Of a DNA stretch of 64,000 nucleotides, positions 1 to 64,000 are shown piece by piece (positions within the stretch are counted from its first letter, which is position 1; each line of letters starts with the position of its first letter). The translations under genes and the position numbers were made by a program. The notes under the pieces were generated by a model. That model worked only from the letters and a program-made list of their open reading frames with translations, was not told where the DNA came from and ran no database searches. Source of the DNA: Christensenellaceae bacterium (GTDB lineage Bacteria; Bacillota; Clostridia; Christensenellales; SZUA-584); contig CAXXFB010000001.1 of NCBI GenBank assembly GCA_963674545.2, positions 2,484,744-2,548,743 of the forward strand, read 5' to 3'.

Positions 1-945
1 GGAAATAAAACAAAAGTTAAAGAAAACGAACTCAATGAAAATTTCTTTAAGAAAGAGTTTCAGACTCTTTGGAATTATATCAATCATAAATATGCTTACA
101 CTGTTGAATTCGACAGCAAGGAATTGATTGAAAAATCTATTGCCCATATTAATGATAAGCTATTCGTATCTCAGTTGCAGTATACAAGATCGATAGGGCA
201 ACAGAAGGATGATTTGAACGAACATGAGATTGAACGTGGGGAATCGTTTAAAACTGCAAAAACTAGAACCCAAACATTGAAACATTCAAAAGTAAACAGC
301 ATTAAATATGATTTAATTGGTAAAATTGCTGAAGGAACAGTACTGACTCGTAGATCTGTTGTTGCGATTTTAAAAAGGTTAACAATAGATAAGCTTGAGA
401 TGTTTAAAAATAATCCGGAAGAATTTATTTCAAAGGTTGTTAAGTTAATCAACGAACAGAAAGCCACAATGATTGTTGAGCACATATCATATAATCAAAC
501 AGATGGTGAATACGATAGCACCATATTTACTGCTGAGAAGTCCTCACAAAGTTTTGAAAAAGCTTTTCGTGCCAATAAACACATTCAAGATTATGTTTTT
601 ACCGATGGAACTGCTGAAAGAAGTGTCGAGCGGAGGTTTGTGGAAGACCTTGATACAGCTGAAGAAGTATGCGTATACGCAAAGCTACCAAGAGGGTTTG
701 CTATACCCACGCCAGTTGGTAACTATTCTCCTGACTGGGCAATCGCTTTTAATGAGGGGAGTGTAAAACATATATATTTTATTGCAGAAACAAAAGGGAC
801 TATGGATAGCTTAAATCTAAAACCTATAGAACAGGCGAAAATATCGTGCGCAAGAACGCTGTTTAATGAAATTTCTACTAGTAAAGTAAGATATCATGAT
901 GTCGATAGCTACCAAAGCTTGCTCAATATAATGAGCAGTATTTAG
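1..945 (+). CDS. Type III restriction enzyme Res subunit, C-terminal part (gene begins left of the window)
   Basis: The frame of ORF 124..945 stays open back to nt 1. It has a C-terminal PD-(D/E)XK-type nuclease signature 'SPDWAIAF...IYFIAETKG', as in type III Res C-termini. Confidence 0.5.
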   Translation, partial: GNKTKVKENELNENFFKKEFQTLWNYINHKYAYTVEFDSKELIEKSIAHINDKLFVSQLQYTRSIGQQKDDLNEHEIERGESFKTAKTRTQTLKHSKVNSIKYDLIGKIAEGTVLTRRSVVAILKRLTIDKLEMFKNNPEEFISKVVKLINEQKATMIVEHISYNQTDGEYDSTIFTAEKSSQSFEKAFRANKHIQDYVFTDGTAERSVERRFVEDLDTAEEVCVYAKLPRGFAIPTPVGNYSPDWAIAFNEGSVKHIYFIAETKGTMDSLNLKPIEQAKISCARTLFNEISTSKVRYHDVDSYQSLLNIMSSI

Positions 946-993
946 TAAGAAATATAAAGAATTATACGATAGATATTTAAGGAGTATTTGACA

Positions 994-1203
994 ATGAGTA
1001 AGACGGATTTAACTGCGCTTCAAAAATGGAACAACATACCTAAAGATATACAAAGAAAGATTTTAGACAATGTGTTTTGCTCGAATTGTTATGTAACTAC
1101 TATTGTTGACTATACAATGAGTGATGAAAAGCACGGGATTGTTATTAGAGGAAAATGTAAAAAATGCGGGAAAGATATTGCTCGTGTTGTTGAAAATGAC
1201 TAA
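994..1203 (+). CDS. Small zinc-ribbon protein (two CxxC pairs), function unknown
   Basis: The ATG at 994 lies 9 nt after AAGGAG (979-984). Motifs 'CSNC' and 'CKKC' are present. The TTG at 988 is an alternative start. Confidence 0.4.
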   Translation: MSKTDLTALQKWNNIPKDIQRKILDNVFCSNCYVTTIVDYTMSDEKHGIVIRGKCKKCGKDIARVVEND

Positions 1204-1221
1204 ATAGATTAAGAAAAAGCA

Positions 1222-1259
1222 GATACAAATAAGCACCGGAAACGGTGTTTTTTTGTATC
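1222..1259 (+). terminator. Rho-independent terminator
   Basis: Inner stem GCACCG/CGGTG and outer stem GATACAAA/TTTGTATC, with a T-run at 1248-1254. Confidence 0.6.
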
Positions 1260-1278
1260 CACACGAAAGGAGAGGTTC

Positions 1279-2943
1279 ATGGATTCACCTAAACAAAAAC
1301 CAAAAATGAGCACCCCAAAGACGCTTAATAAATCTGTTCGTACATTAGGCGGTGTAAAAAGTGGTGTAAGTAAATCAGTCAAGACTGCACACGAAGTGAA
1401 AAGAACACATCGAAAACTTACAGAACAAATGCCTGGTCAAGAAAAGTTTCATAGACCTGAAGAATACATGACTAATAAGGCTGCGGAGAAAACAGAATAT
1501 GCTGCCAGAAAAGCCGGTGGTAAAATCACTGGAAAAGCAAACGAGGCAATTCGAAGTAGAATCAAAAAGGAAGCTGGGAAACAGGCGAAAAAAGGAGTTA
1601 ATGCTTCTAAGCAAACAACAAAGGCAACAAAGAAGACAATCAAAACAACTAAGAAAGGAGTAAAGACAGCTGCAAAAACAGCGCAGAAATCAGCAAAAGC
1701 AGCAAGAAAAGCTGCAGTGGCTGCAAAGAAAACTGCAGTATTAGCTGCAAAAGTAGTTAAAGCGACGGTTAAAGCGGTGATTGCAGCTGTGAAAGCAGCT
1801 GTTGCAGCAGTAAAGGGATTAATTACTATTATTGCAGCTGGCGGCTGGATAGTTATCGTGATTATTTTAATCATAGCTGTAATCATGCTGGTGATCTCGT
1901 CGCCGTTTGGAGCATTTGCTAATGAGAGTGATGGCGAAATGCCTACTCTTTCCGAAGTCGTACAAGAGATAAATGGTGAATACACATCTGCTATCAATAA
2001 AATCATTATAGATGCTGGTGAAATCGATGAAATTATCATAGAAGGTGAAACAGCGTCATCAGGGTATTCGCCTTCCAATTGGATAGATGTTCTGGCTGTG
2101 TTTTCTGTTAAATCTACGATAAATGACAATCCGGATGAATATATGGATGTTGCTATCATGGATACAGAAAAGATAGAAGCGTTAAAGGATATATTCTGGC
2201 AGATGAATAGCATTACGTATGAGATTGAAGAGGAACCCGTACCTACCCCAGAACCAACGTCAAATCCTGCTCAAACTCAAGCTCCAGCATCGACAACTGA
2301 AATATCGCCAACGCCTGAACCAACTCCTGAAGTCATTAGAACACTTATTATAACTATGACGAGCAAGACATATATTCAGGGCTCGGAGATTTATAATTTT
2401 ACGGATGAGCAATATAAAGTTTTAGAAGAAATGATGTCCCCTCAGTACATTGCGATGTATATGGAGCTGTGCGGAATGGATACTTTCAACGGATTAACGC
2501 CTGAACAGCTATCCCATTTGATTAACGAGCTTCCAGAAGGAGAACTGGGTTCTGTGATCGTAGAGTATGCACTTACAAGACTTGGACATCCTTATTCACG
2601 TCAATTAAGAGGACAGGGGAACTATGTTGACTGCAGTTATTTCGCCAGATGGTGTTATCAGCAAGCAGGTGTTAGCCATTTTACTGCAGGTACAGCAGCG
2701 GAACAGGCGAGATACTGTGTTAATAATAATTTATGTATATCAAAAAGTGACTTGCAGATCGGCGACTTAATTTTCTGGTCATTTCATACAAACGGGCGCT
2801 TTATGGATATAACGCATGTTGGTATATATGCCGGTAATGGATATGTAATAGACGCAAGCAGCTATCGTGGCATGGTTGTGTATAGACCGATTTTTGGAGA
2901 ATCAAGTATTGTTGTTTGCGGGAGGCCTCACGTTTTGGATTAA
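1279..2943 (+). CDS. Conjugative-element cell-wall hydrolase: Lys/Ala-rich N-terminus, TM segment, C-terminal NlpC/P60 domain
   Basis: RBS AAGGAGAGG precedes the start. There is a K/A-rich low-complexity region, then a hydrophobic stretch 'GGWIVIVIILIIAVIMLVI'. NlpC/P60 motifs are 'VDCSYFARW' (Cys) and 'THVGIYAGNGYVIDAS' (His). Confidence 0.8.
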   Translation: MDSPKQKPKMSTPKTLNKSVRTLGGVKSGVSKSVKTAHEVKRTHRKLTEQMPGQEKFHRPEEYMTNKAAEKTEYAARKAGGKITGKANEAIRSRIKKEAGKQAKKGVNASKQTTKATKKTIKTTKKGVKTAAKTAQKSAKAARKAAVAAKKTAVLAAKVVKATVKAVIAAVKAAVAAVKGLITIIAAGGWIVIVIILIIAVIMLVISSPFGAFANESDGEMPTLSEVVQEINGEYTSAINKIIIDAGEIDEIIIEGETASSGYSPSNWIDVLAVFSVKSTINDNPDEYMDVAIMDTEKIEALKDIFWQMNSITYEIEEEPVPTPEPTSNPAQTQAPASTTEISPTPEPTPEVIRTLIITMTSKTYIQGSEIYNFTDEQYKVLEEMMSPQYIAMYMELCGMDTFNGLTPEQLSHLINELPEGELGSVIVEYALTRLGHPYSRQLRGQGNYVDCSYFARWCYQQAGVSHFTAGTAAEQARYCVNNNLCISKSDLQIGDLIFWSFHTNGRFMDITHVGIYAGNGYVIDASSYRGMVVYRPIFGESSIVVCGRPHVLD

Positions 2944-2953
2944 GGAGGAAAGA

Positions 2954-3664
2954 ATGAATTATAAGGGTATTTTTGTAGTGATGGCCATTTTGGCCTTCGC
3001 TGTGTGTACAGTTTTAGGAATTGTTTTTGATGTAAGGGACAATCAGAAAATGGGTATTGATTTGACAGTGAAACATAATAGTTCGGTTGGAGAAGAACAA
3101 TTTGTTGCAGAAATCCAAGGTAACAATCCAGTAAATGAAAAAGATCGTTCGGATGAGCCGGAACAAGAAAATGAACCAATTACAACTGAAACACCTGCAT
3201 CAACCGAAAAGATGCAGATAGATACTCCAACAGATAAAATTACACAGCCAGAGATTTTTGCTGAACTAACAATTAAGACTCACAAAAAGACAGGTAAGTA
3301 TACGATTATGCCTGATGTGAATGAAAAGGCGCTGATGAAAAATATTGGTTGGCTACCATCCTCTTCTTTACCTGGAGAAGATGGATTATGTGTTTTAATG
3401 GGACATAGAGATACTGATTTCAGTATACTTCAATATATAAAAGTTGGGGATGAGATAACAATTGAATATGAAGTGTCAAGTTGTGTCTATACAGTAACAA
3501 AAGTTGTAATTGTTGATAACGATAATGAGCTTAGGTTTTCTGTAATGTCAGGCTCAAATCTTGTTTTGGTAACTTGTTATCCATTTTACTATAAAGGATT
3601 TGCTCCAAATAAACTGGTAGTTTATTCAAAAATAAATAACGTTTTAAAAAAATTTATAATATAG
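2954..3664 (+). CDS. Sortase-family transpeptidase (membrane anchored)
   Basis: The ATG at 2954 follows AGGAGG (2944-2949). An N-terminal TM helix is present, with His motif 'LMGHRDT' and Cys motif 'LVLVTCYPF'. No Arg occurs downstream of the Cys (see findings). Confidence 0.65.
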   Translation: MNYKGIFVVMAILAFAVCTVLGIVFDVRDNQKMGIDLTVKHNSSVGEEQFVAEIQGNNPVNEKDRSDEPEQENEPITTETPASTEKMQIDTPTDKITQPEIFAELTIKTHKKTGKYTIMPDVNEKALMKNIGWLPSSSLPGEDGLCVLMGHRDTDFSILQYIKVGDEITIEYEVSSCVYTVTKVVIVDNDNELRFSVMSGSNLVLVTCYPFYYKGFAPNKLVVYSKINNVLKKFII

Positions 3665-3872
3665 GAAATCATAAAGTACTTAAGTTATTATATGAGTATA
3701 AAAATCAAATAATTATCTGATAAAGAATCAAACTATTGAAAATAGAAAATGACTGTTAAGAGTACTTGAGTGCCACGAGCGACTGTTTACAAAACATATT
3801 AAAGTTGAAAAAATATTTTTTAATAAAAAAAGAAGGATTATTCTAAAAGTTGTCGAATACTACAATAAATAA

Positions 3873-3888
3873 AGAAAACCGATTTTCT
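3873..3888. promoter_or_regulatory. Candidate LacI-family operator, site 1 (AGAAAACCGATTTTCT)
   Basis: 14 of 16 positions are palindromic around a central CG. The same motif recurs at 3991, 7719 and 9037. Confidence 0.4.
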
Positions 3889-3961
3889 TATTATATTATT
3901 AATAATAAAGATTTTAATAGTAGTTGTTTGGGTTTTATAACTGTTTTTATACGGAAAACAT

Positions 3962-5314
3962 TTGAAATCAATTAATTTTTATCGGCAGAAAGAAAAACGG
4001 TTCTCTAAACAATGGTTGAAAGGTCAGAATTTAAATATGTTATCAAGTAAAGATAAAGAATACCTAAGAAGTCTTGCGAAAAAAGTGAGAGAGATTTCTC
4101 AAGATCCGATTTGGGAGGAAAAAAAGGACCTATGGAAGAAAAAGAATTCATTGGTTAAAACAAGGCCGTTAGTTCTATGCTCACTGCCAGAAGAAGTATG
4201 GCCTGAAATTATTCCGCAAAGTGAAATAAAAATTGAGGATTCGTTTTATAGAGATTTTGAATGGTATTTTTTAAAACAAATATACAGATGGAGTAATATC
4301 AAGGATGATGAGATAATCACTGATAAAATTTATATACCAATAGTATATGAATTTAACGATTGGATTGAGAATAGAGAAAGACCATATAGCGGTGATGGAA
4401 AAAAAGCAATGGCATTTCATCCAGTCATTCACGAGTATAACGATTTAAGAAAACTTAGAAAGCCTCAATTAAAGTTTATTGACTATGAAGAAACTGAGCA
4501 AAAACTTGAGATGGCAAATAATATCTTTGGAGATATATTAACTATCATAAAAGGAAGACCATTTTCTTCAGACACAGATAATAATGTAACTGGGTGGGGG
4601 CTTAGTGCAATTGATTTGCTATGTGAATTGAGGGGTATGGAAAATATTTTTTATGATATGGTTTTAGAGCCATCTTTTGTTCATGAAGCAATGGAATTTA
4701 TTACTGACGGATTGATTCATTACTTATCAATATTAGAATCAGAGGGATTACTTTTTCTTAATAATAATGAGTTTATCGATCATTCCAATACTCCACTTGG
4801 CTCCAATGGACTGGCGATAACTGATAAACTGCCAGGATCAAATTATGACTCTAACAATATAAAGTTAACAAATATATGGGGTTATTTAATGGCTCAAGAA
4901 TTTTCTGAAGTATCGCCGGATATGCACAAAGAATTTGTATTAAACTATCAAAAACCAATAGGTGATAAATTTGGATTAACAAGTTACGGATGTTGTGAAC
5001 CAAATGATAAAAAGTGGGACAATATCTTTAATACATTCCAAAACTTGAGAGAATTATCAGTAAGTCACGTTGCTGACTTACTAGTTGCTGCTGAAAAAAT
5101 AAAAGATAAATATGTTTTATCATGGAAACCTAGATGTACGATTATAAATGAAAATAATGAAGTGATAGAGAAAGAAATGAAGAAAAGTCTCGAAATTTTA
5201 AAGGATTGCCACGCAGTGATTTGTTTAAGAGATAATCTAACATTATTCGGGGATCCTGAAAAAGCAGGAAATTGGACAAAAATAATGATGAAAGCATCGG
5301 AAAAGTACATATAA
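3962..5314 (+). CDS. Uncharacterised protein, paralogue 1 of a tandem pair (possible URO-D/MtaA-like TIM-barrel fold)
   Basis: It is clearly homologous to ORF 5353..6678, sharing 'SP.MHKEF', 'YGCCEP' and 'DKYV.S.KP'. The likely true start is the ATG at 4037 ('MLSSKDKEY'), because an operator-like site lies at 3991-4006. Confidence 0.6.
   Translation: MKSINFYRQKEKRFSKQWLKGQNLNMLSSKDKEYLRSLAKKVREISQDPIWEEKKDLWKKKNSLVKTRPLVLCSLPEEVWPEIIPQSEIKIEDSFYRDFEWYFLKQIYRWSNIKDDEIITDKIYIPIVYEFNDWIENRERPYSGDGKKAMAFHPVIHEYNDLRKLRKPQLKFIDYEETEQKLEMANNIFGDILTIIKGRPFSSDTDNNVTGWGLSAIDLLCELRGMENIFYDMVLEPSFVHEAMEFITDGLIHYLSILESEGLLFLNNNEFIDHSNTPLGSNGLAITDKLPGSNYDSNNIKLTNIWGYLMAQEFSEVSPDMHKEFVLNYQKPIGDKFGLTSYGCCEPNDKKWDNIFNTFQNLRELSVSHVADLLVAAEKIKDKYVLSWKPRCTIINENNEVIEKEMKKSLEILKDCHAVICLRDNLTLFGDPEKAGNWTKIMMKASEKYI
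3991..4006. promoter_or_regulatory. Candidate LacI-family operator, site 2 (AGAAAAACGGTTCTCT)
   Basis: It shares 14 of 16 positions with site 3 at 7719 and lies just upstream of the ATG at 4037. Confidence 0.4.
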
Positions 5315-5352
5315 CTCATGTGAGCTATTAATTTATTAAAGATTGGAAGGTA

Positions 5353-6678
5353 ATGATATTGTCAAGCTTATTTGTAGATACTCCGTATCTTATATTTCAG
5401 AATCATGAAACACAAAATGATGCAAATCTAAATATAAACGATAGCGATATCGAAGTACTTCGAGAGCTAGCGAAACATTATGCTGAAATAGCAAACGACC
5501 CTATCAACGATCAACGTAAAGAAATGTGGCGTCGGCTCAATGATCTTGAGACAATTAGGCCACTTATATGGATGAACGAAGTTTGCTGGAACGAAATGAA
5601 TGTTGAAGATGAGTTAACTCTAAGAACAAATAATATAGTTTGTCAACGAATCGAAACTGAAATGCGTCGGACAATTTACCAGTGGAAACATATGCAGGGA
5701 GACATGATTGTGGAGAAAGAGTTCTTTGCTCCATTCATTTTAAACAATACTGGTTTTGGGATTTCTGTAGAAGCAGAAGTACAAGAATTGGAAGAAGATC
5801 GAGAGATTGCTTCACGACATTTTCATAATCAAATAATTACAGAAGAAGATATTGAAAAAATCGAATCTCCAAAAATCAGTATTAATCAAGATAGAACGAA
5901 TGATTTTTTTACAGCTTACCAGACCATATTCGATGGTATTCTGCCAGTAAGACAGAGAGGATGTACAGGATTTTGGTTTGCGCCATGGGACGACATTGTT
6001 TTCTGGATGAATGCGGACAATGTGCTATTAAATTTAGCGACTGAACCTGAGCTAATGCATAAACTAATCAAGAAGACGATGCAAGTATATATTGAAGGGA
6101 TTAAACAATTTGAGGAACTCGGTCTGCTTGCAAGAAACGATATTAATGTACGCATCGGTTCGGGTGGATACGGTTACACAAAAGATCTCCCAGGAGACGA
6201 TTACGATGAGAACTATATTAAAACAAAGAATCTATGGGGCTCAGCAACACCGCAGATATTTGGATCGGTTTCTCCGCATATGCATAAAGAATTTGGTGTA
6301 GATTATGAAATAGAATGGCTGAAAAAATTTGGTCTTGCATATTATGGATGCTGTGAACCATTACATAACAAGATAGGTATAATATCAGAAATTCCGAATT
6401 TAAGGAAAATCTCGATCAGCCCATGGGCGGACGAGAAGGTAGCGGCAGAGCTTATGCAAGATAAATATGTCGTTTCGCTTAAACCTTCACCCTCGGTATT
6501 TGCATCACCTTATTTCAATGCTGACGAGGTAAAAAAAGAGCTAAAAACTAAACTTAACAACACGAAGAGATGCAACGTGGAAATCATACTCAAGGATATC
6601 AGTACAGTTCGTTTTGAGCCTAAAAGACTGTGGCAGTGGGCTGATATTGCCAGCGAAATTGTTAATGAATACGATTAG
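5353..6678 (+). CDS. Uncharacterised protein, paralogue 2 of the tandem pair
   Basis: RBS GGAAGG precedes the ATG. It has full-length similarity to the upstream gene. The fold assignment is only a weak impression. Confidence 0.6.
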   Translation: MILSSLFVDTPYLIFQNHETQNDANLNINDSDIEVLRELAKHYAEIANDPINDQRKEMWRRLNDLETIRPLIWMNEVCWNEMNVEDELTLRTNNIVCQRIETEMRRTIYQWKHMQGDMIVEKEFFAPFILNNTGFGISVEAEVQELEEDREIASRHFHNQIITEEDIEKIESPKISINQDRTNDFFTAYQTIFDGILPVRQRGCTGFWFAPWDDIVFWMNADNVLLNLATEPELMHKLIKKTMQVYIEGIKQFEELGLLARNDINVRIGSGGYGYTKDLPGDDYDENYIKTKNLWGSATPQIFGSVSPHMHKEFGVDYEIEWLKKFGLAYYGCCEPLHNKIGIISEIPNLRKISISPWADEKVAAELMQDKYVVSLKPSPSVFASPYFNADEVKKELKTKLNNTKRCNVEIILKDISTVRFEPKRLWQWADIASEIVNEYD

Positions 6679-6681
6679 CTA

Positions 6682-6701
6682 TGAAAATCGAACTGTTTTC
6701 A
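6682..6701. promoter_or_regulatory. Inverted repeat TGAAAATCGAACTGTTTTCA (weaker operator-like site)
   Basis: TGAAAA/TTTTCA arms sit upstream of the epimerase gene. The left half matches the GAAAATCG half-site of the other operator candidates. Confidence 0.25.
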
Positions 6702-6887
6702 AAAGATAAATAGACAGGACTATGTAACTGGATTTGAGCAGAGAAACAGTATGTCTGAAGGCCGAAATGAGAAAGGTTACAGAGGATAGAAAAACGGGAG
6801 AATATAATTTTATTATAGGAATGAGATCCTTAGTAGTAATAAAGAAATTGAGAGCTATGTAAACGATTTGATGTAGGAGTTTTGAGT

Positions 6888-7616
6888 ATGTCGATATTAA
6901 TTTCACCATCTATGATGTGTGCAGATCTGATTGAACTGGCAAAGGATATCACTAGCTTAGAAAAAGGTGGAGCAGATTACCTTCATTTTGATGTAATGGA
7001 CGGTACTTTTGTACCCAATTATACGCTTGGCACTGATTTAATTAAAAGAATACGGAAGTATACACGAATACCTTTTGATATCCACCTGATGGTTGAACAT
7101 CCAGAATTTAAACTGGGGTATTTTGAATTTAATGAGGGGGATATGGTCTCTGTACATTATGAATCAACACCACATATTATGCGGGTTATTAATCAGATTA
7201 AAAAAATGGGCCTAAAGGCTTGTGTTGCACTGAATCCTGGGAGCCCGATTTGTTTATTAAATGACCTGATTTATGAGGTAGATGCTGTATTAATAATGAC
7301 AGTCAACCCTGGGTTTGCAGGTCAAACTCTTATAAATTCGACTATTAGTAAAATTAAGCAATTAAAAAGCATATTGAAGGAAAAAGGTCTGGAGCATGTA
7401 TTAATTGAGGTGGATGGTAATGTGAGCTTTGAGAATGCAATAGTAATGAAAAATGCAGGGGCAGATATATTTATTGCTGGGTCTTCAAGTGTATTTGGAT
7501 ATAAAGAAGGAATCGTACCGTCAACTGCTATCGTTCGTAAAAACAATGTTGTAATGTACCGGCAGAACCGTTACTGTATGCCCAAGGGAACCTATGAGCC
7601 GGGAAAAAGGGATTGA
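6888..7616 (+). CDS. Ribulose-phosphate / D-allulose-6-phosphate 3-epimerase family
   Basis: The ATG at 6888 lies 8 nt after AGGAG (6875-6879). Motifs are 'HFDVMDG', 'DIHLMV', 'MTVNPGFAGQ' and 'EVDGN'. Confidence 0.85.
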   Translation: MSILISPSMMCADLIELAKDITSLEKGGADYLHFDVMDGTFVPNYTLGTDLIKRIRKYTRIPFDIHLMVEHPEFKLGYFEFNEGDMVSVHYESTPHIMRVINQIKKMGLKACVALNPGSPICLLNDLIYEVDAVLIMTVNPGFAGQTLINSTISKIKQLKSILKEKGLEHVLIEVDGNVSFENAIVMKNAGADIFIAGSSSVFGYKEGIVPSTAIVRKNNVVMYRQNRYCMPKGTYEPGKRD

Positions 7617-7687
7617 ACATTTAAGAATGTTGCTAAACAGTGCATCATAGTTGTGAATCGAAAAAAATTATAATGAATAAATATATG

Positions 7688-7716
7688 TTGATTTTATTTT
7701 GTAAGTGTTATATAAT
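7688..7716 (+). promoter_or_regulatory. Sigma-70-type promoter of the LacI gene
   Basis: -35 TTGATT (7688-7693), a 17-nt spacer, and -10 TATAAT (7711-7716). Confidence 0.5.
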
Positions 7717-7718
7717 TA

Positions 7719-7734
7719 GGAAAATCGGTTCTCT
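7719..7734. promoter_or_regulatory. Candidate LacI-family operator, site 3 (GGAAAATCGGTTCTCT), autoregulatory position
   Basis: It starts 3 nt downstream of the predicted -10 box and has the same motif as sites 1 and 2. Confidence 0.45.
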
Positions 7735-7790
7735 AAATTCTGTTTAGAAGAAGGATTCAAAAAACTGATTATAGAAATTAATGGTGTTCA

Positions 7791-9023
7791 ATGAAAACGA
7801 TTCAAGATGTAGCAAAAAAAGCAGGAGTTGCTAAAAGTACAGTTTCTTATTATTTAAACAATACAAAAAAACTGAAGAAAGAAACTGAAGAACGTATTGA
7901 AAAGGCAATCAAAGAGCTTAACTATAATCCTAGGCACGTTGCTAGAAGTCTTCGCACAAAGCAGTCTTTGACAATTGGTATCATTGTACCCGAGATTTCA
8001 AACTATTTTTTTACTGAAATAATCCGAGGTATTGAGGAAACAGCATATAAAAGTGGATTTAGTATTATTCTTTGCAATACAAATGAAGACGCTGTTTCTT
8101 ATTATTTAAACAATACAAAAAAAGAGAAAGAAACTGAAGAACGTATTGAAAAGGCAATCAAAGAGCTTAACTATAATCCTAGGCACGTTGCTAGAAGTCT
8201 TCGCACAAAGCAGTCTTTGACAATTGGTATCATTGTACCCGAGATTTCAAACTATTTTTTTACTGAAATAATCCGAGGTATTGAGGAAACAGCATATAAA
8301 AGTGGATTTAGTATTATTCTTTGCAATACAAATGAAGACGCTGAAAAAGAGAGAAGGTATCTTGAGGTTTTATTTAGTAAAGATATTGATGGTTTGGTGT
8401 TTATAAGCACAGGTATGAACCAAAACATATTGAGTAAGTATGATGAATTGCCGATAATAGTTGTTGACCGTAAAGTTGGAAATATAAACAGTATGGTGCT
8501 AGTTGACAATGTTGAAGGTGGGTATATTGCTACAAAATTTCTTTTGGAAGAGAAAGGTTATCCAATCCATTATTTATCAGGGCCACTAACGATTAGCACT
8601 TACTTTGATCGGTTAAATGGATATATGAAAGCATTAAAAGAAAAAAATTATGACTACAATGAGTCTTTTATTAATCAGTGTGACTTAAGTATAATTAGCG
8701 GTTATGAAACAATGATTAATATTATTGATAGAGAACCGAACGTGAAGGCTGTATTTGCTGCTAATGATATCCTTGCAATTGGAGCATTAAAAGCGTTACT
8801 ATCAAAAGGAAAAAAAGTTGGTGATGAAATATTCCTTATGGGATATGATGATATTGATACGGCAGCTATGGTTACACCTGCGTTATCCACAGTTGCACAG
8901 CCGAAATATACAATGGGTGTAACTGCAGCTGAATTACTTATTGAACAGATTAAGGGTAAAACTCAGTTAAATAAAAGGATTGTTTTAAAACCAGAGTTAA
9001 TTATTAGGGAGTCAGCAAAATAA
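7791..9023 (+). CDS. LacI-family transcriptional regulator carrying an internal in-frame tandem duplication
   Basis: N-terminal HTH 'IQDVAKKAGVAKSTVSYYLN', hinge 'YNPRHVARSLR' and a periplasmic-binding-like sugar domain. An 83-84-aa block ('VSYYLNNTKK...CNTNEDA') is present twice. Confidence 0.85.
   Translation: MKTIQDVAKKAGVAKSTVSYYLNNTKKLKKETEERIEKAIKELNYNPRHVARSLRTKQSLTIGIIVPEISNYFFTEIIRGIEETAYKSGFSIILCNTNEDAVSYYLNNTKKEKETEERIEKAIKELNYNPRHVARSLRTKQSLTIGIIVPEISNYFFTEIIRGIEETAYKSGFSIILCNTNEDAEKERRYLEVLFSKDIDGLVFISTGMNQNILSKYDELPIIVVDRKVGNINSMVLVDNVEGGYIATKFLLEEKGYPIHYLSGPLTISTYFDRLNGYMKALKEKNYDYNESFINQCDLSIISGYETMINIIDREPNVKAVFAANDILAIGALKALLSKGKKVGDEIFLMGYDDIDTAAMVTPALSTVAQPKYTMGVTAAELLIEQIKGKTQLNKRIVLKPELIIRESAK
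7842..8342 (+). repeat. Direct tandem duplication (252 nt + 249 nt) inside the LacI gene
   Basis: Copy 1 is 7842-8093 and copy 2 is 8094-8342. By eye they are identical except 'ctgaag' versus 'gag' after the A-run, which gives LKKE versus EKE. Confidence 0.9.
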
Positions 9024-9036
9024 TTTTTTACCAAAT

Positions 9037-9052
9037 GGTGAATCGATTTTAT
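9037..9052. promoter_or_regulatory. Candidate LacI-family operator, site 4 (GGTGAATCGATTTTAT)
   Basis: The core AATCGATT is a perfect palindrome. The site lies 17 nt upstream of the 9069 start codon. Confidence 0.3.
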
Positions 9053-9068
9053 TAGAGGGGTATATTTT

Positions 9069-10154
9069 ATGTCTTCACTTGATTGGATGGAACTGCTAGC
9101 AAGAAAAAAGAGTGCATATCTGTCAAATTACAATGAATACGCAGGTACAAAAAAATATGAATATTTTGATGGTAAAGAAAAAGGGGTACAAGTATTGGAT
9201 ATGTATTCCGGATCTGGTTTCCAATTATCTGTTTTATTGTCCAGAGGAATGGATATTGCTCAAGCAAAATATTGCGGAATGCCAATTGGATTTGTAAGTA
9301 AGTCAGGTATATTGCCACCGCAATTCTTTCAAAATGGGGATTGTGAATATATGAGGTTATTTTATGGTGGGTTGCTGACGACATGCGGACTAACTCAGGC
9401 AGGTATGCCATGTAAAGATATACATCCCGTTTTGGGTGAAATAAATCTTGGACTGCACGGACAGATAAATTGCACTCCGGCAGATAAGGTTAACGTAGAT
9501 GAAAGATGGGATAATGAAGAATACGTAATTACAGCTTCTGGACGAGTAAGACAGGCTATGGTATATGCAGAGAACATAACTATGGAACGAAAAATAGTTA
9601 TGAAAGCAGGACAAAGCAACTTTAAGATAATTGATGAAATTACAAATGAAGATGATAGAACTACACCACTAATGGTTTTGTATCATATGAATTTTGCATA
9701 TCCAGTTATCAGCGAAGATTCTCGTATTTATTCGAACTATGACAGGGTTGAACCATATACTGACTTTGCTAAAAAAGGAAGAGGAATTTATAACACCTTT
9801 CTTCCGCCACAAAAAAACTTTATGCCGGAAAACTTTAGTTTTTTGAATACGAAAAACAAAGAGGCTTGTGTTATGATTGCGAATGAGAAAATTGGGTTTG
9901 GCGCATATTTAAAGTTTGATACACTACAGCTTCCATATCTAACAGAGTGGCAATTGCTTGCCCATCAAGATTATGTATTAGGATTAGAGCCCGGGAATTG
10001 TATGCCGGAAGGACGATGTGCGGCAAGAGAAGCTGATCGGCTGGAGATGATTGAAGGTGGAGAGACAAAACATTTTGAAATCGAATTTGGGGTATTGGAC
10101 AGTCAAGAGCAAATCAATACTTTTAAAAAAGCAATAGTTATGAAGTGTTTATGA
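9069..10154 (+). CDS. Aldose-1-epimerase-like protein (DUF4432 type)
   Basis: RBS AGAGGGG precedes the start. Its length and motifs ('GLHGQI', 'LYHMNFAYP') recall the DUF4432 galactose-mutarotase-like family. Confidence 0.6.
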   Translation: MSSLDWMELLARKKSAYLSNYNEYAGTKKYEYFDGKEKGVQVLDMYSGSGFQLSVLLSRGMDIAQAKYCGMPIGFVSKSGILPPQFFQNGDCEYMRLFYGGLLTTCGLTQAGMPCKDIHPVLGEINLGLHGQINCTPADKVNVDERWDNEEYVITASGRVRQAMVYAENITMERKIVMKAGQSNFKIIDEITNEDDRTTPLMVLYHMNFAYPVISEDSRIYSNYDRVEPYTDFAKKGRGIYNTFLPPQKNFMPENFSFLNTKNKEACVMIANEKIGFGAYLKFDTLQLPYLTEWQLLAHQDYVLGLEPGNCMPEGRCAAREADRLEMIEGGETKHFEIEFGVLDSQEQINTFKKAIVMKCL

Positions 10155-10549
10155 ATTGAAAAAAAGGAGGATTGAGTCTGTTAAAGAATAATAAGGCAGT
10201 TAGCTTGCAGGTGTTGCATGGAGAATTACCAAAATCAATGGATGTTCTAATATTCTATATAATTAAAGCTAGAAACATAGAAAATACAAGATATTAAAGA
10301 CATTGTATTTTTCAGTAAAACTGTTGAAAACACGGTACTTCTTTAAAAGAATTTTACAATATGTCGAAGAAGATATGCAGACAAGAATTGATGTATTGAG
10401 TAGTAATGGAAAGTATATTGTTTCAGTGTTGCAAAGCTATATGCTAACACGAATTTCTAAAAGGGATGCTTACCACGTATAACGACTAAAACTAATATTC
10501 TTTATGTATGAAATTTTAATATGTAATTAGTGAAGGGAAGTGAAACTAT

Positions 10550-10984
10550 ATGATAGCGTTAGGCAGTGACCATGTTGGGCTTGAGCTAAAAGAAAAAATA
10601 TGTAAGTACTTAATTGATATGGAAATTCCATATGAAGATTTAGGTTGTTACTCAACTGAGCGAGTAAATTATCCAGAATTTGCACGAATGGTTGCAAAAG
10701 GTGTTGTAGAGGGGCGTTTTGAAAAGGGAATATTATTTTGTGGCACAGGTGTCGGAATATGCATTGCCGCAAATAAAGTGAAGGGAATTAGAGCAGTTGT
10801 TTGTAGCGAACCATATTCGGCAAAGCTATCCCGGATGCATAATGAAACAAATGTGCTTTGTCTTGGGTCTAGAGTTGTAGGCGAGGAGCTTGCTAAGATG
10901 ATTATAGATGAGTGGTTAAATGCGCAGCCTGAAGGCGGCAGGCATTCAAAACGTGTGGATATGCTCAATGAAATTAATGATTAG
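10550..10984 (+). CDS. rpiB: Ribose-5-phosphate isomerase B / sugar-phosphate isomerase (RpiB/LacA/LacB family)
   Basis: 'GSDHVG', 'ILFCGTGVG' and 'GGRHSKRV' are diagnostic RpiB blocks. Confidence 0.85.
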   Translation: MIALGSDHVGLELKEKICKYLIDMEIPYEDLGCYSTERVNYPEFARMVAKGVVEGRFEKGILFCGTGVGICIAANKVKGIRAVVCSEPYSAKLSRMHNETNVLCLGSRVVGEELAKMIIDEWLNAQPEGGRHSKRVDMLNEIND

Positions 10985-11030
10985 TTTCGGCAGAAATGCC
11001 GAGTAATATAACAAATAAAGGAGGAAAGAA

Positions 11031-12104
11031 ATGAAAAAAGTATTTATGATGGTCGTAGTTTTTGTGCTTATGGCTTCACTATTTGGTGGATGTACATCTA
11101 ACCAAGACTCACAAGCTAGTGAAAGCACTGTAGATGAAAGCACAGAAACCGAAGTTTCTACTGACACTGCAGAAGAGGATTTAGTAGAACCTGAGGCAGA
11201 TAAGATTGTGATTGGAGTTTCCATGGACACAGTGGATCATCCTTTCTGGCAAGCAGATATTGCTGGGATGCAAGCCAAGGCTGATGAACTGGGCGTTGAA
11301 CTTGATATTCAAGTAGCGCAGGGGGACGCCAATGTACAGAACAAGCAAATCGATGATATGCTGGCAAACGGTGTTGCTGCAATTATCTGCGCAGCGAAAG
11401 ACAGCCAAGCTATTATGCAAGCGGTTAAGAAATGCAACGAAAAGAACGTGCCGTTCATTTTTAATGACCGCGCTGTTGCTAGCACAGATGAAGCAACTGT
11501 AGCCTATGGAGTAGGGACAGATAACTACATCCTAGCAAAGACTGGTTGGGAATGGATGGTAGAATACGCAAGAGAAAATGGACTCACACTCAAGGTTTTA
11601 GAGCTCGTGGGAGATCTGGCGGATAACAATGTAGTAGATCGTTCTAATGGTTTTAAAGATGTAATGGAGGCCAATTCTGATGTTGTTGAGTTGGTTAAAG
11701 AAGTTCCAACAGAATGGAATTTGGATAAATCACTTGCGGGAACAACAAATGCGCTTCAGTCAAATCCGGAAATCAATTGTATCTACATGCATTCTGACTA
11801 TTTACTTGAGCCTACTATACAAGCCCTCAAGCAGGCTGATAAGTATTTCAAGATTGATGAACCTGGGCATATAATCATTATGCCGTTTGGTGGTTCGAAA
11901 AATTCTCTAGATGGGATAAGAGACGGTTTTATTGAAATGTGCTTTGGCATGAATATTTATGGTACTGGTGAACAATGTGTACAAGGGGCGTTCGATATTA
12001 TTAATGGTAAGACGTTTGACAGTCCATTAGGCGATCCTGGCTTTATTATTGATCAGAGCAATATAGATCAATATGGCAAAACCGCTTATGGGAACTGGGA
12101 ATAA
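11031..12104 (+). CDS. ABC sugar transporter substrate-binding lipoprotein
   Basis: AGGAGG RBS, signal peptide with lipobox 'LFGGC', and a periplasmic-binding-protein type I layout. Confidence 0.8.
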   Translation: MKKVFMMVVVFVLMASLFGGCTSNQDSQASESTVDESTETEVSTDTAEEDLVEPEADKIVIGVSMDTVDHPFWQADIAGMQAKADELGVELDIQVAQGDANVQNKQIDDMLANGVAAIICAAKDSQAIMQAVKKCNEKNVPFIFNDRAVASTDEATVAYGVGTDNYILAKTGWEWMVEYARENGLTLKVLELVGDLADNNVVDRSNGFKDVMEANSDVVELVKEVPTEWNLDKSLAGTTNALQSNPEINCIYMHSDYLLEPTIQALKQADKYFKIDEPGHIIIMPFGGSKNSLDGIRDGFIEMCFGMNIYGTGEQCVQGAFDIINGKTFDSPLGDPGFIIDQSNIDQYGKTAYGNWE

Positions 12105-12139
12105 CATTACATCGAAATAGTTAGAACGAGTTTAATTGT

Positions 12140-12170
12140 ATCGGATTCCCTTATTAATAGGGAATCCGAT
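12140..12170 (+). other. Perfect 12-bp-stem hairpin after the binding-protein gene (no T-run)
   Basis: ATCGGATTCCCT-tattaat-AGGGAATCCGAT. Confidence 0.6.
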
Positions 12171-12273
12171 AAACTCAAGATAATACAAAACTATAATGAT
12201 TTTCTAGTACAACAAATATCTAATATGTTGAAGTAAAGATATACGAGACGAAAAATTAATTGAGGTAATATTA

Positions 12274-13206
12274 ATGCATACAAAAGACAAATATTCCTTA
12301 GGTATTGATATAGGTGGTACCAAGGTTAATATAGGTATATTTAAAAATGATGGCAAGTTAAAGATAAAAAATAAATATTTAATTATAAAGGGAGGATCTT
12401 GTTATAATCTTGTTAAATACATTTGTGAAAATATTCTTACTTTAATTGATGAAAACGGGATTACATTGAAACAAATATTTTTTACTGGTGTTGGGGTACC
12501 GGGTACAGTAGATTCTGAAAACGCAAAGGTCATTTATGCTGCAAATGTTTTTTGGAAAGACGAACCAATCGGAGAATATTTTAAAGAATTCTTGGGTATT
12601 GATATAAAACTTATTCAAGATACTCGTGCAGCAGCGCTTGGAGAACTTCTATTTGGAGCAGGGAGAGGTTATAAAAACATTGTATGTATAACATTGGGAA
12701 CAGGTATCGGCGCCGGCATTATTATTAATAAGAAAATATATAATGGGTTGAGTAATGCCGCAGGTGAATTAGGACATATCATTGTCTCGCCCAATGGCAG
12801 GAAATGTAATTGCGGGCAGAAGGGGTGTCTTGAAGCATATGCTTCCGGTAATGCGATACAAAAGAGAGCAGAAGAGTTATTTGGTGAAATTGATAATATA
12901 ACAACAGAATCAGTTTTTAAACTTGCAGAACAAGAGAATAATACTGCAAAAGAAATAATTAAGGAAATGGTCAAGTATTTATCTATTGGAATCGTCAATA
13001 TTATAAATATTTTACAGCCAGAAGCTGTTATATTAAGTGGAGGATTGAGTTCGCAGGAAAAACTATTAATTAGTCCATTAAAAAGATTGGTTTCAAATAT
13101 GTGTTATTTGAATTCTGCGGATTTAATAAAGCCTATTTTAATTAGAGCTGAACTAGGGGAAGATGCACCGGTATATGGAGCTGGAATGCTATATAGGGAT
13201 CTTTAG
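12274..13206 (+). CDS. ROK-family sugar kinase
   Basis: 'LGIDIGGTK' ATP-binding motif and zinc motif 'CNCGQKGCLEAYASG'. Confidence 0.85.
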   Translation: MHTKDKYSLGIDIGGTKVNIGIFKNDGKLKIKNKYLIIKGGSCYNLVKYICENILTLIDENGITLKQIFFTGVGVPGTVDSENAKVIYAANVFWKDEPIGEYFKEFLGIDIKLIQDTRAAALGELLFGAGRGYKNIVCITLGTGIGAGIIINKKIYNGLSNAAGELGHIIVSPNGRKCNCGQKGCLEAYASGNAIQKRAEELFGEIDNITTESVFKLAEQENNTAKEIIKEMVKYLSIGIVNIINILQPEAVILSGGLSSQEKLLISPLKRLVSNMCYLNSADLIKPILIRAELGEDAPVYGAGMLYRDL

Positions 13207-13297
13207 AGAACATAATAATTGATATTATTATTTCAGATACTTTTTGTGACAAATAGAGAATAAAGAGTCGTTATTTTTCGAAAAGGGTGAGGGTAAA

Positions 13298-14269
13298 ATG
13301 AAAAGCAAATTCGAATTTATAAAAGGGTTCATAAAAGAAAATCCAATATATCTTTTATTCATTGTATTTATATTGTTTTCAATAATTTTTGTTGATGGTT
13401 TTTCAAGAGGTGAAAACCTAGTGAACATTTTAGTTCAATCAGCAGATTTAATTATTATCGCATGTGGCTTAACATTTGTAATTATGAATGGAGGAATTGA
13501 CTTCTCAGTTGTAGCCACTATTAATCTAGGTAGTGTAATCGGAGCAAGCATTATGTCTAGGGATAACGGCTGGATAGTAAACGAATCTTTCAATTGGATA
13601 ATAGCAATAATGGGAATGCTTGTAGTAGGCTTAATAATTGGCGCTGTAAATGGATGGGCGGTTGTAAAATTAAAAATGCCCTCGTTTATTGCTACGATGG
13701 CGACACAACTAGTATTTAGTGGATTAGCACTATACTTTACGCAATCTATGACAATTGGTAATTTACCGAATGTTTTTAACGATATTGCACAGGGAAGCAT
13801 TGCGTATATACCCATTCCTTTATTACTAACATTTATTTGTGGTGGCATAGCTTACTATTTATTACATCATACGCTGTTTGGTAGGCGGGTATTTGCCATT
13901 GGTACGAATCATATGACTTCGTTTATTTCAGGCATTCCAGTAAAGCGAACTATATTTGTATTGTTCTTACTTAGTGGACTTTTTGCGGCAACTGGAGGAA
14001 TAATTATGACATCACGTGTTGGGGCTGGAATGCCAGCACTTGCGCGAGAGATGCTGCTGGATATTGTTGCAGCAGTTATTATTGGTGGAACCAGTATTTC
14101 TGGGGGTAAGGGTAGTATTATAGGAACGGTGTTGGGCGGATTATTTATAGTTGTAATAAATAATAGTTTGAAATTGCTCGGGGTTGAGTGGTATGTGATA
14201 AATGTTTTTAAGGGAGTTTTGATAATATCTGTTGCTTTTCTTGATATACTCCGTAGAAGAAACAGATGA
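13298..14269 (+). CDS. ABC sugar transporter permease (RbsC/AlsC-like)
   Basis: Polytopic membrane protein with the 'GGIDFSV' block typical of ribose-type permeases. Confidence 0.8.
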   Translation: MKSKFEFIKGFIKENPIYLLFIVFILFSIIFVDGFSRGENLVNILVQSADLIIIACGLTFVIMNGGIDFSVVATINLGSVIGASIMSRDNGWIVNESFNWIIAIMGMLVVGLIIGAVNGWAVVKLKMPSFIATMATQLVFSGLALYFTQSMTIGNLPNVFNDIAQGSIAYIPIPLLLTFICGGIAYYLLHHTLFGRRVFAIGTNHMTSFISGIPVKRTIFVLFLLSGLFAATGGIIMTSRVGAGMPALAREMLLDIVAAVIIGGTSISGGKGSIIGTVLGGLFIVVINNSLKLLGVEWYVINVFKGVLIISVAFLDILRRRNR

Positions 14270-14292
14270 ATTATAAAATTGGAGAGTATAAA

Positions 14293-15798
14293 ATGAGTGA
14301 ATACATACTTGATTTAAGAGAAATTGAGAAAAAATATTCAGGTGTACAGGTTTTATTTGACGTAAACTTGCATCTGAAGAAAAACAGTGTGCTAGGGCTT
14401 GTAGGGGAAAATGGCGCAGGGAAATCAACATTGATGAATATTTTAGGAGGTATAGTTCCTAAAGATTCAGGAACTATATTATTGGATAATAAAGAATATA
14501 ACCCTACAGCACCTAAAGATGCCATCGAAAATGGAATTGCGTTTATACATCAAGAGCTTAACATGTTTGCGAATATGACAGTTGCCGAAAATATTTTTAT
14601 TGATAATTTTCCTAGGAATGCTGTTAAAACGCTTTCATATCGGAAAATGCGAAAAGAAGCTGCGGGAGTATTGGATAGATTAGGCGAAAAGATTAGTCCG
14701 AATCAAATGATTGGTGAATTACCGATGGGAACTCGACAAATGGTTGAAATAGGTAAAGCGCTTGCTAAAAGTTCAAAAATCATTATTTTTGATGAGCCAA
14801 CAACTTCTTTATCTAACAAAGAAAAAGAAAAATTATTCAGCATTATTAATGAACTTAAAGATTCAGGCGTTTCAGTAATATACATATCCCATATGCTGGA
14901 AGATGTATTCAGAATTTGTGATGATATTGCGGTGCTGAGAGATGGAAAATTAATTGGTCAGGGTAAAAGAGATAACTTAGATCGTAATATTGTTGTAAGA
15001 ATGATGGTTGGTAGAGAGTTGAGTAAACTATATCCCTATAAAGAGAAAAAAATAGGTTCTCCTATTTTGCAAGTTAAGGGTTTGTGCCAAGCAAAAACTT
15101 TAAATAACATAACGTTCACTCTCCATGAAGGAGAAATAGTTGGATTGTTCGGATTAATGGGGTCGGGTAGAAGTGAACTTGTTCGTGCGATTTTTGGAAT
15201 TGATAGTTTTGATTCAGGGAAAGTCTATTTTAAAAACGAAAAAATATCCAGACCTAGTCCAGAAAAATGGATACAAAAAGGAGTTGCACTTATTACAGAG
15301 GACCGTCGTGACGAGGGCTTATTAATGTCTAAATCAGTAAAGAGCAATCTCGTTTTGGCACACTTAAAATACTTAAAAGGGCCTGTAAATTATATATCTA
15401 AGAAGGATGAAAATATAAAAGCAGACTTTGCTATTAAGCAATTACAGATAAAAACGTATGATAAAGATTCTCAGGAAGCGTGTATGCTTAGTGGTGGGAA
15501 TCAACAAAAAGTAGTAATAGGTAAGTGGCTGCTTAATTCACCGGAAGTATTTTTAATGGATGAACCAACTCGGGGAATTGATGTTGGTGCAAAATATGAA
15601 ATCTATAATCATATGAACAATCTGGTAACGGAAAACTCAGCAATACTTTTTATATCTTCGGAGATGGAAGAATTAATGGGTGTGTGCGATAGGATACTGA
15701 TCATGAGTTACGGTAAAATCAGCGGGGAGATTGGGCGAGAAGATTTTAATCAAGAATGTCTGTTGAAAATGGCCATTAAAGGAGAAGATGAACGATGA
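14293..15798 (+). CDS. ABC sugar transporter ATP-binding protein (duplicated ATPase, RbsA/AlsA-like)
   Basis: The ATG at 14293 follows GGAGAG; the ATG at 14266 is an alternative start. Walker A 'GENGAGKST', signature 'LSGGNQQK', and two nucleotide-binding domains. Confidence 0.85.
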   Translation: MSEYILDLREIEKKYSGVQVLFDVNLHLKKNSVLGLVGENGAGKSTLMNILGGIVPKDSGTILLDNKEYNPTAPKDAIENGIAFIHQELNMFANMTVAENIFIDNFPRNAVKTLSYRKMRKEAAGVLDRLGEKISPNQMIGELPMGTRQMVEIGKALAKSSKIIIFDEPTTSLSNKEKEKLFSIINELKDSGVSVIYISHMLEDVFRICDDIAVLRDGKLIGQGKRDNLDRNIVVRMMVGRELSKLYPYKEKKIGSPILQVKGLCQAKTLNNITFTLHEGEIVGLFGLMGSGRSELVRAIFGIDSFDSGKVYFKNEKISRPSPEKWIQKGVALITEDRRDEGLLMSKSVKSNLVLAHLKYLKGPVNYISKKDENIKADFAIKQLQIKTYDKDSQEACMLSGGNQQKVVIGKWLLNSPEVFLMDEPTRGIDVGAKYEIYNHMNNLVTENSAILFISSEMEELMGVCDRILIMSYGKISGEIGREDFNQECLLKMAIKGEDER

Positions 15799-16766
15799 AA
15801 ACATGTGAAACAAAAAGTAGATTTAATATTTATGATGGTTTTTATAAATATGGCTTATATATGGTTTTTGTAGCTTTATTTGTTACATTTTCAATATTTA
15901 ACAAAGAATTTATCAGCATAGCAAATATTATTAACCTTTTACAGCAATCTTCTGCGCCTGCTATTGCTGCGGTTGGTGTTGTTTTTGTTCTTGTTTCCGG
16001 TGGAATTGATATTTCTATTGGATCAACAATTTATCTTACTGCAGCGTTAGTTACGATGGCCACAAATGCTGGCCTAGGGCTCATCCCTGCGATATTGTTA
16101 GTACTAATTACTGGCGGTATTATTGGTTGTTTAAATGGCTTTATGATTGCAAAACTACATATGGTACCAATTATTGTTACCTTAGCTATGATGTTCATTA
16201 TACGAGGTTTTACCCTTGCAATAACGAATATTGAAATGCAATATTTTATGAACCCAGTTGGTGATTTTATTGCGCGGTATCGTTTATTCGGCATCATTCC
16301 GATTATAGTGATTACAATGATTATAGTGCTTGCAATTGGGCAATTTGTTTTAAGTTATACAGCTTTTGGGCGACATTTATATGCAATGGGTAACAATAGT
16401 GTTGCTGCACTTAAAGCTGGAATTCGTTTTAAAAGAAACTCATTTCTTGTTTACATAATATCCGGTGCTTTAGCAGGCCTGGCAGGTTTAGTAGGTGGCG
16501 CACAGGTTGGAGGTGTAACTACAACCTATGGAAGCGGTCAGGAGTTCCTTGTAATTAGTGCATGTGTATTAGGAGGGGTGAGTCTCTTTGGGGGAAAAGG
16601 TAGAATATTTCCAGGTGCGTTTTTGGGTGTTCTTATTGTAATGGGGATTGAGAATGGTTTAGTCATGGCAAGCGCAAACGTATATTTATATACAATTATA
16701 CGCGGCATGGTGATATTCTTAGCAGTTATGGTAGATTGCTTAAGAAATACCAGTGAGCTAAGATAA
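15795..16766 (+). CDS. ABC sugar transporter permease, second subunit
   Basis: Its start overlaps the preceding stop (ATGA). It has the 'GGIDISIG' block and is polytopic. Confidence 0.8.
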   Translation: MKTCETKSRFNIYDGFYKYGLYMVFVALFVTFSIFNKEFISIANIINLLQQSSAPAIAAVGVVFVLVSGGIDISIGSTIYLTAALVTMATNAGLGLIPAILLVLITGGIIGCLNGFMIAKLHMVPIIVTLAMMFIIRGFTLAITNIEMQYFMNPVGDFIARYRLFGIIPIIVITMIIVLAIGQFVLSYTAFGRHLYAMGNNSVAALKAGIRFKRNSFLVYIISGALAGLAGLVGGAQVGGVTTTYGSGQEFLVISACVLGGVSLFGGKGRIFPGAFLGVLIVMGIENGLVMASANVYLYTIIRGMVIFLAVMVDCLRNTSELR

Positions 16767-17363
16767 TAAAGTTGATTTGGAAATGATATACGAGTTACAG
16801 TTTCATTAGCTTTCATCCATCTAAACAGCTGTATTATGATATGCAATAATATTCGATACAGGTTTTAGCAAGAAAGTACTATGATAAATAAACAACTTGA
16901 GAAGTTGAAGGCTTTAATTAAGTATTCTAATTATATATGAACGAAAATATTGTATCTGTTCCATCGTTTCAATATCAAAAGGTAAATTAACATAAGATCT
17001 TTTCGTTTTATATGCCTTCTTCTAATCTTCAGAAACTTTTAAATGTAAGTAAAACAAGACTAATGATAATGTGAAAGAAAATGCAGAAAAAATTAATAAA
17101 AATAAGAGCAGTTATGCAAGAGCGGTACAGTCGCTATGAACAAACATAGCTATATATAGTTACAGGATATTTTTAATGCCTCGTAGTCAGATTTGATTGC
17201 GGGGCTATTTTTATGTCTAAAAGCTGTGCTTTTCTGTGCGGCTTTTTTTGTTTTCCAAAGGAGTTTACATGTCAAACAATAGCAGATCGCCACCTTCCTT
17301 TCAGATTTCCTTGAAGTGTTTGGAAACTTCAATATCGCTTGGAAATATGAAGGGAGTAAACAA

Positions 17364-17834
17364 ATGAAACCAAGTTACAGAAAAGCATATTTAACAGACG
17401 GGACACAGGTAAAGATAACTGAAGAACTATTTCAACAACTAAGAGAATGGGAAAAAGAAGGCCGTCCAATTCATTTCAGTTATATAGACATGCTGAAACA
17501 AGAAGACAACGAAATGATCAACAAGCAGCGTTGTTATAACACATTCAATATCTCATTAGAAGGGGAGCTTGAAAAAGATTCATCTAACCCGATGTTGCTT
17601 AAAGACACAAGAGATGTTTCAGGCAAGGCGACCAGAAGTATTGAGATGCGAAACGCTATAAACTCTGTGCTTAGTCTTTGCTCCGAAGCTCAAAGAAGAA
17701 GATTCATCAAGTATTACTACTTGGATTTCACCCTCGACATGATCGCTGCACAAGAGGGCTGCAGCTTTCAAACTGTACAGCGTTCTATCAAGAAAGTAGA
17801 AAAAAGACTGATTATATTAAAAAATTTCTTCTAG
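17364..17834 (+). CDS. Sigma-70 region-4-like HTH protein (element regulatory protein)
   Basis: The ATG at 17364 follows GAAGGGAG. The C-terminus 'LSLCSEAQRRRFIKYYYLDFTLDMIAAQEGCSFQTVQRSIKKVEKRL' resembles a sigma r4 HTH. Confidence 0.5.
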   Translation: MKPSYRKAYLTDGTQVKITEELFQQLREWEKEGRPIHFSYIDMLKQEDNEMINKQRCYNTFNISLEGELEKDSSNPMLLKDTRDVSGKATRSIEMRNAINSVLSLCSEAQRRRFIKYYYLDFTLDMIAAQEGCSFQTVQRSIKKVEKRLIILKNFF

Positions 17835-18245
17835 GGGGGTGAAAAACATGCTCTCCCAACGCTATATAGTGTAGGGGTTTTTTCGAAATGGAAAAACCGC
17901 AGGCAAGTAATGCCTTGAAAGTTCATTGAAAATTGAATAAAAAGCGTTTCAAGTACGAAAGCCATGCAGCGTAGATACGAAAGCGACAGACAAGGACGCC
18001 AAAACCATTCTGCAGTGATACCCAAGGGGGCAGACCCTGACAAACTGTAAACCGGATAGACGATCCAAGAATGCGAGCGACAAACCTTGTCTGGGATATC
18101 CTAAGCCGTTAAAGATAGACGGCATTCGCCATGACCTGTGTGGTGCTGAAACTTCCCAAACGTTGGGCGGTCATACGATAGGACATAGAAGTCCTTAAAA
18201 ATGGGCGGGTGAAACTCCATGCGGTAGGTTATCTCTACCGGCTTG
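17835..18245 (+). ncRNA. Candidate structured non-coding RNA (unclassified)
   Basis: An ORF-free stretch that is visibly more GC-rich than its AT-rich flanks. Local hairpins occur at 17876-17898, 17901-17915, 18155-18167, 18180-18195 and 18222-18240. A 9-bp long-range pair is CAGACAAGG (17987-17995) with CCTTGTCTG (18085-18093). The strand is not established. Confidence 0.3.
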
Positions 18246-18346
18246 AAATGTTGACTAAAAAATCTGAAAGACATATACAATGCGGCATCTGTGAATTACC
18301 GGTGCCGCATGAATATATCTTTTGGAAATATTGAAGGAGGAAAATT

Positions 18347-18541
18347 ATGAATAGTAATTTGATTGATATTCAGAATGTAAAAATAAACACTGACCTTCCT
18401 GTATCGGATAAGGTTAAGAGCTTTATAGAGCAAATTATTGACCCATATCACTTCAAGTGTTGCGATGTAGAGGTCACTTTAGACTTTGACGGGCACGACT
18501 CACTCGAAAGCAAAATCATAAAACATCTATGCAGCAAATAA
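18347..18541 (+). CDS. Small conserved protein of the kind found just upstream of large serine recombinase genes (DUF6870-like impression)
   Basis: GGAGG RBS. The 'VKINTDLP...DPYHFKC' pattern is recalled from similar small ORFs in Firmicutes elements. Confidence 0.35.
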   Translation: MNSNLIDIQNVKINTDLPVSDKVKSFIEQIIDPYHFKCCDVEVTLDFDGHDSLESKIIKHLCSK

Positions 18542-18637
18542 AACGTTCTCAAATTTCTTGATTTGAAATTATTGTGCTAAGCTTTGATTGGCACTTAAAA
18601 GTCCTGCTGTTTGATAAAAAAACAGGAGGTATTTGTA

Positions 18638-20359
18638 ATGGCAAGAAAAAAGTTTTATGTCAATGAAGAAGCGGGAGAACAAACTGAAAAAAAGAATGTG
18701 TGGAGTGTTGCAAAGTATATCCGTCTTTCAAGAATGGATGGTGATAACTTAGAGAGCGATAGCGTTGTTAATCAAAGAAAGCTGCTCAATGATTACATCG
18801 ACGAGCATGACGATTTTATAGGCATAGAAGAATTCATTGATGATGACTGGACCGGAACGAACTTTGAGCGCCCCGGTTTCCAAAGGATGATGCGGGAGAT
18901 TGAAAACAGAAACATCAACTGCGTTATTGTAAAAGACTTATCACGTTTCGGTAGAAACTACATAGAAGCCGGTAGATACCTTGAGCATACTCTTCCGACG
19001 TTCAATTGCAGAATCATATCCGTTATAGATGAACTGGACAGCTTCAAAGATACGGACGCTGCGCTTGGGCTTATGGTTCGTATAAAAAACCTTATCCATG
19101 ACCATAACAGCCAGGACATATCCAAGAAAGTAAGAGAAACGAAGAACATGCTCCGTAAAGAAGGCAAATATATTTCTCAACCTCCCTTCGGATACAAGAA
19201 AGATCCGAGTGACAGATATAAGCTGGTTATTGACGAAGAAGCTGCAACGGTTGTAAGAAAGATATTTAATATGTACTTGGAAGGTATGGGAACCATACGT
19301 ATTTCACAAAGGCTGAACGAGCTCGGAATAATGACACGGGGAGATTATATTAAGACAGGTTCGATATACAGGGACGATAATATTGTTTCGAGCACAAAAG
19401 GCTGGAGACCAAACGGTATACGCAGTATGCTGAGCAACAAAGCATATATAGGAGCGGTGTGCCAGCGGCGGAGAACCACGAGGAATTATAAGGACAGAAA
19501 ACCAATCTATTTGGATGAAAAAGACCAAATAGTTGTATACGACATGCACGAACCGATTGTCAGCAGAGAACAGTTTGATAAAGTGCAGGAGATTCTAAAA
19601 AGAAGATGCACAAAAACATCTCAGTATAGCAAAGAACTATATTTGTTCTCTGGAATGTTACGCTGTGCAGGGTGTAAATCCTCAATGATAAGAAATCCTA
19701 AGTTCCATAAGAACAAGTGGTATGTATATTACAAATGCCGAGGATACAATCAACGTGGCACGAAAGTTTGCAATCATTCACACAGTATAAGCGAAGAAAA
19801 GCTAGTTGTAGCTGTAAGGTATGCTTTGAACATACAGATTCAAACGCTAGTTGATATGAAACGAGTTATAGAAGCAATAAATAAGAATAAACAGCGGCAA
19901 CGCATGTCAATAGACTATGACAAGCTGATTATTGAGAAATCAGTAAAAAAGGAAAAGATTAGAACCATGAAGCTAAGCAGCTACATGGACTGGAAAAGCG
20001 GTACGGTTTCAAAAGATGAGTATACATTCATGCGTGATAAGTTTGACAGTATGATTGAGCAGTTGAACAAAGAAATGTCCAATTTGAAAAGTGAAAAGCG
20101 AGCCGAGGAAGATATACGCAGCAATCAGTATGGCTGGCTGGATAGCATGATCAGTAACGGATATCTGAGCACTTTATCCAGGGAGATAACAACAGAATTT
20201 ATCGACTGTATCTACGTTGGGAAAGACAAAAAGGTTCAAATCGTTTTCAAGCATAAGGATGAGTTCCAAAGGCTAACCGGTTATATTGAAAAGCATGCTG
20301 GATCATGTTATGAAGAGCAAGGAGGTGTGCTCAATGTATCAGATGGCATTGCAAGATAA
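18638..20359 (+). CDS. Large serine recombinase
   Basis: The ATG at 18638 follows AGGAGG. Resolvase motifs 'YIRLSRMDG' (Ser nucleophile) and 'VKDLSRFGRN', a recombinase domain, and the Cys cluster 'CAGCKSSM...YYKCRGY...VCNH'. Confidence 0.9.
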   Translation: MARKKFYVNEEAGEQTEKKNVWSVAKYIRLSRMDGDNLESDSVVNQRKLLNDYIDEHDDFIGIEEFIDDDWTGTNFERPGFQRMMREIENRNINCVIVKDLSRFGRNYIEAGRYLEHTLPTFNCRIISVIDELDSFKDTDAALGLMVRIKNLIHDHNSQDISKKVRETKNMLRKEGKYISQPPFGYKKDPSDRYKLVIDEEAATVVRKIFNMYLEGMGTIRISQRLNELGIMTRGDYIKTGSIYRDDNIVSSTKGWRPNGIRSMLSNKAYIGAVCQRRRTTRNYKDRKPIYLDEKDQIVVYDMHEPIVSREQFDKVQEILKRRCTKTSQYSKELYLFSGMLRCAGCKSSMIRNPKFHKNKWYVYYKCRGYNQRGTKVCNHSHSISEEKLVVAVRYALNIQIQTLVDMKRVIEAINKNKQRQRMSIDYDKLIIEKSVKKEKIRTMKLSSYMDWKSGTVSKDEYTFMRDKFDSMIEQLNKEMSNLKSEKRAEEDIRSNQYGWLDSMISNGYLSTLSREITTEFIDCIYVGKDKKVQIVFKHKDEFQRLTGYIEKHAGSCYEEQGGVLNVSDGIAR

Positions 20360-21935
20360 TATTACATGGTATACCGCCATATACGTTAGGATTACAGACA
20401 ATGAGAAGAAAAAAGGGCTATATGATAGCATTGATAATCAGATAAAAATATTAAAGCAGTATGCACTGAAAAAAGAACTCGTTAACGTACGTGTATTTGC
20501 GGATGAGCATAAGAAGGGAGGCAACTTTGACCGCCCTGCGTTCAAGCAGATGATGGAAGAAATCAAGCAAGGAAATATTAACTGCGTGATGGTAAAAGAC
20601 CTTTCTCGTTTTGGCAGAGAACACATAGAAGGTGATTATTTACTTGAGGTGTTCTTCCCAGAGAACGACGTTCGATTGATATCTAAGCTTGAACGAATTG
20701 ATAGCTATACGGACCCAAATCGAATGAACAGCATTGAGATTCCGCTTATTAATCTTTTCAACGAACAGTATTTGCGGCAGGTATCTAACTCAACAAAAGC
20801 CAGCCTTAAGATGAAGCGCAAAGAAGGTAAGTTCGTTGGTTCAAGAATACCATACGGATATCTGCGTTCTGATGAAGACAAGCATCAGCTGATAGTCGAT
20901 GAATCAGTGCGAGATATTATTGTTAACATCTTTGAAATGTATCTGAACTACATGAGCTTTCATGCAATTGCTCAGAAACTTAATACAGATAATATCCTGG
21001 CGCCTTCGCAGCATTACAAAGAGATGCATGGACAAACAGTTAAACAAGATACAATGTGGAATGCTAATGCTATACGGAATATCATAACACAACCCATTTT
21101 GACCGGCGACATGGTGCAAGGGCGAACGGTTTCATACAGTCACAAGGTGAAAAAGCGTGTGCCGCTGCCAAAAGATAAATGGACTGTTGTAGAGAATACG
21201 CATGAGTCGATCATTGATAGAGAAACATTTAATACAGCACAGGCAATTGTTGAGAAGAAGTCAAGACCTACAGTGCGGAAACAAAAAACTATGCCGTCCG
21301 TTTTGGCGGGATTCATGGTCTGCGGTGATTGCCATGCTGTAATGCAGCGTACGGTTTCTACACATAATGGTAAGAAGTATTACCATATGATTTGCAGCAC
21401 ATACAAGAAGCTGGGGAAAACGGCCTGTACAAATCATCTGGTCTCTGAGAGTAAAATCAAAGAAGTTTTGCTTATAACAATAAATAAACTTATCGACGTT
21501 ATCGTTGATGTGGAAAAAGCGATAAAAGAAAATAAGCGTAACGAGATTTCCAAGCTAAGAGCAAAGCTTAAACAGGAATTAAAATCTTCGACGATTGAAA
21601 GAGAGAGGATTGCATCAATCAAAGCGGGGCTATACAGCGATTATAAGCAGGATGTTATTTCACTTGAAGACTACAAGGATATGAAACAGCAATTCGAAAA
21701 AAAGCAAAATGTGCTGGATAAGAAAATTGATAGGTTAAATAAAGATTTGTTTCAAATTGATAACGTGAATTCCTATTCAACTGATGCTGCAAATGCTTTT
21801 ATAAAGTATTCAGGTATTTTGGTGATAACCAGAGAGCTGCTTGGGGACCTGGTAGAAAAGATTGTTATTGATGCAGATAAGAATATAAAAATTATCTTCA
21901 AGTTTCAAGACGAGTTGAAGCGATATCTAAATTAA
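20334..21935 (+). CDS. Large serine recombinase paralogue with Thr at the nucleophile position
   Basis: The ATG at 20334 lies 8 nt after GGAGG and overlaps the upstream gene by 26 nt. 'YVRITDNE' aligns with 'YIRLSRMD' (ACA codon). 'VKDLSRFGRE' and the Cys cluster 'CGDCHAVMQR...CSTYKKLGKTACTNH' are intact. Confidence 0.85.
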   Translation: MYQMALQDNITWYTAIYVRITDNEKKKGLYDSIDNQIKILKQYALKKELVNVRVFADEHKKGGNFDRPAFKQMMEEIKQGNINCVMVKDLSRFGREHIEGDYLLEVFFPENDVRLISKLERIDSYTDPNRMNSIEIPLINLFNEQYLRQVSNSTKASLKMKRKEGKFVGSRIPYGYLRSDEDKHQLIVDESVRDIIVNIFEMYLNYMSFHAIAQKLNTDNILAPSQHYKEMHGQTVKQDTMWNANAIRNIITQPILTGDMVQGRTVSYSHKVKKRVPLPKDKWTVVENTHESIIDRETFNTAQAIVEKKSRPTVRKQKTMPSVLAGFMVCGDCHAVMQRTVSTHNGKKYYHMICSTYKKLGKTACTNHLVSESKIKEVLLITINKLIDVIVDVEKAIKENKRNEISKLRAKLKQELKSSTIERERIASIKAGLYSDYKQDVISLEDYKDMKQQFEKKQNVLDKKIDRLNKDLFQIDNVNSYSTDAANAFIKYSGILVITRELLGDLVEKIVIDADKNIKIIFKFQDELKRYLN

Positions 21936-21960
21936 TAGAGAAAAGGATAATAAAGTATGA

Positions 21961-21988
21961 AACGACCGGCGGAAATGTCGGTTGTTTT
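21961..21988 (+). terminator. Rho-independent terminator after the recombinase pair
   Basis: AACGACCG-gcggaaatgt-CGGTTGTT stem (one G.T pair) followed by a T-run. Confidence 0.5.
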
Positions 21989-22017
21989 TATATTAAAAAA
22001 TATTATGGAGGCTTGAT

Positions 22018-22569
22018 ATGAACAAACGTTATGAACAAGAAAACAACGGGAATAAGAAAAAGAAAGTGATTATTATTTTGATAATTGTATTCGCCATTGC
22101 AGCGATAGCTTTATTTCTGTTAAAGAGTTGTAACGAAGACCAGAGTACTACCGAACCAGAAACGAAACCTGTCCTTCTTGAAGACGAGGGCAGTTCAATC
22201 GACGGTGAAGCACAGACCAGAAGTAAAGAAGAAATCCTTGAAGAGCTAAAAAAGCAGCAGCTAATTGTAACGGACAAGATTAGCTCAAATATCATTTTTA
22301 ATTCTGGTGAAGTTGGTTCGATTGGCGAATGGATTGTTGAGAACTTAAAAGAGAACGATGTAATTCAACAGGCGGAAGTTTATTGGAACGATGTGCTTAT
22401 TGCCAAGACAACACCGATATATCCAAATCAACATATTACGGGAGTGTCGCTTCTTGAAAGCATAGAACCAGGTGAATATGAAGCAACAGCTTATCTGAAT
22501 TACTATGACACCGAAACAAAAGAGTTTCTTAGTAAGGCTGGATATTCAATTCATCTTACAGTTAGATAG
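22018..22569 (+). CDS. Membrane-anchored protein of unknown function
   Basis: GGAGG RBS, a basic N-terminus, then the TM helix 'VIIILIIVFAIAAIALFLL'. Confidence 0.55.
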   Translation: MNKRYEQENNGNKKKKVIIILIIVFAIAAIALFLLKSCNEDQSTTEPETKPVLLEDEGSSIDGEAQTRSKEEILEELKKQQLIVTDKISSNIIFNSGEVGSIGEWIVENLKENDVIQQAEVYWNDVLIAKTTPIYPNQHITGVSLLESIEPGEYEATAYLNYYDTETKEFLSKAGYSIHLTVR

Positions 22570-22612
22570 TCATCCGGTTAACGGAAAAATATATATTTTA
22601 TGGAGGTAATAA

Positions 22613-23215
22613 ATGAAATTGAAACTTAGAAAAGTCTTTATGATGATGGTTGTTGTTGCTCTGATAGTGGCTGCAACGACAGCAACGGCTCTTGCAGATG
22701 ACACAATAACAACTGGAGAAGGAGATGCATCAGCGACAGTGCCGGTTGAGGGAACAATATCGGCGTTGACTGTTTCGGTGACTCATCCAGCAACAATTGC
22801 ATACTCGATTGATCCGAATACCGGTGATACTTATGGTATCATAGCTCCTGAAATTACGCTGGTTAATAACACCTTGGTTCCTGTCAGAGTTACAGTTGAG
22901 TCGATGTTTGCTACTCCCGGCGGCACATTGCAGTTCGCCGATGTACTGCCTGCAGATAAGGATTGGGCAAATCTCAATGTTGCAGATTCAAAAGAGTTTA
23001 TTGCACTTGGGTTAAAAATCCCACCTAATGTTATGGAATGGAATGCAGGATATAACGAAGGCACCTATTACGCAGCGGATATGACGATGGTTGAGTTTGG
23101 AACTTTAAACTATGGCTGCATGGGTGTTCTCACGCTTGTTGCTAACCATGGTCTGGCATTTGACCAGGCATATACTTCGATGCATAGCTTATTTTTCATG
23201 TTTGATTTGGTGTAG
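22613..23215 (+). CDS. Secreted protein of unknown function
   Basis: GGAGG RBS and signal peptide 'MMMVVVALIVAATTATALA'. Confidence 0.55.
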   Translation: MKLKLRKVFMMMVVVALIVAATTATALADDTITTGEGDASATVPVEGTISALTVSVTHPATIAYSIDPNTGDTYGIIAPEITLVNNTLVPVRVTVESMFATPGGTLQFADVLPADKDWANLNVADSKEFIALGLKIPPNVMEWNAGYNEGTYYAADMTMVEFGTLNYGCMGVLTLVANHGLAFDQAYTSMHSLFFMFDLV

Positions 23216-23313
23216 TTATAAGTAATTAAGTAATAAATGTAGCTGGAGTACCGGATGACTATATCCAGCTATATTAGCTTATATTTGAAATCAAATTAAT
23301 CTGGTGATAAGAT

Positions 23314-23341
23314 AAAAGCACGTCAGAAACGACGTGCTTTT
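23314..23341. terminator. Strong bidirectional terminator
   Basis: AAAAGCACGTC-agaaac-GACGTGCTTTT. Confidence 0.7.
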
Positions 23342-23388
23342 AAAACTTTATCGAACAGGAAGTAATTATTCTGTCCTATCCGAAATTA

Positions 23389-23398
23389 TGGCGGAGAG
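23389..23398. repeat. Copy of the tRNA-Ser 3' end (TGGCGGAGAG), candidate left att core of the mobilisable island
   Basis: Identical 10-mer to 39169-39178, and 11 of 12 positions if extended. It lies in an intergenic region at the expected element edge. Confidence 0.5.
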
Positions 23399-23481
23399 AG
23401 AAGCCACCGAATCGATGCACTCAAAATGAAAATAGTAGAATATAAGTAGTTCAGCTAAAACTATTTTGAGGAGTATTGATT

Positions 23482-23802
23482 ATGAAAAAAAGAATCGAAA
23501 ATAGCATAGAGTACGAATTAATAGGTGACATTTCGTATCCAAAACTTGAGAGTAAAAACGGAGATACTAGGCTTGGAGCGTATGGATTAATGCGGCTAAA
23601 ATATCTTGAGCAGAATAAATCCGGGTTATATGAGCAATTATTTTTAGCCGGAGACTTGTTTAGTCACTGCAAAGAGATTGAGCTTCAAGCAAAGCAGATG
23701 AAGTATATGCTTGTTAAGCAATGTATTACGAAGTATATCGATATTCTGCAGGCATTTGATATTGCTGAGGAAACGGTAAAGCAAGATTTGATTTATTGCT
23801 AA
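23482..23802 (+). CDS. TnpV-like transposon protein
   Basis: The ATG at 23482 lies 8 nt after GAGGAG. 'LGAYGLMRLKYLEQNKSGLYEQLFLAGDLFSHCKEIELQA' resembles the TnpV family of Tn4451-type elements. Confidence 0.45.
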   Translation: MKKRIENSIEYELIGDISYPKLESKNGDTRLGAYGLMRLKYLEQNKSGLYEQLFLAGDLFSHCKEIELQAKQMKYMLVKQCITKYIDILQAFDIAEETVKQDLIYC

Positions 23803-23816
23803 TCTGTAAAGCTGAT

Positions 23817-23848
23817 AAGCAGCCTGCGAACTAATTTTCAGGCTGCTT
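23817..23848 (+). terminator. Terminator-like hairpin after the tnpV-like gene
   Basis: AAGCAGCCTG-12 nt-CAGGCTGCTT. The downstream T-run is weak. Confidence 0.45.
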
Positions 23849-23862
23849 ATTCTATCACGGTT

Positions 23863-23985
23863 ATGATGTGAGAAGAAATTACCTATGTTATTGTGATGTG
23901 AGTAAAAAATGAACGATTTTACCTATGAGCAATTTTTACCTATGAAAAATAAACATGGGTAAAAAATGCAGAATTTCTACCCATG
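23863..23985. repeat. Cluster of short repeats (TTTTACCYATG x5 and TGATGTGAG x2) upstream of the Fic/R-M operon
   Basis: Motif copies end at 23887, 23927, 23944 and 23985, with an inverted copy at 23954-23967. CATGGGTA/TACCCATG forms an 8-bp inverted repeat. Confidence 0.7.
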
Positions 23986-24047
23986 TCCTCTTGCAAAGTG
24001 TAAATAATTACTATATAATGTTTTCATATTGATTTGGAGTGTTCTTT

Positions 24048-25127
24048 ATGAAGGATTTTAAGCTTAATCCTCTTCCACCAAGAGGAAAATTAGAAACAAC
24101 ACGGGTACTGAAGCAATTATCAGCCTCACATCGTGCGTTGGCTGAATTGAATGGATATGCTAATATTATTCCAAACAAAAATATACTAATCAATGCTGTT
24201 ACGATCAATGAGGCCAAAGACAGTTCTGAGGTTGAAAACATAATAACAACGCATGATGAGTTATATAAAGCAATGGCTCAGAATTCAAATAGAAACAGCG
24301 CAAGTAAAGAAGTTATAAACTATCGTACTGCATTGTGGTACGGATATGAATTCGTAAAGTCAAATGAAAGGCTTACGATAAATGCAATTGTTGATATTCA
24401 GAAAAAGATTGAGAATAATGATGCTGGGATTCGATCCCAGCCAGGCACGAAGCTAATTAATGATGCAACAGGCGAAATTGTATATACTCCACCGGAAAGT
24501 AAGGACGAGATAATTACTCTGCTAAAAAATCTTGAGCAATATATCAATACTGATGATGATTCAATAGATCATCTTATGAAACTAGCTATAATTCACTATC
24601 AATTTGAAGCAATACATCCATTTTATGATGGTAATGGGCGTACCGGAAGAATCATCAATATTCTGTATTTAGTGTTGAAAGGCTTGCTAGACAGCCCGAT
24701 ACTATACCTTAGTAAATATATCATAAGAAATAAGACTGCATATTATAAGCTAATTAAAGAGGTCAGCACAAATGGTAATTGGGAAGATTGGATACTGTTT
24801 ATTTTAGCTGGAATTGAAGAGACCGCAGAGGAAACATTGCTGATGGTGAAGAATATCCATAATGAATTAAGCCATTATGTTGATGATTTGAGAAATGAGT
24901 TACCTAAGCTCTATTCAAAAGAACTTGTTGAATTATTATTCTTTGAGTTTTATACGAAGATTATTTATATCCAAGAAGGTTTAGGTGTATCCAGAAAAAC
25001 CGCAGTTACATACCTTAATGAACTTGAGGATAAAGGATTTTTAACATCGGAGCGAGTTGGAAAAGAGCGTATTTTTTTGAATCAAAGATTGTTAAATGTG
25101 GTAAAAAGCGCTGCTGAAAGAATATAA
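24048..25127 (+). CDS. Fic-family protein (AMPylase-type) with C-terminal winged-helix region
   Basis: The ATG at 24048 follows GGAG. It has the canonical Fic motif 'HPFYDGNGRTGR'. Confidence 0.9.
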   Translation: MKDFKLNPLPPRGKLETTRVLKQLSASHRALAELNGYANIIPNKNILINAVTINEAKDSSEVENIITTHDELYKAMAQNSNRNSASKEVINYRTALWYGYEFVKSNERLTINAIVDIQKKIENNDAGIRSQPGTKLINDATGEIVYTPPESKDEIITLLKNLEQYINTDDDSIDHLMKLAIIHYQFEAIHPFYDGNGRTGRIINILYLVLKGLLDSPILYLSKYIIRNKTAYYKLIKEVSTNGNWEDWILFILAGIEETAEETLLMVKNIHNELSHYVDDLRNELPKLYSKELVELLFFEFYTKIIYIQEGLGVSRKTAVTYLNELEDKGFLTSERVGKERIFLNQRLLNVVKSAAERI

Positions 25128-25174
25128 AGATTAACTAATATTATAGGCATATTAGCAACCCAAGGGGTAAATAC

Positions 25175-27715
25175 ATGAAAAAAGAGGCAAAGGCAAGGCT
25201 CAAGATTAATAATTTACTCAGAGAATCAGGATGGCGTTTTTTTGACGAGGGGAATAAACCTGCAAATGTTGCTGTTGAACTAAATGTAAAAATGACAACA
25301 ACTCAAGTAAATGAATACGGCGAAGACTTTGAAAAAACTACTAACGGTTTTATTGATTTTCTATTACTTGATGAAAATGGGAAACCTTATATTGTGTTGG
25401 AAGCTAAATCCGAGGATAAAAATCCATTGGTTGGCAAAGAGCAAGCAAGAAAATATGCAAAAAGCTTATATGTAAAATACGTTATCTTATCCAACGGAAA
25501 TATTCATTACTTTTGGGATATTGAAAAAGGCAATCCGCAAATCGTTGCAGGTTTTCCAAGTTATGAATCATTAAGAGATAGTAAGACATTCTCGGCAGAC
25601 CCGTATGCGCTATATAAAGAAGATATTAAAGATGATTATATAGCAGTTACACAAATTCCGAGATATGCAGATGATCCAAGATATCAAGACGAAACACAGA
25701 GGTCAGAATATATTGATGATACAGGGATTCGGTTCCTGAGAAAGTATCAAATAAACGCTATAAAAGCTTTACAAAAAGCTGCTAAGAAGGGCAATAAACG
25801 ATCTCTCTTCGAAATGGCAACAGGAACAGGGAAAACGCTCACCTCTGCAGCTATCATAAAATTATTTTTAAGAACTGGATGTGCTAATCGAGTTTTATTC
25901 CTTGTAGACAGACTAGAATTAGAAAACCAGGCTCTTAAGAATTTCGTCAGTTATCTTAAGAATGATTATCGCACTGTCATATACAAAAGGAATCCTGAAG
26001 ATTGGCGAAAAGCTGAAATTGTTGTTTCGACTGTCCAAACCCTACTTTCAAACAACAGATATAAAAGGATATTCAGACCTACCGACTTCGATTTAATAAT
26101 ATCGGATGAAGCGCACAGGTCAATAAACGGTAACAGCAGAGCCGTGTTTGAATATTTTCTAGGATATAAATTAGGATTAACTGCAACCCCCAAAAATTAT
26201 ATTAAAAATGTCGATGTCGAAAATATTCAGACATATGATCCAAGAGCGTGGGAACGCAGGCAGTTGCTTGATACATATAAAACATTTGGTTGTGAGAGCG
26301 GAGAGCCGACATTCAGCTATAGTCTTATAGACGGAGCAAATGATCCTTATGGTCCATATCTAATAAATCCTATAACTGTGGATGCGAGAACAGAAATAAC
26401 GACACAACTATTATCGGATAAGGGATATGCTATCGTTAATGGTGGCGACGAAGATGAAGAAGATCAGGAAGAGTTATATTTTGCCAGGCATTTTGAAAGA
26501 CGATTTTTCTCGGAGGAGACCAACAGGATTTTTTGTAAAACGATAATGGAAAATGCTTTGCATGATCCTGTTTCCGGAGAGATCGGTAAAACCATTGTTT
26601 TTGCAGTAAGCCGAAAGCATGTAGCTAAAATAACTCAGATACTCAACGAATATGCTGAACATATATATCCCGGGAAGTACAATTCCGATTTTGCGATGCA
26701 AATAACTTCTGATATATCAAATGTTCAAGAGTATACTGTAAACTTCCAAAACAACAATTTGAGTGGATGGACAAAGTTCATTGAGAATTATAAAAGTTCA
26801 AAAACAAGGGTTTGTGTTACTGTCGGTATGATGACAACAGGATATGACTGCCAGGATTTGTTGAATGTTGTTCTAATGCGCCCGATTTTTTCGCCGACCG
26901 ATTTTGTGCAGATTAAGGGAAGGGGTACGAGGATGTTTACATTTGAGCATTCTCAAAAAATGAATGGTATATCAGAAAAGGATTCCTTACCTAAGAATAA
27001 TTTCAAGTTGTTTGACTTCTTCGGGAACTGTGAGTATTTTGAAGAGAAATTCAATTATGACGAGGTTATTAAACTACCGAGAAAATCATCGTCAGTGGGA
27101 ATTGCCGGAGAACCGCAAACAGTTACCATAGGATATGGATTTGAGAATTTACTTCCAGATCCTCTTAAAACGATTCAAGAAACGCAAATTGGTAGCGAAG
27201 GCATGAAAATCGATCGCAAGCTGTATGAGAAATTTGAGGAGAAGATGCAGCAAGACGATTATGTCAAACAGCAATATCAGCAGGATAACATCAAGGAGGT
27301 TATGCGGTATCTGCAAGATAATGTGTTTGATAAGCCAAAAGATTATTTTAATTTGGAAAAGCTTCGCCGATCTATTAACGTTGACAGGCGTGTAAGCCTG
27401 CGTGAAATACTGGATAAGATATTTGGGAGCGTTCCATATTTCAAATCTAGGCGTGAAGTAATCGACGATGAGTTTGAAGGTTATTGTCTTACTCATGATA
27501 TAAATACCGAAAAATATTATGATATGAAGAATTTTTTCGAAGCCTATCTTACAAGTAAAGATATCAATCGTATCATAGAAGATAAAAAATATCAGAATCT
27601 ATCGACAAACCCGCGTTTTACATTTAACGAGCTTAGATCGCTGGGCAAGACCAATATGCTTTCAATAGTAGATTATATAAAGGATAATGTTAACACCAAC
27701 CAATTTTTATACTAG
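25175..27715 (+). CDS. hsdR: Type I restriction enzyme R subunit (nuclease + SF2 helicase)
   Basis: N-terminal PD-(D/E)XK 'FIDFLLLD...VLEAKSE', helicase motif I 'MATGTGKTLT' and motif II 'SDEAHRS'. Confidence 0.85.
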   Translation: MKKEAKARLKINNLLRESGWRFFDEGNKPANVAVELNVKMTTTQVNEYGEDFEKTTNGFIDFLLLDENGKPYIVLEAKSEDKNPLVGKEQARKYAKSLYVKYVILSNGNIHYFWDIEKGNPQIVAGFPSYESLRDSKTFSADPYALYKEDIKDDYIAVTQIPRYADDPRYQDETQRSEYIDDTGIRFLRKYQINAIKALQKAAKKGNKRSLFEMATGTGKTLTSAAIIKLFLRTGCANRVLFLVDRLELENQALKNFVSYLKNDYRTVIYKRNPEDWRKAEIVVSTVQTLLSNNRYKRIFRPTDFDLIISDEAHRSINGNSRAVFEYFLGYKLGLTATPKNYIKNVDVENIQTYDPRAWERRQLLDTYKTFGCESGEPTFSYSLIDGANDPYGPYLINPITVDARTEITTQLLSDKGYAIVNGGDEDEEDQEELYFARHFERRFFSEETNRIFCKTIMENALHDPVSGEIGKTIVFAVSRKHVAKITQILNEYAEHIYPGKYNSDFAMQITSDISNVQEYTVNFQNNNLSGWTKFIENYKSSKTRVCVTVGMMTTGYDCQDLLNVVLMRPIFSPTDFVQIKGRGTRMFTFEHSQKMNGISEKDSLPKNNFKLFDFFGNCEYFEEKFNYDEVIKLPRKSSSVGIAGEPQTVTIGYGFENLLPDPLKTIQETQIGSEGMKIDRKLYEKFEEKMQQDDYVKQQYQQDNIKEVMRYLQDNVFDKPKDYFNLEKLRRSINVDRRVSLREILDKIFGSVPYFKSRREVIDDEFEGYCLTHDINTEKYYDMKNFFEAYLTSKDINRIIEDKKYQNLSTNPRFTFNELRSLGKTNMLSIVDYIKDNVNTNQFLY

Positions 27716-27723
27716 GAGCTAAA

Positions 27724-30189
27724 ATGCTGAATATTGATATGAAAAGAAAGATCAACACATTAAGAGATATACTTGTAGGCAGAATACCCGACCCGAAAAC
27801 GCAGGTGGAACAGATTACCCTTGCCATGATTTTTAAGTTTATGGACGATATTGATACGGAATTCACCGGAGAATGGGGCGGTGATAGAACCTTTTTTGTA
27901 AAAACCAATAAAATGGATTACTCGAAATACGCTTGGAGCAATATCATGTCACCTCAGGTAAGCGGTGAAGAACGTTCAAATCTCTATCGTGAAGGCATAG
28001 AAAATATGGCAATGAATCCTCATATCCCGCAGCTTTTCAGGGATATTTTCAGGAATGCCTATCTGCCATTTCGTGATCCTGAAACCATCAATATGTTCTT
28101 AAAGGAAATAGATGATTTAAAATATGACAACAGCGAAGATTTGGGGAACGCCTTTGAGATGCTCCTGTCTATTATGGGATCTCAGGGAGATGCAGGACAA
28201 TTCAGGACTCCGAGGCACATTATAGATATGATAGTTGAAATCGTTGACCCCGCTAAAACCGACAGTATACTTGATCCAGCATGCGGTACTGCAGGATTTT
28301 TAATTTCTGCATATAAACATATCCTTAACCGAAATAAAGATAAAAACGGCAATTCCACTTTAGCGCCAGATGAAAGGAATGTGCTTACAACCAACATCAC
28401 TGGCTACGATATCTCCCCCGACATGGTGCGTTTATCTAATGTCAACTTGTATCTTCACCACTTCCCTGAACCTCATATTCATATTTATGATACGCTTACG
28501 AGTGAAGCAAGATGGGATGATACATATGACGTTATTCTGGCAAATCCGCCGTTCATGACACCGAAAGGTGGAATCAATCCTCATAACCGTTTTAGAGTAA
28601 ATGCAAGGCGCAGTGAGGTTTTATTTGTTGACTATATCGCTGAGCATCTAAACCCGAACGGTAAAGCAGGAATCATTGTGCCAGAAGGTATAATTTTTCA
28701 GACATCTAACGCATATAAAGAGCTTAGAAAGATGCTGATAGAGGATAATTACTTGTATGCTGTCATTTCATTGCCGGCAGGTGTTTTCAATCCATATTCA
28801 GGTGTCAAAACAAGTATACTTCTTTTTGACCGCACAATAGCAAAACAAACAGACAATATCCTATTTGTGAAAATAGACAACGACGGCTTCGACCTCGGAG
28901 CGCAAAGAAGAAAATTAAAGTTAAGTGAAATTCCTCGAACAATTGAAGTAATACAGAAATATAAGAAGGCTATTATATCAGGTGAAACAATTCAATCAGA
29001 AGAATTTCAAAATGATTATTCAACATTAGCTTCAAAAAAAGAAATAGTTGATAAAGATTGTGTTCTTGTAGGGGAACGATATAGAAAGACAAGTCATATT
29101 CATAATCACAATTGGGATATGGTTGAACTTGTCGAAGTGCTTAAATATGAACAGCCAACTAATTATTTAGTTGAATCAGTAGAATATAAGGATGAGTATC
29201 CTATTCCCGTACTTACAGCAGGTAAAAGTTTTATTTTAGGATATACGAACGAAATAGAAGGTATATATTCTTCTGGATTACCTGTAATAATATTTGATGA
29301 TTTTACAACTGCCACACAACTTGTAGATTTTAAATTCAAAGTTAAATCAACAGCTATGAAGATATTAAGTGCTAACGAGGGAAAAGCAGATATTAAATAT
29401 CTTTACTATACTATGCAAAACATTTCGTTTGATAGCAGTACTCATAAGAGGTATTGGATATCGCAATATTCAAAAATAAAAATCCCCCTTCCCCCTTTAT
29501 CCTTTCAACAGGAGATTGTTGAAGAGATAGAAAGTTATAAGAAAATTATAGACGGCGCAAGACAGGTGGTAGAGAACTATAAACCTATGATAAAGATTGA
29601 CCCCGAGTGGGAGATGGTCGAGCTGGGAGAGGTTTGTGAGTTTAATCCGAAAAAATCTGAAATTCGAGACCTTAGTGGTGATACAGAAGTTTCCTTTGTG
29701 CCTATGGTGGTAGTAAACGAAAATGAAATGTTTTTTATGCCAACTGAAACACGAAAACTGAAGGAAGTATATTCGGGATATACGTATTTTGCAGAGGGTG
29801 ATGTTTTACTTGCAAAAGTTACACCTTGTTTTGAAAATGGGAAATCAGGTATTGCTAGAAATTTGAATAATAATATTGGGTTTGGTTCAAGTGAATTTTA
29901 TATTTATAGAGCAAGCAATAAAGTTCTGCCAGAATGGATTTATATATTTATTTCAAGCAATAATTTTAAAAAAGAGGGGGAAAAGCATCTTACTGGAACT
30001 GGTGGATTGAGGCGAGTTGATAAAAGTTTTGCATCTTCTTACAAAATACCTATTCCGACAATAGATAAGCAAAAAGAAGCTATTGATAAAATATATGAAG
30101 AGCAAAAAATCATTGAATCAAACAAGCAACTTATAGGTATTTTTGAGCAAAAAATAAAAGACAAGATTTCCGAGGTTTGGGGGGAGTAG
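27724..30189 (+). CDS. Fused type I methyltransferase-specificity protein (HsdM-HsdS in one polypeptide)
   Basis: AdoMet motif 'LDPACGTAGFL' and catalytic 'NPPF'. The C-terminal ~370 aa hold two target-recognition-domain-like halves, each followed by a conserved helix ('PLPPLSFQQEIVEEIE', 'PIPTIDKQKEAIDKI'). No separate hsdS is nearby. Confidence 0.75.
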   Translation: MLNIDMKRKINTLRDILVGRIPDPKTQVEQITLAMIFKFMDDIDTEFTGEWGGDRTFFVKTNKMDYSKYAWSNIMSPQVSGEERSNLYREGIENMAMNPHIPQLFRDIFRNAYLPFRDPETINMFLKEIDDLKYDNSEDLGNAFEMLLSIMGSQGDAGQFRTPRHIIDMIVEIVDPAKTDSILDPACGTAGFLISAYKHILNRNKDKNGNSTLAPDERNVLTTNITGYDISPDMVRLSNVNLYLHHFPEPHIHIYDTLTSEARWDDTYDVILANPPFMTPKGGINPHNRFRVNARRSEVLFVDYIAEHLNPNGKAGIIVPEGIIFQTSNAYKELRKMLIEDNYLYAVISLPAGVFNPYSGVKTSILLFDRTIAKQTDNILFVKIDNDGFDLGAQRRKLKLSEIPRTIEVIQKYKKAIISGETIQSEEFQNDYSTLASKKEIVDKDCVLVGERYRKTSHIHNHNWDMVELVEVLKYEQPTNYLVESVEYKDEYPIPVLTAGKSFILGYTNEIEGIYSSGLPVIIFDDFTTATQLVDFKFKVKSTAMKILSANEGKADIKYLYYTMQNISFDSSTHKRYWISQYSKIKIPLPPLSFQQEIVEEIESYKKIIDGARQVVENYKPMIKIDPEWEMVELGEVCEFNPKKSEIRDLSGDTEVSFVPMVVVNENEMFFMPTETRKLKEVYSGYTYFAEGDVLLAKVTPCFENGKSGIARNLNNNIGFGSSEFYIYRASNKVLPEWIYIFISSNNFKKEGEKHLTGTGGLRRVDKSFASSYKIPIPTIDKQKEAIDKIYEEQKIIESNKQLIGIFEQKIKDKISEVWGE

Positions 30190-30191
30190 GC

Positions 30192-31145
30192 ATGGAAGAA
30201 TACATTGATAAATTACGAAGTTTTCTACCTATAAACTGTGATTACAATCCAGATGATGAATCGGATGATACTGAATATCGAGAATATATTCGGTATCTTC
30301 GGGACGCTTTTGTTGAAAATATTAGCAACGGAAAGTATCAATTCGCACTCCTAGCGTTTCATATGATGTTCATGTCCTTTATTTACAGGCAGTTCTGGTG
30401 CCTAAAAGAACATGATTATGAGAAAGTCAGAAGATTATGCGAAGCCAATGCACGTTTCGGTAACGTTGCAAAGACTTTTGATATTTCTGAAATCCCAGAA
30501 AAAGATGTCATTGATAATACAATGAATGTATTAAGATTCCATGTGAATAGAAGATCTGATGTTAAGAATTTTGTTGATACCAGGGATAAATGTGCACATG
30601 CTAGTGGATATATTCAGTACAATGCAGATAAAGTAAAAACTCATTTTGACAATGTTCTTGAATATGTTGAACAAATTCATAATAAATCAAAGGAAAGTGT
30701 TTTTAATTCTTTTTTAAAAGTTTTGCATGAATACTGGGATTCTGATAGCTATAGTAGTTACTTATCTGTCGAACAGGCTACTAGAATAATTAAAACTATG
30801 GGGTTATCTCCATCAGACATTTTATATATCCAATCTATTGATATTGATATAGTTCTAAATGGGAGAAATCAAGGTACTTATTTAATTTCATACTATATAA
30901 TCCAAATTGTGTTAAAATCATATATTGTTGATAATTACTATCAGGCATCTGATGAATATGATTGTACAGACGAAATTGATCAGTTTAAAAAACACCTCCT
31001 AACCTTAGAATTTAAGGATTATGCAGATATTGAAATTGAACTTGAAGATGAAGTGCTGGCAATTAATGAATTTTATGCATATACACTAGTTGATGATTTC
31101 ATGGAAGAAATCAATTTATTAAGACGTGAAAAAGAGGCTGTCTAG
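30192..31145 (+). CDS. Hypothetical protein (318 aa) co-transcribed with the type I R-M genes
   Basis: The ATG at 30192 lies 2 nt after the hsdMS stop and is preceded by GGGGAG. No recognisable catalytic motif was seen, apart from 'RDKCAHASG', which faintly resembles the DUF4145-type R..N.AH signature. Confidence 0.55.
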   Translation: MEEYIDKLRSFLPINCDYNPDDESDDTEYREYIRYLRDAFVENISNGKYQFALLAFHMMFMSFIYRQFWCLKEHDYEKVRRLCEANARFGNVAKTFDISEIPEKDVIDNTMNVLRFHVNRRSDVKNFVDTRDKCAHASGYIQYNADKVKTHFDNVLEYVEQIHNKSKESVFNSFLKVLHEYWDSDSYSSYLSVEQATRIIKTMGLSPSDILYIQSIDIDIVLNGRNQGTYLISYYIIQIVLKSYIVDNYYQASDEYDCTDEIDQFKKHLLTLEFKDYADIEIELEDEVLAINEFYAYTLVDDFMEEINLLRREKEAV

Positions 31146-31244
31146 ATACTCATTAGGAATCTTGATGGGGGGTACTGGTTAAGTAATAGTATTATTGGAA
31201 TGTGATTATACCGATTTAATAAGATAATGTAGCGAGGAATAAAT

Positions 31245-31871
31245 ATGAGTAAATTGTTTAAGTGGAATATGTTTGTAACATCATTTTTGCCACTTTGGGT
31301 ATCGATTATTATAATTTCTATTTGGACTATTTTTGGTAATGTTTCAAATACTCTTGATTCTAACAACACTGTATTTGTATGTATTTTTAACAATATAACA
31401 GAATTAGTAATGATTTTTGTCATTACAATACTTGTAATTTCTAGTATGGTAGGTATTAACAAATTCATAAAAGAACATAAAGAAGCTGAAGTAGCGCCTA
31501 AAGGTAAAATAATGAGGGCTCGGAAAGCAAATAAACTAACTTCAGAATTCTTGCTTGCCTACATCTTGCCGATGATAGCTTTTGATTTCAGTGATCTTAA
31601 ATTTATTGTTCTGTTTGTAATATACTTTTTTACACTAGCTTTTCTATGTATTAGAAATAACAATGTTTATACGAATATTTTCTTGGAATTTAGAGGGCAT
31701 AAAATTTATGATTGTGATATTGAATGTATGATAACAGATAAACCCAAGGTATATGAAGATTGTGTAATTATTAGTTCACAAGATCTTTCTAGCAAGGTAG
31801 GAACCGAAATAAAATATTGGGATTTCGAGAAATACATTTATTTAGATTTACATAAAAAGGAGAAGAAATGA
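31245..31871 (+). CDS. Four-TM membrane protein, KwaA-like by architecture
   Basis: GAGGAA RBS. The hydrophobic segments are 'FVTSFLPLWVSIIIISIWTIF', 'LVMIFVITILVISSMVGI', 'FLLAYILPMIAFDF' and 'FIVLFVIYFFTLAFLCI', followed by a ~70-aa soluble tail. Confidence 0.5.
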   Translation: MSKLFKWNMFVTSFLPLWVSIIIISIWTIFGNVSNTLDSNNTVFVCIFNNITELVMIFVITILVISSMVGINKFIKEHKEAEVAPKGKIMRARKANKLTSEFLLAYILPMIAFDFSDLKFIVLFVIYFFTLAFLCIRNNNVYTNIFLEFRGHKIYDCDIECMITDKPKVYEDCVIISSQDLSSKVGTEIKYWDFEKYIYLDLHKKEKK

Positions 31872-32803
31872 ACAAGCAAGAAATTAGTTGCGTATTTGAT
31901 TCCATAGAGAGCAATTCCTATGACTGGGCATTATACTTTTTTAGTATTGATAGAAGAAACTCTATGCCTTTCAGTTTTCACAAGGTTAGATTCAAAAATC
32001 TTGAGTATTTACCTGAGTATGCAAAAAACCTTGTATCGATAACAAAGCAATATCAGGTAGATCAAGCAACAGCAGTCCAAGCGTATGACGGGTTTAATAC
32101 GAAAGTTTCTTGCGATACCATTACTACTGAAAGCGATCTATTATCTGAAGAGTGGCAGTTATTTAAAACTGCCATTGAAAACGCATCAGATGAAAAGATC
32201 AGCGGAAAGGTTAAGGGGTATGTATTAATTGGACATCCAGTTGATAACGATGAACTTAAACCTATTATTTTTGTTAAATGCGGGAATCCAATAATTGATT
32301 TAACGAATAAAAAACGAGTAGCATATATAGCTACTGAAAAAGACGAATTGGATTTAATTTCAGATGATATTTATCGATTATATTTGACAGTTGATTTTTT
32401 CCATTATGTTGGCAGCATATATGCGTTTAATCATTCTTTTGAGAAGATCTTTAATGTTGAGGGGACACTTAAAAGGGTTAAAGCTCATGCTATAGAAGAG
32501 ATTATTTTAGTTGATGCATTTAATGACACAGAAGCATTTAAAGGTTTTTCGAAGAGTTATACACAAGCCAGGACTTTTATTACTCTGAATAAAGAGAGAC
32601 TGGAAAGAATATCTAAAGCAGATCAGCGTACAAACATAGCAGGAATGCTGCAGATTGAAATAGATAGTCAGAATAAATTTATTGTAGCTGATGCTGAAAA
32701 AGCATCGTTATTGATTAGATATCTTTGTTATAAAATATTTAGAGATGATGAAAGCAAAGACGTTTTAGAAGGAGAGGCTGTTAGTAAAATTAATTTTACA
32801 TAA
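31868..32803 (+). CDS. Soluble 311-aa partner protein, KwaB (DUF4868)-like by size and context
   Basis: Its start overlaps the upstream stop (ATGA at 31868-31871) and follows AGGAGAAG. Homology is not verifiable by eye. Confidence 0.45.
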   Translation: MNKQEISCVFDSIESNSYDWALYFFSIDRRNSMPFSFHKVRFKNLEYLPEYAKNLVSITKQYQVDQATAVQAYDGFNTKVSCDTITTESDLLSEEWQLFKTAIENASDEKISGKVKGYVLIGHPVDNDELKPIIFVKCGNPIIDLTNKKRVAYIATEKDELDLISDDIYRLYLTVDFFHYVGSIYAFNHSFEKIFNVEGTLKRVKAHAIEEIILVDAFNDTEAFKGFSKSYTQARTFITLNKERLERISKADQRTNIAGMLQIEIDSQNKFIVADAEKASLLIRYLCYKIFRDDESKDVLEGEAVSKINFT

Positions 32804-32865
32804 TCTAGAATGATGCACGATAGAGTAAGAATAACTGGGTAAGATATAAGTAGTTGGAGGGGAAA

Positions 32866-33792
32866 ATGGCCATACCAAAATACAATGAATTTATGAAACC
32901 AATATTAAATTTACTAAGCGATACGAAAGAACATCATCGTAAAGAAATGTATCAGGTTTTCACAGCTCAATTTCAGTTAACAAAGGATGAAATGGAAGAG
33001 TGGTTACCGAGTGGAAATCAGCTTGTTTATAAAAATCGTATCGGGTGGGCATTGACATATTTGAAAAAGGCAGGACTTGTATTATCGCCTACAAGATCGG
33101 TATATAAAATAACTGAAGATGGTTTAAAAGTTATCGCAGAGAATCCAAATGAAATTGATAGTAGTTATTTAAGTAAATTTGAATCTTTTAACGGGTTTAT
33201 TAATAAATCGAATGAGAATGCCGAGAAAGATAATAAAGTATCACTTAATAAATTGGAAGAATCTCCGCAAGAGCAGCTTGATATAGCATATAAAACAATT
33301 TCTAATACGCTCGAAGACGATTTGTTACAAGAAATCATAAGGCAGTCGCCTGATTTTTTTGAGAAATTAGTTGTAGATTTACTTGTTGCTATGGGATATG
33401 GCGGCAGCAAAATAGAGAATAGTAGAGTTCTCGGCAAGTCAGGGGACGAAGGCATTGATGGAATAATTAAAGAGGATAAATTGGGTTTTGACACAATCTA
33501 CGTTCAAGCAAAACAATGGGATCCAGCAAGAACAGTAGGGAGACCTGAATTGCAAAAATTTGTGGGAGCTTTAACAGGTCAAGGAGCAACGAAAGGTGCT
33601 TTCCTTACTACGGCTAGATTCTCTAATGAAGCTGAAGAATATGTTAAAAAACAACATGCTTGTAAAATAGCATTGATTGATGGGAAAAGCTTAACTTCTT
33701 TGATGGTTGAAAATAATCTTGGAGTATCTATAGAAAATACATATCATATTAAGCGTATTGATACAGATTATTTCGATTCAGCTGAAATCTAA
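32866..33792 (+). CDS. mrr: Mrr-family type IV restriction endonuclease
   Basis: The ATG at 32866 follows GGAGGGG. N-terminal winged helix 'IPKYNEFMKPILN' and catalytic core 'GDEGIDGII...IYVQAKQW'. Confidence 0.85.
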   Translation: MAIPKYNEFMKPILNLLSDTKEHHRKEMYQVFTAQFQLTKDEMEEWLPSGNQLVYKNRIGWALTYLKKAGLVLSPTRSVYKITEDGLKVIAENPNEIDSSYLSKFESFNGFINKSNENAEKDNKVSLNKLEESPQEQLDIAYKTISNTLEDDLLQEIIRQSPDFFEKLVVDLLVAMGYGGSKIENSRVLGKSGDEGIDGIIKEDKLGFDTIYVQAKQWDPARTVGRPELQKFVGALTGQGATKGAFLTTARFSNEAEEYVKKQHACKIALIDGKSLTSLMVENNLGVSIENTYHIKRIDTDYFDSAEI

Positions 33793-33814
33793 TGAGTTAT
33801 GTCTGAATCGAAGT

Positions 33815-34327
33815 TTATGTTGATATTTTTTTAGTAGCAAAGTCAATCTGTTTAACAGTGTCATTAACAATATCGGCAAACTCCTTTTGACAAGAACATC
33901 CGGCTTTGAATATATCTTTGGGATTGGCATTGGCAATAATTTTTGAATGATAAGAGGTCATTGAAAGAAGATATAGAACTTCTCTTTCAATGCTTTTTTC
34001 ATGTGCGATTTTCAACACTTCACATAGATTACTGAGTAAATCTTGGCTAGCCGAAGCCGGTAAATGATAGATTATATCTTCCAGATTATCAACTTGATCT
34101 TTAGTATATCGGTGATCCTGTTTTGATTTCAAATTTGAGTTTCCGACCAAATAATCAACTGACACATTAAAATAATTTGCAGCTTTAACGGCAAAATGAA
34201 TGTCGGGAGTTCTCCGGTTACTCTCATAAAAATTGATTGTCATTCGAGCAACTCCAAGTTCATCGGCAAGTTCCTGCTGTGTCAGATTCTTTTCGTCACG
34301 CAATTCTTTAAGTATCCTGTTAAACAT
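33815..34327 (-). CDS. XRE-family HTH transcriptional regulator
   Basis: Start at the Met of 'MFNRILKELRDEKNLTQQELADELGVARMTINFYE'. The upstream part of the tracked ORF is unlikely to be coding. Confidence 0.8.
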   Translation of the reverse strand: MFNRILKELRDEKNLTQQELADELGVARMTINFYESNRRTPDIHFAVKAANYFNVSVDYLVGNSNLKSKQDHRYTKDQVDNLEDIIYHLPASASQDLLSNLCEVLKIAHEKSIEREVLYLLSMTSYHSKIIANANPKDIFKAGCSCQKEFADIVNDTVKQIDFATKKIST

Positions 34328-34414
34328 ATCTCTGCTCCAATCGCTTGATATATGATTATTATAGCACGGCACCGATGTGATTACAATAAAAATCAAATTA
34401 CTATAAACATACTA

Positions 34415-34443
34415 TTGCAATCATTATTATTTTGTGATACTAT
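34415..34443 (+). promoter_or_regulatory. Candidate promoter of the mobilisation operon, overlapped by inverted repeats
   Basis: -35 TTGCAA (34415-34420), a 17-nt spacer, and -10 TACTAT (34438-34443). Inverted repeats are TTGTGAT (34432-34438) with ATCACAA (34476-34482), and TATATG (34441-34446) with CATATA (34457-34462). Confidence 0.35.
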
Positions 34444-34545
34444 ATGTAAGCAATCGCATATAAATTACGATAACAATCACAATGGGAGAGGAATATGAGA
34501 TATAGGAAACGAAAAAGACGATGCCAAAACTTCATATCATTAACA

Positions 34546-34585
34546 AAGAGCTGACGCCGATACAGGTGGTCAGCTCTTTTAGTTT
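34546..34585 (+). terminator. Terminator/attenuator hairpin in the leader of the mobilisation operon
   Basis: AAGAGCTGAC-13 nt-GTCAGCTCTT followed by TTAGTTTT. Confidence 0.5.
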
Positions 34586-34654
34586 TGAATGTATTTATGG
34601 TAGTCGGACAGGGATTCGAAAATAACATGTAATGATTGAAATTGGAGGTGAAAT

Positions 34655-34915
34655 ATGAAAGGTAAAGTGATTAGTATCAGACTAAATCTTGAAAAGCTTA
34701 CGGATAAAAAAGCTGAAGAGATATTATCCAGCTTACCATCCAGACGCAAGAGTGAATACATCAGAAACGCTATTATTGCATACAACGAAGTCGAGCGTTT
34801 AATTGAATTAATGAAGCAGGCATTGATAGAAGCAATGGAAGAACGAGAAACAAATCAGGCTGAAAAAAAGAACGAAGAAAACGGAGGATTCAATGATTAT
34901 CTCAAATCTTTATAA
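34655..34915 (+). CDS. Ribbon-helix-helix-like small DNA-binding protein
   Basis: GGAGGTG RBS. 'KVISIRLNLEKLTDKKAEEIL...RKSEYIRNAIIAY' fits a CopG/RHH pattern. Confidence 0.5.
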   Translation: MKGKVISIRLNLEKLTDKKAEEILSSLPSRRKSEYIRNAIIAYNEVERLIELMKQALIEAMEERETNQAEKKNEENGGFNDYLKSL

Positions 34916-35349
34916 AAAAAATCAAACAGTAGTACATATCGTAATACATGAAAAGCTATTGCCACCCATAGTGTACACCATAGCGACGCCAAGGCATGTC
35001 ATATACTGGAGAATCCGTATTACACATTGTAAAGCAATTAAAATTCATGCCACCAACAGTGTGTGCCAAACAAATAAACTCTATAAAAACGTAACTAACA
35101 ATGTAAAAATTAGCTTAATCGTTACGGTTATTAAAGCAGAAACCGAATCGGATAAATTGAGCGATATTTTTTTCCAGCCTGTAAGAAATCTGATGAAAGC
35201 AAAAGGGGAACTGAAGCTGAGAAGCTGGAGATACTGTCTTTGCAAGCATGGCACATGTGCCCACAAATGCCCGCTTGACAGGGAGTTCCCACTCCCTATA
35301 ACCCACTTAGATGGCGGTAAACCGCTTAGAATTCGCAAAGGAGAATTGT

Positions 35350-35658
35350 ATGAGAACAAGGAGCAACATGATAAAAGTCATGCTGAACGATAAAGAGCTG
35401 GAGCATCTCAATAAACAGGTTGAAACCAGCGGACTGAACAAATCGGCTCTGCTCAGAAAGCTCATTAGCGGATTAGCAATCAATCCTGCTCCAGTAGAGG
35501 AATATCATAAAATCTGCGGTTTGTTATCGAATGTTACAAATAACATAAACCAAATCGCAAGGCAGGCAAATACAACGGGATATATCAGTGAAGAAAAGCT
35601 GGACGCTGTAATCCTTCTTATTCGTAAATGCTGGCAGCAGATGCGGGAGCTTAGATAA
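35350..35658 (+). CDS. mobC: MobC-family relaxosome accessory protein
   Basis: The ATG at 35350 follows AAAGGAGAA. 'IKVMLNDKELEHLNKQVETSGLNKSALLRKLI...NINQIARQAN' is typical MobC. Confidence 0.75.
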   Translation: MRTRSNMIKVMLNDKELEHLNKQVETSGLNKSALLRKLISGLAINPAPVEEYHKICGLLSNVTNNINQIARQANTTGYISEEKLDAVILLIRKCWQQMRELR

Positions 35659-37154
35659 TGGCAATTACTAAAATCATCGTTATACGAGAACGATTGGACA
35701 AGCGTGTAAGCTATGTGCTGAATGAGGATAAGACGGGGCTTGGCAATGTGCTGGAGTATGCAATGGACAAAGATAAAATTCAAGGAGAGCAGAAATTGTA
35801 TGAGAGTGCTGTTAACTGTGATAAAGAAACAGCTTTTCAGGATATGATGCAAACCAAAAAGCATTTTGGTAAAACGGACAAAGTGCAAGGTTATCATATC
35901 ATTCAATCCTTTAAACCGGACGAGGTAACGCCGGAGTTAGCTCATCAGATCGGCGTCGAGTTTGCGCAGAAATGTTTTGGTAAATATGAAGCCGTTGTCG
36001 GAACGCACCTGGACAAAAATCATATTCATAATCATGTGGTAGCAAATTCCGTGTCTTTTATAGACGGAAGGAAATATCGCAACAATTTTAAAGACTACTA
36101 TGGGGATATTCGAGGCATATCCGATGCGCTATGCAAGGAATATGGTTTGTCCATCATAGAAGAAAATGAAGAAAAGAAATCGGTTAGCTATGTAGAATGG
36201 CTTGCCAGAAACAAAGGCAAAACGTCATGGCAGACTATTATTAGAAACGATATAGATGACTGTATAAAACAAGCCTTTAATTTTGGCAACTTCCTTATGC
36301 TGATGGAACATAAAGGCTATGAAATCAAACAAGGCAAATATTTATCACTCAAACCTATGGGAAGAGAACATTTCTCCAGAGGATATAAGCTGGGAAATGA
36401 ATATTCGTTTGTTAATATCAAAAACAGAATTGAAGGCAAAAATCTGACATTGGAGTTCAAAGATGTAGAGTACCATATGCAGAAAAAACATGAGTTTAAC
36501 CCATATCCAAAAGTGAAGCCGGGCAGCTTCGAAGCGCTGTGTTTGCATTATATGTATCTGCTTGGGCAGGTCAAGAAGAATCAGGTTCCTGATAATACAG
36601 CCAATGTTTTTAAGGAAGATTTAATTAGATTTGAGAAGATGACTAAAACATTTAATTTTGTACATGACAGAAATATTGAAACAATAGAGCAAGTGCTGAA
36701 TTATAAAGATAGATGCTATGAGAAAATCAACGGGTTACAAGCGACAAAGATAGAATTACATGCCGAGAAAGACAAACATAAACAGGCGTTCGATTTGCTT
36801 AGAAAAGTCAAGATGCTTGAGAAACCACATAGGTTGTATTTTGATGGCTATTTCGAGATGCAGGATGAACATGATGAATATCTGAAAGCAAGTAACCATC
36901 TCAAAGAAATGGGATATGGGACTGCGAAAGAGATTGAATGTTTAGAGAAAGTAAAGAGCAGTATTGAGGGTCGGTTGTCGTCAAACGATGAAGAAATACG
37001 AAGTTTTAGAAAAGAAATACGTTTATGCAATACCGCTCTTGAATTGAATAATCATATTGAAAAGAAAACTCTGGAGCTTGAAGAACAAGATAACAGCGAT
37101 GTGCAACCGAGACTGACCGTCAAAGAGATGGCGAAAAATTTATTGGAAAGGTAA
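35658..37154 (+). CDS. Relaxase / mobilisation nuclease (MobA/VirD2 family)
   Basis: Its start overlaps the mobC stop by 1 nt. The histidine triad 'HLDKNHIHNHVV' is present. Confidence 0.85.
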   Translation: MAITKIIVIRERLDKRVSYVLNEDKTGLGNVLEYAMDKDKIQGEQKLYESAVNCDKETAFQDMMQTKKHFGKTDKVQGYHIIQSFKPDEVTPELAHQIGVEFAQKCFGKYEAVVGTHLDKNHIHNHVVANSVSFIDGRKYRNNFKDYYGDIRGISDALCKEYGLSIIEENEEKKSVSYVEWLARNKGKTSWQTIIRNDIDDCIKQAFNFGNFLMLMEHKGYEIKQGKYLSLKPMGREHFSRGYKLGNEYSFVNIKNRIEGKNLTLEFKDVEYHMQKKHEFNPYPKVKPGSFEALCLHYMYLLGQVKKNQVPDNTANVFKEDLIRFEKMTKTFNFVHDRNIETIEQVLNYKDRCYEKINGLQATKIELHAEKDKHKQAFDLLRKVKMLEKPHRLYFDGYFEMQDEHDEYLKASNHLKEMGYGTAKEIECLEKVKSSIEGRLSSNDEEIRSFRKEIRLCNTALELNNHIEKKTLELEEQDNSDVQPRLTVKEMAKNLLER

Positions 37155-37161
37155 AAGAAAA

Positions 37162-37344
37162 TTGGATAAAAACTGCAATATAAAAATCAAGCAAGAAAAC
37201 ACATATGGAATCGGCAAGGATTTTATGATATCACAAATTAAAATAGGAAAAACAACATTCATTGTAGCCAGCTATTTCGAGAAAGAAAAATCGTTTATCG
37301 ATGCTATGGAGCAGGTTATAGAACACAAAATTAAAGCATCATAA
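37162..37344 (+). CDS. TnpW-like small protein
   Basis: 'KIGKTTFIVASYFEKEKSFIDAMEQVI' resembles the 'IG.TTY.V..HFS' pattern of the TnpW family. The start is uncertain (TTG at 37162 or ATG at 37225). Confidence 0.35.
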   Translation: MDKNCNIKIKQENTYGIGKDFMISQIKIGKTTFIVASYFEKEKSFIDAMEQVIEHKIKAS

Positions 37345-37429
37345 TTGGACTTGGCACGGATTGCGGAGTATACTAAGCATAGGCTGAACTACTTCGTAAT
37401 CTGCGCTGTTTTCATTAGAAAGGAACAAT

Positions 37430-39118
37430 ATGCAGAAGAATTACAAAGTAGGATTATATTTAAGACTTTCACGTGATGATAACAATTCTGAAAGTGAAAG
37501 CATGAGCATTTCAAATCAAAGGAGTATGCTCACGGACTATGTTAAAGAAAGGGGCTGGGAAGTAGAAGAGATTTATATCGACGATGGTATTTCGGGCGTT
37601 ACCTTTGACCGACCGGCATTTAACCGTTTGATAAAGGATATTGAGAAAGAACGTATCAATATGGTTATTACAAAAGACTTGTCTAGACTTGGGCGCAACT
37701 ATTTAAAGGTTGGCGAATACACGGATTATTTCTTTCCAAAGCATAAGGTCAGATATATTGCTGTAAATGATAATTATGACAACGATAAGGAAGATGATTT
37801 CGTAGCATTTCGCAATATATTCAATGAGCATTATGCCAAGGATACTTCAAAGAAGATCAAATCGGTTAAGAAGTCGCAGATGAAACAGGGATTGTTTATC
37901 GGCAGCCAGCCTGCAATGGGATACATGCGTGACCCAAATGATAAGCACAAGCTGATTGTTGACGAAGAAGCTGCTGATATCATCAGACGAATGTTTCACA
38001 GATATTCTATAGGTGATAGCGCAAGGCATATTGCGGATACGTTTAATCAAGAAGGAGTTCCGACACCGAGAGAATACTTCTTCAATCGAATCGATAAGCC
38101 GAATCCCTATACAGGCGATGCTATAACCTGGGGCAGCTCAACCATCATTCGCATGTTGGGCAATCAAGTGTATATTGGTCACATGTGCCAAGGTAAACGC
38201 CAGAAGAAATCGTTCAAGATGAAACGCAGGGATGTTATACCGCAGGATGATTGGATAGTTGTTGAGAACACACACGAGCCGATAATCGATGAGATTACCT
38301 GGAATCGTGTGCAGACTATTCTCAAACGCAACAAAAGGAGCGCTAAGCCTAGATTACGGGATGATAAGACAGTTGCTCTGTTCTCTGGTAAAGTGCGCTG
38401 TGCGGACTGTCAGGCGGTGATGACGTATACTTATTCAAAGAATACTGTGTATAAGCCATACTACAAGTATCGGTGCAGTACATACAGCAATCAGGGCAAA
38501 ACAGCCTGCAGCTATCATGCAATTTTAGATGATGAACTGAAAGCCATCGTACTCGCAGAGATTCATAAGTTTTCGAACATAGCATCAATCTATGAAGATG
38601 AATTGCTAAAAAAGCTGATTGATATTAACAGTAACATAAAGTTGAAAAACAACAGCTTTCTTGAAAAGCAGATTCGCAGGACAAACAGAGAGCTTCAGGG
38701 AATTGCGCCGAAGATTGATGTATTGATTGACCAGATGGCAAACGGTAATATTTCAGAGCAGATGTTTAAGAAGCTAATGAATCAGTATGAGCAGAAGCAG
38801 AATGATTTGTCTGAAAAGCTGGCGGAGCAAAAGGCTGAATTGTCTAGAATCAAAGACGATATAGGCAATATACAGCACTTAGTTGATTGCTTCAAAAATC
38901 GAGTATACATTAAAGACCTTGACCGAGAAACGATTGTAGAGCTAATTGACTTTATCGAAGTGTTCAAGAAAGAAAAGGTAGGAACCGAATATTTTCAGAG
39001 GGTTGATATCCATTTCAACTTTATTGGTCAGATATCAACTGAACATTTTCAAGCGTTGAAGGATTACATTCAACAGCAAGAACAAAAGGACCAAAATAAA
39101 ATGACACAGGTTGTATGA
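37430..39118 (+). CDS. Large serine recombinase (element integrase)
   Basis: 'YLRLSRDDN' Ser motif, 'TKDLSRLGRN', and Cys cluster 'CADCQAVMTY...YRCSTYSNQGKTACSYH'. It ends 50 nt from the tRNA 3' end. Confidence 0.9.
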   Translation: MQKNYKVGLYLRLSRDDNNSESESMSISNQRSMLTDYVKERGWEVEEIYIDDGISGVTFDRPAFNRLIKDIEKERINMVITKDLSRLGRNYLKVGEYTDYFFPKHKVRYIAVNDNYDNDKEDDFVAFRNIFNEHYAKDTSKKIKSVKKSQMKQGLFIGSQPAMGYMRDPNDKHKLIVDEEAADIIRRMFHRYSIGDSARHIADTFNQEGVPTPREYFFNRIDKPNPYTGDAITWGSSTIIRMLGNQVYIGHMCQGKRQKKSFKMKRRDVIPQDDWIVVENTHEPIIDEITWNRVQTILKRNKRSAKPRLRDDKTVALFSGKVRCADCQAVMTYTYSKNTVYKPYYKYRCSTYSNQGKTACSYHAILDDELKAIVLAEIHKFSNIASIYEDELLKKLIDINSNIKLKNNSFLEKQIRRTNRELQGIAPKIDVLIDQMANGNISEQMFKKLMNQYEQKQNDLSEKLAEQKAELSRIKDDIGNIQHLVDCFKNRVYIKDLDRETIVELIDFIEVFKKEKVGTEYFQRVDIHFNFIGQISTEHFQALKDYIQQQEQKDQNKMTQVV

Positions 39119-39128
39119 CCTGAAAATC

Positions 39129-39162
39129 AGAATAAAAGAAAAACGACACATTGAGTGCCGTC
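39129..39162 (-). terminator. Terminator of tRNA-Ser
   Basis: On the minus-strand RNA the stem is ACGGCAC/GTGTCGT with one G.U pair, followed by TTTTTCTTTTATT. Confidence 0.45.
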
Positions 39163-39168
39163 TGTAGG

Positions 39169-39258
39169 TGGCGGAGAGGGTGGGATTCGAACCCACGGAT
39201 GCTTGCGCATCACCGGTTTTCAAGACCGGCACTTTCAACCAGACTCGGACACCTCTCC
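39169..39258 (-). tRNA. tRNA-Ser (anticodon UGA), CCA encoded
   Basis: The reverse complement gives GGAGAGG acceptor, anticodon stem CCGGT/ACCGG with loop CTTGAAA, a long variable arm GATGC..GCATC, T-arm GTGGG-TTCGAAT-CCCAC, and the 3' end CCTCTCC-G-CCA. Confidence 0.92.
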
Positions 39259-39451
39259 AAATACATAACAAATAAAAATATAGCATTGCTAGTATAGCAA
39301 ACAGCACAATGCCAGTCAAGATAAATCAAAATTATTTGGTTAAAATCTTAGGTATATTTAACACGGAAACTACAAAAAAAACAAAAAATGTACAATACCG
39401 AAGCAAATTCTGACTATATAATGAGTTAAAAGATTGCAAGGGGATAAAATA

Positions 39452-40810
39452 ATGAACTCAAAACAACGTGTATTAAATGCTATTTATAATAAAGAGACTG
39501 ATAAAGTGCCATGGGTGCCTTTTGTAGGGTGTCACGCCGCTAAGCTTATCGGTGTTTCTGCAGAGGAGTTCTTTAAAAGTGAAGACCTCATAGTTAAAGG
39601 TGTACTTGAGGCGGACAAGCAGTACAGACCGGATGGGATACCGGCGCTGTTTGATCTTCAGATAGAAGCGGAAGCGCTTGGCTGCGGTCTTAAATGGGCA
39701 GCCGACAACCCGCCTTCTGTGTCTTCTCATGTTTTGAACGAGAGAAAAACACTGGCAGATCTTAAAATCCCCACGGAAAAGGACGGAAGATATCCGCAGG
39801 TTTTGGGTGCTATGAAGCGTATCTACAAAGAGCTGCCCGAAAAGGCTGTATATGCGCTTATAACCGGTCCGTTTACGCTGGCGCTGCATCTTAAGGGCAC
39901 CGATATTTTCTTCGCTATGTATGATGATCCCGAAGGCATGGCAGAGCTTATGAAGTTCTGTACAAAAGTTGCAAAGAAGACGATAGATATGTACGTGGAG
40001 GCAGGCTGTGATATCGTCGCCGTTGTAGACCCTATGACGTCTCAGATTTCACCCGATACATTTGCAGAGTTCGTAACGCCTTACTGTACAGATATTTTCG
40101 ACTATATCAGAAGCAAAGGCAAACCGGGCTCTTTCTTTGTATGCGGAAGCGCAAAGAATAACATTGAAGAGATGTGCCGGTGCAAGCCGGAGAATGTCTC
40201 AATAGACGAAAACATACCGCTGGAATATGTACGTGATGTATGCCGCAAGTATGGGATTTCGTTCGGCGGTAACATAAAACTTACGGTAACGATGCTGTTC
40301 GGTACTCCGGCAGACAATATACAGGATGCAGACAACTGCATGGATATCGGCGGTAACAAGGGATACATACTTGCGCCGGGCTGCGATATGCCTTTCGATA
40401 CTCCGCCGGAGAACGTTAAGGCAATAACCAGCAGAGTGCTTGGAGAGCCGCTTGATTTGATAGCGAATGAAGATGCACTTGAAGGCGTAACATGGGACAA
40501 GCCGGACTACGACGCTATAAAAGATAAGGTAACGCTGGACGTTATAACTCTTGACTCGGAATCCTGCGCACCGTGCCAGTATATGATGGATGCTGTCAAA
40601 GCCGCTACAGAAAAGTTTGGAGACAAGGTACAGTACGAAGAGCATAAAATAAAGAACAAAGAGTCTGTAGCGTGTATGCTGACATTAGGCGTAGGCAATA
40701 TACCAACGATATGCATAGAAGGCGTTGCCGAATACGTAAGCATAATACCGCCAAAAGAAGACTTGGAAAAGCTCGTTGAAGCATACCTGGTAAAAAAGGG
40801 ATTAGCTTAA
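39452..40810 (+). CDS. Uroporphyrinogen-decarboxylase-family (MtaA/CmuA-like) methyltransferase fused to a C-terminal thioredoxin-like domain
   Basis: The ATG at 39452 follows AAGGGGA. The body has a URO-D-like layout. The C-terminal ~90 aa, 'VITLDSESCAPCQYMMDAVKAA...GVGNIPTICIEGV', matches the small redox-inactive thioredoxin (Thioredoxin_3-type) pattern. Confidence 0.6.
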   Translation: MNSKQRVLNAIYNKETDKVPWVPFVGCHAAKLIGVSAEEFFKSEDLIVKGVLEADKQYRPDGIPALFDLQIEAEALGCGLKWAADNPPSVSSHVLNERKTLADLKIPTEKDGRYPQVLGAMKRIYKELPEKAVYALITGPFTLALHLKGTDIFFAMYDDPEGMAELMKFCTKVAKKTIDMYVEAGCDIVAVVDPMTSQISPDTFAEFVTPYCTDIFDYIRSKGKPGSFFVCGSAKNNIEEMCRCKPENVSIDENIPLEYVRDVCRKYGISFGGNIKLTVTMLFGTPADNIQDADNCMDIGGNKGYILAPGCDMPFDTPPENVKAITSRVLGEPLDLIANEDALEGVTWDKPDYDAIKDKVTLDVITLDSESCAPCQYMMDAVKAATEKFGDKVQYEEHKIKNKESVACMLTLGVGNIPTICIEGVAEYVSIIPPKEDLEKLVEAYLVKKGLA

Positions 40811-40884
40811 GCTAGCTAATCCTTTCCATAATTCTTGTTTGATGTTAGAATAATCATAATATCAAATAAGAAAAGGTGTGCAGG

Positions 40885-42108
40885 ATGAGAGAGCTTGATA
40901 CGGCGCTTCTTCAGACGTTCGAAAAAGCTGTCGGTATAAACTGCTTTGTTGTAGATGTAAAGAATCCGGGTTGTGTTCCATGCTCCGGCTACTGTTTTTG
41001 TACAGAGTGTCATAATAAACAGATTAAACAGTTTGAGCGTGCGAAGTGTGACAGTTTGATGGAGTATGCGACATATCAGTCGGTGCGCTGGGGAGGCAAA
41101 TACGAGTTTCTATGCCCGGCAGGGGCTGCATTTATTGCGGCATCTGTGCTGGACGGAGGCATTGTAAAATACGGACTGGTGGCAGGGCCGTTTACCATGG
41201 TGCCTATAGAAGACTACCTGGACGATGAGTTTTCGGGGCTCTTTTCCGGCGATACCAAAGCGATCGTAAAGTGTGCCAAGCAGCTCCCTTACATTGAACC
41301 GCACAGGGTTTCATCGCTGGCGGACATGCTGCTGATGGTAGTAGCGTTTTCACGCCATATGGACAGCGAAGATATCAGACTGGCCGAGCAGACCAGCGCA
41401 AGATATAACGAGATTTTTTCTGCAATGCAGAATATGAAGCAGGCGGACGATAACTGTGAATATCCTATAGATACTGAAAAGAAGCTGCAGCGCTATATAA
41501 CTTCCGGAGATAAAAAAAGTGCGCAGCGGGCTCTGAACGAGATATTGGGAGCAATATTCTTCGCATCGGGGGCAGATTTTGAAGCAATCAAAGCAAGGGT
41601 TACAGAGCTTTTGGTACTTCTCTCCCGAGCAGCTATCGAAGGCGGAGCGGAACCAAGCAGGATATTTGGGCTCAACAGGGACTATCTTAGCGAGATAAGC
41701 AGCTTTGAGAATGTTGAGGACTTAAGCAACTGGCTTGCCAGCATGCTCTCGAGTTTTACCGGCCTTGTGTTTGCGGCTCCGGATGCCAAACACACAGAGA
41801 CGATTCAAAAGGTCATGGAATACGTCAACAACAACTATATGAACCGTATCACTCTAAACGACGTTTCCGAGCATGTGTCCTTCAGCGTTTCGTACTTAAG
41901 CCGGATGTTCAAGGAAGAAAAAGGCATCAGCCTTACTTCATATATAAACGAAGTGCGTATACGAGCCGCAAAGATGCTTATAAAGCAGAGCGATATATCA
42001 TTGTCGCAGGCGGCATATTTGTGCGGGTTTGACGACCAGAGCTATTTTAGCAAGGTATTTAAAAGAATAACAGGCACTACGCCGGGTAAATACCGGGAAC
42101 AAAAATAA
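40885..42108 (+). CDS. AraC-family regulator with N-terminal PocR-type sensor domain
   Basis: Cys-rich N-terminus ('CSGYCFCTEC', 'FLCPAG') and a C-terminal AraC double HTH ('SYLSRMFKEEKG...GFDDQSYFSKVFKRITGTTPGKY'). Confidence 0.75.
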   Translation: MRELDTALLQTFEKAVGINCFVVDVKNPGCVPCSGYCFCTECHNKQIKQFERAKCDSLMEYATYQSVRWGGKYEFLCPAGAAFIAASVLDGGIVKYGLVAGPFTMVPIEDYLDDEFSGLFSGDTKAIVKCAKQLPYIEPHRVSSLADMLLMVVAFSRHMDSEDIRLAEQTSARYNEIFSAMQNMKQADDNCEYPIDTEKKLQRYITSGDKKSAQRALNEILGAIFFASGADFEAIKARVTELLVLLSRAAIEGGAEPSRIFGLNRDYLSEISSFENVEDLSNWLASMLSSFTGLVFAAPDAKHTETIQKVMEYVNNNYMNRITLNDVSEHVSFSVSYLSRMFKEEKGISLTSYINEVRIRAAKMLIKQSDISLSQAAYLCGFDDQSYFSKVFKRITGTTPGKYREQK

Positions 42109-42145
42109 AAAGTTTAAATAAATAATAACAATAAGGAGTAACAAA

Positions 42146-42778
42146 ATGAGTATTTTTGAAGAAATGAGTTCTTTTCTGCAACAGGGAAGGGCGCCAAAAG
42201 TCAAAGAGCTGGTTGAAAAGGCTCTGAATGACGGTGAAGATGCAAAGAAGATACTGGAGGAAGGCCTTCTTTCCGGTATGTCAGTCATCGGCGAAAAGTT
42301 CAAGAACAACGAAGTTTATGTGCCGGAAGTTCTCATTGCTGCAAGAGCTATGAACGCAGGTATGGACGTTCTTAAACCTGCACTTGCTTCAACAGACAAC
42401 AAAGCAAAAGGCAAAGCCGTTATGGGTACAGTCAAGGGAGACCTTCACGACATCGGCAAGAACCTTGTTAAGATCATGTTTGAAGGCAAGGGCATAGAGG
42501 TTATTGATCTTGGTACAGACGTTTCTGCTGAAAAGTTCGTTCAGACAGCCATAGACGAAGGAGCAGGAATAATAGCATGCAGCGCACTTCTTACTACTAC
42601 TATGGGAGTTATGAAAGACGTTGTAGAAAAAGCGAAAGAAATGGGCGTGCGTGACAAGATAAGCATCATGGTCGGCGGCGCTCCGGTAACAGAGAACTTC
42701 AAAGACTCAATTGGTGCAGACTACTATACAGCGGATGCAGCAAGCGCTTCAGACGTTGCGCTTTCACTCTGCAGCTGA
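42146..42778 (+). CDS. Corrinoid (B12-binding) protein of a methyltransferase system
   Basis: B12-binding 'DLHDIGKN' (DxHxxG) motif and an N-terminal helical cap. Confidence 0.85.
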   Translation: MSIFEEMSSFLQQGRAPKVKELVEKALNDGEDAKKILEEGLLSGMSVIGEKFKNNEVYVPEVLIAARAMNAGMDVLKPALASTDNKAKGKAVMGTVKGDLHDIGKNLVKIMFEGKGIEVIDLGTDVSAEKFVQTAIDEGAGIIACSALLTTTMGVMKDVVEKAKEMGVRDKISIMVGGAPVTENFKDSIGADYYTADAASASDVALSLCS

Positions 42779-42793
42779 TTTAAGCTAAAAAAG

Positions 42794-42832
42794 AAAAGCA
42801 GCTTTGCTTTTAAATAAGGCAGGGCTGCTTTT
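42794..42832. terminator. Bidirectional terminator
   Basis: AAAAGCAGC...GCTGCTTTT between convergent genes. Confidence 0.6.
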
Positions 42833-42855
42833 GATTACCTAAAATCCTATAATCA

Positions 42856-43341
42856 TCAGAAATCAAACATCTGCTCTGCAAGCTGCCTGCCTGCATCAGT
42901 TTTAAAATATTTATTATACGCAGCTGTGAAAGCGTTTTTGCTAAAATCGTTTTCAGCGTAGTTAACTATAAAATCTGCCTCTATCAATATGCGGTAATCG
43001 ATGCCTTCGATATTCGTGTAAGTGTGGTGATGCGCAATAAGGAAAAGTACACGCTTTTTTGTCTCTTCTGCAATATCATATTTGTCCATTATTTCCTGTG
43101 CAATTGCCGGGCCGTACTGCTCCTGCATCTTTCCGCTGCATGTCCCGAAAGTCTGCTCGCAATGGCGTATGCCGATGTCGTGCAAGACGGCAGCGATCTC
43201 AAGAGTCTGCAGCTCTGAAGGGCCAAGGGCTTCCTGCTCTGCTATGCTTTTGGCAATACCAAATACTTTTAGAGCATGGTCTATTCTTTTTGTATCCTGT
43301 CCGTTTATTTTTATCATTTCGTTTATTATTTTACCGGTCAT
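42856..43341 (-). CDS. HD-domain phosphohydrolase
   Basis: Start at 'MTGKII', with GGAGA 5-6 nt upstream; 43353 is an alternative start. Motifs 'HALKV', 'LHDIG' and 'AHHH'. Confidence 0.75.
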   Translation of the reverse strand: MTGKIINEMIKINGQDTKRIDHALKVFGIAKSIAEQEALGPSELQTLEIAAVLHDIGIRHCEQTFGTCSGKMQEQYGPAIAQEIMDKYDIAEETKKRVLFLIAHHHTYTNIEGIDYRILIEADFIVNYAENDFSKNAFTAAYNKYFKTDAGRQLAEQMFDF

Positions 43342-43484
43342 ATTTTTCTCCATATTTTTATAGCTTATTATAACATATAGTGATGCTTCAAAGTTGAAAT
43401 GCATTTGCCTGCATTGTATAATGTAAAAACAGGGGAAGCAGCGCTTCCGTTAAGCACTTATATTTTTATATTTGGAGATCATAA

Positions 43485-44507
43485 ATGAATAAATTAACAA
43501 GGCGTCTTAAAGAGAAGCTTTTTTGCCGCATTCTTGACAAGAGGAAGAAAGCGCAGCCGTTCGATGCGCTAAGTGCAGAGCTTTTTCAAACACCTCCCGA
43601 TGCAGATGAATTTTTTAACAACAGCTATTATTTTTCCTGCCACGATATGGCCGGGAACAGTCTTTTGCTGCGCCACGGGCAGAGAGGTACGGACTCAACG
43701 GAAGTCTGGCTCGCATACAAGGACGCGGCCGGCAATTCCTATATAAACGAAAAACAGCTTTTCAAAAACGAAGAGCCATCTTCTTTCGTTAAGTGTATAG
43801 AACCGGAAAAAACATGGGAGTTTTCGTTTTCCGGGAAGCTTACCAACATGCAGACAGGAAAAGAAGCGGATGCTGTCATAAAGGGGCAGTTCAGTGCAAC
43901 GGACGAAATATTTGAGTTCGGGCACCATCTTGACTCAAGCGTGATGGCAAAGGCGATAGCCAGGGAGAAGTGGAGCCGAGAGTTCTTCAGCGCTCTCAAC
44001 GAAAACAATCAGGTGCATTACGAACAGCCGGGAAAAGCCATCCTTTCGGTATCCATAGATTCAAAAAACAGTGAGCTTGCTATGCCGGCGATGCGTGACC
44101 ACTCTTTCGGCAAGCGTGACTGGAAGTATATGAACAAACATTTTTGGCTGATGGGGCTGTTTGAAGACGGCAGCCATTTAAACGCAAACATGGTAAGCTA
44201 CCCTGCTGTCAATCGTCTGGAGACAGGCTATTACGTTACCGATGAAATCGTATGTGTGCAGGAAGCTAAGCTGGGCGGAGATATGCCGTCGTCCGGCGTG
44301 CCCGAGCAGTTCACATACAGCGCAACGCTGCTGGGCGGGAAAGAGCTTAAAGTAAGCTGCAGGCGTGAGCTCGTTTTCGAGTTTCATTTCGGAGGCTATA
44401 CTGTCTATGAAGGAATAGGAACTTTCGAGATGGACGGCAAGAAGGGCAGAGGTATATTGGAGTTTGGCTACAACGACGACCCTGAAAGGGCGGAGGGCAG
44501 GCAATGA
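43485..44507 (+). CDS. Hypothetical protein (340 aa) translationally coupled to the downstream PEP-utilising enzyme
   Basis: GGAG RBS. The 'RDHSFGKRDWKY' motif is reminiscent of AttH/CrtC-like beta-sandwich families (weak impression). Confidence 0.5.
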   Translation: MNKLTRRLKEKLFCRILDKRKKAQPFDALSAELFQTPPDADEFFNNSYYFSCHDMAGNSLLLRHGQRGTDSTEVWLAYKDAAGNSYINEKQLFKNEEPSSFVKCIEPEKTWEFSFSGKLTNMQTGKEADAVIKGQFSATDEIFEFGHHLDSSVMAKAIAREKWSREFFSALNENNQVHYEQPGKAILSVSIDSKNSELAMPAMRDHSFGKRDWKYMNKHFWLMGLFEDGSHLNANMVSYPAVNRLETGYYVTDEIVCVQEAKLGGDMPSSGVPEQFTYSATLLGGKELKVSCRRELVFEFHFGGYTVYEGIGTFEMDGKKGRGILEFGYNDDPERAEGRQ

Positions 44508-46873
44508 AGATATACAGTCTTGATTCCATAGATTCCGCCGGTCTTGAAAAAGCGGGCGGAAAAGCAAAGGGGCTCTACCAGCTTTTCAGCTGCGGTCTTA
44601 AGGCCGCTCCGGGGTTTGTAATCATAGATATTGACAGTGAGATAAACGTGCAGGAAGCTGCAGATTATTATGAGAAGAGCGGCATGGGAAGAGTGGCCGT
44701 TCGCTCTTCGGCAACTGCGGAGGACGGAACTGACTTTTCCAGCGCAGGGCAATATCTGACTGTGCTTGGGGCGGAAGGCAAACAGCAGGTGAAAAAGGCG
44801 ATAAAGCAGTGTTTGAGTTCGCTAACCGGTGAAACCGCTCAGAGCTACAGCAGCTATTTCAGTGAAGCAAAAAGCGAAAAGATGAGCGTCATAGTCCAGC
44901 AGATGATAGATGCGGATGTCTCCGGCGTATGCTTTACCCAGCAAGACGGTGACGACGGATTTGTTCACATTGAAGCCGTTGAAGGGCTTGGCGAAAGCCT
45001 TGTTTCGGGGCAGGCGCAGGCAAACACATACATAGTGCAAAAAGATTCAGAAGAAGCGCAGGGGGATGATCTGCTGAGCGCCGAGCTCGTGCGCCGTATA
45101 GCGGACGAAGCTGTGAAAGCGAGCGCAGAGCTTGGTATGCCGCTGGACACAGAATGGGCGGTTGCTTCAGGAGAGCTTTTCTGGCTGCAAGCACGGCCTA
45201 TTACGGTGACCGAAATTGTTGATCCGTTTGAGCTTGATACGCAGGACATAGACAAAAACCACGTGTTGACTACATGCAATATCGGAGAGATGATGCCCGG
45301 CGCTGTTACGCCGCTTACGCTTTCTACAAGTATATACAGCATAGAATACGGATTTCGCAAGATGATTATCGTTGCAGGCGGCGCAAAGGATTTTGACGAT
45401 GTTCCGCAGGGCTCGTGCATAGAGAGCATAGGAAACAACCTTTTTATAAACATAACTACCTGCCAGCGTATATCCGACAGCGTATTGGCTTCGGACAGGA
45501 ACGGCACTGCAATAGCCATATGCGGCAGGATAATCGAAGAAGCGCCGGAGCTGCCGCTGCCGCAGATAGGCAAGCTGCGAAAAACGCTCAACACAAGAAA
45601 ATATTTCTCTATGCTGATGAAAACGAATAAAGCGTGCAAGAAGCTAAACAAGTTAGCAGAGCGTTTAGTTATAGAGCAAAAACAAAACTCAGCCGAGCAG
45701 TATGAAGTTATCGACAGCGTTAAATACCTGCTTGATGAGGCTTTCTGGCTGCACTATATTCCTTCCGCCCATTCGGGCGCGATGAACAGTGCGTTGTTCT
45801 TTATACTTTTAGCAGACGGAATGGAGCCGGATGATATAAACAAAGCTATAGCTGGCGTGCTGGAAGACATAGACGGCATAGAGAGTGTCGATATACTCCG
45901 CTCGCTTCGTAAGGTAGCCAAAGCGCTGCTGGAGGAGAACCCGGAGGCGAAAGATTATACCGCAGAACAACTGGCGGAATATCTGAAAATCTGCGAAGGC
46001 GACAGCGCATATGCGCTAGAGCACTTCATGAAGCGCCACGGGCACAGAGCGATTCGCGAGGCGGAGATGCGCTCAAAATCGTGGCATATGGACGATGTTG
46101 TGCTGTGCGGTTTTTTGAAGTCTGTAATTGCTTCAGGGGGGCACGAGCAGCCCAGGGAAAAGAGCTATCAAAAAAACATAGAAGAGCTGCTTAGCGGCAG
46201 GAAAGGAATATTAAAACACGTTGTTAAATATCTGATAGGGCAGGCAAGAAAAGGCGTTGTCAACAGGGAGTATACAAAGTCGAAAAGCATACTGGTTCTG
46301 GACAAATTCAAGGAAGCTTACTGGCGCCTTGGAAGCCTTCTAGAAAAGGAAAACGTATTGCCGGACAGTGACCTTGTGTTTTTCCTGACGCATGAAGAGC
46401 TTGGCAGCCTGATAAGGCAAGGCGAAACGGCTCTGGTCAAAAAGGCGACAGCCCGCAGGCGTCTGCTGGACGAACAGATGCAGCTTAAATTCGAAGAGAT
46501 AAACATTGGCAGACCAAAGCCAAAAGAGGAAGAGGTATTCGAAGCGGGTGCAGATGTGCTCATGGGAACGTCTATCAGCCGTGGAAAGGCTATAGGAAAG
46601 GCAAGGGTAGTAAAGAACTTAGAGGACGCTAACCAGCTGCAAAAGGGGGAGATCATGGTCGCTTCGTTCACTGATATAGGCTGGTCGCCTTATTATAGCA
46701 TGATAGGCGCTTTGGTCACAGAGGTTGGCTCGACGCTTTCTCATGGGGCGGTCGTTGCAAGGGAGTTTGCGCTGCCGCTTGTCTCAAATATACCTCTTGC
46801 CACAAAGAAAATAAAGACGGGCGATACTATAAGCGTAGACGGTACCAGCGGTAAAGTTGCCATTATAGGTTGA
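44504..46873 (+). CDS. PEP-utilising enzyme with rifampin-phosphotransferase-like architecture (ATP-grasp N-domain, central domain, C-terminal swivel His domain)
   Basis: ATGA overlap with the upstream gene. N-terminus 'VAVRSSATAEDG..FSSAGQY' and C-terminus 'FTDIGWSPYYSMIGALVTEVGSTLSHGAVVAREFALP'. Confidence 0.75.
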   Translation: MKIYSLDSIDSAGLEKAGGKAKGLYQLFSCGLKAAPGFVIIDIDSEINVQEAADYYEKSGMGRVAVRSSATAEDGTDFSSAGQYLTVLGAEGKQQVKKAIKQCLSSLTGETAQSYSSYFSEAKSEKMSVIVQQMIDADVSGVCFTQQDGDDGFVHIEAVEGLGESLVSGQAQANTYIVQKDSEEAQGDDLLSAELVRRIADEAVKASAELGMPLDTEWAVASGELFWLQARPITVTEIVDPFELDTQDIDKNHVLTTCNIGEMMPGAVTPLTLSTSIYSIEYGFRKMIIVAGGAKDFDDVPQGSCIESIGNNLFINITTCQRISDSVLASDRNGTAIAICGRIIEEAPELPLPQIGKLRKTLNTRKYFSMLMKTNKACKKLNKLAERLVIEQKQNSAEQYEVIDSVKYLLDEAFWLHYIPSAHSGAMNSALFFILLADGMEPDDINKAIAGVLEDIDGIESVDILRSLRKVAKALLEENPEAKDYTAEQLAEYLKICEGDSAYALEHFMKRHGHRAIREAEMRSKSWHMDDVVLCGFLKSVIASGGHEQPREKSYQKNIEELLSGRKGILKHVVKYLIGQARKGVVNREYTKSKSILVLDKFKEAYWRLGSLLEKENVLPDSDLVFFLTHEELGSLIRQGETALVKKATARRRLLDEQMQLKFEEINIGRPKPKEEEVFEAGADVLMGTSISRGKAIGKARVVKNLEDANQLQKGEIMVASFTDIGWSPYYSMIGALVTEVGSTLSHGAVVAREFALPLVSNIPLATKKIKTGDTISVDGTSGKVAIIG

Positions 46874-46921
46874 CGGGCTACTGCTAAAAAATAATGCAAT
46901 ACAAAAACTTTTATATTTAGC

Positions 46922-46949
46922 TTGCAATGTATTGACACTGTGGTATAAT
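46922..46949 (+). promoter_or_regulatory. Promoter of the UPF0316 array
   Basis: -35 TTGCAA (46922-46927), a 16-nt spacer, and an extended -10 TGGTATAAT (46941-46949). Confidence 0.5.
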
Positions 46950-46975
46950 CCACCCATAACAGGGGGACGATGCTT

Positions 46976-47527
46976 ATGGACTTTTTTTCATCGACAAGTG
47001 TCTGGGTATATGTGATGATCTTCTTCGGAAAGATTGTTGAAGTCACAGTTTCCACAGTCAGGATAATGCTCATAAGCCGTGGTGAAAAGACAAAGGGCTC
47101 TGTTTTGATACTTCTTGAAGTGTCTATCTGGCTCGTCATAACCGGCACGGTTCTCGTAGGTTTCCAGGATGACATATGGAAAAGCGTTGTTTATGTTTTC
47201 GCATGCTCTATCGGCAGCTATGTAGGCTCTGTGGTAGAGGGAAAGCTGGCTTTTGGACTGTGCTCTATTCAGGTCATAGTCGCTCAGGACAACCTTGTGG
47301 AAAACAACGCTGCAATGGAGCTTGCGGGAGAGCTGCGTGAGCACAACTTTGCTGTGACTATCATGGAGGGCAGAGGAAAGAAAGGCAAGCGTGACATACT
47401 TGTTCTGCATCTGAAAAGAAGCAGGATACCTTCTGCGATATCAATTATAAAATCGAAGATTGAGGATGCCGTTATTACTGTAAACGATGTAAAGCTTATT
47501 GACGGCGGTTACATAACTAAGAAATAG
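46976..47527 (+). CDS. UPF0316 (DUF2179-containing) membrane protein, paralogue 1
   Basis: The ATG at 46976 lies 8 nt after GGGGGA. It has three N-terminal TM helices plus a C-terminal DUF2179-like domain ('FAVTIMEGRGKKGKRDILVLHLKR'). Confidence 0.75.
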   Translation: MDFFSSTSVWVYVMIFFGKIVEVTVSTVRIMLISRGEKTKGSVLILLEVSIWLVITGTVLVGFQDDIWKSVVYVFACSIGSYVGSVVEGKLAFGLCSIQVIVAQDNLVENNAAMELAGELREHNFAVTIMEGRGKKGKRDILVLHLKRSRIPSAISIIKSKIEDAVITVNDVKLIDGGYITKK

Positions 47528-47548
47528 AATTAGCAAGAGAGGTGTAGT

Positions 47549-48106
47549 GTGGATTTTTTAGTGCACCACGGCGTATGGATGTACGTTATGGTGTTTACGG
47601 GCAAAGTAATAAACAATATGATAGCTACGGTAAAGATGATAATGCTAAACCGTGGCGAAAGACTTAGCGCAGCACTTTTAACACTGGTTCAGATGACGAT
47701 TTTTCTTGTCATTACCAGCACAGTTCTGGCTGGAATGAGAGACAACAATTTTATTCCAGTAATAGTATACGTCGCTGCGTCAATGATAGGCAATTACCTT
47801 GGCGGTATTATAGAGGGCAAAATAGCTCTGGGCCTCAGTTCCATACAGGTCATAGTTCCCCAGGGAAATGCTACAGAGATAAGCACAGCGGATATGCTTG
47901 CAGAAAAGCTGCGTGACGCAGGTTTTGCAGTTACCATACTCGACGGTGAAGGAAGCCGGGGAAAGAGGGACGTGCTGCTGCTGCATATGAAGAGAAAACG
48001 AATACCAAAAGCAAAAATGATAATTCGAAAGTTTCTGGCAAATCCCATAATAGTTGAGAACGAAGTAAAACGTATGGACGGCGGGTATCTGGAGAACGAC
48101 CGATGA
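47549..48106 (+). CDS. UPF0316 membrane protein, paralogue 2
   Basis: GTG start after AGAGAGGTG and the same block structure ('FAVTILDGEGSRGKRDVLLLHMKR'). Confidence 0.7.
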   Translation: MDFLVHHGVWMYVMVFTGKVINNMIATVKMIMLNRGERLSAALLTLVQMTIFLVITSTVLAGMRDNNFIPVIVYVAASMIGNYLGGIIEGKIALGLSSIQVIVPQGNATEISTADMLAEKLRDAGFAVTILDGEGSRGKRDVLLLHMKRKRIPKAKMIIRKFLANPIIVENEVKRMDGGYLENDR

Positions 48107-48119
48107 GGGTGAGGGTGAT

Positions 48120-48671
48120 ATGGACTTTTTAACATCACAAAGCGGTTGGATATATCTACTGATATTCGGCGGGAGGCTGCTGGAGACATTTGTAGGTATA
48201 CTGTGGATAATACTCGTTAGCCGGGGCGAACGGCTGGCATCCACTCTGGTGATGGGCATAGCTTCTGCTCTTTGGATAACGATTACGGGTACTGTCATCG
48301 TCGGTTTTCAGGAAGACATTTTAAAAAGCATAATATATGTTCTTTCTACGGCGCTGGGGACTTATATAGGCACAATAATTGAGGAAAAACTGGCGCTCGG
48401 TCTCTCGTCACTGCAGGTTATAGTGCCGCAGGACAACATGGTGGGGGATATCGAATCATTAAGACTTGCAAAGACTTTGAGGGATAAAGGATTTGCAGTA
48501 ACGGTGATGCACGGCAAGGGCAAGCTCGGATTGCGGGATATACTTATGCTGCACCTTAAAAGAAGGCGAATAAGCGAAGCCGTAAAAACAATAAAGAAAC
48601 AGATGCCGAACGCTGTCATAATAGTGAATGATATAAGGTCTATGACAGGAGGGTATCTGACCAGCAGGTAG
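48120..48671 (+). CDS. UPF0316 membrane protein, paralogue 3
   Basis: Same block structure ('FAVTVMHGKGKLGLRDILMLHLKR'). Confidence 0.75.
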   Translation: MDFLTSQSGWIYLLIFGGRLLETFVGILWIILVSRGERLASTLVMGIASALWITITGTVIVGFQEDILKSIIYVLSTALGTYIGTIIEEKLALGLSSLQVIVPQDNMVGDIESLRLAKTLRDKGFAVTVMHGKGKLGLRDILMLHLKRRRISEAVKTIKKQMPNAVIIVNDIRSMTGGYLTSR

Positions 48672-48680
48672 TAAAGTGCC

Positions 48681-49229
48681 ATGGAATTTTTAAACGATCA
48701 TAAAGTGCTGCTGTATGCGCTCATATTTTTTGGCAAGGTCCTCGGAGGCACTGTAGGCGTTCTTTGGCTCATACTCGTAAACAGGGGAGAGAGGCTAAAG
48801 GCATCGATAGTCAGCATTTTTGATGTATCCATCTGGCTGCTTATCGCCAGCACAGTTCTAATAGGTTTCCAGCAGGATCTGCTTAAAGTCGTTTTCTACG
48901 TAACCGGTACGGCGGTCGGGATATATATCGGAGCAACGCTGGAAGAAAACCTTGCGCTTGGCTTCAGCTCAATACAGGTGATAATAGCGCAAGACAACCT
49001 GACGCATGTAAACGTGGCTGAAGAGCTTGCAAAGAAGCTTCGAGACAACAATTTTGCTGTAACGGTAATGGAGGGAAAAGGAAAGCAGGGCAAAAGGGAT
49101 GTACTTTTGCTGCACCTTAAAAGAAAGCGAATAAAGAAGGCGCTCGTGCTGATACGGGAAGATTTAAAGAACGCAATGATCACCGTGAACGACGTCAGCA
49201 TGGTGAGGGGCGGATATTTGAAGAAATAG
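48681..49229 (+). CDS. UPF0316 membrane protein, paralogue 4
   Basis: Same block structure ('FAVTVMEGKGKQGKRDVLLLHLKR'). Confidence 0.75.
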   Translation: MEFLNDHKVLLYALIFFGKVLGGTVGVLWLILVNRGERLKASIVSIFDVSIWLLIASTVLIGFQQDLLKVVFYVTGTAVGIYIGATLEENLALGFSSIQVIIAQDNLTHVNVAEELAKKLRDNNFAVTVMEGKGKQGKRDVLLLHLKRKRIKKALVLIREDLKNAMITVNDVSMVRGGYLKK

Positions 49230-49231
49230 TT

Positions 49232-49810
49232 ATGGATAATATATGCGTATTTGCGTCCAGCAGCAGCAGCGTTGCCGGCGTATATAAAACAGCGGCAAGG
49301 CAGCTTGGCGCAGATATAGCTAAGAAAGGCTGGGGCATCGTCTTTGGTGCAGGCACACAGGGCCTGATGGGAGAGCTTGCCAGGCAGGCAAAGAAAAACA
49401 ACGGCTGCATGACAGGAGTGATACCCGATTCGCTCAATTTCCCCGGCATAGTTTATGAAGAATGCGATGAGCTTATAGCTACACGTACTATGAGAGAGCG
49501 CAAAGCCATTATGGAACAACGCTCGTTTGCGTTCATAGCACTGCCCGGCGGCTTTGGTACACTGGAAGAGATACTTGAAATAATAACGCTTAAGCAGCTT
49601 GGTTATCATAACAAACCTGTTGTGATAATGAATATAAACGGCTTTTACGATAGCCTTATGACGCAGTTCGAAGAAACAACGGCCCAGAACTTTGCCGTTC
49701 CCGAAACGCTGGGACTTTTCAGAGTATGCGGCAGCTCAGCCGAAGCAATCGAATACATAGAGAACCATCAGCCGGATAATACATACAGCAAAAACCCAGG
49801 TCTTGAATAA
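49232..49810 (+). CDS. LOG-family (TIGR00730) nucleotide phosphoribohydrolase-like protein
   Basis: 'PGGFGTLEE' and 'GAGTQGLMG' motifs. It starts 2 nt after the last UPF0316 gene. Confidence 0.8.
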   Translation: MDNICVFASSSSSVAGVYKTAARQLGADIAKKGWGIVFGAGTQGLMGELARQAKKNNGCMTGVIPDSLNFPGIVYEECDELIATRTMRERKAIMEQRSFAFIALPGGFGTLEEILEIITLKQLGYHNKPVVIMNINGFYDSLMTQFEETTAQNFAVPETLGLFRVCGSSAEAIEYIENHQPDNTYSKNPGLE

Positions 49811-49926
49811 CTTTCGCAATACGGACATGCAGATGTATTAAGTCGGCTTGCTGCAGTATTGTCCGCAAACCACACAAATAATATAATTGGTCCGGATGAA
49901 CTTCTTATAATATTATGGAGGTAATT

Positions 49927-50838
49927 ATGGGAGAATTATTAGCATATCTTAACGGAGAATATATACCGCACAGCGAATGCAAGCTTCCGGTATTCGATCT
50001 TGGAATAGTGCTGGGAGCGGCTGTTACAGACTTCACACGCACTTTCAACGGGGAGCCTTTTCGCATAGAGGCCCATGTAGAGCGTTTGTATCGCTCGTGC
50101 AAGTATACTTATCTTAAACCAAAGCAAACGCAACAGGAGACGATAGAGATATCCAGAAAGCTAGTTGAGCACAACAGCAAGGTTATGCCCGGCAACGAAT
50201 GGGGTATCATCTATTACATCACGGGCGGTGTTAACACAGTCTATGCGGGAGGCGCAGGACTGCAGGCAGACCTTGAATGTACGTATGTTCAGCACACGTT
50301 CCCAATGCCGTTCCATCTTTGGAGCGAAATTTTTACAAAAGGTATACACTGCGTGACGCCGGCTCACAGACACTTTCCGCCGCAGTGCCTTTCTTCCAAG
50401 ATAAAGAACCGCAACAGGCTGCACATGTGGGTGGGCGGCAAGGAAGCTGCGCTTGCAGACCCGGGCGCAATGGCGCTGTATCTTGACATAAACGGCTTCA
50501 TAACAGAGACGGGAGGTTCGAACTTCCTTATCTACAAGGATGGGAAAGTGATATCTCCAAAGCCGCCGAACATACTGTGGGGCATAAGCCTGCAGACCGT
50601 AACGGAGATACTCAGCGAGATGGGAATAGAGTTCGTTACAGACGATATAACTGCTTATGACGTGGCAAATGCTCAGGAGGCGTTTGTCCCAACTTCGCCT
50701 TATTGCATAGGTCCGGTGGTAAAGATTAACGGAAATGTTATCGGAGACGGAAAGCCGGGCAAACTGTGGAGACAGATAATCGACAGGTGGAGCGAAATCG
50801 TCGGTAAGGACATATATAATGAGATAGTCGGGCAGTAA
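49927..50838 (+). CDS. Class IV (branched-chain / D-amino-acid) aminotransferase family
   Basis: The ATG at 49927 follows GGAGG (49917-49921). 'YLNGEYIP...VFDLG...HVERLYRSC' is a typical fold-type IV N-terminus. Confidence 0.65.
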   Translation: MGELLAYLNGEYIPHSECKLPVFDLGIVLGAAVTDFTRTFNGEPFRIEAHVERLYRSCKYTYLKPKQTQQETIEISRKLVEHNSKVMPGNEWGIIYYITGGVNTVYAGGAGLQADLECTYVQHTFPMPFHLWSEIFTKGIHCVTPAHRHFPPQCLSSKIKNRNRLHMWVGGKEAALADPGAMALYLDINGFITETGGSNFLIYKDGKVISPKPPNILWGISLQTVTEILSEMGIEFVTDDITAYDVANAQEAFVPTSPYCIGPVVKINGNVIGDGKPGKLWRQIIDRWSEIVGKDIYNEIVGQ

Positions 50839-51075
50839 AGCAGCAGTATTAAAAGCAAACAGGCGAATGCCATGAAACAGGCTGGATAGCATAACCTGAG
50901 GAAACTGCGCAGATTCAGCACTCCTGTTTTCTGCAAAGCAGCAGTGCAAAGAGTAAACAGGCGAAAGCCATGAAACAGGCTGGATAGCATAACCTGAGGA
51001 AACTGCGCAGATTTAGCACTCATGTTTTTTGTAAAGCAGCAGTGCGAAGAGTAAACAGGCGAATGCCTGGAAATT
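50837..51075. repeat. Intergenic tandem repeat, ~2.4 copies of a 98-bp unit
   Basis: Units start at 50837, 50935 and 51033 and are highly similar. Each contains the near-palindrome AAACTGCGCAGATTY. Confidence 0.85.
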
Positions 51076-51080
51076 AACTA

Positions 51081-51108
51081 TTGATTTTTCTTATCTATAT
51101 GTTATAAT
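51081..51108 (+). promoter_or_regulatory. Promoter of rpmE
   Basis: -35 TTGATT (51081-51086), a 16-nt spacer, and -10 TATAAT (51103-51108). Confidence 0.5.
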
Positions 51109-51161
51109 GTTCTTTGCGACTTCGAAATACAAGAATGTTTATATAGATTGAGGTGAGAACA

Positions 51162-51362
51162 ATGAAAAAGGGTATACATCCGGAGTATCATGAATGTACG
51201 GTAAAATGCGCATGCGGCGAGACTTTCGTAACAGGCTCGGTCGACAAAGAAATGAAGGTCGAAATTTGCTCAAAGTGCCATCCGTTCTTTACAGGCAAGC
51301 AGAAGCTGGTTGATACAGGCGGCCGTGTTGACAGGTTCAACAAGAGATACGGCATCAAATAA
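51162..51362 (+). CDS. rpmE: 50S ribosomal protein L31 (zinc-binding C+ form)
   Basis: 'MKKGIHPEY', 'CACGETF...[13 protein letters not shown]' and '[11 protein letters not shown]'. Confidence 0.95.
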
Positions 51363-51382
51363 GAACTTTTTTGAAACTTTAG

Positions 51383-51406
51383 CAGACCGAGTATTCGGTC
51401 TGTTTT
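51383..51406 (+). terminator. Rho-independent terminator after rpmE
   Basis: CAGACCGA-gtat-TCGGTCTG followed by TTTT. Confidence 0.75.
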
Positions 51407-51461
51407 ACTATGTCTCTTATATATAGTATACTGGTTGCAATATAGGGAAAGAGGACGGTAT

Positions 51462-52517
51462 ATGAGAAAAACGAATATCGGAGGCCAGGGTGTCCTAGAG
51501 GGCGTCATGATGCGCTCTGAAACTGTATGCGGGCTCGCTGTAAGAAAAGCATCCGGCGAAGTGAAGTATACAAAAGAAAAGATAAGCCTTGCATCAAACA
51601 AAAACAAGATTGTAAAGCTGCCCATAATTAGAGGAGTTGTTAATCTTATCGACATGATGGGCTTTGGTGTAAAAACGCTTACTAAATCTGCAAAGATGTA
51701 TGACGAGCAGTCAGCAGACTATGAACCAAGTAAATTTGAAAAGATGGTGGCAAAGAAAACCGGCAAGGATGCTATGGACGTTGCGATGGTTTTTGCTGTT
51801 ATAGTGGCGCTGGCGCTGGCAGTCGGCATATTCTTTATACTGCCGTCATTCTTGGCCGGTCTTATATATAATATTCAGGACGGACAGGTGGTATACAACC
51901 TCATCGAAGGCGGTATAAGACTTGTTATATTCCTTGGCTATGTGCTTGTGATCTCACTTATTAAGGATATCAAGCGGGTATACAGATATCACGGTGCAGA
52001 GCACAAAACTATTAGCGCATATGAGAACGAAGAAGAGCTCAAAGTCGAAAACGTGCGTAAGTACAAGACCCTTCACCCGAGGTGCGGAACAAGCTATCTG
52101 TTCCTTGTCATGATAATTTCGATAGTTCTGTTTTCACTGCTCGGACATAGCAGCAACCTGTTTGCGAGGATAGGTCTTAGGCTGCTGATGCTTCCGCTTG
52201 TGGCGGGAGTGTCATACGAATTCCTGAAGTTTGCAGCAAAAGGAGAGAGTCTTTTCTTCAGAGCAATCAGGTGGCCGGGAATGCAGCTGCAGAGACTGAC
52301 GACGGCAGAGCCGGATGACGCTATGCTTGAGGTTGCAATACTTGCATTCGAGGCGGCGCTGGGTGAAAAGAGCGATGAAGAGCTCGAAGAGATGAAGGAA
52401 AGCTTCGACAGATCTCCAAAGAAGGAAGAAGCGGAACAAACTGCTGCCGTCGAAGAAGCGGAGCAGGCAGTACCAAAGCAAGAACCGGCTGCTGCAGGAA
52501 GCAATGAAAGCGCTTGA
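51462..52517 (+). CDS. DUF1385-family membrane protein (usual neighbour of prmC/prfA) with acidic C-terminal tail
   Basis: The ATG at 51462. 'IGGQGVLEGVMMR', 'YHGAEHK' and 'HPRCGTSF/YL' blocks. Confidence 0.75.
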   Translation: MRKTNIGGQGVLEGVMMRSETVCGLAVRKASGEVKYTKEKISLASNKNKIVKLPIIRGVVNLIDMMGFGVKTLTKSAKMYDEQSADYEPSKFEKMVAKKTGKDAMDVAMVFAVIVALALAVGIFFILPSFLAGLIYNIQDGQVVYNLIEGGIRLVIFLGYVLVISLIKDIKRVYRYHGAEHKTISAYENEEELKVENVRKYKTLHPRCGTSYLFLVMIISIVLFSLLGHSSNLFARIGLRLLMLPLVAGVSYEFLKFAAKGESLFFRAIRWPGMQLQRLTTAEPDDAMLEVAILAFEAALGEKSDEELEEMKESFDRSPKKEEAEQTAAVEEAEQAVPKQEPAAAGSNESA

Positions 52518-53319
52518 TGCTCAAAGGGCGGTAAGCTCACTGCTGGCGTCTCAGCAAATCCCGGAACCGGAGGCAAAGGCAAATGTACTGATCGGTCATG
52601 TTTTAAAAGCCGGCGATGTTTTCGCAGAAGTTTCAGATAAGGACTGGAGCACTATTCTGAAAATGGCTGATGAAGCAGGACGAGGCGCCCCGGTTGAATA
52701 TATAACCGGCAGAGCATACTTCAGATATACGCAGCTGTCCGTAACTCCGGACGTGCTGATACCAAGGAAAGAAACTGAACTGGTCGCCGGAACAGCGATA
52801 GAGCTGGTACGGCAAAGAGGATATAAAACAGTTCTTGATATGTGCACAGGCAGCGGCTGCATAGCGATATCGATTGCGACAGAAACAGAAGCAGAAGTAA
52901 GTGCAGCAGATATAAGCGAAAAAGCGATAGAGCTTGCTGAAAAAAACGCAGAGGAAAACGAAGCTACAGTTAAGTTTTTTATCAGCGATATGTTTGATAA
53001 AGCGGGCAAGAGCTTCGACTTGATAGTGTGCAACCCGCCTTATGTCAGTGACGAAGAGTATGAAGAGCTTTCAAATGACGTAAAAAACTATGAACCTTCA
53101 GGCGCGCTCAAATCCGGAGACGGCCTTGAGTTCTATCGCATAATAGCGAAAGATGCGCCGGAATATTTAAATGAGGGCGGAGCACTGGTGCTGGAAATAG
53201 GCGCAGGACAAGGGCAAGATGTTATACGACTGCTCGAAAGCGGCGGCTTTATACAGATAGATTGTAAAAAAGATTACCAGGGACGTGACAGGATAGTTGC
53301 GGCCGTTAAAGGAAGATAA
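52504..53319 (+). CDS. prmC: Release-factor glutamine N5-methyltransferase
   Basis: 'DMCTGSGCIAI' AdoMet motif and catalytic 'NPPY'. It lies directly upstream of prfA. Confidence 0.85.
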   Translation: MKALDAQRAVSSLLASQQIPEPEAKANVLIGHVLKAGDVFAEVSDKDWSTILKMADEAGRGAPVEYITGRAYFRYTQLSVTPDVLIPRKETELVAGTAIELVRQRGYKTVLDMCTGSGCIAISIATETEAEVSAADISEKAIELAEKNAEENEATVKFFISDMFDKAGKSFDLIVCNPPYVSDEEYEELSNDVKNYEPSGALKSGDGLEFYRIIAKDAPEYLNEGGALVLEIGAGQGQDVIRLLESGGFIQIDCKKDYQGRDRIVAAVKGR

Positions 53320-53322
53320 GGA

Positions 53323-54387
53323 ATGTTTGATAAACTACAGGCACACAAAGAAAGATTTCAAGAGCTGGAGACTCAGCTTTCAAAAAGCGAGACGGTACAA
53401 AATCAGGAGCTTTATAAAAAGCTCATAAAAGAGCATGCATCGCTTTCAGAAATAGTGCAGAAATATGATAAGCACAAAGAAAACGAAGCACAGCTTGCCG
53501 ATTTAAAACTGATGCTTGAAGACGATGATTCAGAGATCGTTGCAATGGCGAAAGAAGAAATAGGCGAGCTTCAAGAAAAGAACGAAGAGCTCGAAGAGGA
53601 GCTGAAGCTCTTACTGCTTCCAAAAGACCCCAATGACGACAAGAACGTCGTGCTGGAGATAAGGGCAGGCACTGGCGGAGACGAAGCTGCTTTATTCGGT
53701 GCAAACCTTTTAAGGATGTACACCCGTTATTCAGAGCGTACAGGCTATGGCATGGAGACACTCAGTTCGAATATAACCGAGCTTGGCGGCGTAAAAGAGA
53801 TAACTCTGCTGATATCCGGTAAGGGAGCTTATTCACGGCTTAAATATGAAAGCGGTGTACACAGGGTACAGCGTGTCCCGGAGACGGAGTCTTCCGGACG
53901 TATACACACTTCTGCGGCGACTGTAGCGGTGCTGCCGGAAGCGGAGGACGTGGATATAGAGATAAACCCGGCTGACCTTAGAATAGACGTGTACCGTTCA
54001 TCCGGTAACGGCGGACAGAGCGTCAACACTACAGACAGCGCAGTGCGTATAACGCACGAACCGAGCGGACTTGTCGTTACCTGTCAGGATGAGAAATCTC
54101 AGCTCAAAAACAAAGACAAAGCTATGAAGGTTCTCAAAGCAAGGCTATACGACATGGCGAAGCAGGAGCAGGAGCAGGCACAGTCGCAGAACAGGAAGAG
54201 CCAAGTTGGCTCGGGTGACAGAAGCGAGCGTGTCCGTACATACAACTTCCCGCAGGGCAGGGTTACAGACCACCGCATATCCATGACGCTTTATAAGCTG
54301 GAAGCTTTTCTGGACGGCGACATGGACGAGATGATAGATGCGCTGATAATGGATGAGAAAACAAAGGCGCTGAGCGCACAGGAATAA
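53323..54387 (+). CDS. prfA: Peptide chain release factor 1
   Basis: '[17 protein letters not shown]' and the GGQ motif '[20 protein letters not shown]'. Confidence 0.95.
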
Positions 54388-54905
54388 ATAAAGAAAAAGG
54401 AAGCCCCTTCATACAATTGTGTGAGGGGGCTATTTATATCTTTTTCCATTTCATAAAACTTCATTTTAATTCCCCGAACGTCGTCCAGAGTCGGTCTTAC
54501 TACTCGGAAGCCCTGTTTTAGAAAGAACGGACGGGCGGTGATGCTAACGCCTGCGAACACACGGCGGTAACCAAGCCGCTTTGCTTCAGCGATACAGGCG
54601 CCAAGCAGCGCTTTGCCGACACCTTTGCCTATGCTGTCCTGACGTACGAAGAAGCAGTTGATATACCCTTCTTCCTCCAGTTCAGCAAAGCCGATTGGCT
54701 GCGTGCCTTCCACGGCTACGAAAGGATTGATGCGCTCAAAACGCTCAATATCTTTGTTTCTATTTTCTTCGGTATACGGCCCGGAAGGCGCCCAAGCTTC
54801 CAGCTCTTCCGGGGTATAGTCCTGCTTGTTTACATTATGTATTGTATCGTGATAGATCGAGTTAAGAGCATCGGTATCCTGTATTTTATATCTTCGGATC
54901 AGCAT
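54291..54905 (-). CDS. GNAT-family N-acetyltransferase (with unusually long 3' read-through)
   Basis: Start at '[10 protein letters not shown]'. It has the acetyl-CoA motif '[15 protein letters not shown]'. The frame has no stop until 54288-54290, inside the prfA 3' end. Confidence 0.7.
54402..54431. terminator. Terminator hairpin after prfA
   Basis: AGCCCCTTCA-10 nt-TGAGGGGGCT, then a T-rich tract. Confidence 0.55.
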
Positions 54906-54915
54906 AGATGATTTC

Positions 54916-56931
54916 CTACTCCGTCCAAACTTCGATAGGCGTATAGTCTGTATAGTGCTCTTCGCCGTAGTTGTCGATGAACAAAAAGCCATAATAATAG
55001 TCGCCATCGGGCAGCCATATCAGCTCAAGATAGAGTCCGTCACTGTCTACTGTGAATGTTTCGCCCTCATAATAGCCCTGGTATCCGTCTGTGAACAGGG
55101 TTTTGAAAGTCGGAGTTATTTTATCTCCCGGCTTCACTTCGATGGTGAATTTCGTATTGGGAGCAGAGAAATCTTCGTTGGCATAGAATATACCGGTATA
55201 TTTATAGTATCCTCCTTCAGCATTATAAGAATCCCATATCCATGAACCCGTCACGATTGCTTTTTTGCCGTTGTAGAGCACGGGGATGCTGTATTTGACA
55301 TACTCATCCGTTTCTTCCATAACATAAAGTGAAACGAGCCTGCCGTTAAGGCCGGTCCACGAGCAGTCAAAATCGTCGGATATTATATTGGTCTCAAAGT
55401 CTATGTTAACATCGCTGTCGAAACCAAGGTCTATAACAACATCGTCGCTTACTGCCCAGCCAAGGGCGCAGTATACATAACTCATGTATTCCATCTCTTC
55501 GTTTGTGAGCTGTACGTAATAGAGAGGCTCTTCTGCATCCATGTCTTGCTCGCCAGTTTCCTCAAGCTCGGGGTCATAGTCCGGTATGAAGCTGAGGTAG
55601 GACTGGCTGGAAAGCTGTGCGGCGAAGTCTGCAATGAACTGGTGATAGCTGCTGCAGAAGTCTATATCTCCGTAAATCTCCAGACAGTAAGGGAAGTATT
55701 CAACTGCAGAGAATGGGAAGTATACGGAAAGGCCATATGAGTATATCCGCTGGGAGCCGCTGACTTCATAAACGACTGCGTTCTCAATTGCTGTCATAAG
55801 CTCGTCCGAAAGTGCCGGGCTTAAATCCCGCTGGAGTTCAACGAAGTTATAAAGGTCGACAAGGTCGAAAGGAACCGACTCCGGCGCCTCGCCGTATTTT
55901 TCAGAGCGCTGACGTGCAGAAGCAACTGCTGAGAGCGTTTGAGGATTGCTTATATCTGTTGTAAGCTGCGAAGCAAAATTGCCAAGCGCAGTTTCCAGTG
56001 CTGGTATCAGGCTAAGGTCAATCACCGAACAGGTCGTCATGCTTTCCCATTCTGTGCTGCTGTATTTGTTATAGTATCCGTCGGATATAGCAGTGCCAAA
56101 ATCAAGCCCGTTCATTGAAGGGTCGGAAGCAAGCGAGCCGAGCATATATTCATAGCCCCAGCCGCCGCCCGGCTCAGATTCCTCTGAAGCGACCATATAT
56201 TTTGCGTACGGCTCGAGTATTGCCGCAGTTTCCACATTTGCCATCAGGCAGGCGTCGAAACCGACGAGGTCATATTTCTGACCGTCGAAGCTGGATGCAA
56301 AAGCATCATCTATCTCGGACAAATACAACTGATCTTCGTTGAAAAGCTCGTCAACTCCAAAACCGGCTATACTGCCAGCGCCGTGGTTCCACAGGAAAAG
56401 CGCCCGCCGTGTGTTTGGATAAAGCTGCTGTCCATAGCGCAAAAAACCGGCAAGCGTAGAGCTTTCGCCTATACTGACAGCATTTATGCTGTCAAGCAGC
56501 ACGAGCTCCCCGCTGTCCACCTCCCAGATCTGGTTTTCTTGAGAACTGATAACATCGTTCTGCCATTCCCGTGTTCCTCCGGTATAGATGATCATATGGA
56601 CATTTTCGGGAAGGGGAACGCTTAGAATGCTTATAAGGTTGGTTGTGGCTTCGCCTGCGTCGCTTTCAAGGTTAGAACCATTAAGATACAGCATTATCGT
56701 CCAGCCGTCATAGTTTTCTTCTGTCGGTGTTGGTGTAGGTGTTTGCACAGGTATAGCGGTAGCCGCAGGCGTAGGCTCTGGCCTTTCAGTTCGGTCAGGC
56801 TCATCGTCTCTTTCGTCGTCCTGTGTATCTGTTTGTACATTTTTATAGAAGTCGATCGTTTCTCCGCAGCCAAAAGATGATAAGGCAAGCAATAAACAGA
56901 GAAGAACAAGCAAAACAGCTTTTGATTTCAT
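54916..56931 (-). CDS. Clostripain-family (C11) cysteine peptidase lipoprotein
   Basis: AGGAGA RBS, lipobox 'LSSFGC', catalytic His 'LWNHGAG' and Cys 'GFDACLMA'. Confidence 0.8.
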   Translation of the reverse strand: MKSKAVLLVLLCLLLALSSFGCGETIDFYKNVQTDTQDDERDDEPDRTERPEPTPAATAIPVQTPTPTPTEENYDGWTIMLYLNGSNLESDAGEATTNLISILSVPLPENVHMIIYTGGTREWQNDVISSQENQIWEVDSGELVLLDSINAVSIGESSTLAGFLRYGQQLYPNTRRALFLWNHGAGSIAGFGVDELFNEDQLYLSEIDDAFASSFDGQKYDLVGFDACLMANVETAAILEPYAKYMVASEESEPGGGWGYEYMLGSLASDPSMNGLDFGTAISDGYYNKYSSTEWESMTTCSVIDLSLIPALETALGNFASQLTTDISNPQTLSAVASARQRSEKYGEAPESVPFDLVDLYNFVELQRDLSPALSDELMTAIENAVVYEVSGSQRIYSYGLSVYFPFSAVEYFPYCLEIYGDIDFCSSYHQFIADFAAQLSSQSYLSFIPDYDPELEETGEQDMDAEEPLYYVQLTNEEMEYMSYVYCALGWAVSDDVVIDLGFDSDVNIDFETNIISDDFDCSWTGLNGRLVSLYVMEETDEYVKYSIPVLYNGKKAIVTGSWIWDSYNAEGGYYKYTGIFYANEDFSAPNTKFTIEVKPGDKITPTFKTLFTDGYQGYYEGETFTVDSDGLYLELIWLPDGDYYYGFLFIDNYGEEHYTDYTPIEVWTE

Positions 56932-57047
56932 AGCTTAACATTCTCCTTATAAAGAGGATATATATAAGAATATCACTAAAGGAGATATTATAAAAGAGAA
57001 TTTGGATATCTGGTATAAAAAATAACGGAAAAATTTGCATATTTGAC

Positions 57048-57076
57048 TTGACTATGATGAACAGCGGGTGTATACT
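57048..57076 (+). promoter_or_regulatory. Promoter of the dfx-rbr operon
   Basis: -35 TTGACT (57048-57053), a 17-nt spacer, and -10 TATACT (57071-57076). Confidence 0.45.
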
Positions 57077-57078
57077 AT

Positions 57079-57100
57079 TAATAATGATTACTGATAATGA
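57079..57100. promoter_or_regulatory. Fur-family (PerR-like) box candidate
   Basis: TAATAAT-G-ATTACTG followed by a GATAAT hexamer, immediately downstream of the -10 box. Confidence 0.3.
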
Positions 57101-57142
57101 GCACTAAAAATCAAAATTATAATAAAAATAGGAGGCAGATTT

Positions 57143-57529
57143 ATGACAAAATACGGAGATTTTTACCATTGTAATTTATGCGGACATGTGATAAGTATCT
57201 TACACGAAGGTGCAGAAGACTCACTTGTTTGCTGCGGTCAAAAGATGGAACGCCTTGAAGCAAAAACTGCTGATTCGAGCACAGAGAAGCATGTTCCTGT
57301 TGTTGTGCCGAATGGAGACAGCGTTATAATCAAGGTGGGAAGCGTACCTCATCCGATGACTGAAGAACACTACATCTCATTTATTGAGGTAGTAAGAAAA
57401 GACGGCAAGAGAGGCATCGCAAGGACAAAAGGACAGGATAAAGCGGAAGCCGAATTCAAGATGAAGGCTGAAGAGATCGACAAAGTATATGAATACTGCA
57501 ACGTACACAGCCTGTGGGCAGACAAATAG
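57143..57529 (+). CDS. dfx: Desulfoferrodoxin (2Fe superoxide reductase)
   Basis: N-terminal desulforedoxin 'CNLCGH...CCG'. Centre II ligands are in 'EKHVPV', 'HPMTEEHYI' and 'CNVHSLW'. Confidence 0.9.
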   Translation: MTKYGDFYHCNLCGHVISILHEGAEDSLVCCGQKMERLEAKTADSSTEKHVPVVVPNGDSVIIKVGSVPHPMTEEHYISFIEVVRKDGKRGIARTKGQDKAEAEFKMKAEEIDKVYEYCNVHSLWADK

Positions 57530-57547
57530 TATAAGCGGAGGTACCGT

Positions 57548-58084
57548 ATGAAAGACTTAAAAGGAACAAAGACTGAAAAGAATCTGCAGGATGCTTTTGC
57601 AGGAGAATCCATGGCAACCAACAAATATTCATATTTTGCATCTGTAGCGAAAAAAGAAGGATATGTACAGATATCAAACATCTTTATGGAAACGTCCGGC
57701 AATGAACGTGAGCATGCAAAGCTGTGGTTCAAGGCGCTAAACGAGCTTGGTTCCACGACAGAGAATCTTATAGCAGCAGCAGCGGGTGAGCACTATGAGA
57801 ACACACAGATGTATCCTACGATGGCAAAAGAGGCAAGGGAAGAAGGCTTTGAAGAGATAGCAAGGCTTTTTGAGGGCGTCTCCAAAGTCGAGGAAAAACA
57901 TGAAGCAAGATATAAAGCGCTAAAAGCAAATATCGACAATGGGGTTGTTTTCGAGAGAGATGAGCCGGTAGAGTGGATATGCACTAACTGCGGACACAGG
58001 TTCGTTGGCAAGACTGCTCCGGAAAAATGTCCGGTATGCGCACATCCAAAAGCATATTTCCAGCTTTATAAAGATTCTTTCTAA
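57548..58084 (+). CDS. rbr: Rubrerythrin
   Basis: Diiron four-helix motifs ('GESMA', 'EREHAK', 'GEHYE', 'EEKHEARY') plus C-terminal rubredoxin 'CTNCGH...CPVCAHP'. Confidence 0.9.
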   Translation: MKDLKGTKTEKNLQDAFAGESMATNKYSYFASVAKKEGYVQISNIFMETSGNEREHAKLWFKALNELGSTTENLIAAAAGEHYENTQMYPTMAKEAREEGFEEIARLFEGVSKVEEKHEARYKALKANIDNGVVFERDEPVEWICTNCGHRFVGKTAPEKCPVCAHPKAYFQLYKDSF

Positions 58085-58127
58085 TGAAGTGATAGTGTGC
58101 GAAAAGCAAACATTTGAATCGCAAAAT

Positions 58128-58158
58128 AAAAGCCCTGATTACAGGGCTTTTATTTTTT
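58128..58158 (+). terminator. Rho-independent terminator after rbr
   Basis: AAAAGCCCTG-atta-CAGGGCTTTT followed by ATTTTTT. Confidence 0.75.
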
Positions 58159-58250
58159 ATATATCAATACATATATTAATAATGATTATGGTATAGAAAG
58201 AAAAAATTTCTAGTGAAAAATTTTAAGGTATGTGTTATTATATCCACTGA

Positions 58251-59768
58251 ATGAATAATATAAACGAGCCAAAGAAGGCTGACAAAAAAACAAAAAAGAC
58301 AAAACTGTTTAAACCGCCGATAACTGCAAAGAAGATATTGATATACTGTCTTTTAGTGCTGCTTGTTGTTGCACTTGTTTTAGCGGCGAGATTCATATAC
58401 CGTACGGTGATAAACCCGGTCTCTGCTTTCGATAATACGCCGGATATCGTTGTAGTCCAAACGCAAACGCCGGATGCTGTATTACAGACCGACTCCCAGA
58501 CGCAGACCCCAGAGCCTACAGTCACCCTTTCACCAAGAGAGCTGTTAGAGCTGGAAGCAGATAAAGACTTTATGAAAAACCGTGTCAACGTGCTTTTAAC
58601 GGGCATAGATTACAGTGAAGAAAGAGAAGGCCGCACGGACTTTAGAACGGATACGATAATGCTTTTGTCTGTCAACTTTGAAACCGGTAAGGTTGATATG
58701 ATATCAGTGCCCAGAGACAGCTATGCTGACATAGCTTATACCGATGCAAAGTGGAAGATAAACGGAGCATATATGAGTGCCGGAGGAAGAGAAGACAACG
58801 GCTTTGCCTGCATGATGCAGACGGTAAGCGATTGCCTCGGCGGTGTTCCTATAGACTATTACATTGCTGTAGAGATGCAGGCAGTAAAGGATATAGTAGA
58901 TATAATAGGCGGCGTCTGGTACGACGTTGACTACGAGTTTACTATGAACGGACGTCATCTTGAAAAGGGATATCAGTATCTTACGGGACAGCAGGTACTC
59001 GACTACCTGCGCCTTAGAAAAGGCGTTACCGGCAGCTCTGACATAAACAGGATAGACCGCCAGCAGCGGTTGCTGGTTGAAGTCTTCAACCAGATGAAGG
59101 ATTCATCGCTTATTGCAAAAGTGCCCGAGATGTATAAAGCGCTAGAGTCACAGATAATGACCAATCTTAATTTTGAGCAGATAGTGGCTATCAGCCTTTT
59201 TGCGCTGGACTTCGACCTTGAAACTGGGTTTAACAGGTATACGCTCAAAGGCGAATATATGGCGGCATACAACGCTTCAAAGTATTATGTACTGGACCAT
59301 ACATATACTGAACAGATCGTTGAAGAGATATTTGGCATATCTCCGAAGATAAACTGGGATTACAGCATAGAATATGTCAAGTTCGATATGGCCCGTATCA
59401 ATTTGGCAAAGGATATCGAAGAGGTAAAGCAGCTTTTGATAGACAATCAGAATATTCTCTCGGAAGTGTATACGCTGGTTGAGCCTGGGCAGGGGCAGGA
59501 TCCGCTTGAATATTTTGAGTTTGCATCCGTTACAGAGGGCTATGAGTATATCGAGGACGTATTGAAGCAGGCGATGTTTGATCTTGCGCTTGAAGACGAA
59601 GATCTGATGAACGCTTCTATAGAAGCGCTCGAGACGCTGACAAAGCAGTTGGAGGCTTTGATAAAGGCGCCGCCGACGCCGGAACCAAGTCCGACAGTTA
59701 TACCGACTACCATGCCGACAACTACGCCGGAGACCACTCCGGAAACTACACCGACAACAACACCTTAA
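58251..59768 (+). CDS. LytR/CpsA/Psr (LCP) family protein with long C-terminal extension and Pro/Thr-rich tail
   Basis: TM anchor, LCP core 'NVLLTGID...RTDTIMLLS...ISVPRD', and the tail 'PPTPEPSPTVIPTTMPTTTPETTPETTPTTTP'. Confidence 0.8.
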   Translation: MNNINEPKKADKKTKKTKLFKPPITAKKILIYCLLVLLVVALVLAARFIYRTVINPVSAFDNTPDIVVVQTQTPDAVLQTDSQTQTPEPTVTLSPRELLELEADKDFMKNRVNVLLTGIDYSEEREGRTDFRTDTIMLLSVNFETGKVDMISVPRDSYADIAYTDAKWKINGAYMSAGGREDNGFACMMQTVSDCLGGVPIDYYIAVEMQAVKDIVDIIGGVWYDVDYEFTMNGRHLEKGYQYLTGQQVLDYLRLRKGVTGSSDINRIDRQQRLLVEVFNQMKDSSLIAKVPEMYKALESQIMTNLNFEQIVAISLFALDFDLETGFNRYTLKGEYMAAYNASKYYVLDHTYTEQIVEEIFGISPKINWDYSIEYVKFDMARINLAKDIEEVKQLLIDNQNILSEVYTLVEPGQGQDPLEYFEFASVTEGYEYIEDVLKQAMFDLALEDEDLMNASIEALETLTKQLEALIKAPPTPEPSPTVIPTTMPTTTPETTPETTPTTTP

Positions 59769-59806
59769 ATCTAGACGGCAGAGGCACGTACTGATAAGGG
59801 GAGAAT

Positions 59807-60748
59807 ATGAAGCCATATCCAACAAAACCTTTCAGCGGGCACTTTCTTGAGACAGATCTTTTCGGCTGCCGGATGAACGTCATAATAAACTTGAGTACTG
59901 TTTCAAGCAAACACTTGCTTATGCCAAGCAGACATAACCATGCGTTTTATGAAGTCTTTCTGATAAACCTGCAAAAAGGCAAGTTCAGCATCGACGGCAA
60001 AAAAGAAGACATCAGCGGAAACTCCATGATAATCGTTGGGCCCAACCAATATCACAGTGTCATATACGAAGATTCGAAAGATAACGTAGTTTACAGCTTC
60101 CGTTTCTCTTTTGAACAAAAAACGGACAGTGAAAGCAGGCAAAGACAGAGACGGGCTGCGGAAGTTTTAGATTGTCTAAATGAGCTCTCTCTTATAGAAT
60201 GCCGTGACAGCCACAACGCCTTCCAGATAATCGAGCAGGTAAAAAACGAACTGAACAAACAGGAAATAGGCTGTAACAAAGCTATAGAATCACTCATAGC
60301 TCTCCTTATAACAAACTGTTTTAGGAATGTTAATATGCATATCTGCGAGGATTCCATGCAGCAGGCATATATTAGAAAAGAAAGAATTGAGAACGCTGAT
60401 GACGACCCGAGACTGGGCGATCTAATAAAAATAGAAAAGTATTTTGCGGACAATCTACAGGATGACAAAATGCTGGATTCACTTGCACAAGAACTGCACC
60501 TCAGCAACCGGCAGACTGAGAGGCTTATACAAAGTTACTTCGGTATTACATTCAGAGAAAAACTTACCATTACACGCATCGAAACTGCAAAAGACATGCT
60601 TTCAAACTCAAAGCTGTCGATAGAAGATATTGCTTTCAGAGTGGGGTATTCATCTCGGATAAGCTTCAGCACTTCTTTTAAAAATTACGAAGGAATAACT
60701 CCGGCAGATTACAAAAAACAAAACGTCGTAGAACAGTATACAATGTAA
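59807..60748 (+). CDS. AraC-family transcriptional regulator
   Basis: AAGGGGAG RBS and a C-terminal double HTH ('SNRQTERLIQSYFG...GYSSRISFSTSFKNYEGITPADY'). Confidence 0.8.
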   Translation: MKPYPTKPFSGHFLETDLFGCRMNVIINLSTVSSKHLLMPSRHNHAFYEVFLINLQKGKFSIDGKKEDISGNSMIIVGPNQYHSVIYEDSKDNVVYSFRFSFEQKTDSESRQRQRRAAEVLDCLNELSLIECRDSHNAFQIIEQVKNELNKQEIGCNKAIESLIALLITNCFRNVNMHICEDSMQQAYIRKERIENADDDPRLGDLIKIEKYFADNLQDDKMLDSLAQELHLSNRQTERLIQSYFGITFREKLTITRIETAKDMLSNSKLSIEDIAFRVGYSSRISFSTSFKNYEGITPADYKKQNVVEQYTM

Positions 60749-60896
60749 TATCTGAATAGTACCATCTGGTACACTTATACAAGTGTTTTTATAATATATT
60801 ATGACACACAAGCAAAAAACATGGCAGGTCGCAATATTTATTTCATTGCGGGGTTTGGTTATAGTTAAGCTATATTATTAAAGGAGGTTTTCTTTG

Positions 60897-61784
60897 ATGA
60901 AAAAGCTTAAGATACTTTTGATATGCGCACACCCGGGAGATGCGTTTGATGATTCGGGCGGAACGCTCTGCCACCATGCCCGCCGTGGCGATGAAGTAAC
61001 AATTGCGCTGATGACGAGCGGAACGAGAAGCCATGCGGCGCTGTTTACAGATGAAAAAAGAAAGAGTGAAGGTGAAAGAAACGAGACTTTTGCGAATATG
61101 GACTCCGGCGCTATCAGTGCATACAAAGAACGTGAGATAATAGCGGCAGGAAAAGAACTCGGAGTTACTGATATCCGCTTCTTCGAAGAAGAAGACGACA
61201 TACTGCTTATAAAAGAAGAGACCATCAAGAAGGTTGCGGACCTTATAAGAGAACTAAAGCCGGATGTTTTGATTACGCACCATCCGATGCAGGACGGAGG
61301 GCTGCTGACAACTCACCCTATAGTAGGGCAGATTGCACTGCTTGGATACGAAGCGGCAGGCGCAAGATGGACACGTGACGAGAAAGTGCCTCCGCACCAG
61401 ATAAAGCAGGTCTTTTTCATTGGCTCGCTCAACGGCAAACCGTGGATGACTTCGCACAGCTTCTATGCGCAGTGGAGGGTGTATGTAGACATAACAGACG
61501 TTGTAGACAAAAAGGTAAAAGCGCTCGACTGCCTTGCCAGCCAGCGGTATGACGGCGACTATGCAAGAAAACGTGCCGAGTCGGTTGACGGCTATTGGGG
61601 CACGAGGATAGATATACCGTATGCGGAGACGTTTATACCTATGATGCCCGAAGTTCATGAATTCCTGCCTATAATGGAGAGCACACTTGAAACCAATACC
61701 GGCTGGACTTCCCGAGTGACAAGGCTTGCCGAGTTTAAGGCGCATATGGTTCCCTATCAGAAAAGAGAGTTCTTCGATAAATAG
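60897..61784 (+). CDS. PIG-L/LmbE-family deacetylase
   Basis: The ATG at 60897 lies 9 nt after AGGAGG. It has an 'ICAHPGDAFD' zinc-site motif. Confidence 0.7.
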   Translation: MKKLKILLICAHPGDAFDDSGGTLCHHARRGDEVTIALMTSGTRSHAALFTDEKRKSEGERNETFANMDSGAISAYKEREIIAAGKELGVTDIRFFEEEDDILLIKEETIKKVADLIRELKPDVLITHHPMQDGGLLTTHPIVGQIALLGYEAAGARWTRDEKVPPHQIKQVFFIGSLNGKPWMTSHSFYAQWRVYVDITDVVDKKVKALDCLASQRYDGDYARKRAESVDGYWGTRIDIPYAETFIPMMPEVHEFLPIMESTLETNTGWTSRVTRLAEFKAHMVPYQKREFFDK

Positions 61785-61851
61785 TATTATCTTGCCGGGT
61801 GCAGAAGGGTGTATGCTCTCTGCACCTGATTTTTATTATATGAGGATATAG

Positions 61852-62889
61852 GTGGTCGTTTTGAAATTTTTTAAAAAATGCTGGGGGTTTATAAAGAAAT
61901 ATGCTCCTGGACTGTTGCTGCTGCTTGCAATAGCGCTAGCTGCAACCTTTTTGTCAAAATATCTTCCCAGCTATATAGGCAAGGTTTTTATCGCCGTTAT
62001 TTTTGGCATACTTATAGCTAACATATTCAGACCTAAAAAAGAGATATTCGGGAAAGGTATTAAGCTGGGGCTAAGCAAGCTATTGAAGCTGGCTATAATA
62101 CTTATGGGGGCAGGAATAAGTTTCAAGCAGATGGCGGCACTCGGTGCGAAAGGCATACTCATAATAATAGGGCTGATATGCATAGTGTTCGGGCTTGTTT
62201 TCCTTATAGGCAGGCTCCTAAGCGTACCGCTTAAAAGAAAGATACTGATAGCAGTAGGCGTATGTATCTGCGGGAATACGGCTATTGTTACAACAGCGCC
62301 GCTCATCGATGCCAAAGACGAAGAGATAGCTATGGCCGTCGGGATCGTTACGCTTTTTGGTGTGATAGGGGTTCTTGTCTATCCGCTCATAGGTACGGCG
62401 ATTGGTATGCAGGATGTTTGGTTCGGCGCATGGGCAGGCACAGCAATAAACGACACATCTCAAGTCGTCGCAGCAGGCTTTTCATACAGCGATGCGGCGG
62501 GCGAGACGGCAACGACGATTAAGCTGGTTCGCAATATAATGATAGTTCCGGTGGTTTTTCTTGTATCATTTTTCTTCAACAGACATTCAAATGCGAAGGG
62601 AGCAGAGCAAAAGAAGTTCAATTTCATAAAAACTTTCCCGACATTCATTCTCGGTTTCCTGCTGCTTGCTCTGCTGAACAGTTTCGGCGTGTTCACAGAA
62701 GCCGTAAGCGACGTGCTTGTTTCGATTTCGAAATTCATAATACTTCTTGCTCTTTCGGGAATAGGACTGGGTGTGGATTTCAGGAAATTCAAAGATATAG
62801 GCGCAAGGCCGTTTTTGCTAGGGTTTTCAGTTGAGTTAATACTTGCTGTAATTGCGTTTTTCGCAACAAGGCTGTTTTTTGCGGTTTGA
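61852..62889 (+). CDS. YeiH/UPF0324-family membrane protein (putative sulfate-exporter family)
   Basis: Polytopic protein whose length and N-terminal pattern fit the YeiH family. The start is uncertain (GTG at 61852 or TTG at 61861). Confidence 0.55.
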   Translation: MVVLKFFKKCWGFIKKYAPGLLLLLAIALAATFLSKYLPSYIGKVFIAVIFGILIANIFRPKKEIFGKGIKLGLSKLLKLAIILMGAGISFKQMAALGAKGILIIIGLICIVFGLVFLIGRLLSVPLKRKILIAVGVCICGNTAIVTTAPLIDAKDEEIAMAVGIVTLFGVIGVLVYPLIGTAIGMQDVWFGAWAGTAINDTSQVVAAGFSYSDAAGETATTIKLVRNIMIVPVVFLVSFFFNRHSNAKGAEQKKFNFIKTFPTFILGFLLLALLNSFGVFTEAVSDVLVSISKFIILLALSGIGLGVDFRKFKDIGARPFLLGFSVELILAVIAFFATRLFFAV

Positions 62890-62909
62890 TGCGGCTATCA
62901 TGTAATAAA

Positions 62910-62941
62910 AAAAGCTTCAGTGCATCTGCGCTGAAGCTTTT
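62910..62941. terminator. Bidirectional terminator
   Basis: AAAAGCTTCAG-10 nt-CTGAAGCTTTT between convergent genes. Confidence 0.7.
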
Positions 62942-62944
62942 GTC

Positions 62945-63679
62945 TTATTCGCCTACATACATATTACCGTATGGTCTTGAACTCTTCGGCTGATATTTTT
63001 TGAATTCGTCTATTTTTATCTTGCTCGTGTCGGTATCGAAAAGCTCGGTGTAATCCGCTATGGTTTTTTTAAGGAACTCTTTGTCTTCATCGTCGAGCGG
63101 AGCGCTTGCTATCTCTTTACCCATCAGCGCTTCGTTGACGCTGCCACGGATAAACATCTTGCCGCCGTGCATTCCTGTTCCGAAGAACCTTCCTGCCGCC
63201 GGCTCATCCTTTTTAAGACCGAGGCCCAGAACGACTATCCTGCCGCCCGCCATATATTCGCCGAGGAAATCTCCTGCTTTGCTGCCGATGACGATCTTAG
63301 GGATTTTGTCGTAATATTCTTTCATGTGTATACCGACACGGTATCCTGCATACCCTTCAATGAACATCTCGCCGCCGCGCATAGCATAGCCTATGATATC
63401 TCCGCAGCTGCCGTGTATGATAAGCCTGCCGTCGTTCATGGTGTTTGCGATGCCGTCCTGAGCGTTGCCGTACACTTCGAGTACAGCTCCGTCCATATAG
63501 CATGCGGAGTCGTTGCCAAGCGTTCCATATACGTTCAGCTTAGTGTGGCTTTTAAGGCCGCAGCCTATATATCTGTGTCCGCAGACTTCTTTTATGTCTA
63601 TTTCGCCCGGCTTTTGCGCAAGCTCTTTTATTTTTTCGTTAAGATCGCTGTAGTACAGACCTTTTGCAATCAATTCCAT
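62945..63679 (-). CDS. Glutamate synthase domain-3-like (GXGXG motif) protein
   Basis: The ATG at 63679 follows AAGGGG. It has repetitive beta-helix 'G.A.DG...G..G' turns ('VYGNAQDGIANTMNDGRLIIHGSCGDIIGYAMRGGEMFIEG'). Confidence 0.7.
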   Translation of the reverse strand: MELIAKGLYYSDLNEKIKELAQKPGEIDIKEVCGHRYIGCGLKSHTKLNVYGTLGNDSACYMDGAVLEVYGNAQDGIANTMNDGRLIIHGSCGDIIGYAMRGGEMFIEGYAGYRVGIHMKEYYDKIPKIVIGSKAGDFLGEYMAGGRIVVLGLGLKKDEPAAGRFFGTGMHGGKMFIRGSVNEALMGKEIASAPLDDEDKEFLKKTIADYTELFDTDTSKIKIDEFKKYQPKSSRPYGNMYVGE

Positions 63680-63704
63680 CAATTAATCCCCTTTTATACA
63701 CGTC

Positions 63705-64000
63705 TTACTGCGACAGACGTTCTTTCATCTTTTCGTATTCAAATGCCATCAGTCCGAAGTTATCATCCGTAAGTTTCTTGGTAAGGCTGGAAAGCGGTAT
63801 CTTTTCGCTAAGCAGATAAGTATATATACCCGCTCTGTCAACGTCGCCGACCAGTATCATGCCGACAAGTTTATCGTCTTTGACAATAAAGCGTCTCATC
63901 ATAATGCCTTCATTTTTGGAAAGCAGCTGTGTTCCTTCTCCGTCTTGTATTCCGGCTGTTATTATCGGCAGACCGAAGAACCCTACAGCGTTCATCGGGA
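63705..64000 (-). CDS. C-terminal part of an FAD/NAD(P)-dependent oxidoreductase (gene starts right of the window)
   Basis: The frame stays open to the window edge. 'RRFIVKDDKLVGMILVGDVDRAGI' looks like the C-terminal dimerisation region of pyridine-nucleotide-disulfide oxidoreductases. Confidence 0.45.
   Translation of the reverse strand, partial: PMNAVGFFGLPIITAGIQDGEGTQLLSKNEGIMMRRFIVKDDKLVGMILVGDVDRAGIYTYLLSEKIPLSSLTKKLTDDNFGLMAFEYEKMKERLSQ

Follow-up and report, generated by a model that had tools for sequence, protein, structure and literature searches.

A structured RNA upstream of serine recombinase genes in a Christensenellaceae mobilisable element, a divergent and expanded form of the canT/pemK class

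To our knowledge, no RNA antiterminator of an integrative conjugative element other than canT of Tn916 has been described, and the pemK motif (RF02913) is an orphan cis-regulatory candidate that reportedly came from a 2017 survey of 224 candidate RNAs. canT (conjugation-associated antiterminator) spans 452 nt lying 3' of the sigma-like gene orf7, with orf8 before it and xis after it (PMC11658703; Wirachman and Grossman 2024), and is sufficient for read-through of both Tn916 and foreign terminators (PMC11658703). Its action is described there as orientation-specific, cis-acting and processive, is retained with foreign promoters and terminators and without the other genes of the element, and is not complemented in trans (PMC11658703). 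According to the authors, structural analysis was not pursued and they have no structural model (PMC11658703), while orf5, an annotated antisense frame in the region, was dispensable as a protein (PMC11658703). A full-text search of the literature on canT returned this paper alone, and it makes no mention of pemK, Rfam or covariation; for ‘pemK motif’ and ‘pemK RNA’, the matches listed appeared, by title and abstract, to be mentions within data sets. Other processive RNA antiterminators are thought to modify the transcribing polymerase, including put (phage HK022), EAR (the Bacillus subtilis eps operon) and conAn2 (pLS20) (PMC11658703). These are likewise cis-acting structured RNAs that head long operons, but their size and fold differ from those of the RNA described below, the core of which matched no Rfam family besides pemK (E up to 10; 11.3 bits for pemK, with the other matches listed at chance level).

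As in Tn916, the window (the whole 64,000-nt stretch of DNA that was analysed) contains ~450-510 nt of DNA that is gene-free on the sense strand, placed after a sigma-r4-type gene and before recombination genes. The gap (17835-18346, 512 nt) extends from the stop of the sigma-r4-like gene (17834) to the start of the next small gene (18347). An earlier note on this DNA, made from the sequence alone, had described the gap as free of credible ORFs, and no sense-strand ORF was found in 17835-18346, where antisense frames alone occur (58-70 aa, n = 3; no Pfam match). The GC enrichment that it reported was also recovered (0.44-0.46 at 17900-18349 vs 0.27-0.41 upstream and 0.34-0.38 downstream). The segment is present as a single copy in its own genome and is surrounded by the following features:

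17178..17256, + strand: two terminator-like hairpins with T-runs (stems 17178-17205 and 17219-17246), between the host ABC-transporter operon and the first genes of the element
17364..17834, + strand: encodes a 156-aa protein whose C-terminal part is a sigma-70 region-4 / YlxM-like HTH; start placed by alignment with relatives
18347..18541, + strand: DUF6870 gene (Pfam PF21757, 5.5e-14), the first gene 3' of the RNA
18611..21935, + strand: two large serine recombinase genes (18611-20359 and 20286-21935), both with Resolvase, Recombinase and Zn_ribbon_recom domains

Host-type sugar and ABC-transporter genes lie upstream of the element, the last of them ending at 16766, and the hairpin pair that follows may serve as an insulator like T1 of Tn916. 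The 156-aa protein matched the Pfam families UPF0122 (4e-4) and, below the cut-off, Sigma70_r4_2 (3.5e-3). The element is co-directional, running from the sigma-r4/YlxM-like gene through the RNA, DUF6870 and the two large serine recombinases to TnpV and Fic, then through restriction-modification, Kiwa-like and Mrr genes to MobC and relaxase genes (the latter at 35.3-37.2 kb, distant from the RNA), a third serine recombinase and a tRNA (39172-39258). By its position, the RNA would be the control region before the recombinases of a defence-carrying mobilisable island. Unlike in Tn916, the downstream genes are DUF6870 and two serine recombinases rather than xis and int, and no orf8-type gene is present. 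Further, the module occupies the upstream end of a co-directional mobilisable element with defence genes, whereas canT lies at the far end of Tn916 and reads across the circular junction.

The earlier note had proposed that the gap holds a large structured RNA. The + strand of 17835-18346 has a minimum free energy (MFE) of -159.4 kcal/mol (z = -5.14), with none of 100 shuffles as good, vs z = -2.38 for the - strand. A multi-helix structure with strong compensatory change is common to 25 related copies, and one architecture was reached by a pairwise column scan, RNAalifold and single-sequence folds, with the single-sequence MFE giving the same core helices. The structure model was drawn on an alignment of 17 sequences and has 14 helices with 97 pairs in all, with pairing counted against shuffles. 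Paired cells (88.8% of 1435 vs 79.0% in shuffles), pairs changed on both sides (47/97 vs 27.7) and the covariation score (0.303 vs 0.155) all exceeded the shuffles (0/500 reached the observed value in each case). The number of further standard pair types was not above shuffles (98 vs 95.3, reached by 128/500). As a control, sliding the partners by 1-3 columns left 36-42% of cells paired and 13-17 pairs changed on both sides. The structure was assigned to the + strand because G-U cells outnumber A-C cells (144 vs 46). Between elements, the RNA core is 78-84% identical, compared to 34-39% for the sigma-like proteins and 23-39% for the small downstream ORFs. Overall, the strand-specific folding, the conservation above that of the flanking proteins and the covariation in 17 aligned copies support the conclusion that the gap encodes a structured + strand RNA, with the following parts from 5' to 3' (percentages are paired cells; fractions are pairs changed on both sides):

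17851..17884, + strand: T0, a terminator-like hairpin with a T-run after it, conserved and nearly invariant in alignments
17876..17915, + strand: P0 (T-run with a downstream A-run; 74.0%, 3/7) and the variable hairpin P0b (60%, 0/5)
17926..17939, + strand: conserved single-stranded box TTGAAAATTGAATA, 14 nt, A-rich, ending three bases 5' of P1
17943..18252, + strand: RNA core, ~310 nt, closed by P1
17943-54 / 18241-52, + strand: P1, 12 bp, long-range (97.5%, 5/12)
17961-69 / 18136-44, + strand: P2, 9 bp, long-range (91.2%, 7/9)
17983-86 / 18126-29, + strand: P3, a core helix
17987-95 / 18085-93, + strand: P4 (72.7%, 5/9)
18006-11 / 18068-73, + strand: P5 (84.6%, 4/6)
18105-09 / 18119-23, + strand: P8 (98.2%, 3/5)
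18143..18222, + strand: pemK-like three-hairpin domain, from the full-length RF02913 alignment and covariation counts
18155-59 / 18163-67, + strand: pemK-like hairpin 1 (100%, 1/5)
18168-74 / 18201-07, + strand: pemK-like second helix (100%, 1/6)
18180-84 / 18191-95, + strand: hairpin inserted in the pemK-like second helix (90.8%, 4/5)
18208-09 / 18217-18, + strand: small hairpin with a conserved purine-rich loop; across groups the pairs are G-C or U-A, or both bases are gone
18222..18240, + strand: P12, a hairpin that follows the pemK-like domain and precedes the 3' strand of P1 (93.5%, 5/6)
18262..18325 (core 18280-89 / 18301-10), + strand: P13, a long 3' hairpin outside the core (91.5%, 6/10)

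The 5' domain of the core consists of conserved single-stranded blocks and optional peripheral hairpins. A minimal version of ~215 nt, represented by the L023-L027 group, dispenses with P4-P8 altogether and also lacks P0b. The region of P4 and P5 is absent from five copies and its alignment is imperfect, and P2a, P6 and P7 stand outside the formal count as the alignment is shifted there, their support being read from alignments and folds. Five of the seven helices drawn in the earlier note are backed by compensatory changes (P4, pemK-like hairpin 1, the inserted hairpin, P12 [18222-27 / 18235-40] and the core of P13). Its GGTTTTT/AAAAACC helix (P0) is partly supported, with 74% of cells paired, and its AGGCA/TGCCT helix (P0b) falls in a variable, poorly aligned hairpin with 60% paired. 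Its ATGACC/GGTCAT helix is not conserved, being lost in the L023-L027 group, and GGTCAT pairs with 18201-07 instead. That list was without the long-range helices P1 and P2, which organise the fold, and the identity of the RNA was not named. An alternative 4-bp pairing of 18201-04 with 18217-20 is disfavoured, as four copies have an A opposite an invariant C.

Copies of the RNA were recovered from several sources. Among the genomes of the same family, 2/39 others carry copies, and an alignment search with the sigma-like protein gave 13 loci, mostly from Christensenellaceae MAGs. DNA pattern scans added one locus from viral contigs and eight from metagenomes, and a model of the 3' domain (R1, trained on 17 sequences) found copies in 3/150 other genomes of an order-level sample. 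R1 matches 26/31 of the sources tested (17 of which are its training set) and misses L019-L022 and L077; a finder based on the box and P1 missed seven family members with variant boxes. The blastn search of the segment against phage and plasmid collections returned nothing, and the search of a 400-genome sample of the class returned short chance matches only. In all 13 loci found through the sigma-like protein, the RNA is linked to the upstream HTH gene. The 5' half also occurs in L019-L022, but continues there into a different 3' part, which in L019 is the Rfam dinG RNA (48 bits), followed in all four, at the equivalent position, by an ORF of 738-740 aa, a DinG-like helicase in L019 (Pfam, L019 only). 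The association of the RNA is therefore with the start of an operon and the regulatory gene upstream, and not with recombinases as such.

The earlier note had suggested that the segment combines an ncRNA with a leader of the recombinase operon. The RNA part stands, and the leader part is plausible because a separate 3' hairpin (P13) lies just before the ribosome-binding site (18335-41), an extended P13 stem being seen in the MFE fold; the tie to recombinases as such does not hold. A promoter proposed in the same place (TTGACT...TATACA) is present in the sequence, but its -35 element is not conserved in relatives, its -10 element sits in the lower stem of the last hairpin and a consensus scan did not list it.

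Comparison with Tn916 was made through the Tn916/Tn925 copy in pCF10 (L049), where orf7 and orf8 are followed by a 460-nt gap and then xis and int. A profile built from the family alone (nhmmer) matches the 5' half of that canT region (L049 2139-2250, + strand; E = 2.6e-5 in 105 kb), and unrelated sequence reached E = 0.95 at best. With filters off, R1 ranks L049 2290-2437 first in 61 kb at an E of 0.43, which is not significant, and with default filters it found no Tn916-type copy. The RNA sequence in the window is very divergent from canT and is not found by single-sequence search: as a single nhmmer query, Tn916 canT matched L025 only (E = 0.052) and gave no significant match to the window, the L039 region and Tn916 canT as blastn queries on 12 Xis loci matched only themselves, and BLASTP of the proteins flanking the window RNA against Tn916 Orf7 showed no similarity. 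Orf7 does match the same two Pfam families as the 156-aa protein of the window (UPF0122 and Sigma70_r4_2), and the 156-aa sigma-r4-like gene is the positional counterpart of Tn916 orf7.

Tn916 has the same 14-nt box, a 12-bp P1 of unrelated sequence beginning 3 nt after the box, a 9-bp P2, the three-hairpin 3' domain and the terminal hairpin. In shuffled search windows, the helix length of P1 in Tn916 was reached by 18/2000 and that of P2 by 205/2000. Two intermediates, L039 (where xis is accompanied by a tyrosine integrase) and L052 (from a plasmid of Enterococcus faecium that has orf7, orf8 and xis), carry P1, P2, the three 3' hairpins and P12 at equivalent places, as does L049. Box TTGAAAATTGAATA occurs in Tn916 canT, L039 and members of the family; a role as a -35 element was rejected because P1, 3 nt further on, must be transcribed. 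In the window, L039, L052 and Tn916, a sigma-r4-type gene of 140-156 aa precedes the RNA and the recombination genes follow it, with orf8 between in Tn916 and L052. Six further plasmid loci yielded a recognisable copy in L052 only, and L037, the best PF09035 locus, has coding sequence upstream and no RNA. Together with the shared position, these comparisons show that the window RNA is a divergent homologue of canT. Relative to canT, it has additional peripheral helices, P4-P8, and the second hairpin of its 3' domain carries a further hairpin of 25 nt as an insert. The window family and its Tn916-type relatives provide a covariation-supported architecture for canT that is testable through P1 and P2.

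The 3' domain of Tn916 canT is the pemK motif. RF02913 matches the Tn916 copy at L049 2308-2408 with 55 bits (threshold 34.8), and matches L052 (57.8 bits) and L039 (63.1 bits) above threshold as well. In the window, 18143-18222 aligns with all 61 positions of RF02913 collinear around a 25-nt insertion, at 11.3 bits and E = 7; the RNA is thus not a member of pemK by the Rfam criterion, as the score lies below the gathering threshold of 34.8, and the Rfam search that the earlier note had proposed gave no gathering-level match to the segment. The window does share three adjacent hairpins within one closing pair and the conserved flank and loop sequence with RF02913, and its 3' domain is a three-hairpin junction of divergent pemK form. 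At gathering thresholds, Rfam found the tRNA at 39172-39258 only in the whole window, and with E up to 10 it found nothing beyond chance in 17600-18700 and no riboswitch or cis-regulatory family. The RF02913 model is limited to the 3' domain and does not include the box, P1, P2 or the 5' domain of the present structure.

Two mutations described in the canT paper bear on this domain. The inactivating canT(S3) replaces an ATA that starts 283 nt after the orf8 stop (PMC11658703), which by that description corresponds to L049 2308-2310, where the sequence reads ATA and the first three positions of RF02913 lie; in the window, 18143-18145 align with this site. The 162-bp deletion of canT, placed in the same way, corresponds to L049 2254-2415 and takes out the 3' strand of P2 and the whole pemK motif. 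The canT-pemK link would explain the effect of canT(S3), and it would allow antitermination modules to be annotated in many mobile elements.

RF02913 matches 34/151 sampled genomes of the window's class, its own genome included, so that canT, whose function is known from experiment, is linked to an orphan Rfam motif found in about a fifth of these genomes. For several of the matches, a Tn916-type xis gene follows at a distance of 200-300 nt. Among 30 RF02913 loci, the box was present in 20, at 114-246 nt upstream of the motif; by the strict pattern 10/30 are without it, one of which has merely 28 nt of upstream sequence. In 15 of the 20 boxed loci, an 8-13-bp helix of unrelated sequence runs from 2-11 nt after the box to 14-21 nt after the motif, and in the other 5/20 such a helix is absent or in another register. 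In the window's own genome, the canonical RF02913 copy (C1:1900636-1900733, - strand) precedes a further large serine recombinase, so such a context is not new for the class.

The window RNA is a real structured RNA, a divergent and expanded form of the canT/pemK class. The gain lies in a secondary-structure model that can be put to the test and in the link between canT and pemK; antitermination at this locus is proposed by analogy with Tn916. We consider it probable, with some reserve, that the segment gives a canT-type, cis-acting + strand RNA that promotes antitermination into and beyond the recombinase operon, and read-through of terminators into the serine-recombinase operon would be its likeliest function. 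The RNA would fold while being made and act in cis, and the polymerase that had transcribed it would, by analogy with Tn916 canT, become resistant to intrinsic terminators, allowing transcription from the sigma-like regulatory gene to run through the DUF6870 and serine recombinase genes and on into the rest of the element. Three features argue against carrying the Tn916 model over unchanged: the position of the module, the few terminators downstream and T0 before the RNA. A need for processive antitermination is not evident, since a consensus scan gave one weak terminator-like site downstream of the RNA on the + strand (32689-32707) and no terminator excess overall (13 vs 10.3 expected). Nor need the link with excision known from Tn916 hold here, because the module is at the upstream end of the element, not the far end, and T0, if efficient, would stop transcripts that must carry the RNA.

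A broader reading, which we hold to be possible but doubtful, is that canT and pemK form one widespread class of ~200-310-nt polymerase-reprogramming RNAs (box, P1, P2 and three-hairpin junction), and that T0 and the expanded RNA of the window together make a two-step gate. RNAs of this class would head the operons of mobile elements with tyrosine or serine recombinases, T0 would be a conserved conditional terminator, and the gate could time the transcription of the serine recombinases and the defence cargo. The extra domains of the window RNA could then bind a signal or the neighbouring sigma-like protein.

Binding of this kind is also central to a sensing leader of riboswitch or attenuator type, which would respond to a ligand or a protein such as the upstream sigma-like protein and switch DUF6870 and the recombinases locally, without processivity. 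The large and complex fold with its invariant single-stranded blocks is in keeping with such a leader, as are the terminator-like hairpins that flank it (T0 on the 5' side and, with a T-run in the window copy, P13 on the 3' side) and the linkage to the upstream HTH gene in 13/13 loci. However, neither the T-run 3' of P13 nor any pairing with the ribosome-binding site is conserved in relatives, L059 has no ORF directly upstream, with ~300 nt of non-coding DNA before T0 (by reading the sequence), and canT stays active when promoters and terminators are foreign and the other genes of the element are missing (PMC11658703), which makes a sensing leader fairly unlikely. A stable and possibly processed ncRNA that acts in trans, for example on recombination or host factors, is less likely still. 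Two contigs from RNA libraries were found on a 1.5-kb stretch, from two studies (250 and 268 nt), and are confined to the core (17957-18205 and 17934-18209), faintly hinting at a stable species. Both come from relatives with ~90% identity and low depth, however, they are uninformative on ends and strand, the lack of cover on the flanks carries no weight and the libraries may contain DNA, and canT is not complemented in trans (PMC11658703). The canT-type reading is preferred over both.

Compensatory changes alone would fit ssDNA as well as RNA, and the element has MobC and relaxase genes, so that hairpins formed in DNA could make up a single-strand origin or a transfer-related site. This is very unlikely, given the excess of G-U over A-C cells and the many helices that depend on wobble pairs, the distance to the relaxase genes, and the orientation-specific effect on transcription of the homologous segment (PMC11658703). 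A decayed or overlooked protein gene, to which the antisense frames and the comparable annotated frame orf5 of Tn916 might point, is hardly credible, as 0/3 antisense frames have a Pfam match, near-identical copies differ by 19-nt and 1-nt indels, substitutions track base pairs and not codons, and orf5 is dispensable as a protein (PMC11658703).

T0 could be a terminator, a promoter-like site or a part of the RNA. Its sequence is more conserved than its inner pairing: 79.4% of cells are paired and 3/8 pairs are changed on both sides, with the outer pairs kept. The inner stem as first drawn was unsupported, two of its pairs being unpaired in 8 and 11 of 17 copies. T0-like modules of 50 nt also occur, without the RNA, at three other loci of a congener.

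The canT region was defined by experiment, and its 3' part corresponds to an orphan Rfam motif, pemK (RF02913), with scores of 55–63 bits in an Rfam scan of the three loci L049, L052 and L039. In the Tn916 copy, the inactivating substitution canT(S3) falls on the first three positions of the motif. This correspondence is absent from the canT paper (PMC11658703).

L049 2308-2408: pemK match, Tn916/Tn925 copy in pCF10
L052 1418-1515: pemK match, Enterococcus faecium plasmid locus
L039 1204-1262: pemK match, locus with xis and a tyrosine integrase gene
L049 859-1088: SQ2397 (RF03532), cis-regulator of an HTH transcription factor, 229.8 bits, Rfam
C1:1900636-1900733, minus strand: canonical pemK-motif RNA in the window's own genome (L077), 63.9 bits

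In the Tn916 copy, orf7 is preceded by the SQ2397 RNA. The pemK RNA of L077 sits in a different element of the window's genome, flanked by a 141-aa ORF on one side and the gene of a large serine recombinase on the other.

Among loci with relatives of the window RNA or the sigma-like gene, four (L019–L022) have the 5' half in common (T0, box and conserved blocks), fused to another 3' part. The Rfam and Pfam scans among these covered L019, where this alternative 3' part matched the dinG RNA and the ORF 3' of it encodes a DinG-like helicase (Pfam); an ORF of 738–740 aa occupies the equivalent place in all four. Metatranscriptome contigs from relatives (~90% identical), drawn from one salt-lake run and one salt-marsh run, span the RNA core only (window 17934-18209), and one of them shares the 19-nt deletion of L016, a further related locus.

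L019 3786-3871: dinG RNA (RF03082), 48 bits, Rfam
Window 17835-17884: T0 module, 50 nt, comprising a G-run, C-rich run, conserved AT-rich loop, G-run and T-run
Window 17178-17256, plus strand: two strong terminator-like hairpins
Window 17270-17367: 32-codon ORF and its dedicated ribosome-binding site, read by eye

The T0 module also occurs at three loci of a congener (L005, L007 and L008; ~1490-1573), with no RNA after it. Pairing between its first G-run and the C-rich run could take the place of the terminator stem, and the module is therefore a possible attenuator-like switch.

At the upstream end of the element, the two hairpins are comparable in position to the Tn916 insulator T1. They have a host ABC-transporter operon on one side and the element's first genes on the other. 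The 32-codon ORF terminates, as read by eye, in an ATGA that overlaps the start of the sigma-like gene, which suggests translational coupling of the two. In L017, L018, L019 and L021 (1100-2800), three genes lie upstream of the sigma-like gene: one for an ImmA/IrrE-type metallopeptidase, a divergent one for an HTH_3 repressor, and an unknown one of 180 aa. In the window and L023–L027, the sigma-like gene adjoins host genes without this set.

Follow-up and report, generated by a model that had tools for sequence, protein, structure and literature searches.

A predicted HEPN ribonuclease gene, conserved in third place in a compact HsdR/HsdM-S restriction module, is probably its back-up weapon

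The last gene of a restriction operon in a Christensenellaceae genome lies between the gene for a fused modification and specificity subunit and a pair of genes for a downstream membrane module, and raises the question of which of these neighbors it works with and what its product might do. In the window analyzed here, a 64,000-nucleotide stretch of contig CAXXFB010000001.1 (positions 2,484,744 to 2,548,743), the gene lies on the plus strand at 30192..31145. Its frame opens with the ATG at 30192-30194 and closes with the TAG at 31143-31145, and only the dinucleotide "gc" separates it from the TAG of the upstream hsdM-S gene (30187-30189), so that the 2-nt spacing given in a preliminary description of the locus is borne out by the sequence. 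The product, P0001, has 317 residues on translation (318 codons including the stop), one fewer than the 318 first reported. A ribosome-binding site of its own had also been proposed and is present as a Shine-Dalgarno-like element, GGGGGAG at 30180..30186 of the plus strand, which falls within the last part of hsdM-S and leaves 5 nt to the ATG. The open reading frame listing offers TTG 30177 as an alternative start; the ATG at 30192 is favored because close homologues share a conserved MEEY/MxEY N-terminus. Its own genome contains no second copy of the gene.

Two restriction genes on the plus strand precede it. The first (25175..27715) encodes an HsdR-like subunit of 846 amino acids with an N-terminal HSDR_N nuclease followed by ResIII/DEAD helicase and Helicase_C domains (Pfam ResIII 4.5e-38, HSDR_N_2 and Helicase_C; PADLOC REase_I 1.1e-57). 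The second (27724..30189) encodes an HsdM-HsdS fusion of 821 amino acids, hereafter M-S, in which an N6 adenine methyltransferase is followed by two target-recognition domains (Pfam N6_Mtase 7.8e-56 and two stretches of Methylase_S; PADLOC MTase_I 2e-100 and Specificity_I 1.4e-52). Pfam and PADLOC searches place these genes in a larger series that runs from SoFic (24039-25127) through the HsdR-like gene, the M-S fusion and the gene for P0001 to KwaA (31245-31871), KwaB (31868-32803) and an Mrr type IV enzyme (32854-33792). Genes for three large serine recombinases, TnpV, MobC/NikA and a MobA/VirD2 relaxase flank this series. The gene thus sits within a defense island carried by a mobile element. 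A promoter and terminator scan of 23300-34600 returned counts equal to those in shuffled sequence and was uninformative on transcription units; it placed no terminator-like site at 31145-31245, between the gene and kwaA.

Direct searches of P0001 against Pfam, NCBIfam and PHROGs (E<=10) and PADLOC v2.0.0 (E<=0.01) returned chance-level rows only, including Med31 (E 0.028) and phrog_26634 (E 0.12), both of which were set aside. The protein is nevertheless not the orphan that it had been called. A word-indexed search of 5.8 billion proteins recovered 11 homologues with 34-99% identity, and a profile built from these detected 317 proteins at E<=1e-3 among 1.84 billion cluster representatives, with 153 at E<=1e-10 and 43 at E<=1e-30. 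Most of the 317 family members are about 240 amino acids long and align to profile positions ~7-215, and P0001 belongs to a longer subfamily of about 300-320 amino acids with an additional C-terminal helical part. This extension (residues 221-317, plus strand, 30852..31142) is found in the longer subfamily only and contains an invariant acidic stretch, I/V-E-I-E-L-E-D-E (IEIELEDE in P0001); it is missing from the ~240-residue forms, and three relatives (P0023, P0025 and P0054) have a TIR domain in its place. Predicted model pLDDT across the extension ranges from 56 to 91, and a fold search with this part gave no informative match. Sequence searches of the PDB with profile A1 yielded one row at E 0.27, and those with profile A2 yielded TIR chains alone, brought in by the TIR-fused rows of that profile.

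The genomic company kept by these homologues answers the first half of the question. A census of 78 related loci was gathered from homologues of P0001, with 73 of them obtained by a pattern scan of 185,579 species genomes. These 73 genome loci fall in Bacteroidota, Chloroflexota, Ignavibacteriota, Pseudomonadota, Actinomycetota, Deinococcota, Spirochaetota, Omnitrophota, Planctomycetota, Patescibacteria and Bacillota, and include two from archaea, one in Methanosarcinales and one in a Nanoarchaeota MAG. A locus search with profile A1 returned none in genome contigs, none in viral contigs and one in metagenome contigs. Of the 66 loci with more than 2.6 kb of upstream sequence, 65 had an M-S homologue that ended no more than 3 kb before the gene, the lone exception (L065) having the order R-HEPN-M-S. 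An R homologue lay upstream in 56 of the 59 loci with more than 5.3 kb of upstream sequence and was missing in L006, L076 and L079; L006 encodes the nuclease as a fusion with M-S. The neighborhood survey suggested in the preliminary description therefore finds the homologues behind hsd genes, as expected of an add-on tied to restriction, and finds KwaA/KwaB homologues in 0 of the 78 loci. Downstream of the gene, no gene family was common to more than three loci of the census.

The junction between the two genes is equally constrained. Among 77 analyzable junctions (L031 was left out after failing the frame test), 62 measured between -13 and +29 nt, with a 1-nt overlap the most common arrangement (20 loci), followed by spacings of +3 (12) and +2 (8). 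Nine junctions were longer. One of these reflects a frameshift in the metagenomic locus L001, where the frameshifted homologue lies directly behind an 819-amino-acid M-S fusion, and the others hold intervening genes, among them an AAA_13 PrrC/RloC-type ATPase (L014, L015), SIR2 (L028, L081), DUF4357/RAMA (L037), DUF3800 (L070) and an M78 peptidase (L080). The remaining six gave no value: two lie at contig edges (L066, L068), one has the gene order of L065, and in three the automated measurement missed an M-S gene that does lie upstream. With such spacing, the third gene is probably translated right after M-S through translational coupling. SoFic, which adjoins the module in the window, is found inside it in L014 and L015.

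Individual loci show the same arrangement in diverse settings. A RefSeq plasmid of Paracoccus zhejiangensis carries a DEAD/DEAH helicase of 848 amino acids, an N-6 methylase of 858 amino acids and, overlapping by 4 nt, a 246-amino-acid homologue annotated as "hypothetical protein". The triad is also present on two IMG/VR contigs, in one case between lambda-type portal and terminase genes, and on a faecal "phage" scaffold nuclease, methylase and TRD form one polypeptide, with the homologue encoded 3 nt after it. Truncated or frameshifted copies of the third gene occur in L001, L073, L075 and L077. Across 39 loci, the pairwise distances between methyltransferase parts were correlated with those between third proteins (Pearson 0.83, reached by 0 of 2000 permutations), which we read only as co-inheritance because relatedness among loci inflates such tests; the third protein diverges faster, by up to 77% compared with 44% for the methyltransferase part. 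Both components are rare in the phylum of the window. Among 400 of its genomes, profile A2 found one weak 35-amino-acid match containing a stop, and in a 400-genome sample drawn in the same manner the M-S protein found only two close but truncated matches (G334 and G320), with the remaining matches being ordinary HsdM proteins of about 500 amino acids at 30-35% identity. In total, the gene occupies a conserved third place in a horizontally mobile module of HsdR-like and HsdM-S-fusion genes, and its linkage, as counted from loci of its own homologues, is obligate to R and M-S rather than to Kiwa.

What the product might do was approached through its predicted structure. The preliminary description had expected an all-helical protein, and both predicted models are all-helical. 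The full-length model, built from 11 sequences, was mediocre (pLDDT 75.5), and the model of residues 1-220 from 89 sequences (m38c49421a454) reached pLDDT 94.1 and pTM 0.90. HEPN domains are four-helix up-down bundles in which an insert often separates the second helix from the third, and the latter model shows this layout, with helix 1 at residues 24-45, helix 2 at 49-74, a helical insert at 76-113, helix 3 at 118-135 and helix 4 at 145-182. Together with structural matches obtained with VIA-align, this places a HEPN domain at residues 1 to ~183 (plus strand, 30192..30740). In a comparison with 48,161 chains, the best match was the C-terminal HEPN domain of AbiA (8oz7; Z 9.9, rmsd 3.4, 126 residues aligned), a score that, like all those below it, falls in the range where the tool warns that helical bundles can match by common arrangement alone. 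It was followed by the HEPN domains of sacsin (3o10, Z 8.4) and AF_0298 (2hsb, Z 8.2), by GlnE (Z 8.2) and, lower down, by SO_3166, HI0074, 1wwp, MNT-HEPN toxins, YutE, MtlR, Csm6, DrrA, LsoA and RnlA. HEPN toxins of toxin-antitoxin pairs (5yep, 7ae2, 8xdj) were among the matches, and 22 of the best 50 are documented members of the HEPN superfamily. Five further rows are presumably HEPN proteins as well, namely TT1696, Roquin (twice), YggD and HepS. A Foldseek search of the PDB, which had been proposed as a check, was run with both models and gave nothing at E<=0.2, its rows consisting of 14-3-3 and nuclear-receptor structures.

Sequence profiles of the relatives lead in the same direction. 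The Pfam model HEPN_RiboL-PSP (PF18735) was matched by 10 of 105 relatives; P0133, at 32.2 bits, alone passed the gathering cut-off of 28.4 bits, and the other nine scored 21-27 bits. Homologues at L007 and L051 scored 23.8 and 23.0 bits, below the same cut-off. One of the 105 relatives touches HEPN_Swt1, and 7 of 39 matched the PADLOC model CARF_HEPN_CSX20 (best E 4.4e-6). P0001 itself had no match to PF18735 or to DUF4145 (PF13643) at E<=10, and the latter was matched by none of the 105 relatives at E<=1e-3; by the thresholds of those models, P0001 belongs to neither family. Its neighbors in a protein language model comprised unnamed clusters, AF_1680 and one cluster with DUF4145 in 13% of its members, which is the sole link to that family.

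The preliminary description had drawn attention to a passage, VDTRDKCAHASG, which is present in P0001 and had been said to recall vaguely the R..N.AH signature of DUF4145. As DUF4145 is a HEPN family (PMC3710099), that suggestion named the right superfamily, and the motif is the HEPN Rx4H, although P0001 does not match PF13643 itself at E<=10. The core of the passage, FVDTRDKCAHASGFIQY, contains R131-x4-H136, and alignment identifies R131-D-K-C-A-H136 (plus strand, 30582..30599) as the predicted RNase active-site motif, with a polar residue after the arginine. The published HEPN RNase signature is Rx4-6H with N, D or H following the R (PMC3710099). R131 never varies across 95 diverse sequences, in which H136 is at least 90% conserved, and both are invariant in the 89 sequences that remain when TIR fusions are left out. 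All 72 locus-encoded homologues of at least 170 amino acids show the pattern R[N/D]xxxH, as do 121 of the 124 database homologues of at least 200 amino acids, in which R is followed by N (71) or D (50). The TIR-fused relative P0054 has lost the equivalent of H136. In the model, R131 ends the third core helix and H136 starts the following loop, the same placement as in the active sites described in PMC3710099. Judged by its sequence, the HEPN active-site signature of P0001 is intact and its pattern is that of catalytic HEPNs, and P0001 is predicted to be a metal-independent endoribonuclease.

Several observations count against the HEPN assignment. The second conserved acidic residue of HEPN domains is located in helix 2, often as Ex3[KR] (PMC3710099), whereas the candidate in P0001, E103, which is invariant or at least 90% conserved, resides in a helix (103-113) of the insert that follows helix 2 and lacks the Ex3[KR] context. 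The Foldseek search was blank, and the VIA-align Z values lie within the noise range for helical bundles. With these points weighed against the layout of the model and the conserved motif, P0001 very probably belongs to the HEPN superfamily.

HEPN ribonuclease genes tied to restriction-modification (R-M) systems have been known in print since 2013, with PrrC as the case that has been worked out. R-M systems have been linked to at least 16 clades of HEPN proteins, and PrrC is kept inactive by EcoprrI and released by the T4 protein Stp (PMC3710099). The same back-up role was proposed for R-M-linked HEPN genes in general by Anantharaman et al. 2013 (PMC3710099), and the logic of a latent RNase masked by restriction and unleashed when a phage blocks it also appears in the preprint by Payne et al. 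(bioRxiv 10.1101/2024.01.29.577857). By analogy, our main reading, to which we give a probability of roughly one half, is that P0001 is a PrrC-like latent RNase that would be held by the restriction complex and would cause abortive infection when restriction fails. The HEPN protein would associate with the restriction complex, which would keep the RNase inactive; a phage that neutralized or overwhelmed restriction would release it; and the freed enzyme would cut cellular and/or phage RNA, stop translation and abort the infection. The TIR fusions of three relatives and the defense-type genes beside the HEPN gene hint at a role in immunity, and the presence of SoFic near or inside the module recalls the R-M, HEPN and DOC neighborhoods described in PMC3710099.

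The comparison with PrrC is instructive in both directions. In the type Ic EcoprrI system of E. coli, a HEPN-type RNase gene is likewise found in or with hsd genes, and the proposed masked-RNase logic is common to both (PMC3710099; Payne et al. preprint). PrrC, unlike P0001, has an N-terminal ABC ATPase (AAA_13-type) regulatory domain; no ATPase domain was found in P0001 or in the 105 relatives scanned, and this difference argues against the guard reading. The AAA_13 gene and the HEPN gene stand side by side in L014 and L015 and are therefore distinct. PrrC is encoded within a classical three-subunit system, its gene flanked by hsdS and hsdR, whereas the P0001 gene comes last, with a short HsdR and a fused M-S. 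Its coupling to M-S also differs from the pattern in PMC3710099, where the fusion partners of HEPN domains are nuclease and helicase subunits but never methylases, and this too speaks against the guard reading.

Other known systems share parts of the picture. The R-M-linked HEPN families of PMC3710099 (DUF4145, AbiJ, AbiU2, AbiA-CTD, Abi2/Swt1 and Ribo L-PSP-HEPN) have in common with P0001 the all-alpha HEPN fold, the Rx4-6H motif with N/D and an R-M operon setting, and the P0001 family may be among the 16 clades listed there. Its nearest Pfam model is HEPN_RiboL-PSP and its nearest structure the AbiA C-terminal HEPN, yet P0001 and 95 of its 105 relatives match none of the Pfam models of these families, and the P0001 family has neither an L-PSP fusion nor a ParB neighbor. 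HepS (Z 5.7 among the VIA-align matches) and HEC-08 (bioRxiv 10.1101/2024.01.29.577857) combine a HEPN domain with a C-terminal extension, as P0001 does. According to the preprint by Payne et al., HEC-08 defense needs the His of Rx4-6H, and HEC-08, a DUF3644 protein with zinc ribbons embedded in Hma, acts alone, in contrast to the P0001 family, which is tied to R and M-S and has no model of its own in PADLOC v2.0.0. The partner genes resemble type I and type IIB/IIG enzymes with fused M and S in combining an HSDR_N-ResIII helicase-nuclease with an N6_Mtase-TRD fusion, and the nuclease-M-S fusion of L006 resembles type IIB/IIG enzymes in particular. The published descriptions of fused M-S restriction enzymes that were consulted mention no conserved third HEPN gene. 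The "HsdMS" of Pseudomonas aeruginosa PAO1 was considered as an instance of the module and rejected, as PMC5358918 describes separate hsdM, hsdS and hsdR genes.

The linkage and the motif fit equally well with an RNase that is switched on by the R-M complex at unmodified target DNA, and not upon its inhibition, such that the module would attack the DNA and the RNA of an invader simultaneously. P0001 has no sensor or ATPase domain, so the activating signal must come from a partner, and tight coupling to M-S, the subunit that reads DNA, fits a signal arising from target recognition. The present data fit this trigger and a blocked-restriction trigger alike; set against the former are the cost of a collateral RNase at every restriction event and the fact that we know of no precedent for it among R-M systems, and we regard it as possible but unlikely. 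A similarly doubtful proposal holds that the three genes form an obligate new restriction class with the RNase as a constitutive subunit directly switched on by R and M-S, in which either unmodified DNA or anti-restriction jamming of R and M-S would turn on the bound HEPN RNase. Somewhat less probable again is that the HEPN fold is a non-catalytic accessory that binds nucleic acid or scaffolds R and M-S, serving assembly, regulation or restriction alleviation. MtlR is one of the non-catalytic HEPN domains described in PMC3710099, the linkage is obligate, and P0054 retains the domain despite the lost His, which indicates that a HEPN domain can persist without a catalytic residue; yet the invariant R, the H retained in nearly all homologues and the N/D after R form a catalytic pattern, and engineered M-S fusions restrict with HsdR alone (PMC6158711). 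The P0054 case hints at a second, non-catalytic role alongside the RNase, and the HEPN domain may also act as an adaptor to the restriction complex.

R-M systems act as addiction modules by themselves, and this weakens the proposal that the RNase is an addiction toxin stabilizing a mobile R-M system by post-segregational killing, with M-S or R as the antidote and no direct anti-phage role. That proposal draws on the toxin-antitoxin HEPN toxins among the structural matches, on the occurrence of the module on plasmids, prophages and a recombinase/relaxase element, and on the truncated or frameshifted copies; the TIR fusions and the neighboring defense cargo point instead to immunity, and we consider the proposal improbable, marginally more so than a non-catalytic accessory. 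Finally, the gene could be independent cargo between the R-M operon and Kiwa, or a third component of the latter, as the preliminary description had suggested for the downstream membrane module, now recognized as KwaA/KwaB. Its place in an island of SoFic, R-M, Kiwa and Mrr genes and the lack of a terminator-like site before kwaA are compatible with this. The census contradicts it through the near-universal M-S linkage and correlated divergence, and the absence of Kiwa genes from all related loci led us to reject Kiwa membership, leaving this the least credible of the readings by a wide distance.

A search of the open-access literature found no description of the three-gene R / M-S / HEPN module. 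To our knowledge, PrrC is the only one worked out among HEPN RNases beside restriction genes. The P0001 family is small in size (about 240-320 amino acids), lacks an ATPase and, across many phyla, occurs strictly together with a single compact R plus M-S enzyme, and for these reasons it offers a simple and portable test case for how restriction controls an RNase. It also represents a predicted defense gene missed by Pfam, NCBIfam, PADLOC v2.0.0 and PHROG models; if the assignment is confirmed, annotation pipelines should call the module as a three-gene system. Were the RNase instead a constitutive subunit, the module would amount to a restriction enzyme that senses DNA and has its own arm for degrading RNA, portable over bacteria, archaea and phages and with a swappable effector (HEPN or HEPN-TIR). 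A prediction made in 2013 cast HEPN RNases encoded next to restriction genes as second-line suicide weapons (PMC3710099), and the HEPN gene described here is probably such a back-up weapon of its restriction system rather than a part of the neighboring Kiwa.

The restriction genes that accompany the predicted HEPN RNase gene vary in architecture. In a human-faecal "phage" scaffold (L006:3871-7586), the HEPN partner is one 976-aa polypeptide combining an HSDR_N nuclease, a methylase and a TRD; this protein is type IIB/IIG-like, a separate helicase is absent, and two genes of the RhuM family and one for a serine recombinase flank the pair. Nine further loci (L033, L040, L041, L045, L051, L054, L056, L057 and L063) encode short HsdM-HsdS fusion (M-S) proteins of 627-681 aa. 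The L051 protein, the only one of the nine scanned, carries one target-recognition domain rather than two by Pfam, and from their length we infer a single domain in the other eight as well. The HEPN gene is kept with short and long M-S forms alike.

Other defence-type genes occupy the gap between the M-S and HEPN genes in seven loci, namely an AAA_13 PrrC/RloC-like ATPase (L014:5688-7952 and L015:5688-7952), SIR2 (L028:7132-7983 and L081:7132-7983), DUF4357/RAMA (L037:6494-7992), DUF3800 (L070:6615-7749) and an M78 peptidase (L080:7394-7774). The HEPN gene is still last in all seven, and the M-S/HEPN junction seems to be a site where cargo genes insert. In the window, hsdR is preceded at a distance of 48 nt by a SoFic-type Fic/DOC gene (24039-25127; PADLOC SoFic 8.2e-113). 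Closely related Fic genes are located between R and M-S in L014 and L015, and directly behind a truncated HEPN gene in L075. These arrangements recall the "R-M + HEPN + DOC" gene neighbourhoods described previously (PMC3710099).

Three database relatives of the HEPN protein (P0023, P0025 and P0054) carry a TIR domain C-terminal to the HEPN domain. As P0054 has lost the motif histidine (RNQWLK), the HEPN domain may have a second, non-catalytic role as an adaptor. The C-terminal extension of the window protein (residues 221-317; window 30852-31142) contains an invariant acidic run, I/V-E-I-E-L-E-D-E, and gave no fold match; guesses at its role are autoinhibition, contact with a partner or a DNA-mimic-like patch.

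The module is followed by KwaA and KwaB, a divergent Kiwa pair, and then by an Mrr type IV enzyme (window 31245-33792), which makes four defence systems in a row. The host of this island is a mobile element, whose genes (window 18611-21935, 23476-23802 and 35311-39118) include a tandem pair of large serine recombinases, TnpV, MobC/NikA, a MobA/VirD2 relaxase and a third serine recombinase, which carries DUF4368. Two ORFs of 183 and 200 aa (window 22018-23215), with hydrophobic N-termini and no Pfam match, occupy the stretch between the recombinases and TnpV. On a viral contig (L008:1345-10623), the R, M-S and HEPN triad is placed between lambda-type portal and large-terminase genes, which marks it there as phage-borne cargo.

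What the first reader, a model, noticed from the sequence alone, without database searches (positions are those of the whole stretch)
31245..32803. Membrane plus soluble two-gene module with Kiwa-like architecture inside the defence cargo
A 208-aa protein has four clear hydrophobic helices and a ~70-aa soluble tail. Its stop overlaps the start (ATGA at 31868-31871) of a 311-aa soluble protein with no catalytic motif I can recognise. The pair has its own 99-nt AT-rich upstream gap. It sits between a type I R-M operon and an Mrr type IV nuclease on a mobilisable element, which is classic defence-island context. The sizes and topology match KwaA (about 200 aa, 4 TM) plus KwaB (about 310 aa, DUF4868). 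I cannot confirm homology by eye. If it is not Kiwa, it is an unassigned membrane-coupled candidate defence pair.
Basis: partly seen in the sequence, partly recalled or inferred. Interest (0 to 1): 0.75.

Follow-up and report, generated by a model that had tools for sequence, protein, structure and literature searches.

The report
Divergent Kiwa anti-phage gene pair

Summary
ORFs 31245..31871 (208 aa) and 31868..32803 (311 aa) overlap in ATGA and each has a good ribosome-binding site.

Both proteins are Kiwa components:
- ORF1 matches 11 PADLOC KwaA models (best E = 4e-20). Its family profile hits solved E. coli KwaA (E = 1.5e-10). Its AlphaFold model matches only KwaA chains in the PDB (TM 0.6-0.77).
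- ORF2 passes Pfam's KwaB/DUF4868 threshold (35.4 against 26.3 bits). Its confident model (pLDDT 85) matches only solved KwaB chains over the full length (E = 1e-10, 14-16% identity).

In 28 of 28 genome loci with a full-length KwaB relative, a KwaA gene lies directly upstream. Of 20 sampled flanking ORFs, 18 match restriction or defence models.

The pair belongs to a Clostridia-centred clade that is far from the E. coli prototype:
- NCBIfam's KwaA cutoff is missed and no NCBIfam KwaB model matches.
- PADLOC KwaB hits are marginal.
- Only 2 of 6 E. coli DNA-contact residues are conserved.

Mechanism is inferred by homology: KwaA senses membrane disturbance at phage entry, and KwaB binds incoming DNA and blocks replication.

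Verdict: new member of a known kind, low interest.

The parts
31245..31871 (+). kwaA: 208-aa membrane protein with 4 TM helices and a cytoplasmic beta-barrel
   Evidence: ORF. PADLOC KwaA models, best E = 3.8e-20. NCBIfam KwaA 69.7 bits, below its cutoff of 100. Family profile hits PDB KwaA 9o0i_G at E = 1.5e-10. The AlphaFold model matches only KwaA chains, TM 0.6-0.77.
31251..31655 (+). kwaA transmembrane region (aa 3-137: TM1-TM4). It includes the basic cytoplasmic loop ICL1 (aa 73-100), which carries beta-strand 86-94.
   Evidence: AlphaFold secondary structure. Hydropathy and positive-inside analysis: ICL1 has 9 K/R, the TM1-TM2 loop has none.
31656..31868 (+). kwaA cytoplasmic C-terminal tail (aa 138-208), with four beta-strands. 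With the ICL1 strand it forms the KwaB-docking beta-barrel.
   Evidence: Strands 153-163, 166-177, 188-194 and 198-201 in the model. The profile alignment to solved KwaA covers this region. The architecture is described in PMC11785009.
31868..31871 (+). ATGA stop/start overlap between kwaA and kwaB (translational coupling)
   Evidence: Sequence. A tight junction of -13 to +20 nt is found in 27 of 28 related loci, 15 of them overlapping.
31868..32803 (+). kwaB: 311-aa soluble protein with an N-terminal alpha/beta domain and a C-terminal DUF4868 DNA-binding domain
   Evidence: Pfam PF16162 35.4 bits against a gathering score of 26.3. PADLOC KwaB E = 2.4e-5. AlphaFold pLDDT 85.2. The six significant Foldseek hits are all solved KwaB chains, E = 1.4e-10 to 7e-9, full length. 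hhalign through a bridging profile gives 99.9% probability.
32264..32725 (+). Region of kwaB matched by the Pfam KwaB/DUF4868 model (aa 133-286). It contains the conserved basic residues R170 and R235.
32297..32368 (+). Low-confidence flexible loop of KwaB (aa 144-167), positionally equivalent to the KwaA-contacting 'DE loop' of E. coli KwaB (residues 134-174)
   Evidence: pLDDT below 50 for residues 144-167. hhalign register. DE loop described in PMC11785009.
31234..31238 (+). Ribosome-binding site (GAGGA) of kwaA
   Evidence: Sequence.
31858..31862 (+). Ribosome-binding site (AGGAG) of kwaB, inside the 3' end of kwaA
   Evidence: Sequence.
31146..31244 (+). 99-nt intergenic region upstream of kwaA. 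It may hold a promoter, but this is not demonstrated.
   Evidence: The gap is confirmed. No consensus sigma-70 site was found in it. It differs at only 3 of 100 positions from the copy in L035.

Best explanation
This is a two-gene Kiwa anti-phage defence system from a divergent, Clostridia-centred clade. It is cargo on an integrative mobilisable defence island.

Shown here:
- Both proteins are homologous to KwaA and KwaB in sequence and in full-length fold.
- The pair is a conserved, tightly coupled kwaA-kwaB unit.
- The pair sits among other defence genes.

Inferred from the E. coli work (PMC11785009):
- KwaA, with 4 TM helices and N-in topology, assembles as a tetramer in the cytoplasmic membrane.
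- Its cytoplasmic beta-barrel, formed by ICL1 and the C-terminal tail, docks KwaB dimers.
- Disturbance of the membrane where a phage attaches and injects DNA (or during conjugation) is sensed by KwaA and activates KwaB.
- KwaB binds the incoming DNA non-specifically through its DUF4868 domain, without cutting it. This stalls phage replication and hence late transcription.

In the window protein, R170 and R235 are the most likely conserved DNA contacts. The loop at 144-167 is the likely contact with KwaA TM2.
For: KwaA:
- 11 PADLOC KwaA models match, best 70 bits, E = 3.8e-20, nearly end to end.
- NCBIfam KwaA matches at E = 2.6e-19 over the whole model, positions 1-182.
- The family profile hits solved KwaA at E = 1.5e-10.
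- The AlphaFold model (pLDDT 78, pTM 0.72) has 4 TM helices, an ICL1 strand and 4 C-terminal strands.
- Its only 7 significant PDB matches are KwaA chains, TM 0.6-0.77. The next hit has E = 1.6.
- Positive-inside topology places ICL1 and the tail in the cytoplasm.

KwaB:
- Pfam PF16162 is above its gathering score.
- All listed homologues but one (P0092) carry PF16162, and relatives are named 'Kiwa anti-phage protein KwaB-like domain-containing protein' or 'DUF4868 domain-containing protein' by NCBI.
- The AlphaFold model has pLDDT 85 and pTM 0.79.
- Its only 6 significant PDB matches are KwaB chains (9mtn, 9mrx_D, 9nyu) over 331-344 alignment columns. The next hit has E = 0.3.
- There is a transitive sequence chain. 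Clade members match Emticicia KwaB, which PGAP annotates as KwaB, at about 5e-7. Emticicia KwaB matches solved E. coli KwaB at 1.4e-30.
- hhalign through a bridging profile gives 99.9% probability.

System level:
- kwaA lies immediately upstream of kwaB in 28 of 28 genome loci.
- The junction is -13 to +20 nt in 27 of 28 loci.
- 10 of 10 upstream and 8 of 10 downstream flanking ORFs match R-M or defence models.
- The window proteins keep all 50 (KwaA) and 43 (KwaB) invariant columns of their clade.
- A near-identical copy exists on a related element in another assembly.
- A Gram-positive Kiwa, from S. thermophilus, gives 4-5 log protection against lactococcal phages (PMC11514479).
Against: - No function was measured for this locus or for any member of its clade.
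- KwaB is only 14-16% identical to solved KwaB.
- Neither the protein nor two family profiles reach solved KwaB by HMMER.
- PADLOC KwaB models match at most 13 of 39 clade members and only weakly.
- The NCBIfam KwaA equivalog cutoff is not met, and no NCBIfam KwaB model matches.
- In a low-identity alignment, only 2 of the 6 E. coli DNA-contact residues are conserved. The E. coli interface residues P100/N101/Q103 and Y157 are replaced by S107/D108/K110 and E160.
- The host appears to be a Gram-positive-type Clostridial bacterium, judged from the relatives. The membrane trigger may therefore differ from the one in E. coli.
- The hhalign bridge is partly circular, because the bridge sequences were found with the query profile.
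Confidence: 0.87

Rival explanations
1. A Kiwa homologue whose main role is competition between mobile elements. Carried on a mobilisable element, it would chiefly block entry of competing conjugative plasmids or elements, with phage defence secondary or absent.
For: E. coli Kiwa systems reduce plasmid conjugation more than twofold (PMC11785009). The pair sits on an element with MobC, a relaxase and serine recombinases. The cassette was exchanged recently between two diverged elements.
Against: Characterised Kiwa systems, including a Gram-positive one, protect against phages. The neighbours are classic anti-phage genes (R-M, Mrr, SoFic-like Fic). Nothing here separates the two roles, and they are not mutually exclusive.
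Confidence: 0.07
2. A three-gene system in which the upstream 317-aa orphan ORF (30192-31145) works together with KwaA and KwaB.
For: ORF317, kwaA and kwaB form one nearly identical segment (about 30150-32945, 0-1 differences per 100 nt) between two elements whose flanks differ by 5-17 per 100 nt. All three genes are on the same strand.
Against: No ORF317 homologue lies within 6 kb of kwaAB in any of the 28 other genome loci. The ORF317 family (11 clusters) sits directly after HsdR and the HsdM-S fusion, without Kiwa, in L037, L038 and L039. Its start abuts the HsdMS stop, whereas a 99-nt gap separates it from kwaA.
Confidence: 0.03
3. An inactive or decaying Kiwa remnant that no longer defends.
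For: Defence islands turn over. Five genome loci hold only truncated KwaB C-terminal fragments without KwaA, and one locus has a truncated kwaA.
Against: Both window ORFs are full length, keep every clade-invariant residue, have intact ribosome-binding sites and the coupled junction, and are 98.6% and 99.4% identical to an intact copy elsewhere.
Confidence: 0.03
4. A different system that only shares a KwaA-like membrane subunit, for example the PADLOC candidate PDC-M39.
For: PDC-M39A matches ORF1 at E = 7.4e-6.
Against: Eleven KwaA models score higher, up to 70 bits. The partner protein is a full-length structural match to KwaB and passes the Pfam KwaB threshold.
Confidence: 0.01

Closest known systems
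Kiwa of E. coli O55:H7 RM12579 (KwaA/KwaB; PDB 9mrg, 9mrr, 9mrx, 9mtn, 9nyu, 9o0i; PMC11785009)
   Same: Gene order kwaA then kwaB, with coupled translation. KwaA is about 200 aa, with 4 TM helices and a cytoplasmic beta-barrel built from ICL1 and the C-terminus. KwaB is about 310 aa, with an N-terminal alpha/beta domain, DUF4868 and a flexible central loop. Both folds match over the full length. Both are carried on mobile elements or defence islands.
   Different: Identity is only 14-20%. KwaB cannot be linked to the solved protein by direct HMMER searches. In the mapped alignment 4 of 6 DNA-contact residues and the mapped KwaA-KwaB interface residues differ. The host is a Clostridia-type bacterium rather than an enterobacterium. 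Interplay with RecBCD and Gam was not assessed.
Kiwa of Streptococcus thermophilus 90730 (PMC11514479)
   Same: A Firmicute host. A two-gene kwaA/kwaB system in a defence island next to R-M and CRISPR loci. It shows experimentally that Kiwa works in a Gram-positive background.
   Different: That system was detected directly by PADLOC, whereas the window's KwaB is marginal for the PADLOC models. Its sequence relationship to the window pair was not measured here.
Clostridial kwaA-kwaB clade (e.g. Clostridium frigidicarnis DSM 12271, L001/L009; Oscillospiraceae, Lachnospiraceae and Ruminococcus MAGs, L002-L029)
   Same: 35-57% identical full-length orthologues of both proteins, with the same order and junction and with R-M or defence neighbours. 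This is the clade the window pair belongs to.
   Different: The window copy and its 99% twin in L035 are the only ones found beside the ORF317-containing type I R-M operon and Mrr.

Membership tests
Kiwa (KwaA component) | Sequence match to curated KwaA family models | tested here: met
   11 PADLOC KwaA models match, best E = 3.8e-20 over aa 1-181. All listed homologues carry PF28043, which is named KwaA. The clade profile hits solved KwaA at E = 1.5e-10.
Kiwa (KwaA component) | NCBIfam equivalog NF041622 score above its curated cutoff (100 bits) | tested here: not met
   69.7 bits, E = 2.6e-19, over the full model. The homology is clear, but the protein lies outside the equivalog's trusted range, which fits relatives being labelled 'hypothetical protein'.
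Kiwa (KwaA component) | Four TM helices plus a cytoplasmic beta-barrel formed by ICL1 and the C-terminus | tested here: met
   AlphaFold model elements. Foldseek TM 0.6-0.77 to KwaA chains only. Positive-inside topology. The feature is defined in PMC11785009.
Kiwa (KwaB component) | DUF4868 / KwaB domain (Pfam PF16162) above the gathering score | tested here: met
   35.4 bits against 26.3, aa 133-286. PADLOC KwaB matches only at E = 2.4e-5. No NCBIfam KwaB model matches.
Kiwa (KwaB component) | Full-length KwaB fold (N-terminal Rossmann-like domain plus C-terminal DUF4868) | tested here: met
   Model pLDDT 85.2. The only significant PDB hits are six KwaB chains, E = 1.4e-10 to 7e-9, TM 0.56-0.62, 331-344 aligned columns.
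Kiwa (system) | kwaA and kwaB adjacent on the same strand and conserved as a pair | tested here: met
   28 of 28 genome loci with full-length KwaB have KwaA directly upstream. The junction is -13 to +20 nt in 27 of 28.
Kiwa (system) | Location in defence islands or on mobile elements | tested here: met
   In the window, R-M, Mrr, Fic, relaxase and recombinases surround the pair. 18 of 20 sampled flanking ORFs in other loci hit R-M or defence models. There was no background control.
Kiwa (system) | Conservation of the KwaB DNA-contact residues mutated in E. coli (N134, R142, R167, D169, K187, R233) | tested here: inconclusive
   R167 maps to R170 (R/K in 39 of 39 clade members) and R233 maps to R235 (R in 38, K in 1), so both are conserved. 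The other four are not. The alignment is at about 16% identity and runs through a bridging profile.
Kiwa (system) | Conservation of the KwaA-KwaB interface residues (KwaB P100/N101/Q103 and Y157) | tested here: not met
   They map to S107/D108/K110 and E160. These are conserved within the clade but differ from E. coli. Co-evolution of the interface would explain this, and the residues are not family-defining.
Kiwa (system) | KwaA tetramer and KwaB dimer supercomplex | not testable with these tools
   Only monomer prediction was available. This needs AlphaFold-Multimer or AF3, or cryo-EM.
Kiwa (system) | Protection against phage, requiring both genes | not testable with these tools
   Experimental. 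Shown for E. coli and four other systems and for S. thermophilus.

The most novel reading that the evidence does not exclude
The Clostridia-centred clade could be a distinct Kiwa subtype. It would have a re-wired KwaA-KwaB interface and a partly different DNA-binding surface, and would be adapted to a single-membrane envelope. It is largely invisible to NCBIfam and marginal for PADLOC, so PADLOC-based censuses would under-count it. It also seems to travel habitually just downstream of R-M systems (10 of 10 sampled loci). That could reflect a functional partnership or a different trigger from the one found in E. coli.
Probability: 0.12. Interest if true: 0.45.

Novelty: new member of a known kind. 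Interest (0 to 1): 0.2.

Why it matters
The result assigns a function to two otherwise unlabelled genes: relatives of ORF1 are called 'hypothetical protein' in public records. It also completes the picture of a compact mobile defence island carrying a SoFic-like Fic protein, a type I R-M system, Kiwa and an Mrr nuclease.

It shows that a sizeable Clostridial branch of Kiwa (334 representative clusters at 50% identity) sits at or below the detection limits of NCBIfam and of the PADLOC KwaB models. Kiwa prevalence in gut and anaerobic Firmicutes is therefore probably underestimated.

It does not reveal a new kind of system or mechanism.

Tried and rejected
Searches that gave nothing or too little:
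- Direct phmmer of KwaB against PDB sequences found nothing.
- The clade profile A1 and the widened profile A3 (63 sequences, including Emticicia KwaB) still did not reach solved KwaB by HMMER. They gave only chance-level hits with E of 0.12 or worse.
- hhalign of A1 against the single E. coli KwaB sequence gave only 8% probability over 61 columns. I replaced it with a bridging profile, which is partly circular.
- The local Pfam copy gave no hit for KwaA. The KwaA model PF28043 appears only in the precomputed annotations.
- The promoter and terminator scan gave chance-level counts, with nothing in the 99-nt gap, so no claim is made about the transcription unit.
- An exact-sequence look-up of the window's KwaA returned nothing, and the housekeeping-protein cluster carried no names. 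The host species could not be named. It is inferred to be Clostridia-like from the relatives.
- tblastn of E. coli KwaA against plasmids found no close copy of the solved system (all hits below 60% identity). It did supply the PGAP-annotated Emticicia kwaAB locus, which I used as the bridge.

Ideas considered and rejected: ORF317 as a third Kiwa component; PDC-M39 membership; a decayed remnant. These are covered under the rival explanations.
Full report
**1. Observation**

They are 31245..31871 (208 aa) and 31868..32803 (311 aa). The second ATG overlaps the first TGA as ATGA at 31868-31871. Each start has a Shine-Dalgarno motif: GAGGA at 31234-31238 and AGGAG at 31858-31862.

A 99-nt gap (31146-31244) precedes the first gene. 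Its GC content is 31%, which is not lower than that of the genes themselves (28% and 32%). A consensus scan found no sigma-70-like promoter in the gap and no terminator after the second gene. The number of promoter-like sites in the region was at chance level (27 found, 25.9 expected). The pair's 'own' promoter is therefore unproven.

Hydropathy gives hydrophobic segments at 7-34, 41-76 and 107-139 in ORF1 and none in ORF2.

**2. Identity of ORF1**

- ORF1 matches 11 PADLOC KwaA models. The best is E = 3.8e-20 and covers residues 1-181.
- It matches the NCBIfam KwaA equivalog at E = 2.6e-19 over the entire model. The score is 69.7 bits, below the curated cutoff of 100.
- It has 487 homologues, all listed ones annotated with PF28043. 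That accession is named KwaA.
- Pairwise, it aligns end to end with solved E. coli KwaA, but only marginally (E = 0.05).
- A 36-sequence clade profile (A2) raises this to E = 1.5e-10.
- The AlphaFold2 model has pLDDT 78 and pTM 0.72. It has helices 3-37, 43-79, 100-112 and 118-137, a strand at 86-94 in the TM2-TM3 loop, and four C-terminal strands.
- Its only seven significant PDB matches are KwaA chains of 9mrx, 9mrg and 9mrr (E = 7e-8 to 2e-4, TM 0.57-0.77). The next hit has E = 1.6.
- The TM2-TM3 loop carries 9 K/R and the TM1-TM2 loop none. This puts ICL1 and the tail in the cytoplasm.

**3. Identity of ORF2**

- ORF2 passes the Pfam gathering threshold for PF16162 'Kiwa protein KwaB-like' (35.4 against 26.3 bits, residues 133-286).
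- It hits one PADLOC KwaB model weakly (E = 2.4e-5).
- It has 182 homologues. All listed ones but one (P0092) carry PF16162, and some are named 'DUF4868 domain-containing protein' or 'Kiwa anti-phage protein KwaB-like domain-containing protein' by NCBI.
- Sequence searches do not reach the solved E. coli KwaB. This holds for the single protein, the clade profile A1 and a widened 63-sequence profile A3.
- No NCBIfam KwaB model matches.
- Structure settles the question. The AlphaFold2 model (pLDDT 85.2, pTM 0.79) is confident everywhere except residues 144-167.
- Its only six significant PDB matches are KwaB chains (9mtn, 9mrx_D, 9nyu). They have E = 1.4e-10 to 7e-9, probability 1.00, TM 0.56-0.62 and 331-344 aligned columns, at 14-16% identity. 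The next hit, YejK, has E = 0.3.

A transitive sequence chain also exists. Emticicia oligotrophica KwaB is annotated kwaB by PGAP and matches solved KwaB at E = 1.4e-30. In a local database of 401 proteins it matches members of the window's clade at about 5e-7 and intermediate representatives at 2e-9. An hhalign of the clade profile against a bridging profile aligns window 66-298 to E. coli 63-303 with 99.9% probability. That profile contains E. coli KwaB, Emticicia KwaB and ten intermediates. The intermediates were themselves found with the query profile, so this step is partly circular. I use it for residue register only.

**4. Residue-level comparison**

The low-confidence loop at 144-167 corresponds to the flexible DE loop of E. 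coli KwaB (134-174), which touches KwaA TM2.

The paper lists six residues whose combined mutation severely reduces DNA binding. They map as follows.

| E. coli residue | Window residue | State in the clade |
|---|---|---|
| R167 | R170 | R/K in 39 of 39 |
| R233 | R235 | R in 38, K in 1 |
| N134 | C138 | not conserved |
| R142 | T146 | T or K |
| D169 | Y172 | not conserved |
| K187 | S190 | T, K or S |

The E. coli interface loop P100/N101/Q103 maps to S107/D108/K110, and Y157 maps to E160. These are conserved inside the clade but differ from E. coli, as expected if the interface co-evolves. The mapping rests on an alignment at about 16% identity and should be treated as provisional.

**5. 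The pair as a unit, and its context**

A scan of one genome per species found 33 loci that encode relatives.

- In all 28 loci with a full-length KwaB, a KwaA homologue lies directly upstream on the same strand.
- The stop-to-start distance is -13 to +20 nt in 27 of 28 loci, and 15 overlap. The exception has a truncated kwaA.
- The hosts are almost all Clostridia: Oscillospiraceae, Lachnospiraceae, Ruminococcus, Clostridium frigidicarnis and Sedimentibacter.
- Five further loci hold only C-terminal KwaB fragments of 84-174 aa without KwaA. These are decayed copies.
- I sampled the largest ORF within 2.5 kb on each side. All 10 upstream ORFs match R-M components, and 8 of 10 downstream ORFs match defence models: SoFic, SIR2/pAgo-associated, GajB-like helicase, Mokosh-like, PDC-S02 and PDC-S31. 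There was no background control, and some PADLOC models are generic.
- In C. frigidicarnis the pair follows a Lamassu-like module.

In the window the pair lies on an island bounded by large serine recombinases (18611-21935 and 37430-39118). In order, the island carries:

- a SoFic-like Fic protein (24039-25127)
- HsdR (25175-27715)
- an HsdM-S fusion (27724-30189)
- a 317-aa orphan ORF
- kwaA and kwaB
- Mrr (mREase_IV, E = 4e-85)
- an HTH regulator on the minus strand
- MobC and a relaxase

The same 15.8-kb cargo block (window 23389-39197) occurs at 92-93% nucleotide identity in another assembly (L035). There it has different flanks and a tyrosine integrase plus TnpV at its left end. The element is therefore mobile.

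**6. What the upstream ORF is**

The 317-aa ORF (30192-31145) has no match in Pfam, PADLOC or NCBIfam. It belongs to a family of only 11 clusters among 5.8 billion proteins.

- In L037 and L038 it directly follows HsdR and an HsdM-S fusion, with no Kiwa nearby. In L039 it follows degraded R and S fragments.
- No homologue lies within 6 kb of the other 28 Kiwa loci.

It is therefore an accessory third gene of that R-M operon and not part of Kiwa.

**7. Mechanism**

Shown here are homology, fold, topology, operon structure and context. Everything else is inferred from E. coli Kiwa (PMC11785009):

- KwaA tetramers sit in the membrane and bind KwaB dimers through the cytoplasmic beta-barrel.
- Phage-induced membrane disturbance at the attachment site activates the complex.
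- KwaB binds incoming DNA through DUF4868 without cleaving it.
- Replication forks stall and late transcription fails.
- Conjugation is also reduced.

Kiwa works in a Gram-positive background. The S. thermophilus 90730 system gives 4-5 log protection against lactococcal phages (PMC11514479). The main uncertainty for this clade is whether the trigger and the DNA-binding surface are the same, given the divergent residues.

**8. Novelty and verdict**

This is a Kiwa system, so the kind is known, and Firmicute and mobile-element-borne Kiwa systems are already documented.

The only new point is that this copy belongs to a divergent, Clostridia-centred branch. An exhaustive profile search finds 334 representative clusters at 50% identity, 228 of them with E of 1e-10 or better. 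This branch is below NCBIfam's naming thresholds. It is marginal for the PADLOC KwaB models: at most 13 of 39 members match any one model, and the best E is about 7e-8. It is probably under-counted in defence censuses.

I rate it a new member of a known kind, with low interest (0.2).

Noticed in passing
window 30192-31145 (+); relatives in L035, L037, L038, L039: A 317-aa orphan protein (ORF listing gives a TTG start at 30177; the likely true start is ATG 30192). It has no Pfam, PADLOC or NCBIfam hit, and its family has only 11 clusters among 5.8 billion proteins. It always sits as the third gene directly after HsdR and an HsdM-S fusion, so it is a rare accessory gene of this type I R-M operon, of unknown function.
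   Followed up: partly
window ~30150-32945, compared with L035: Divergence between the two copies of the island is mosaic. The ORF317-kwaA-kwaB segment is 98.9-99.7% identical at the nucleotide level (pS 0.005-0.04). The flanking Fic, HsdR and Mrr genes have pS 0.25-0.44. This implies recent recombinational exchange of a cassette of about 2.8 kb between diverged elements. A second near-identical patch lies at about 34150-34940.
   Followed up: partly
window 27724-30189 (+): The type I methyltransferase and specificity subunit are fused into one 821-aa protein. Its target-recognition region (about 29083-30105) is replaced relative to L035, giving 70% aa identity overall against 94% for HsdR. 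This is a specificity swap.
   Followed up: partly
L002, L005-L008, L010, L015, L017, L022, L023 (upstream of kwaA): In all 10 sampled loci of this Kiwa clade, the largest ORF just upstream of kwaA is an R-M component (type IIG, type I, II or III). This is a recurrent R-M-then-Kiwa arrangement that might be more than generic defence-island clustering. There was no background control.
   Followed up: no
L030-L034; L019: Decayed Kiwa copies. Five loci keep only C-terminal KwaB fragments of 84-174 aa without KwaA, and one of these (L034) is fused to an HTH segment. L019 has a truncated kwaA, leaving a 144-nt gap.
   Followed up: partly
protein P0043 (492 aa, one 5.5-kb Logan contig): An in-frame KwaA-KwaB fusion protein. 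The kwaA stop is lost at the junction and the KwaA N-terminus is shortened. It could be a real fusion or an assembly or sequencing error.
   Followed up: no
window 17316-23389 and 37430-39118; L035 20-1838: The window's island has two adjacent large serine recombinases at its left (18611-21935) and one at its right end. The otherwise homologous element in L035 has a tyrosine integrase plus TnpV on the left. The integration modules have been swapped, or two elements lie in tandem. The boundaries and att sites were not determined.
   Followed up: no
window 24039-25127 (+): A Fic protein with Fic_N and SoFic-like C-terminal domains opens the cargo block. It is probably a SoFic-type defence gene. 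A SoFic-matching gene also lies downstream of Kiwa in L007.
   Followed up: no
window 32854-33792 (+): The Mrr start is probably ATG 32867, preceded by GGAGG, rather than the TTG at 32854 listed mechanically. The L035 orthologue has 308 aa.
   Followed up: no
window 39200-64000 compared with 1-39200: GC content rises to 45.5% to the right of the island, against 35% for both the island and the left flank (1-17000). The left flank may therefore not be typical core genome either.
   Followed up: no
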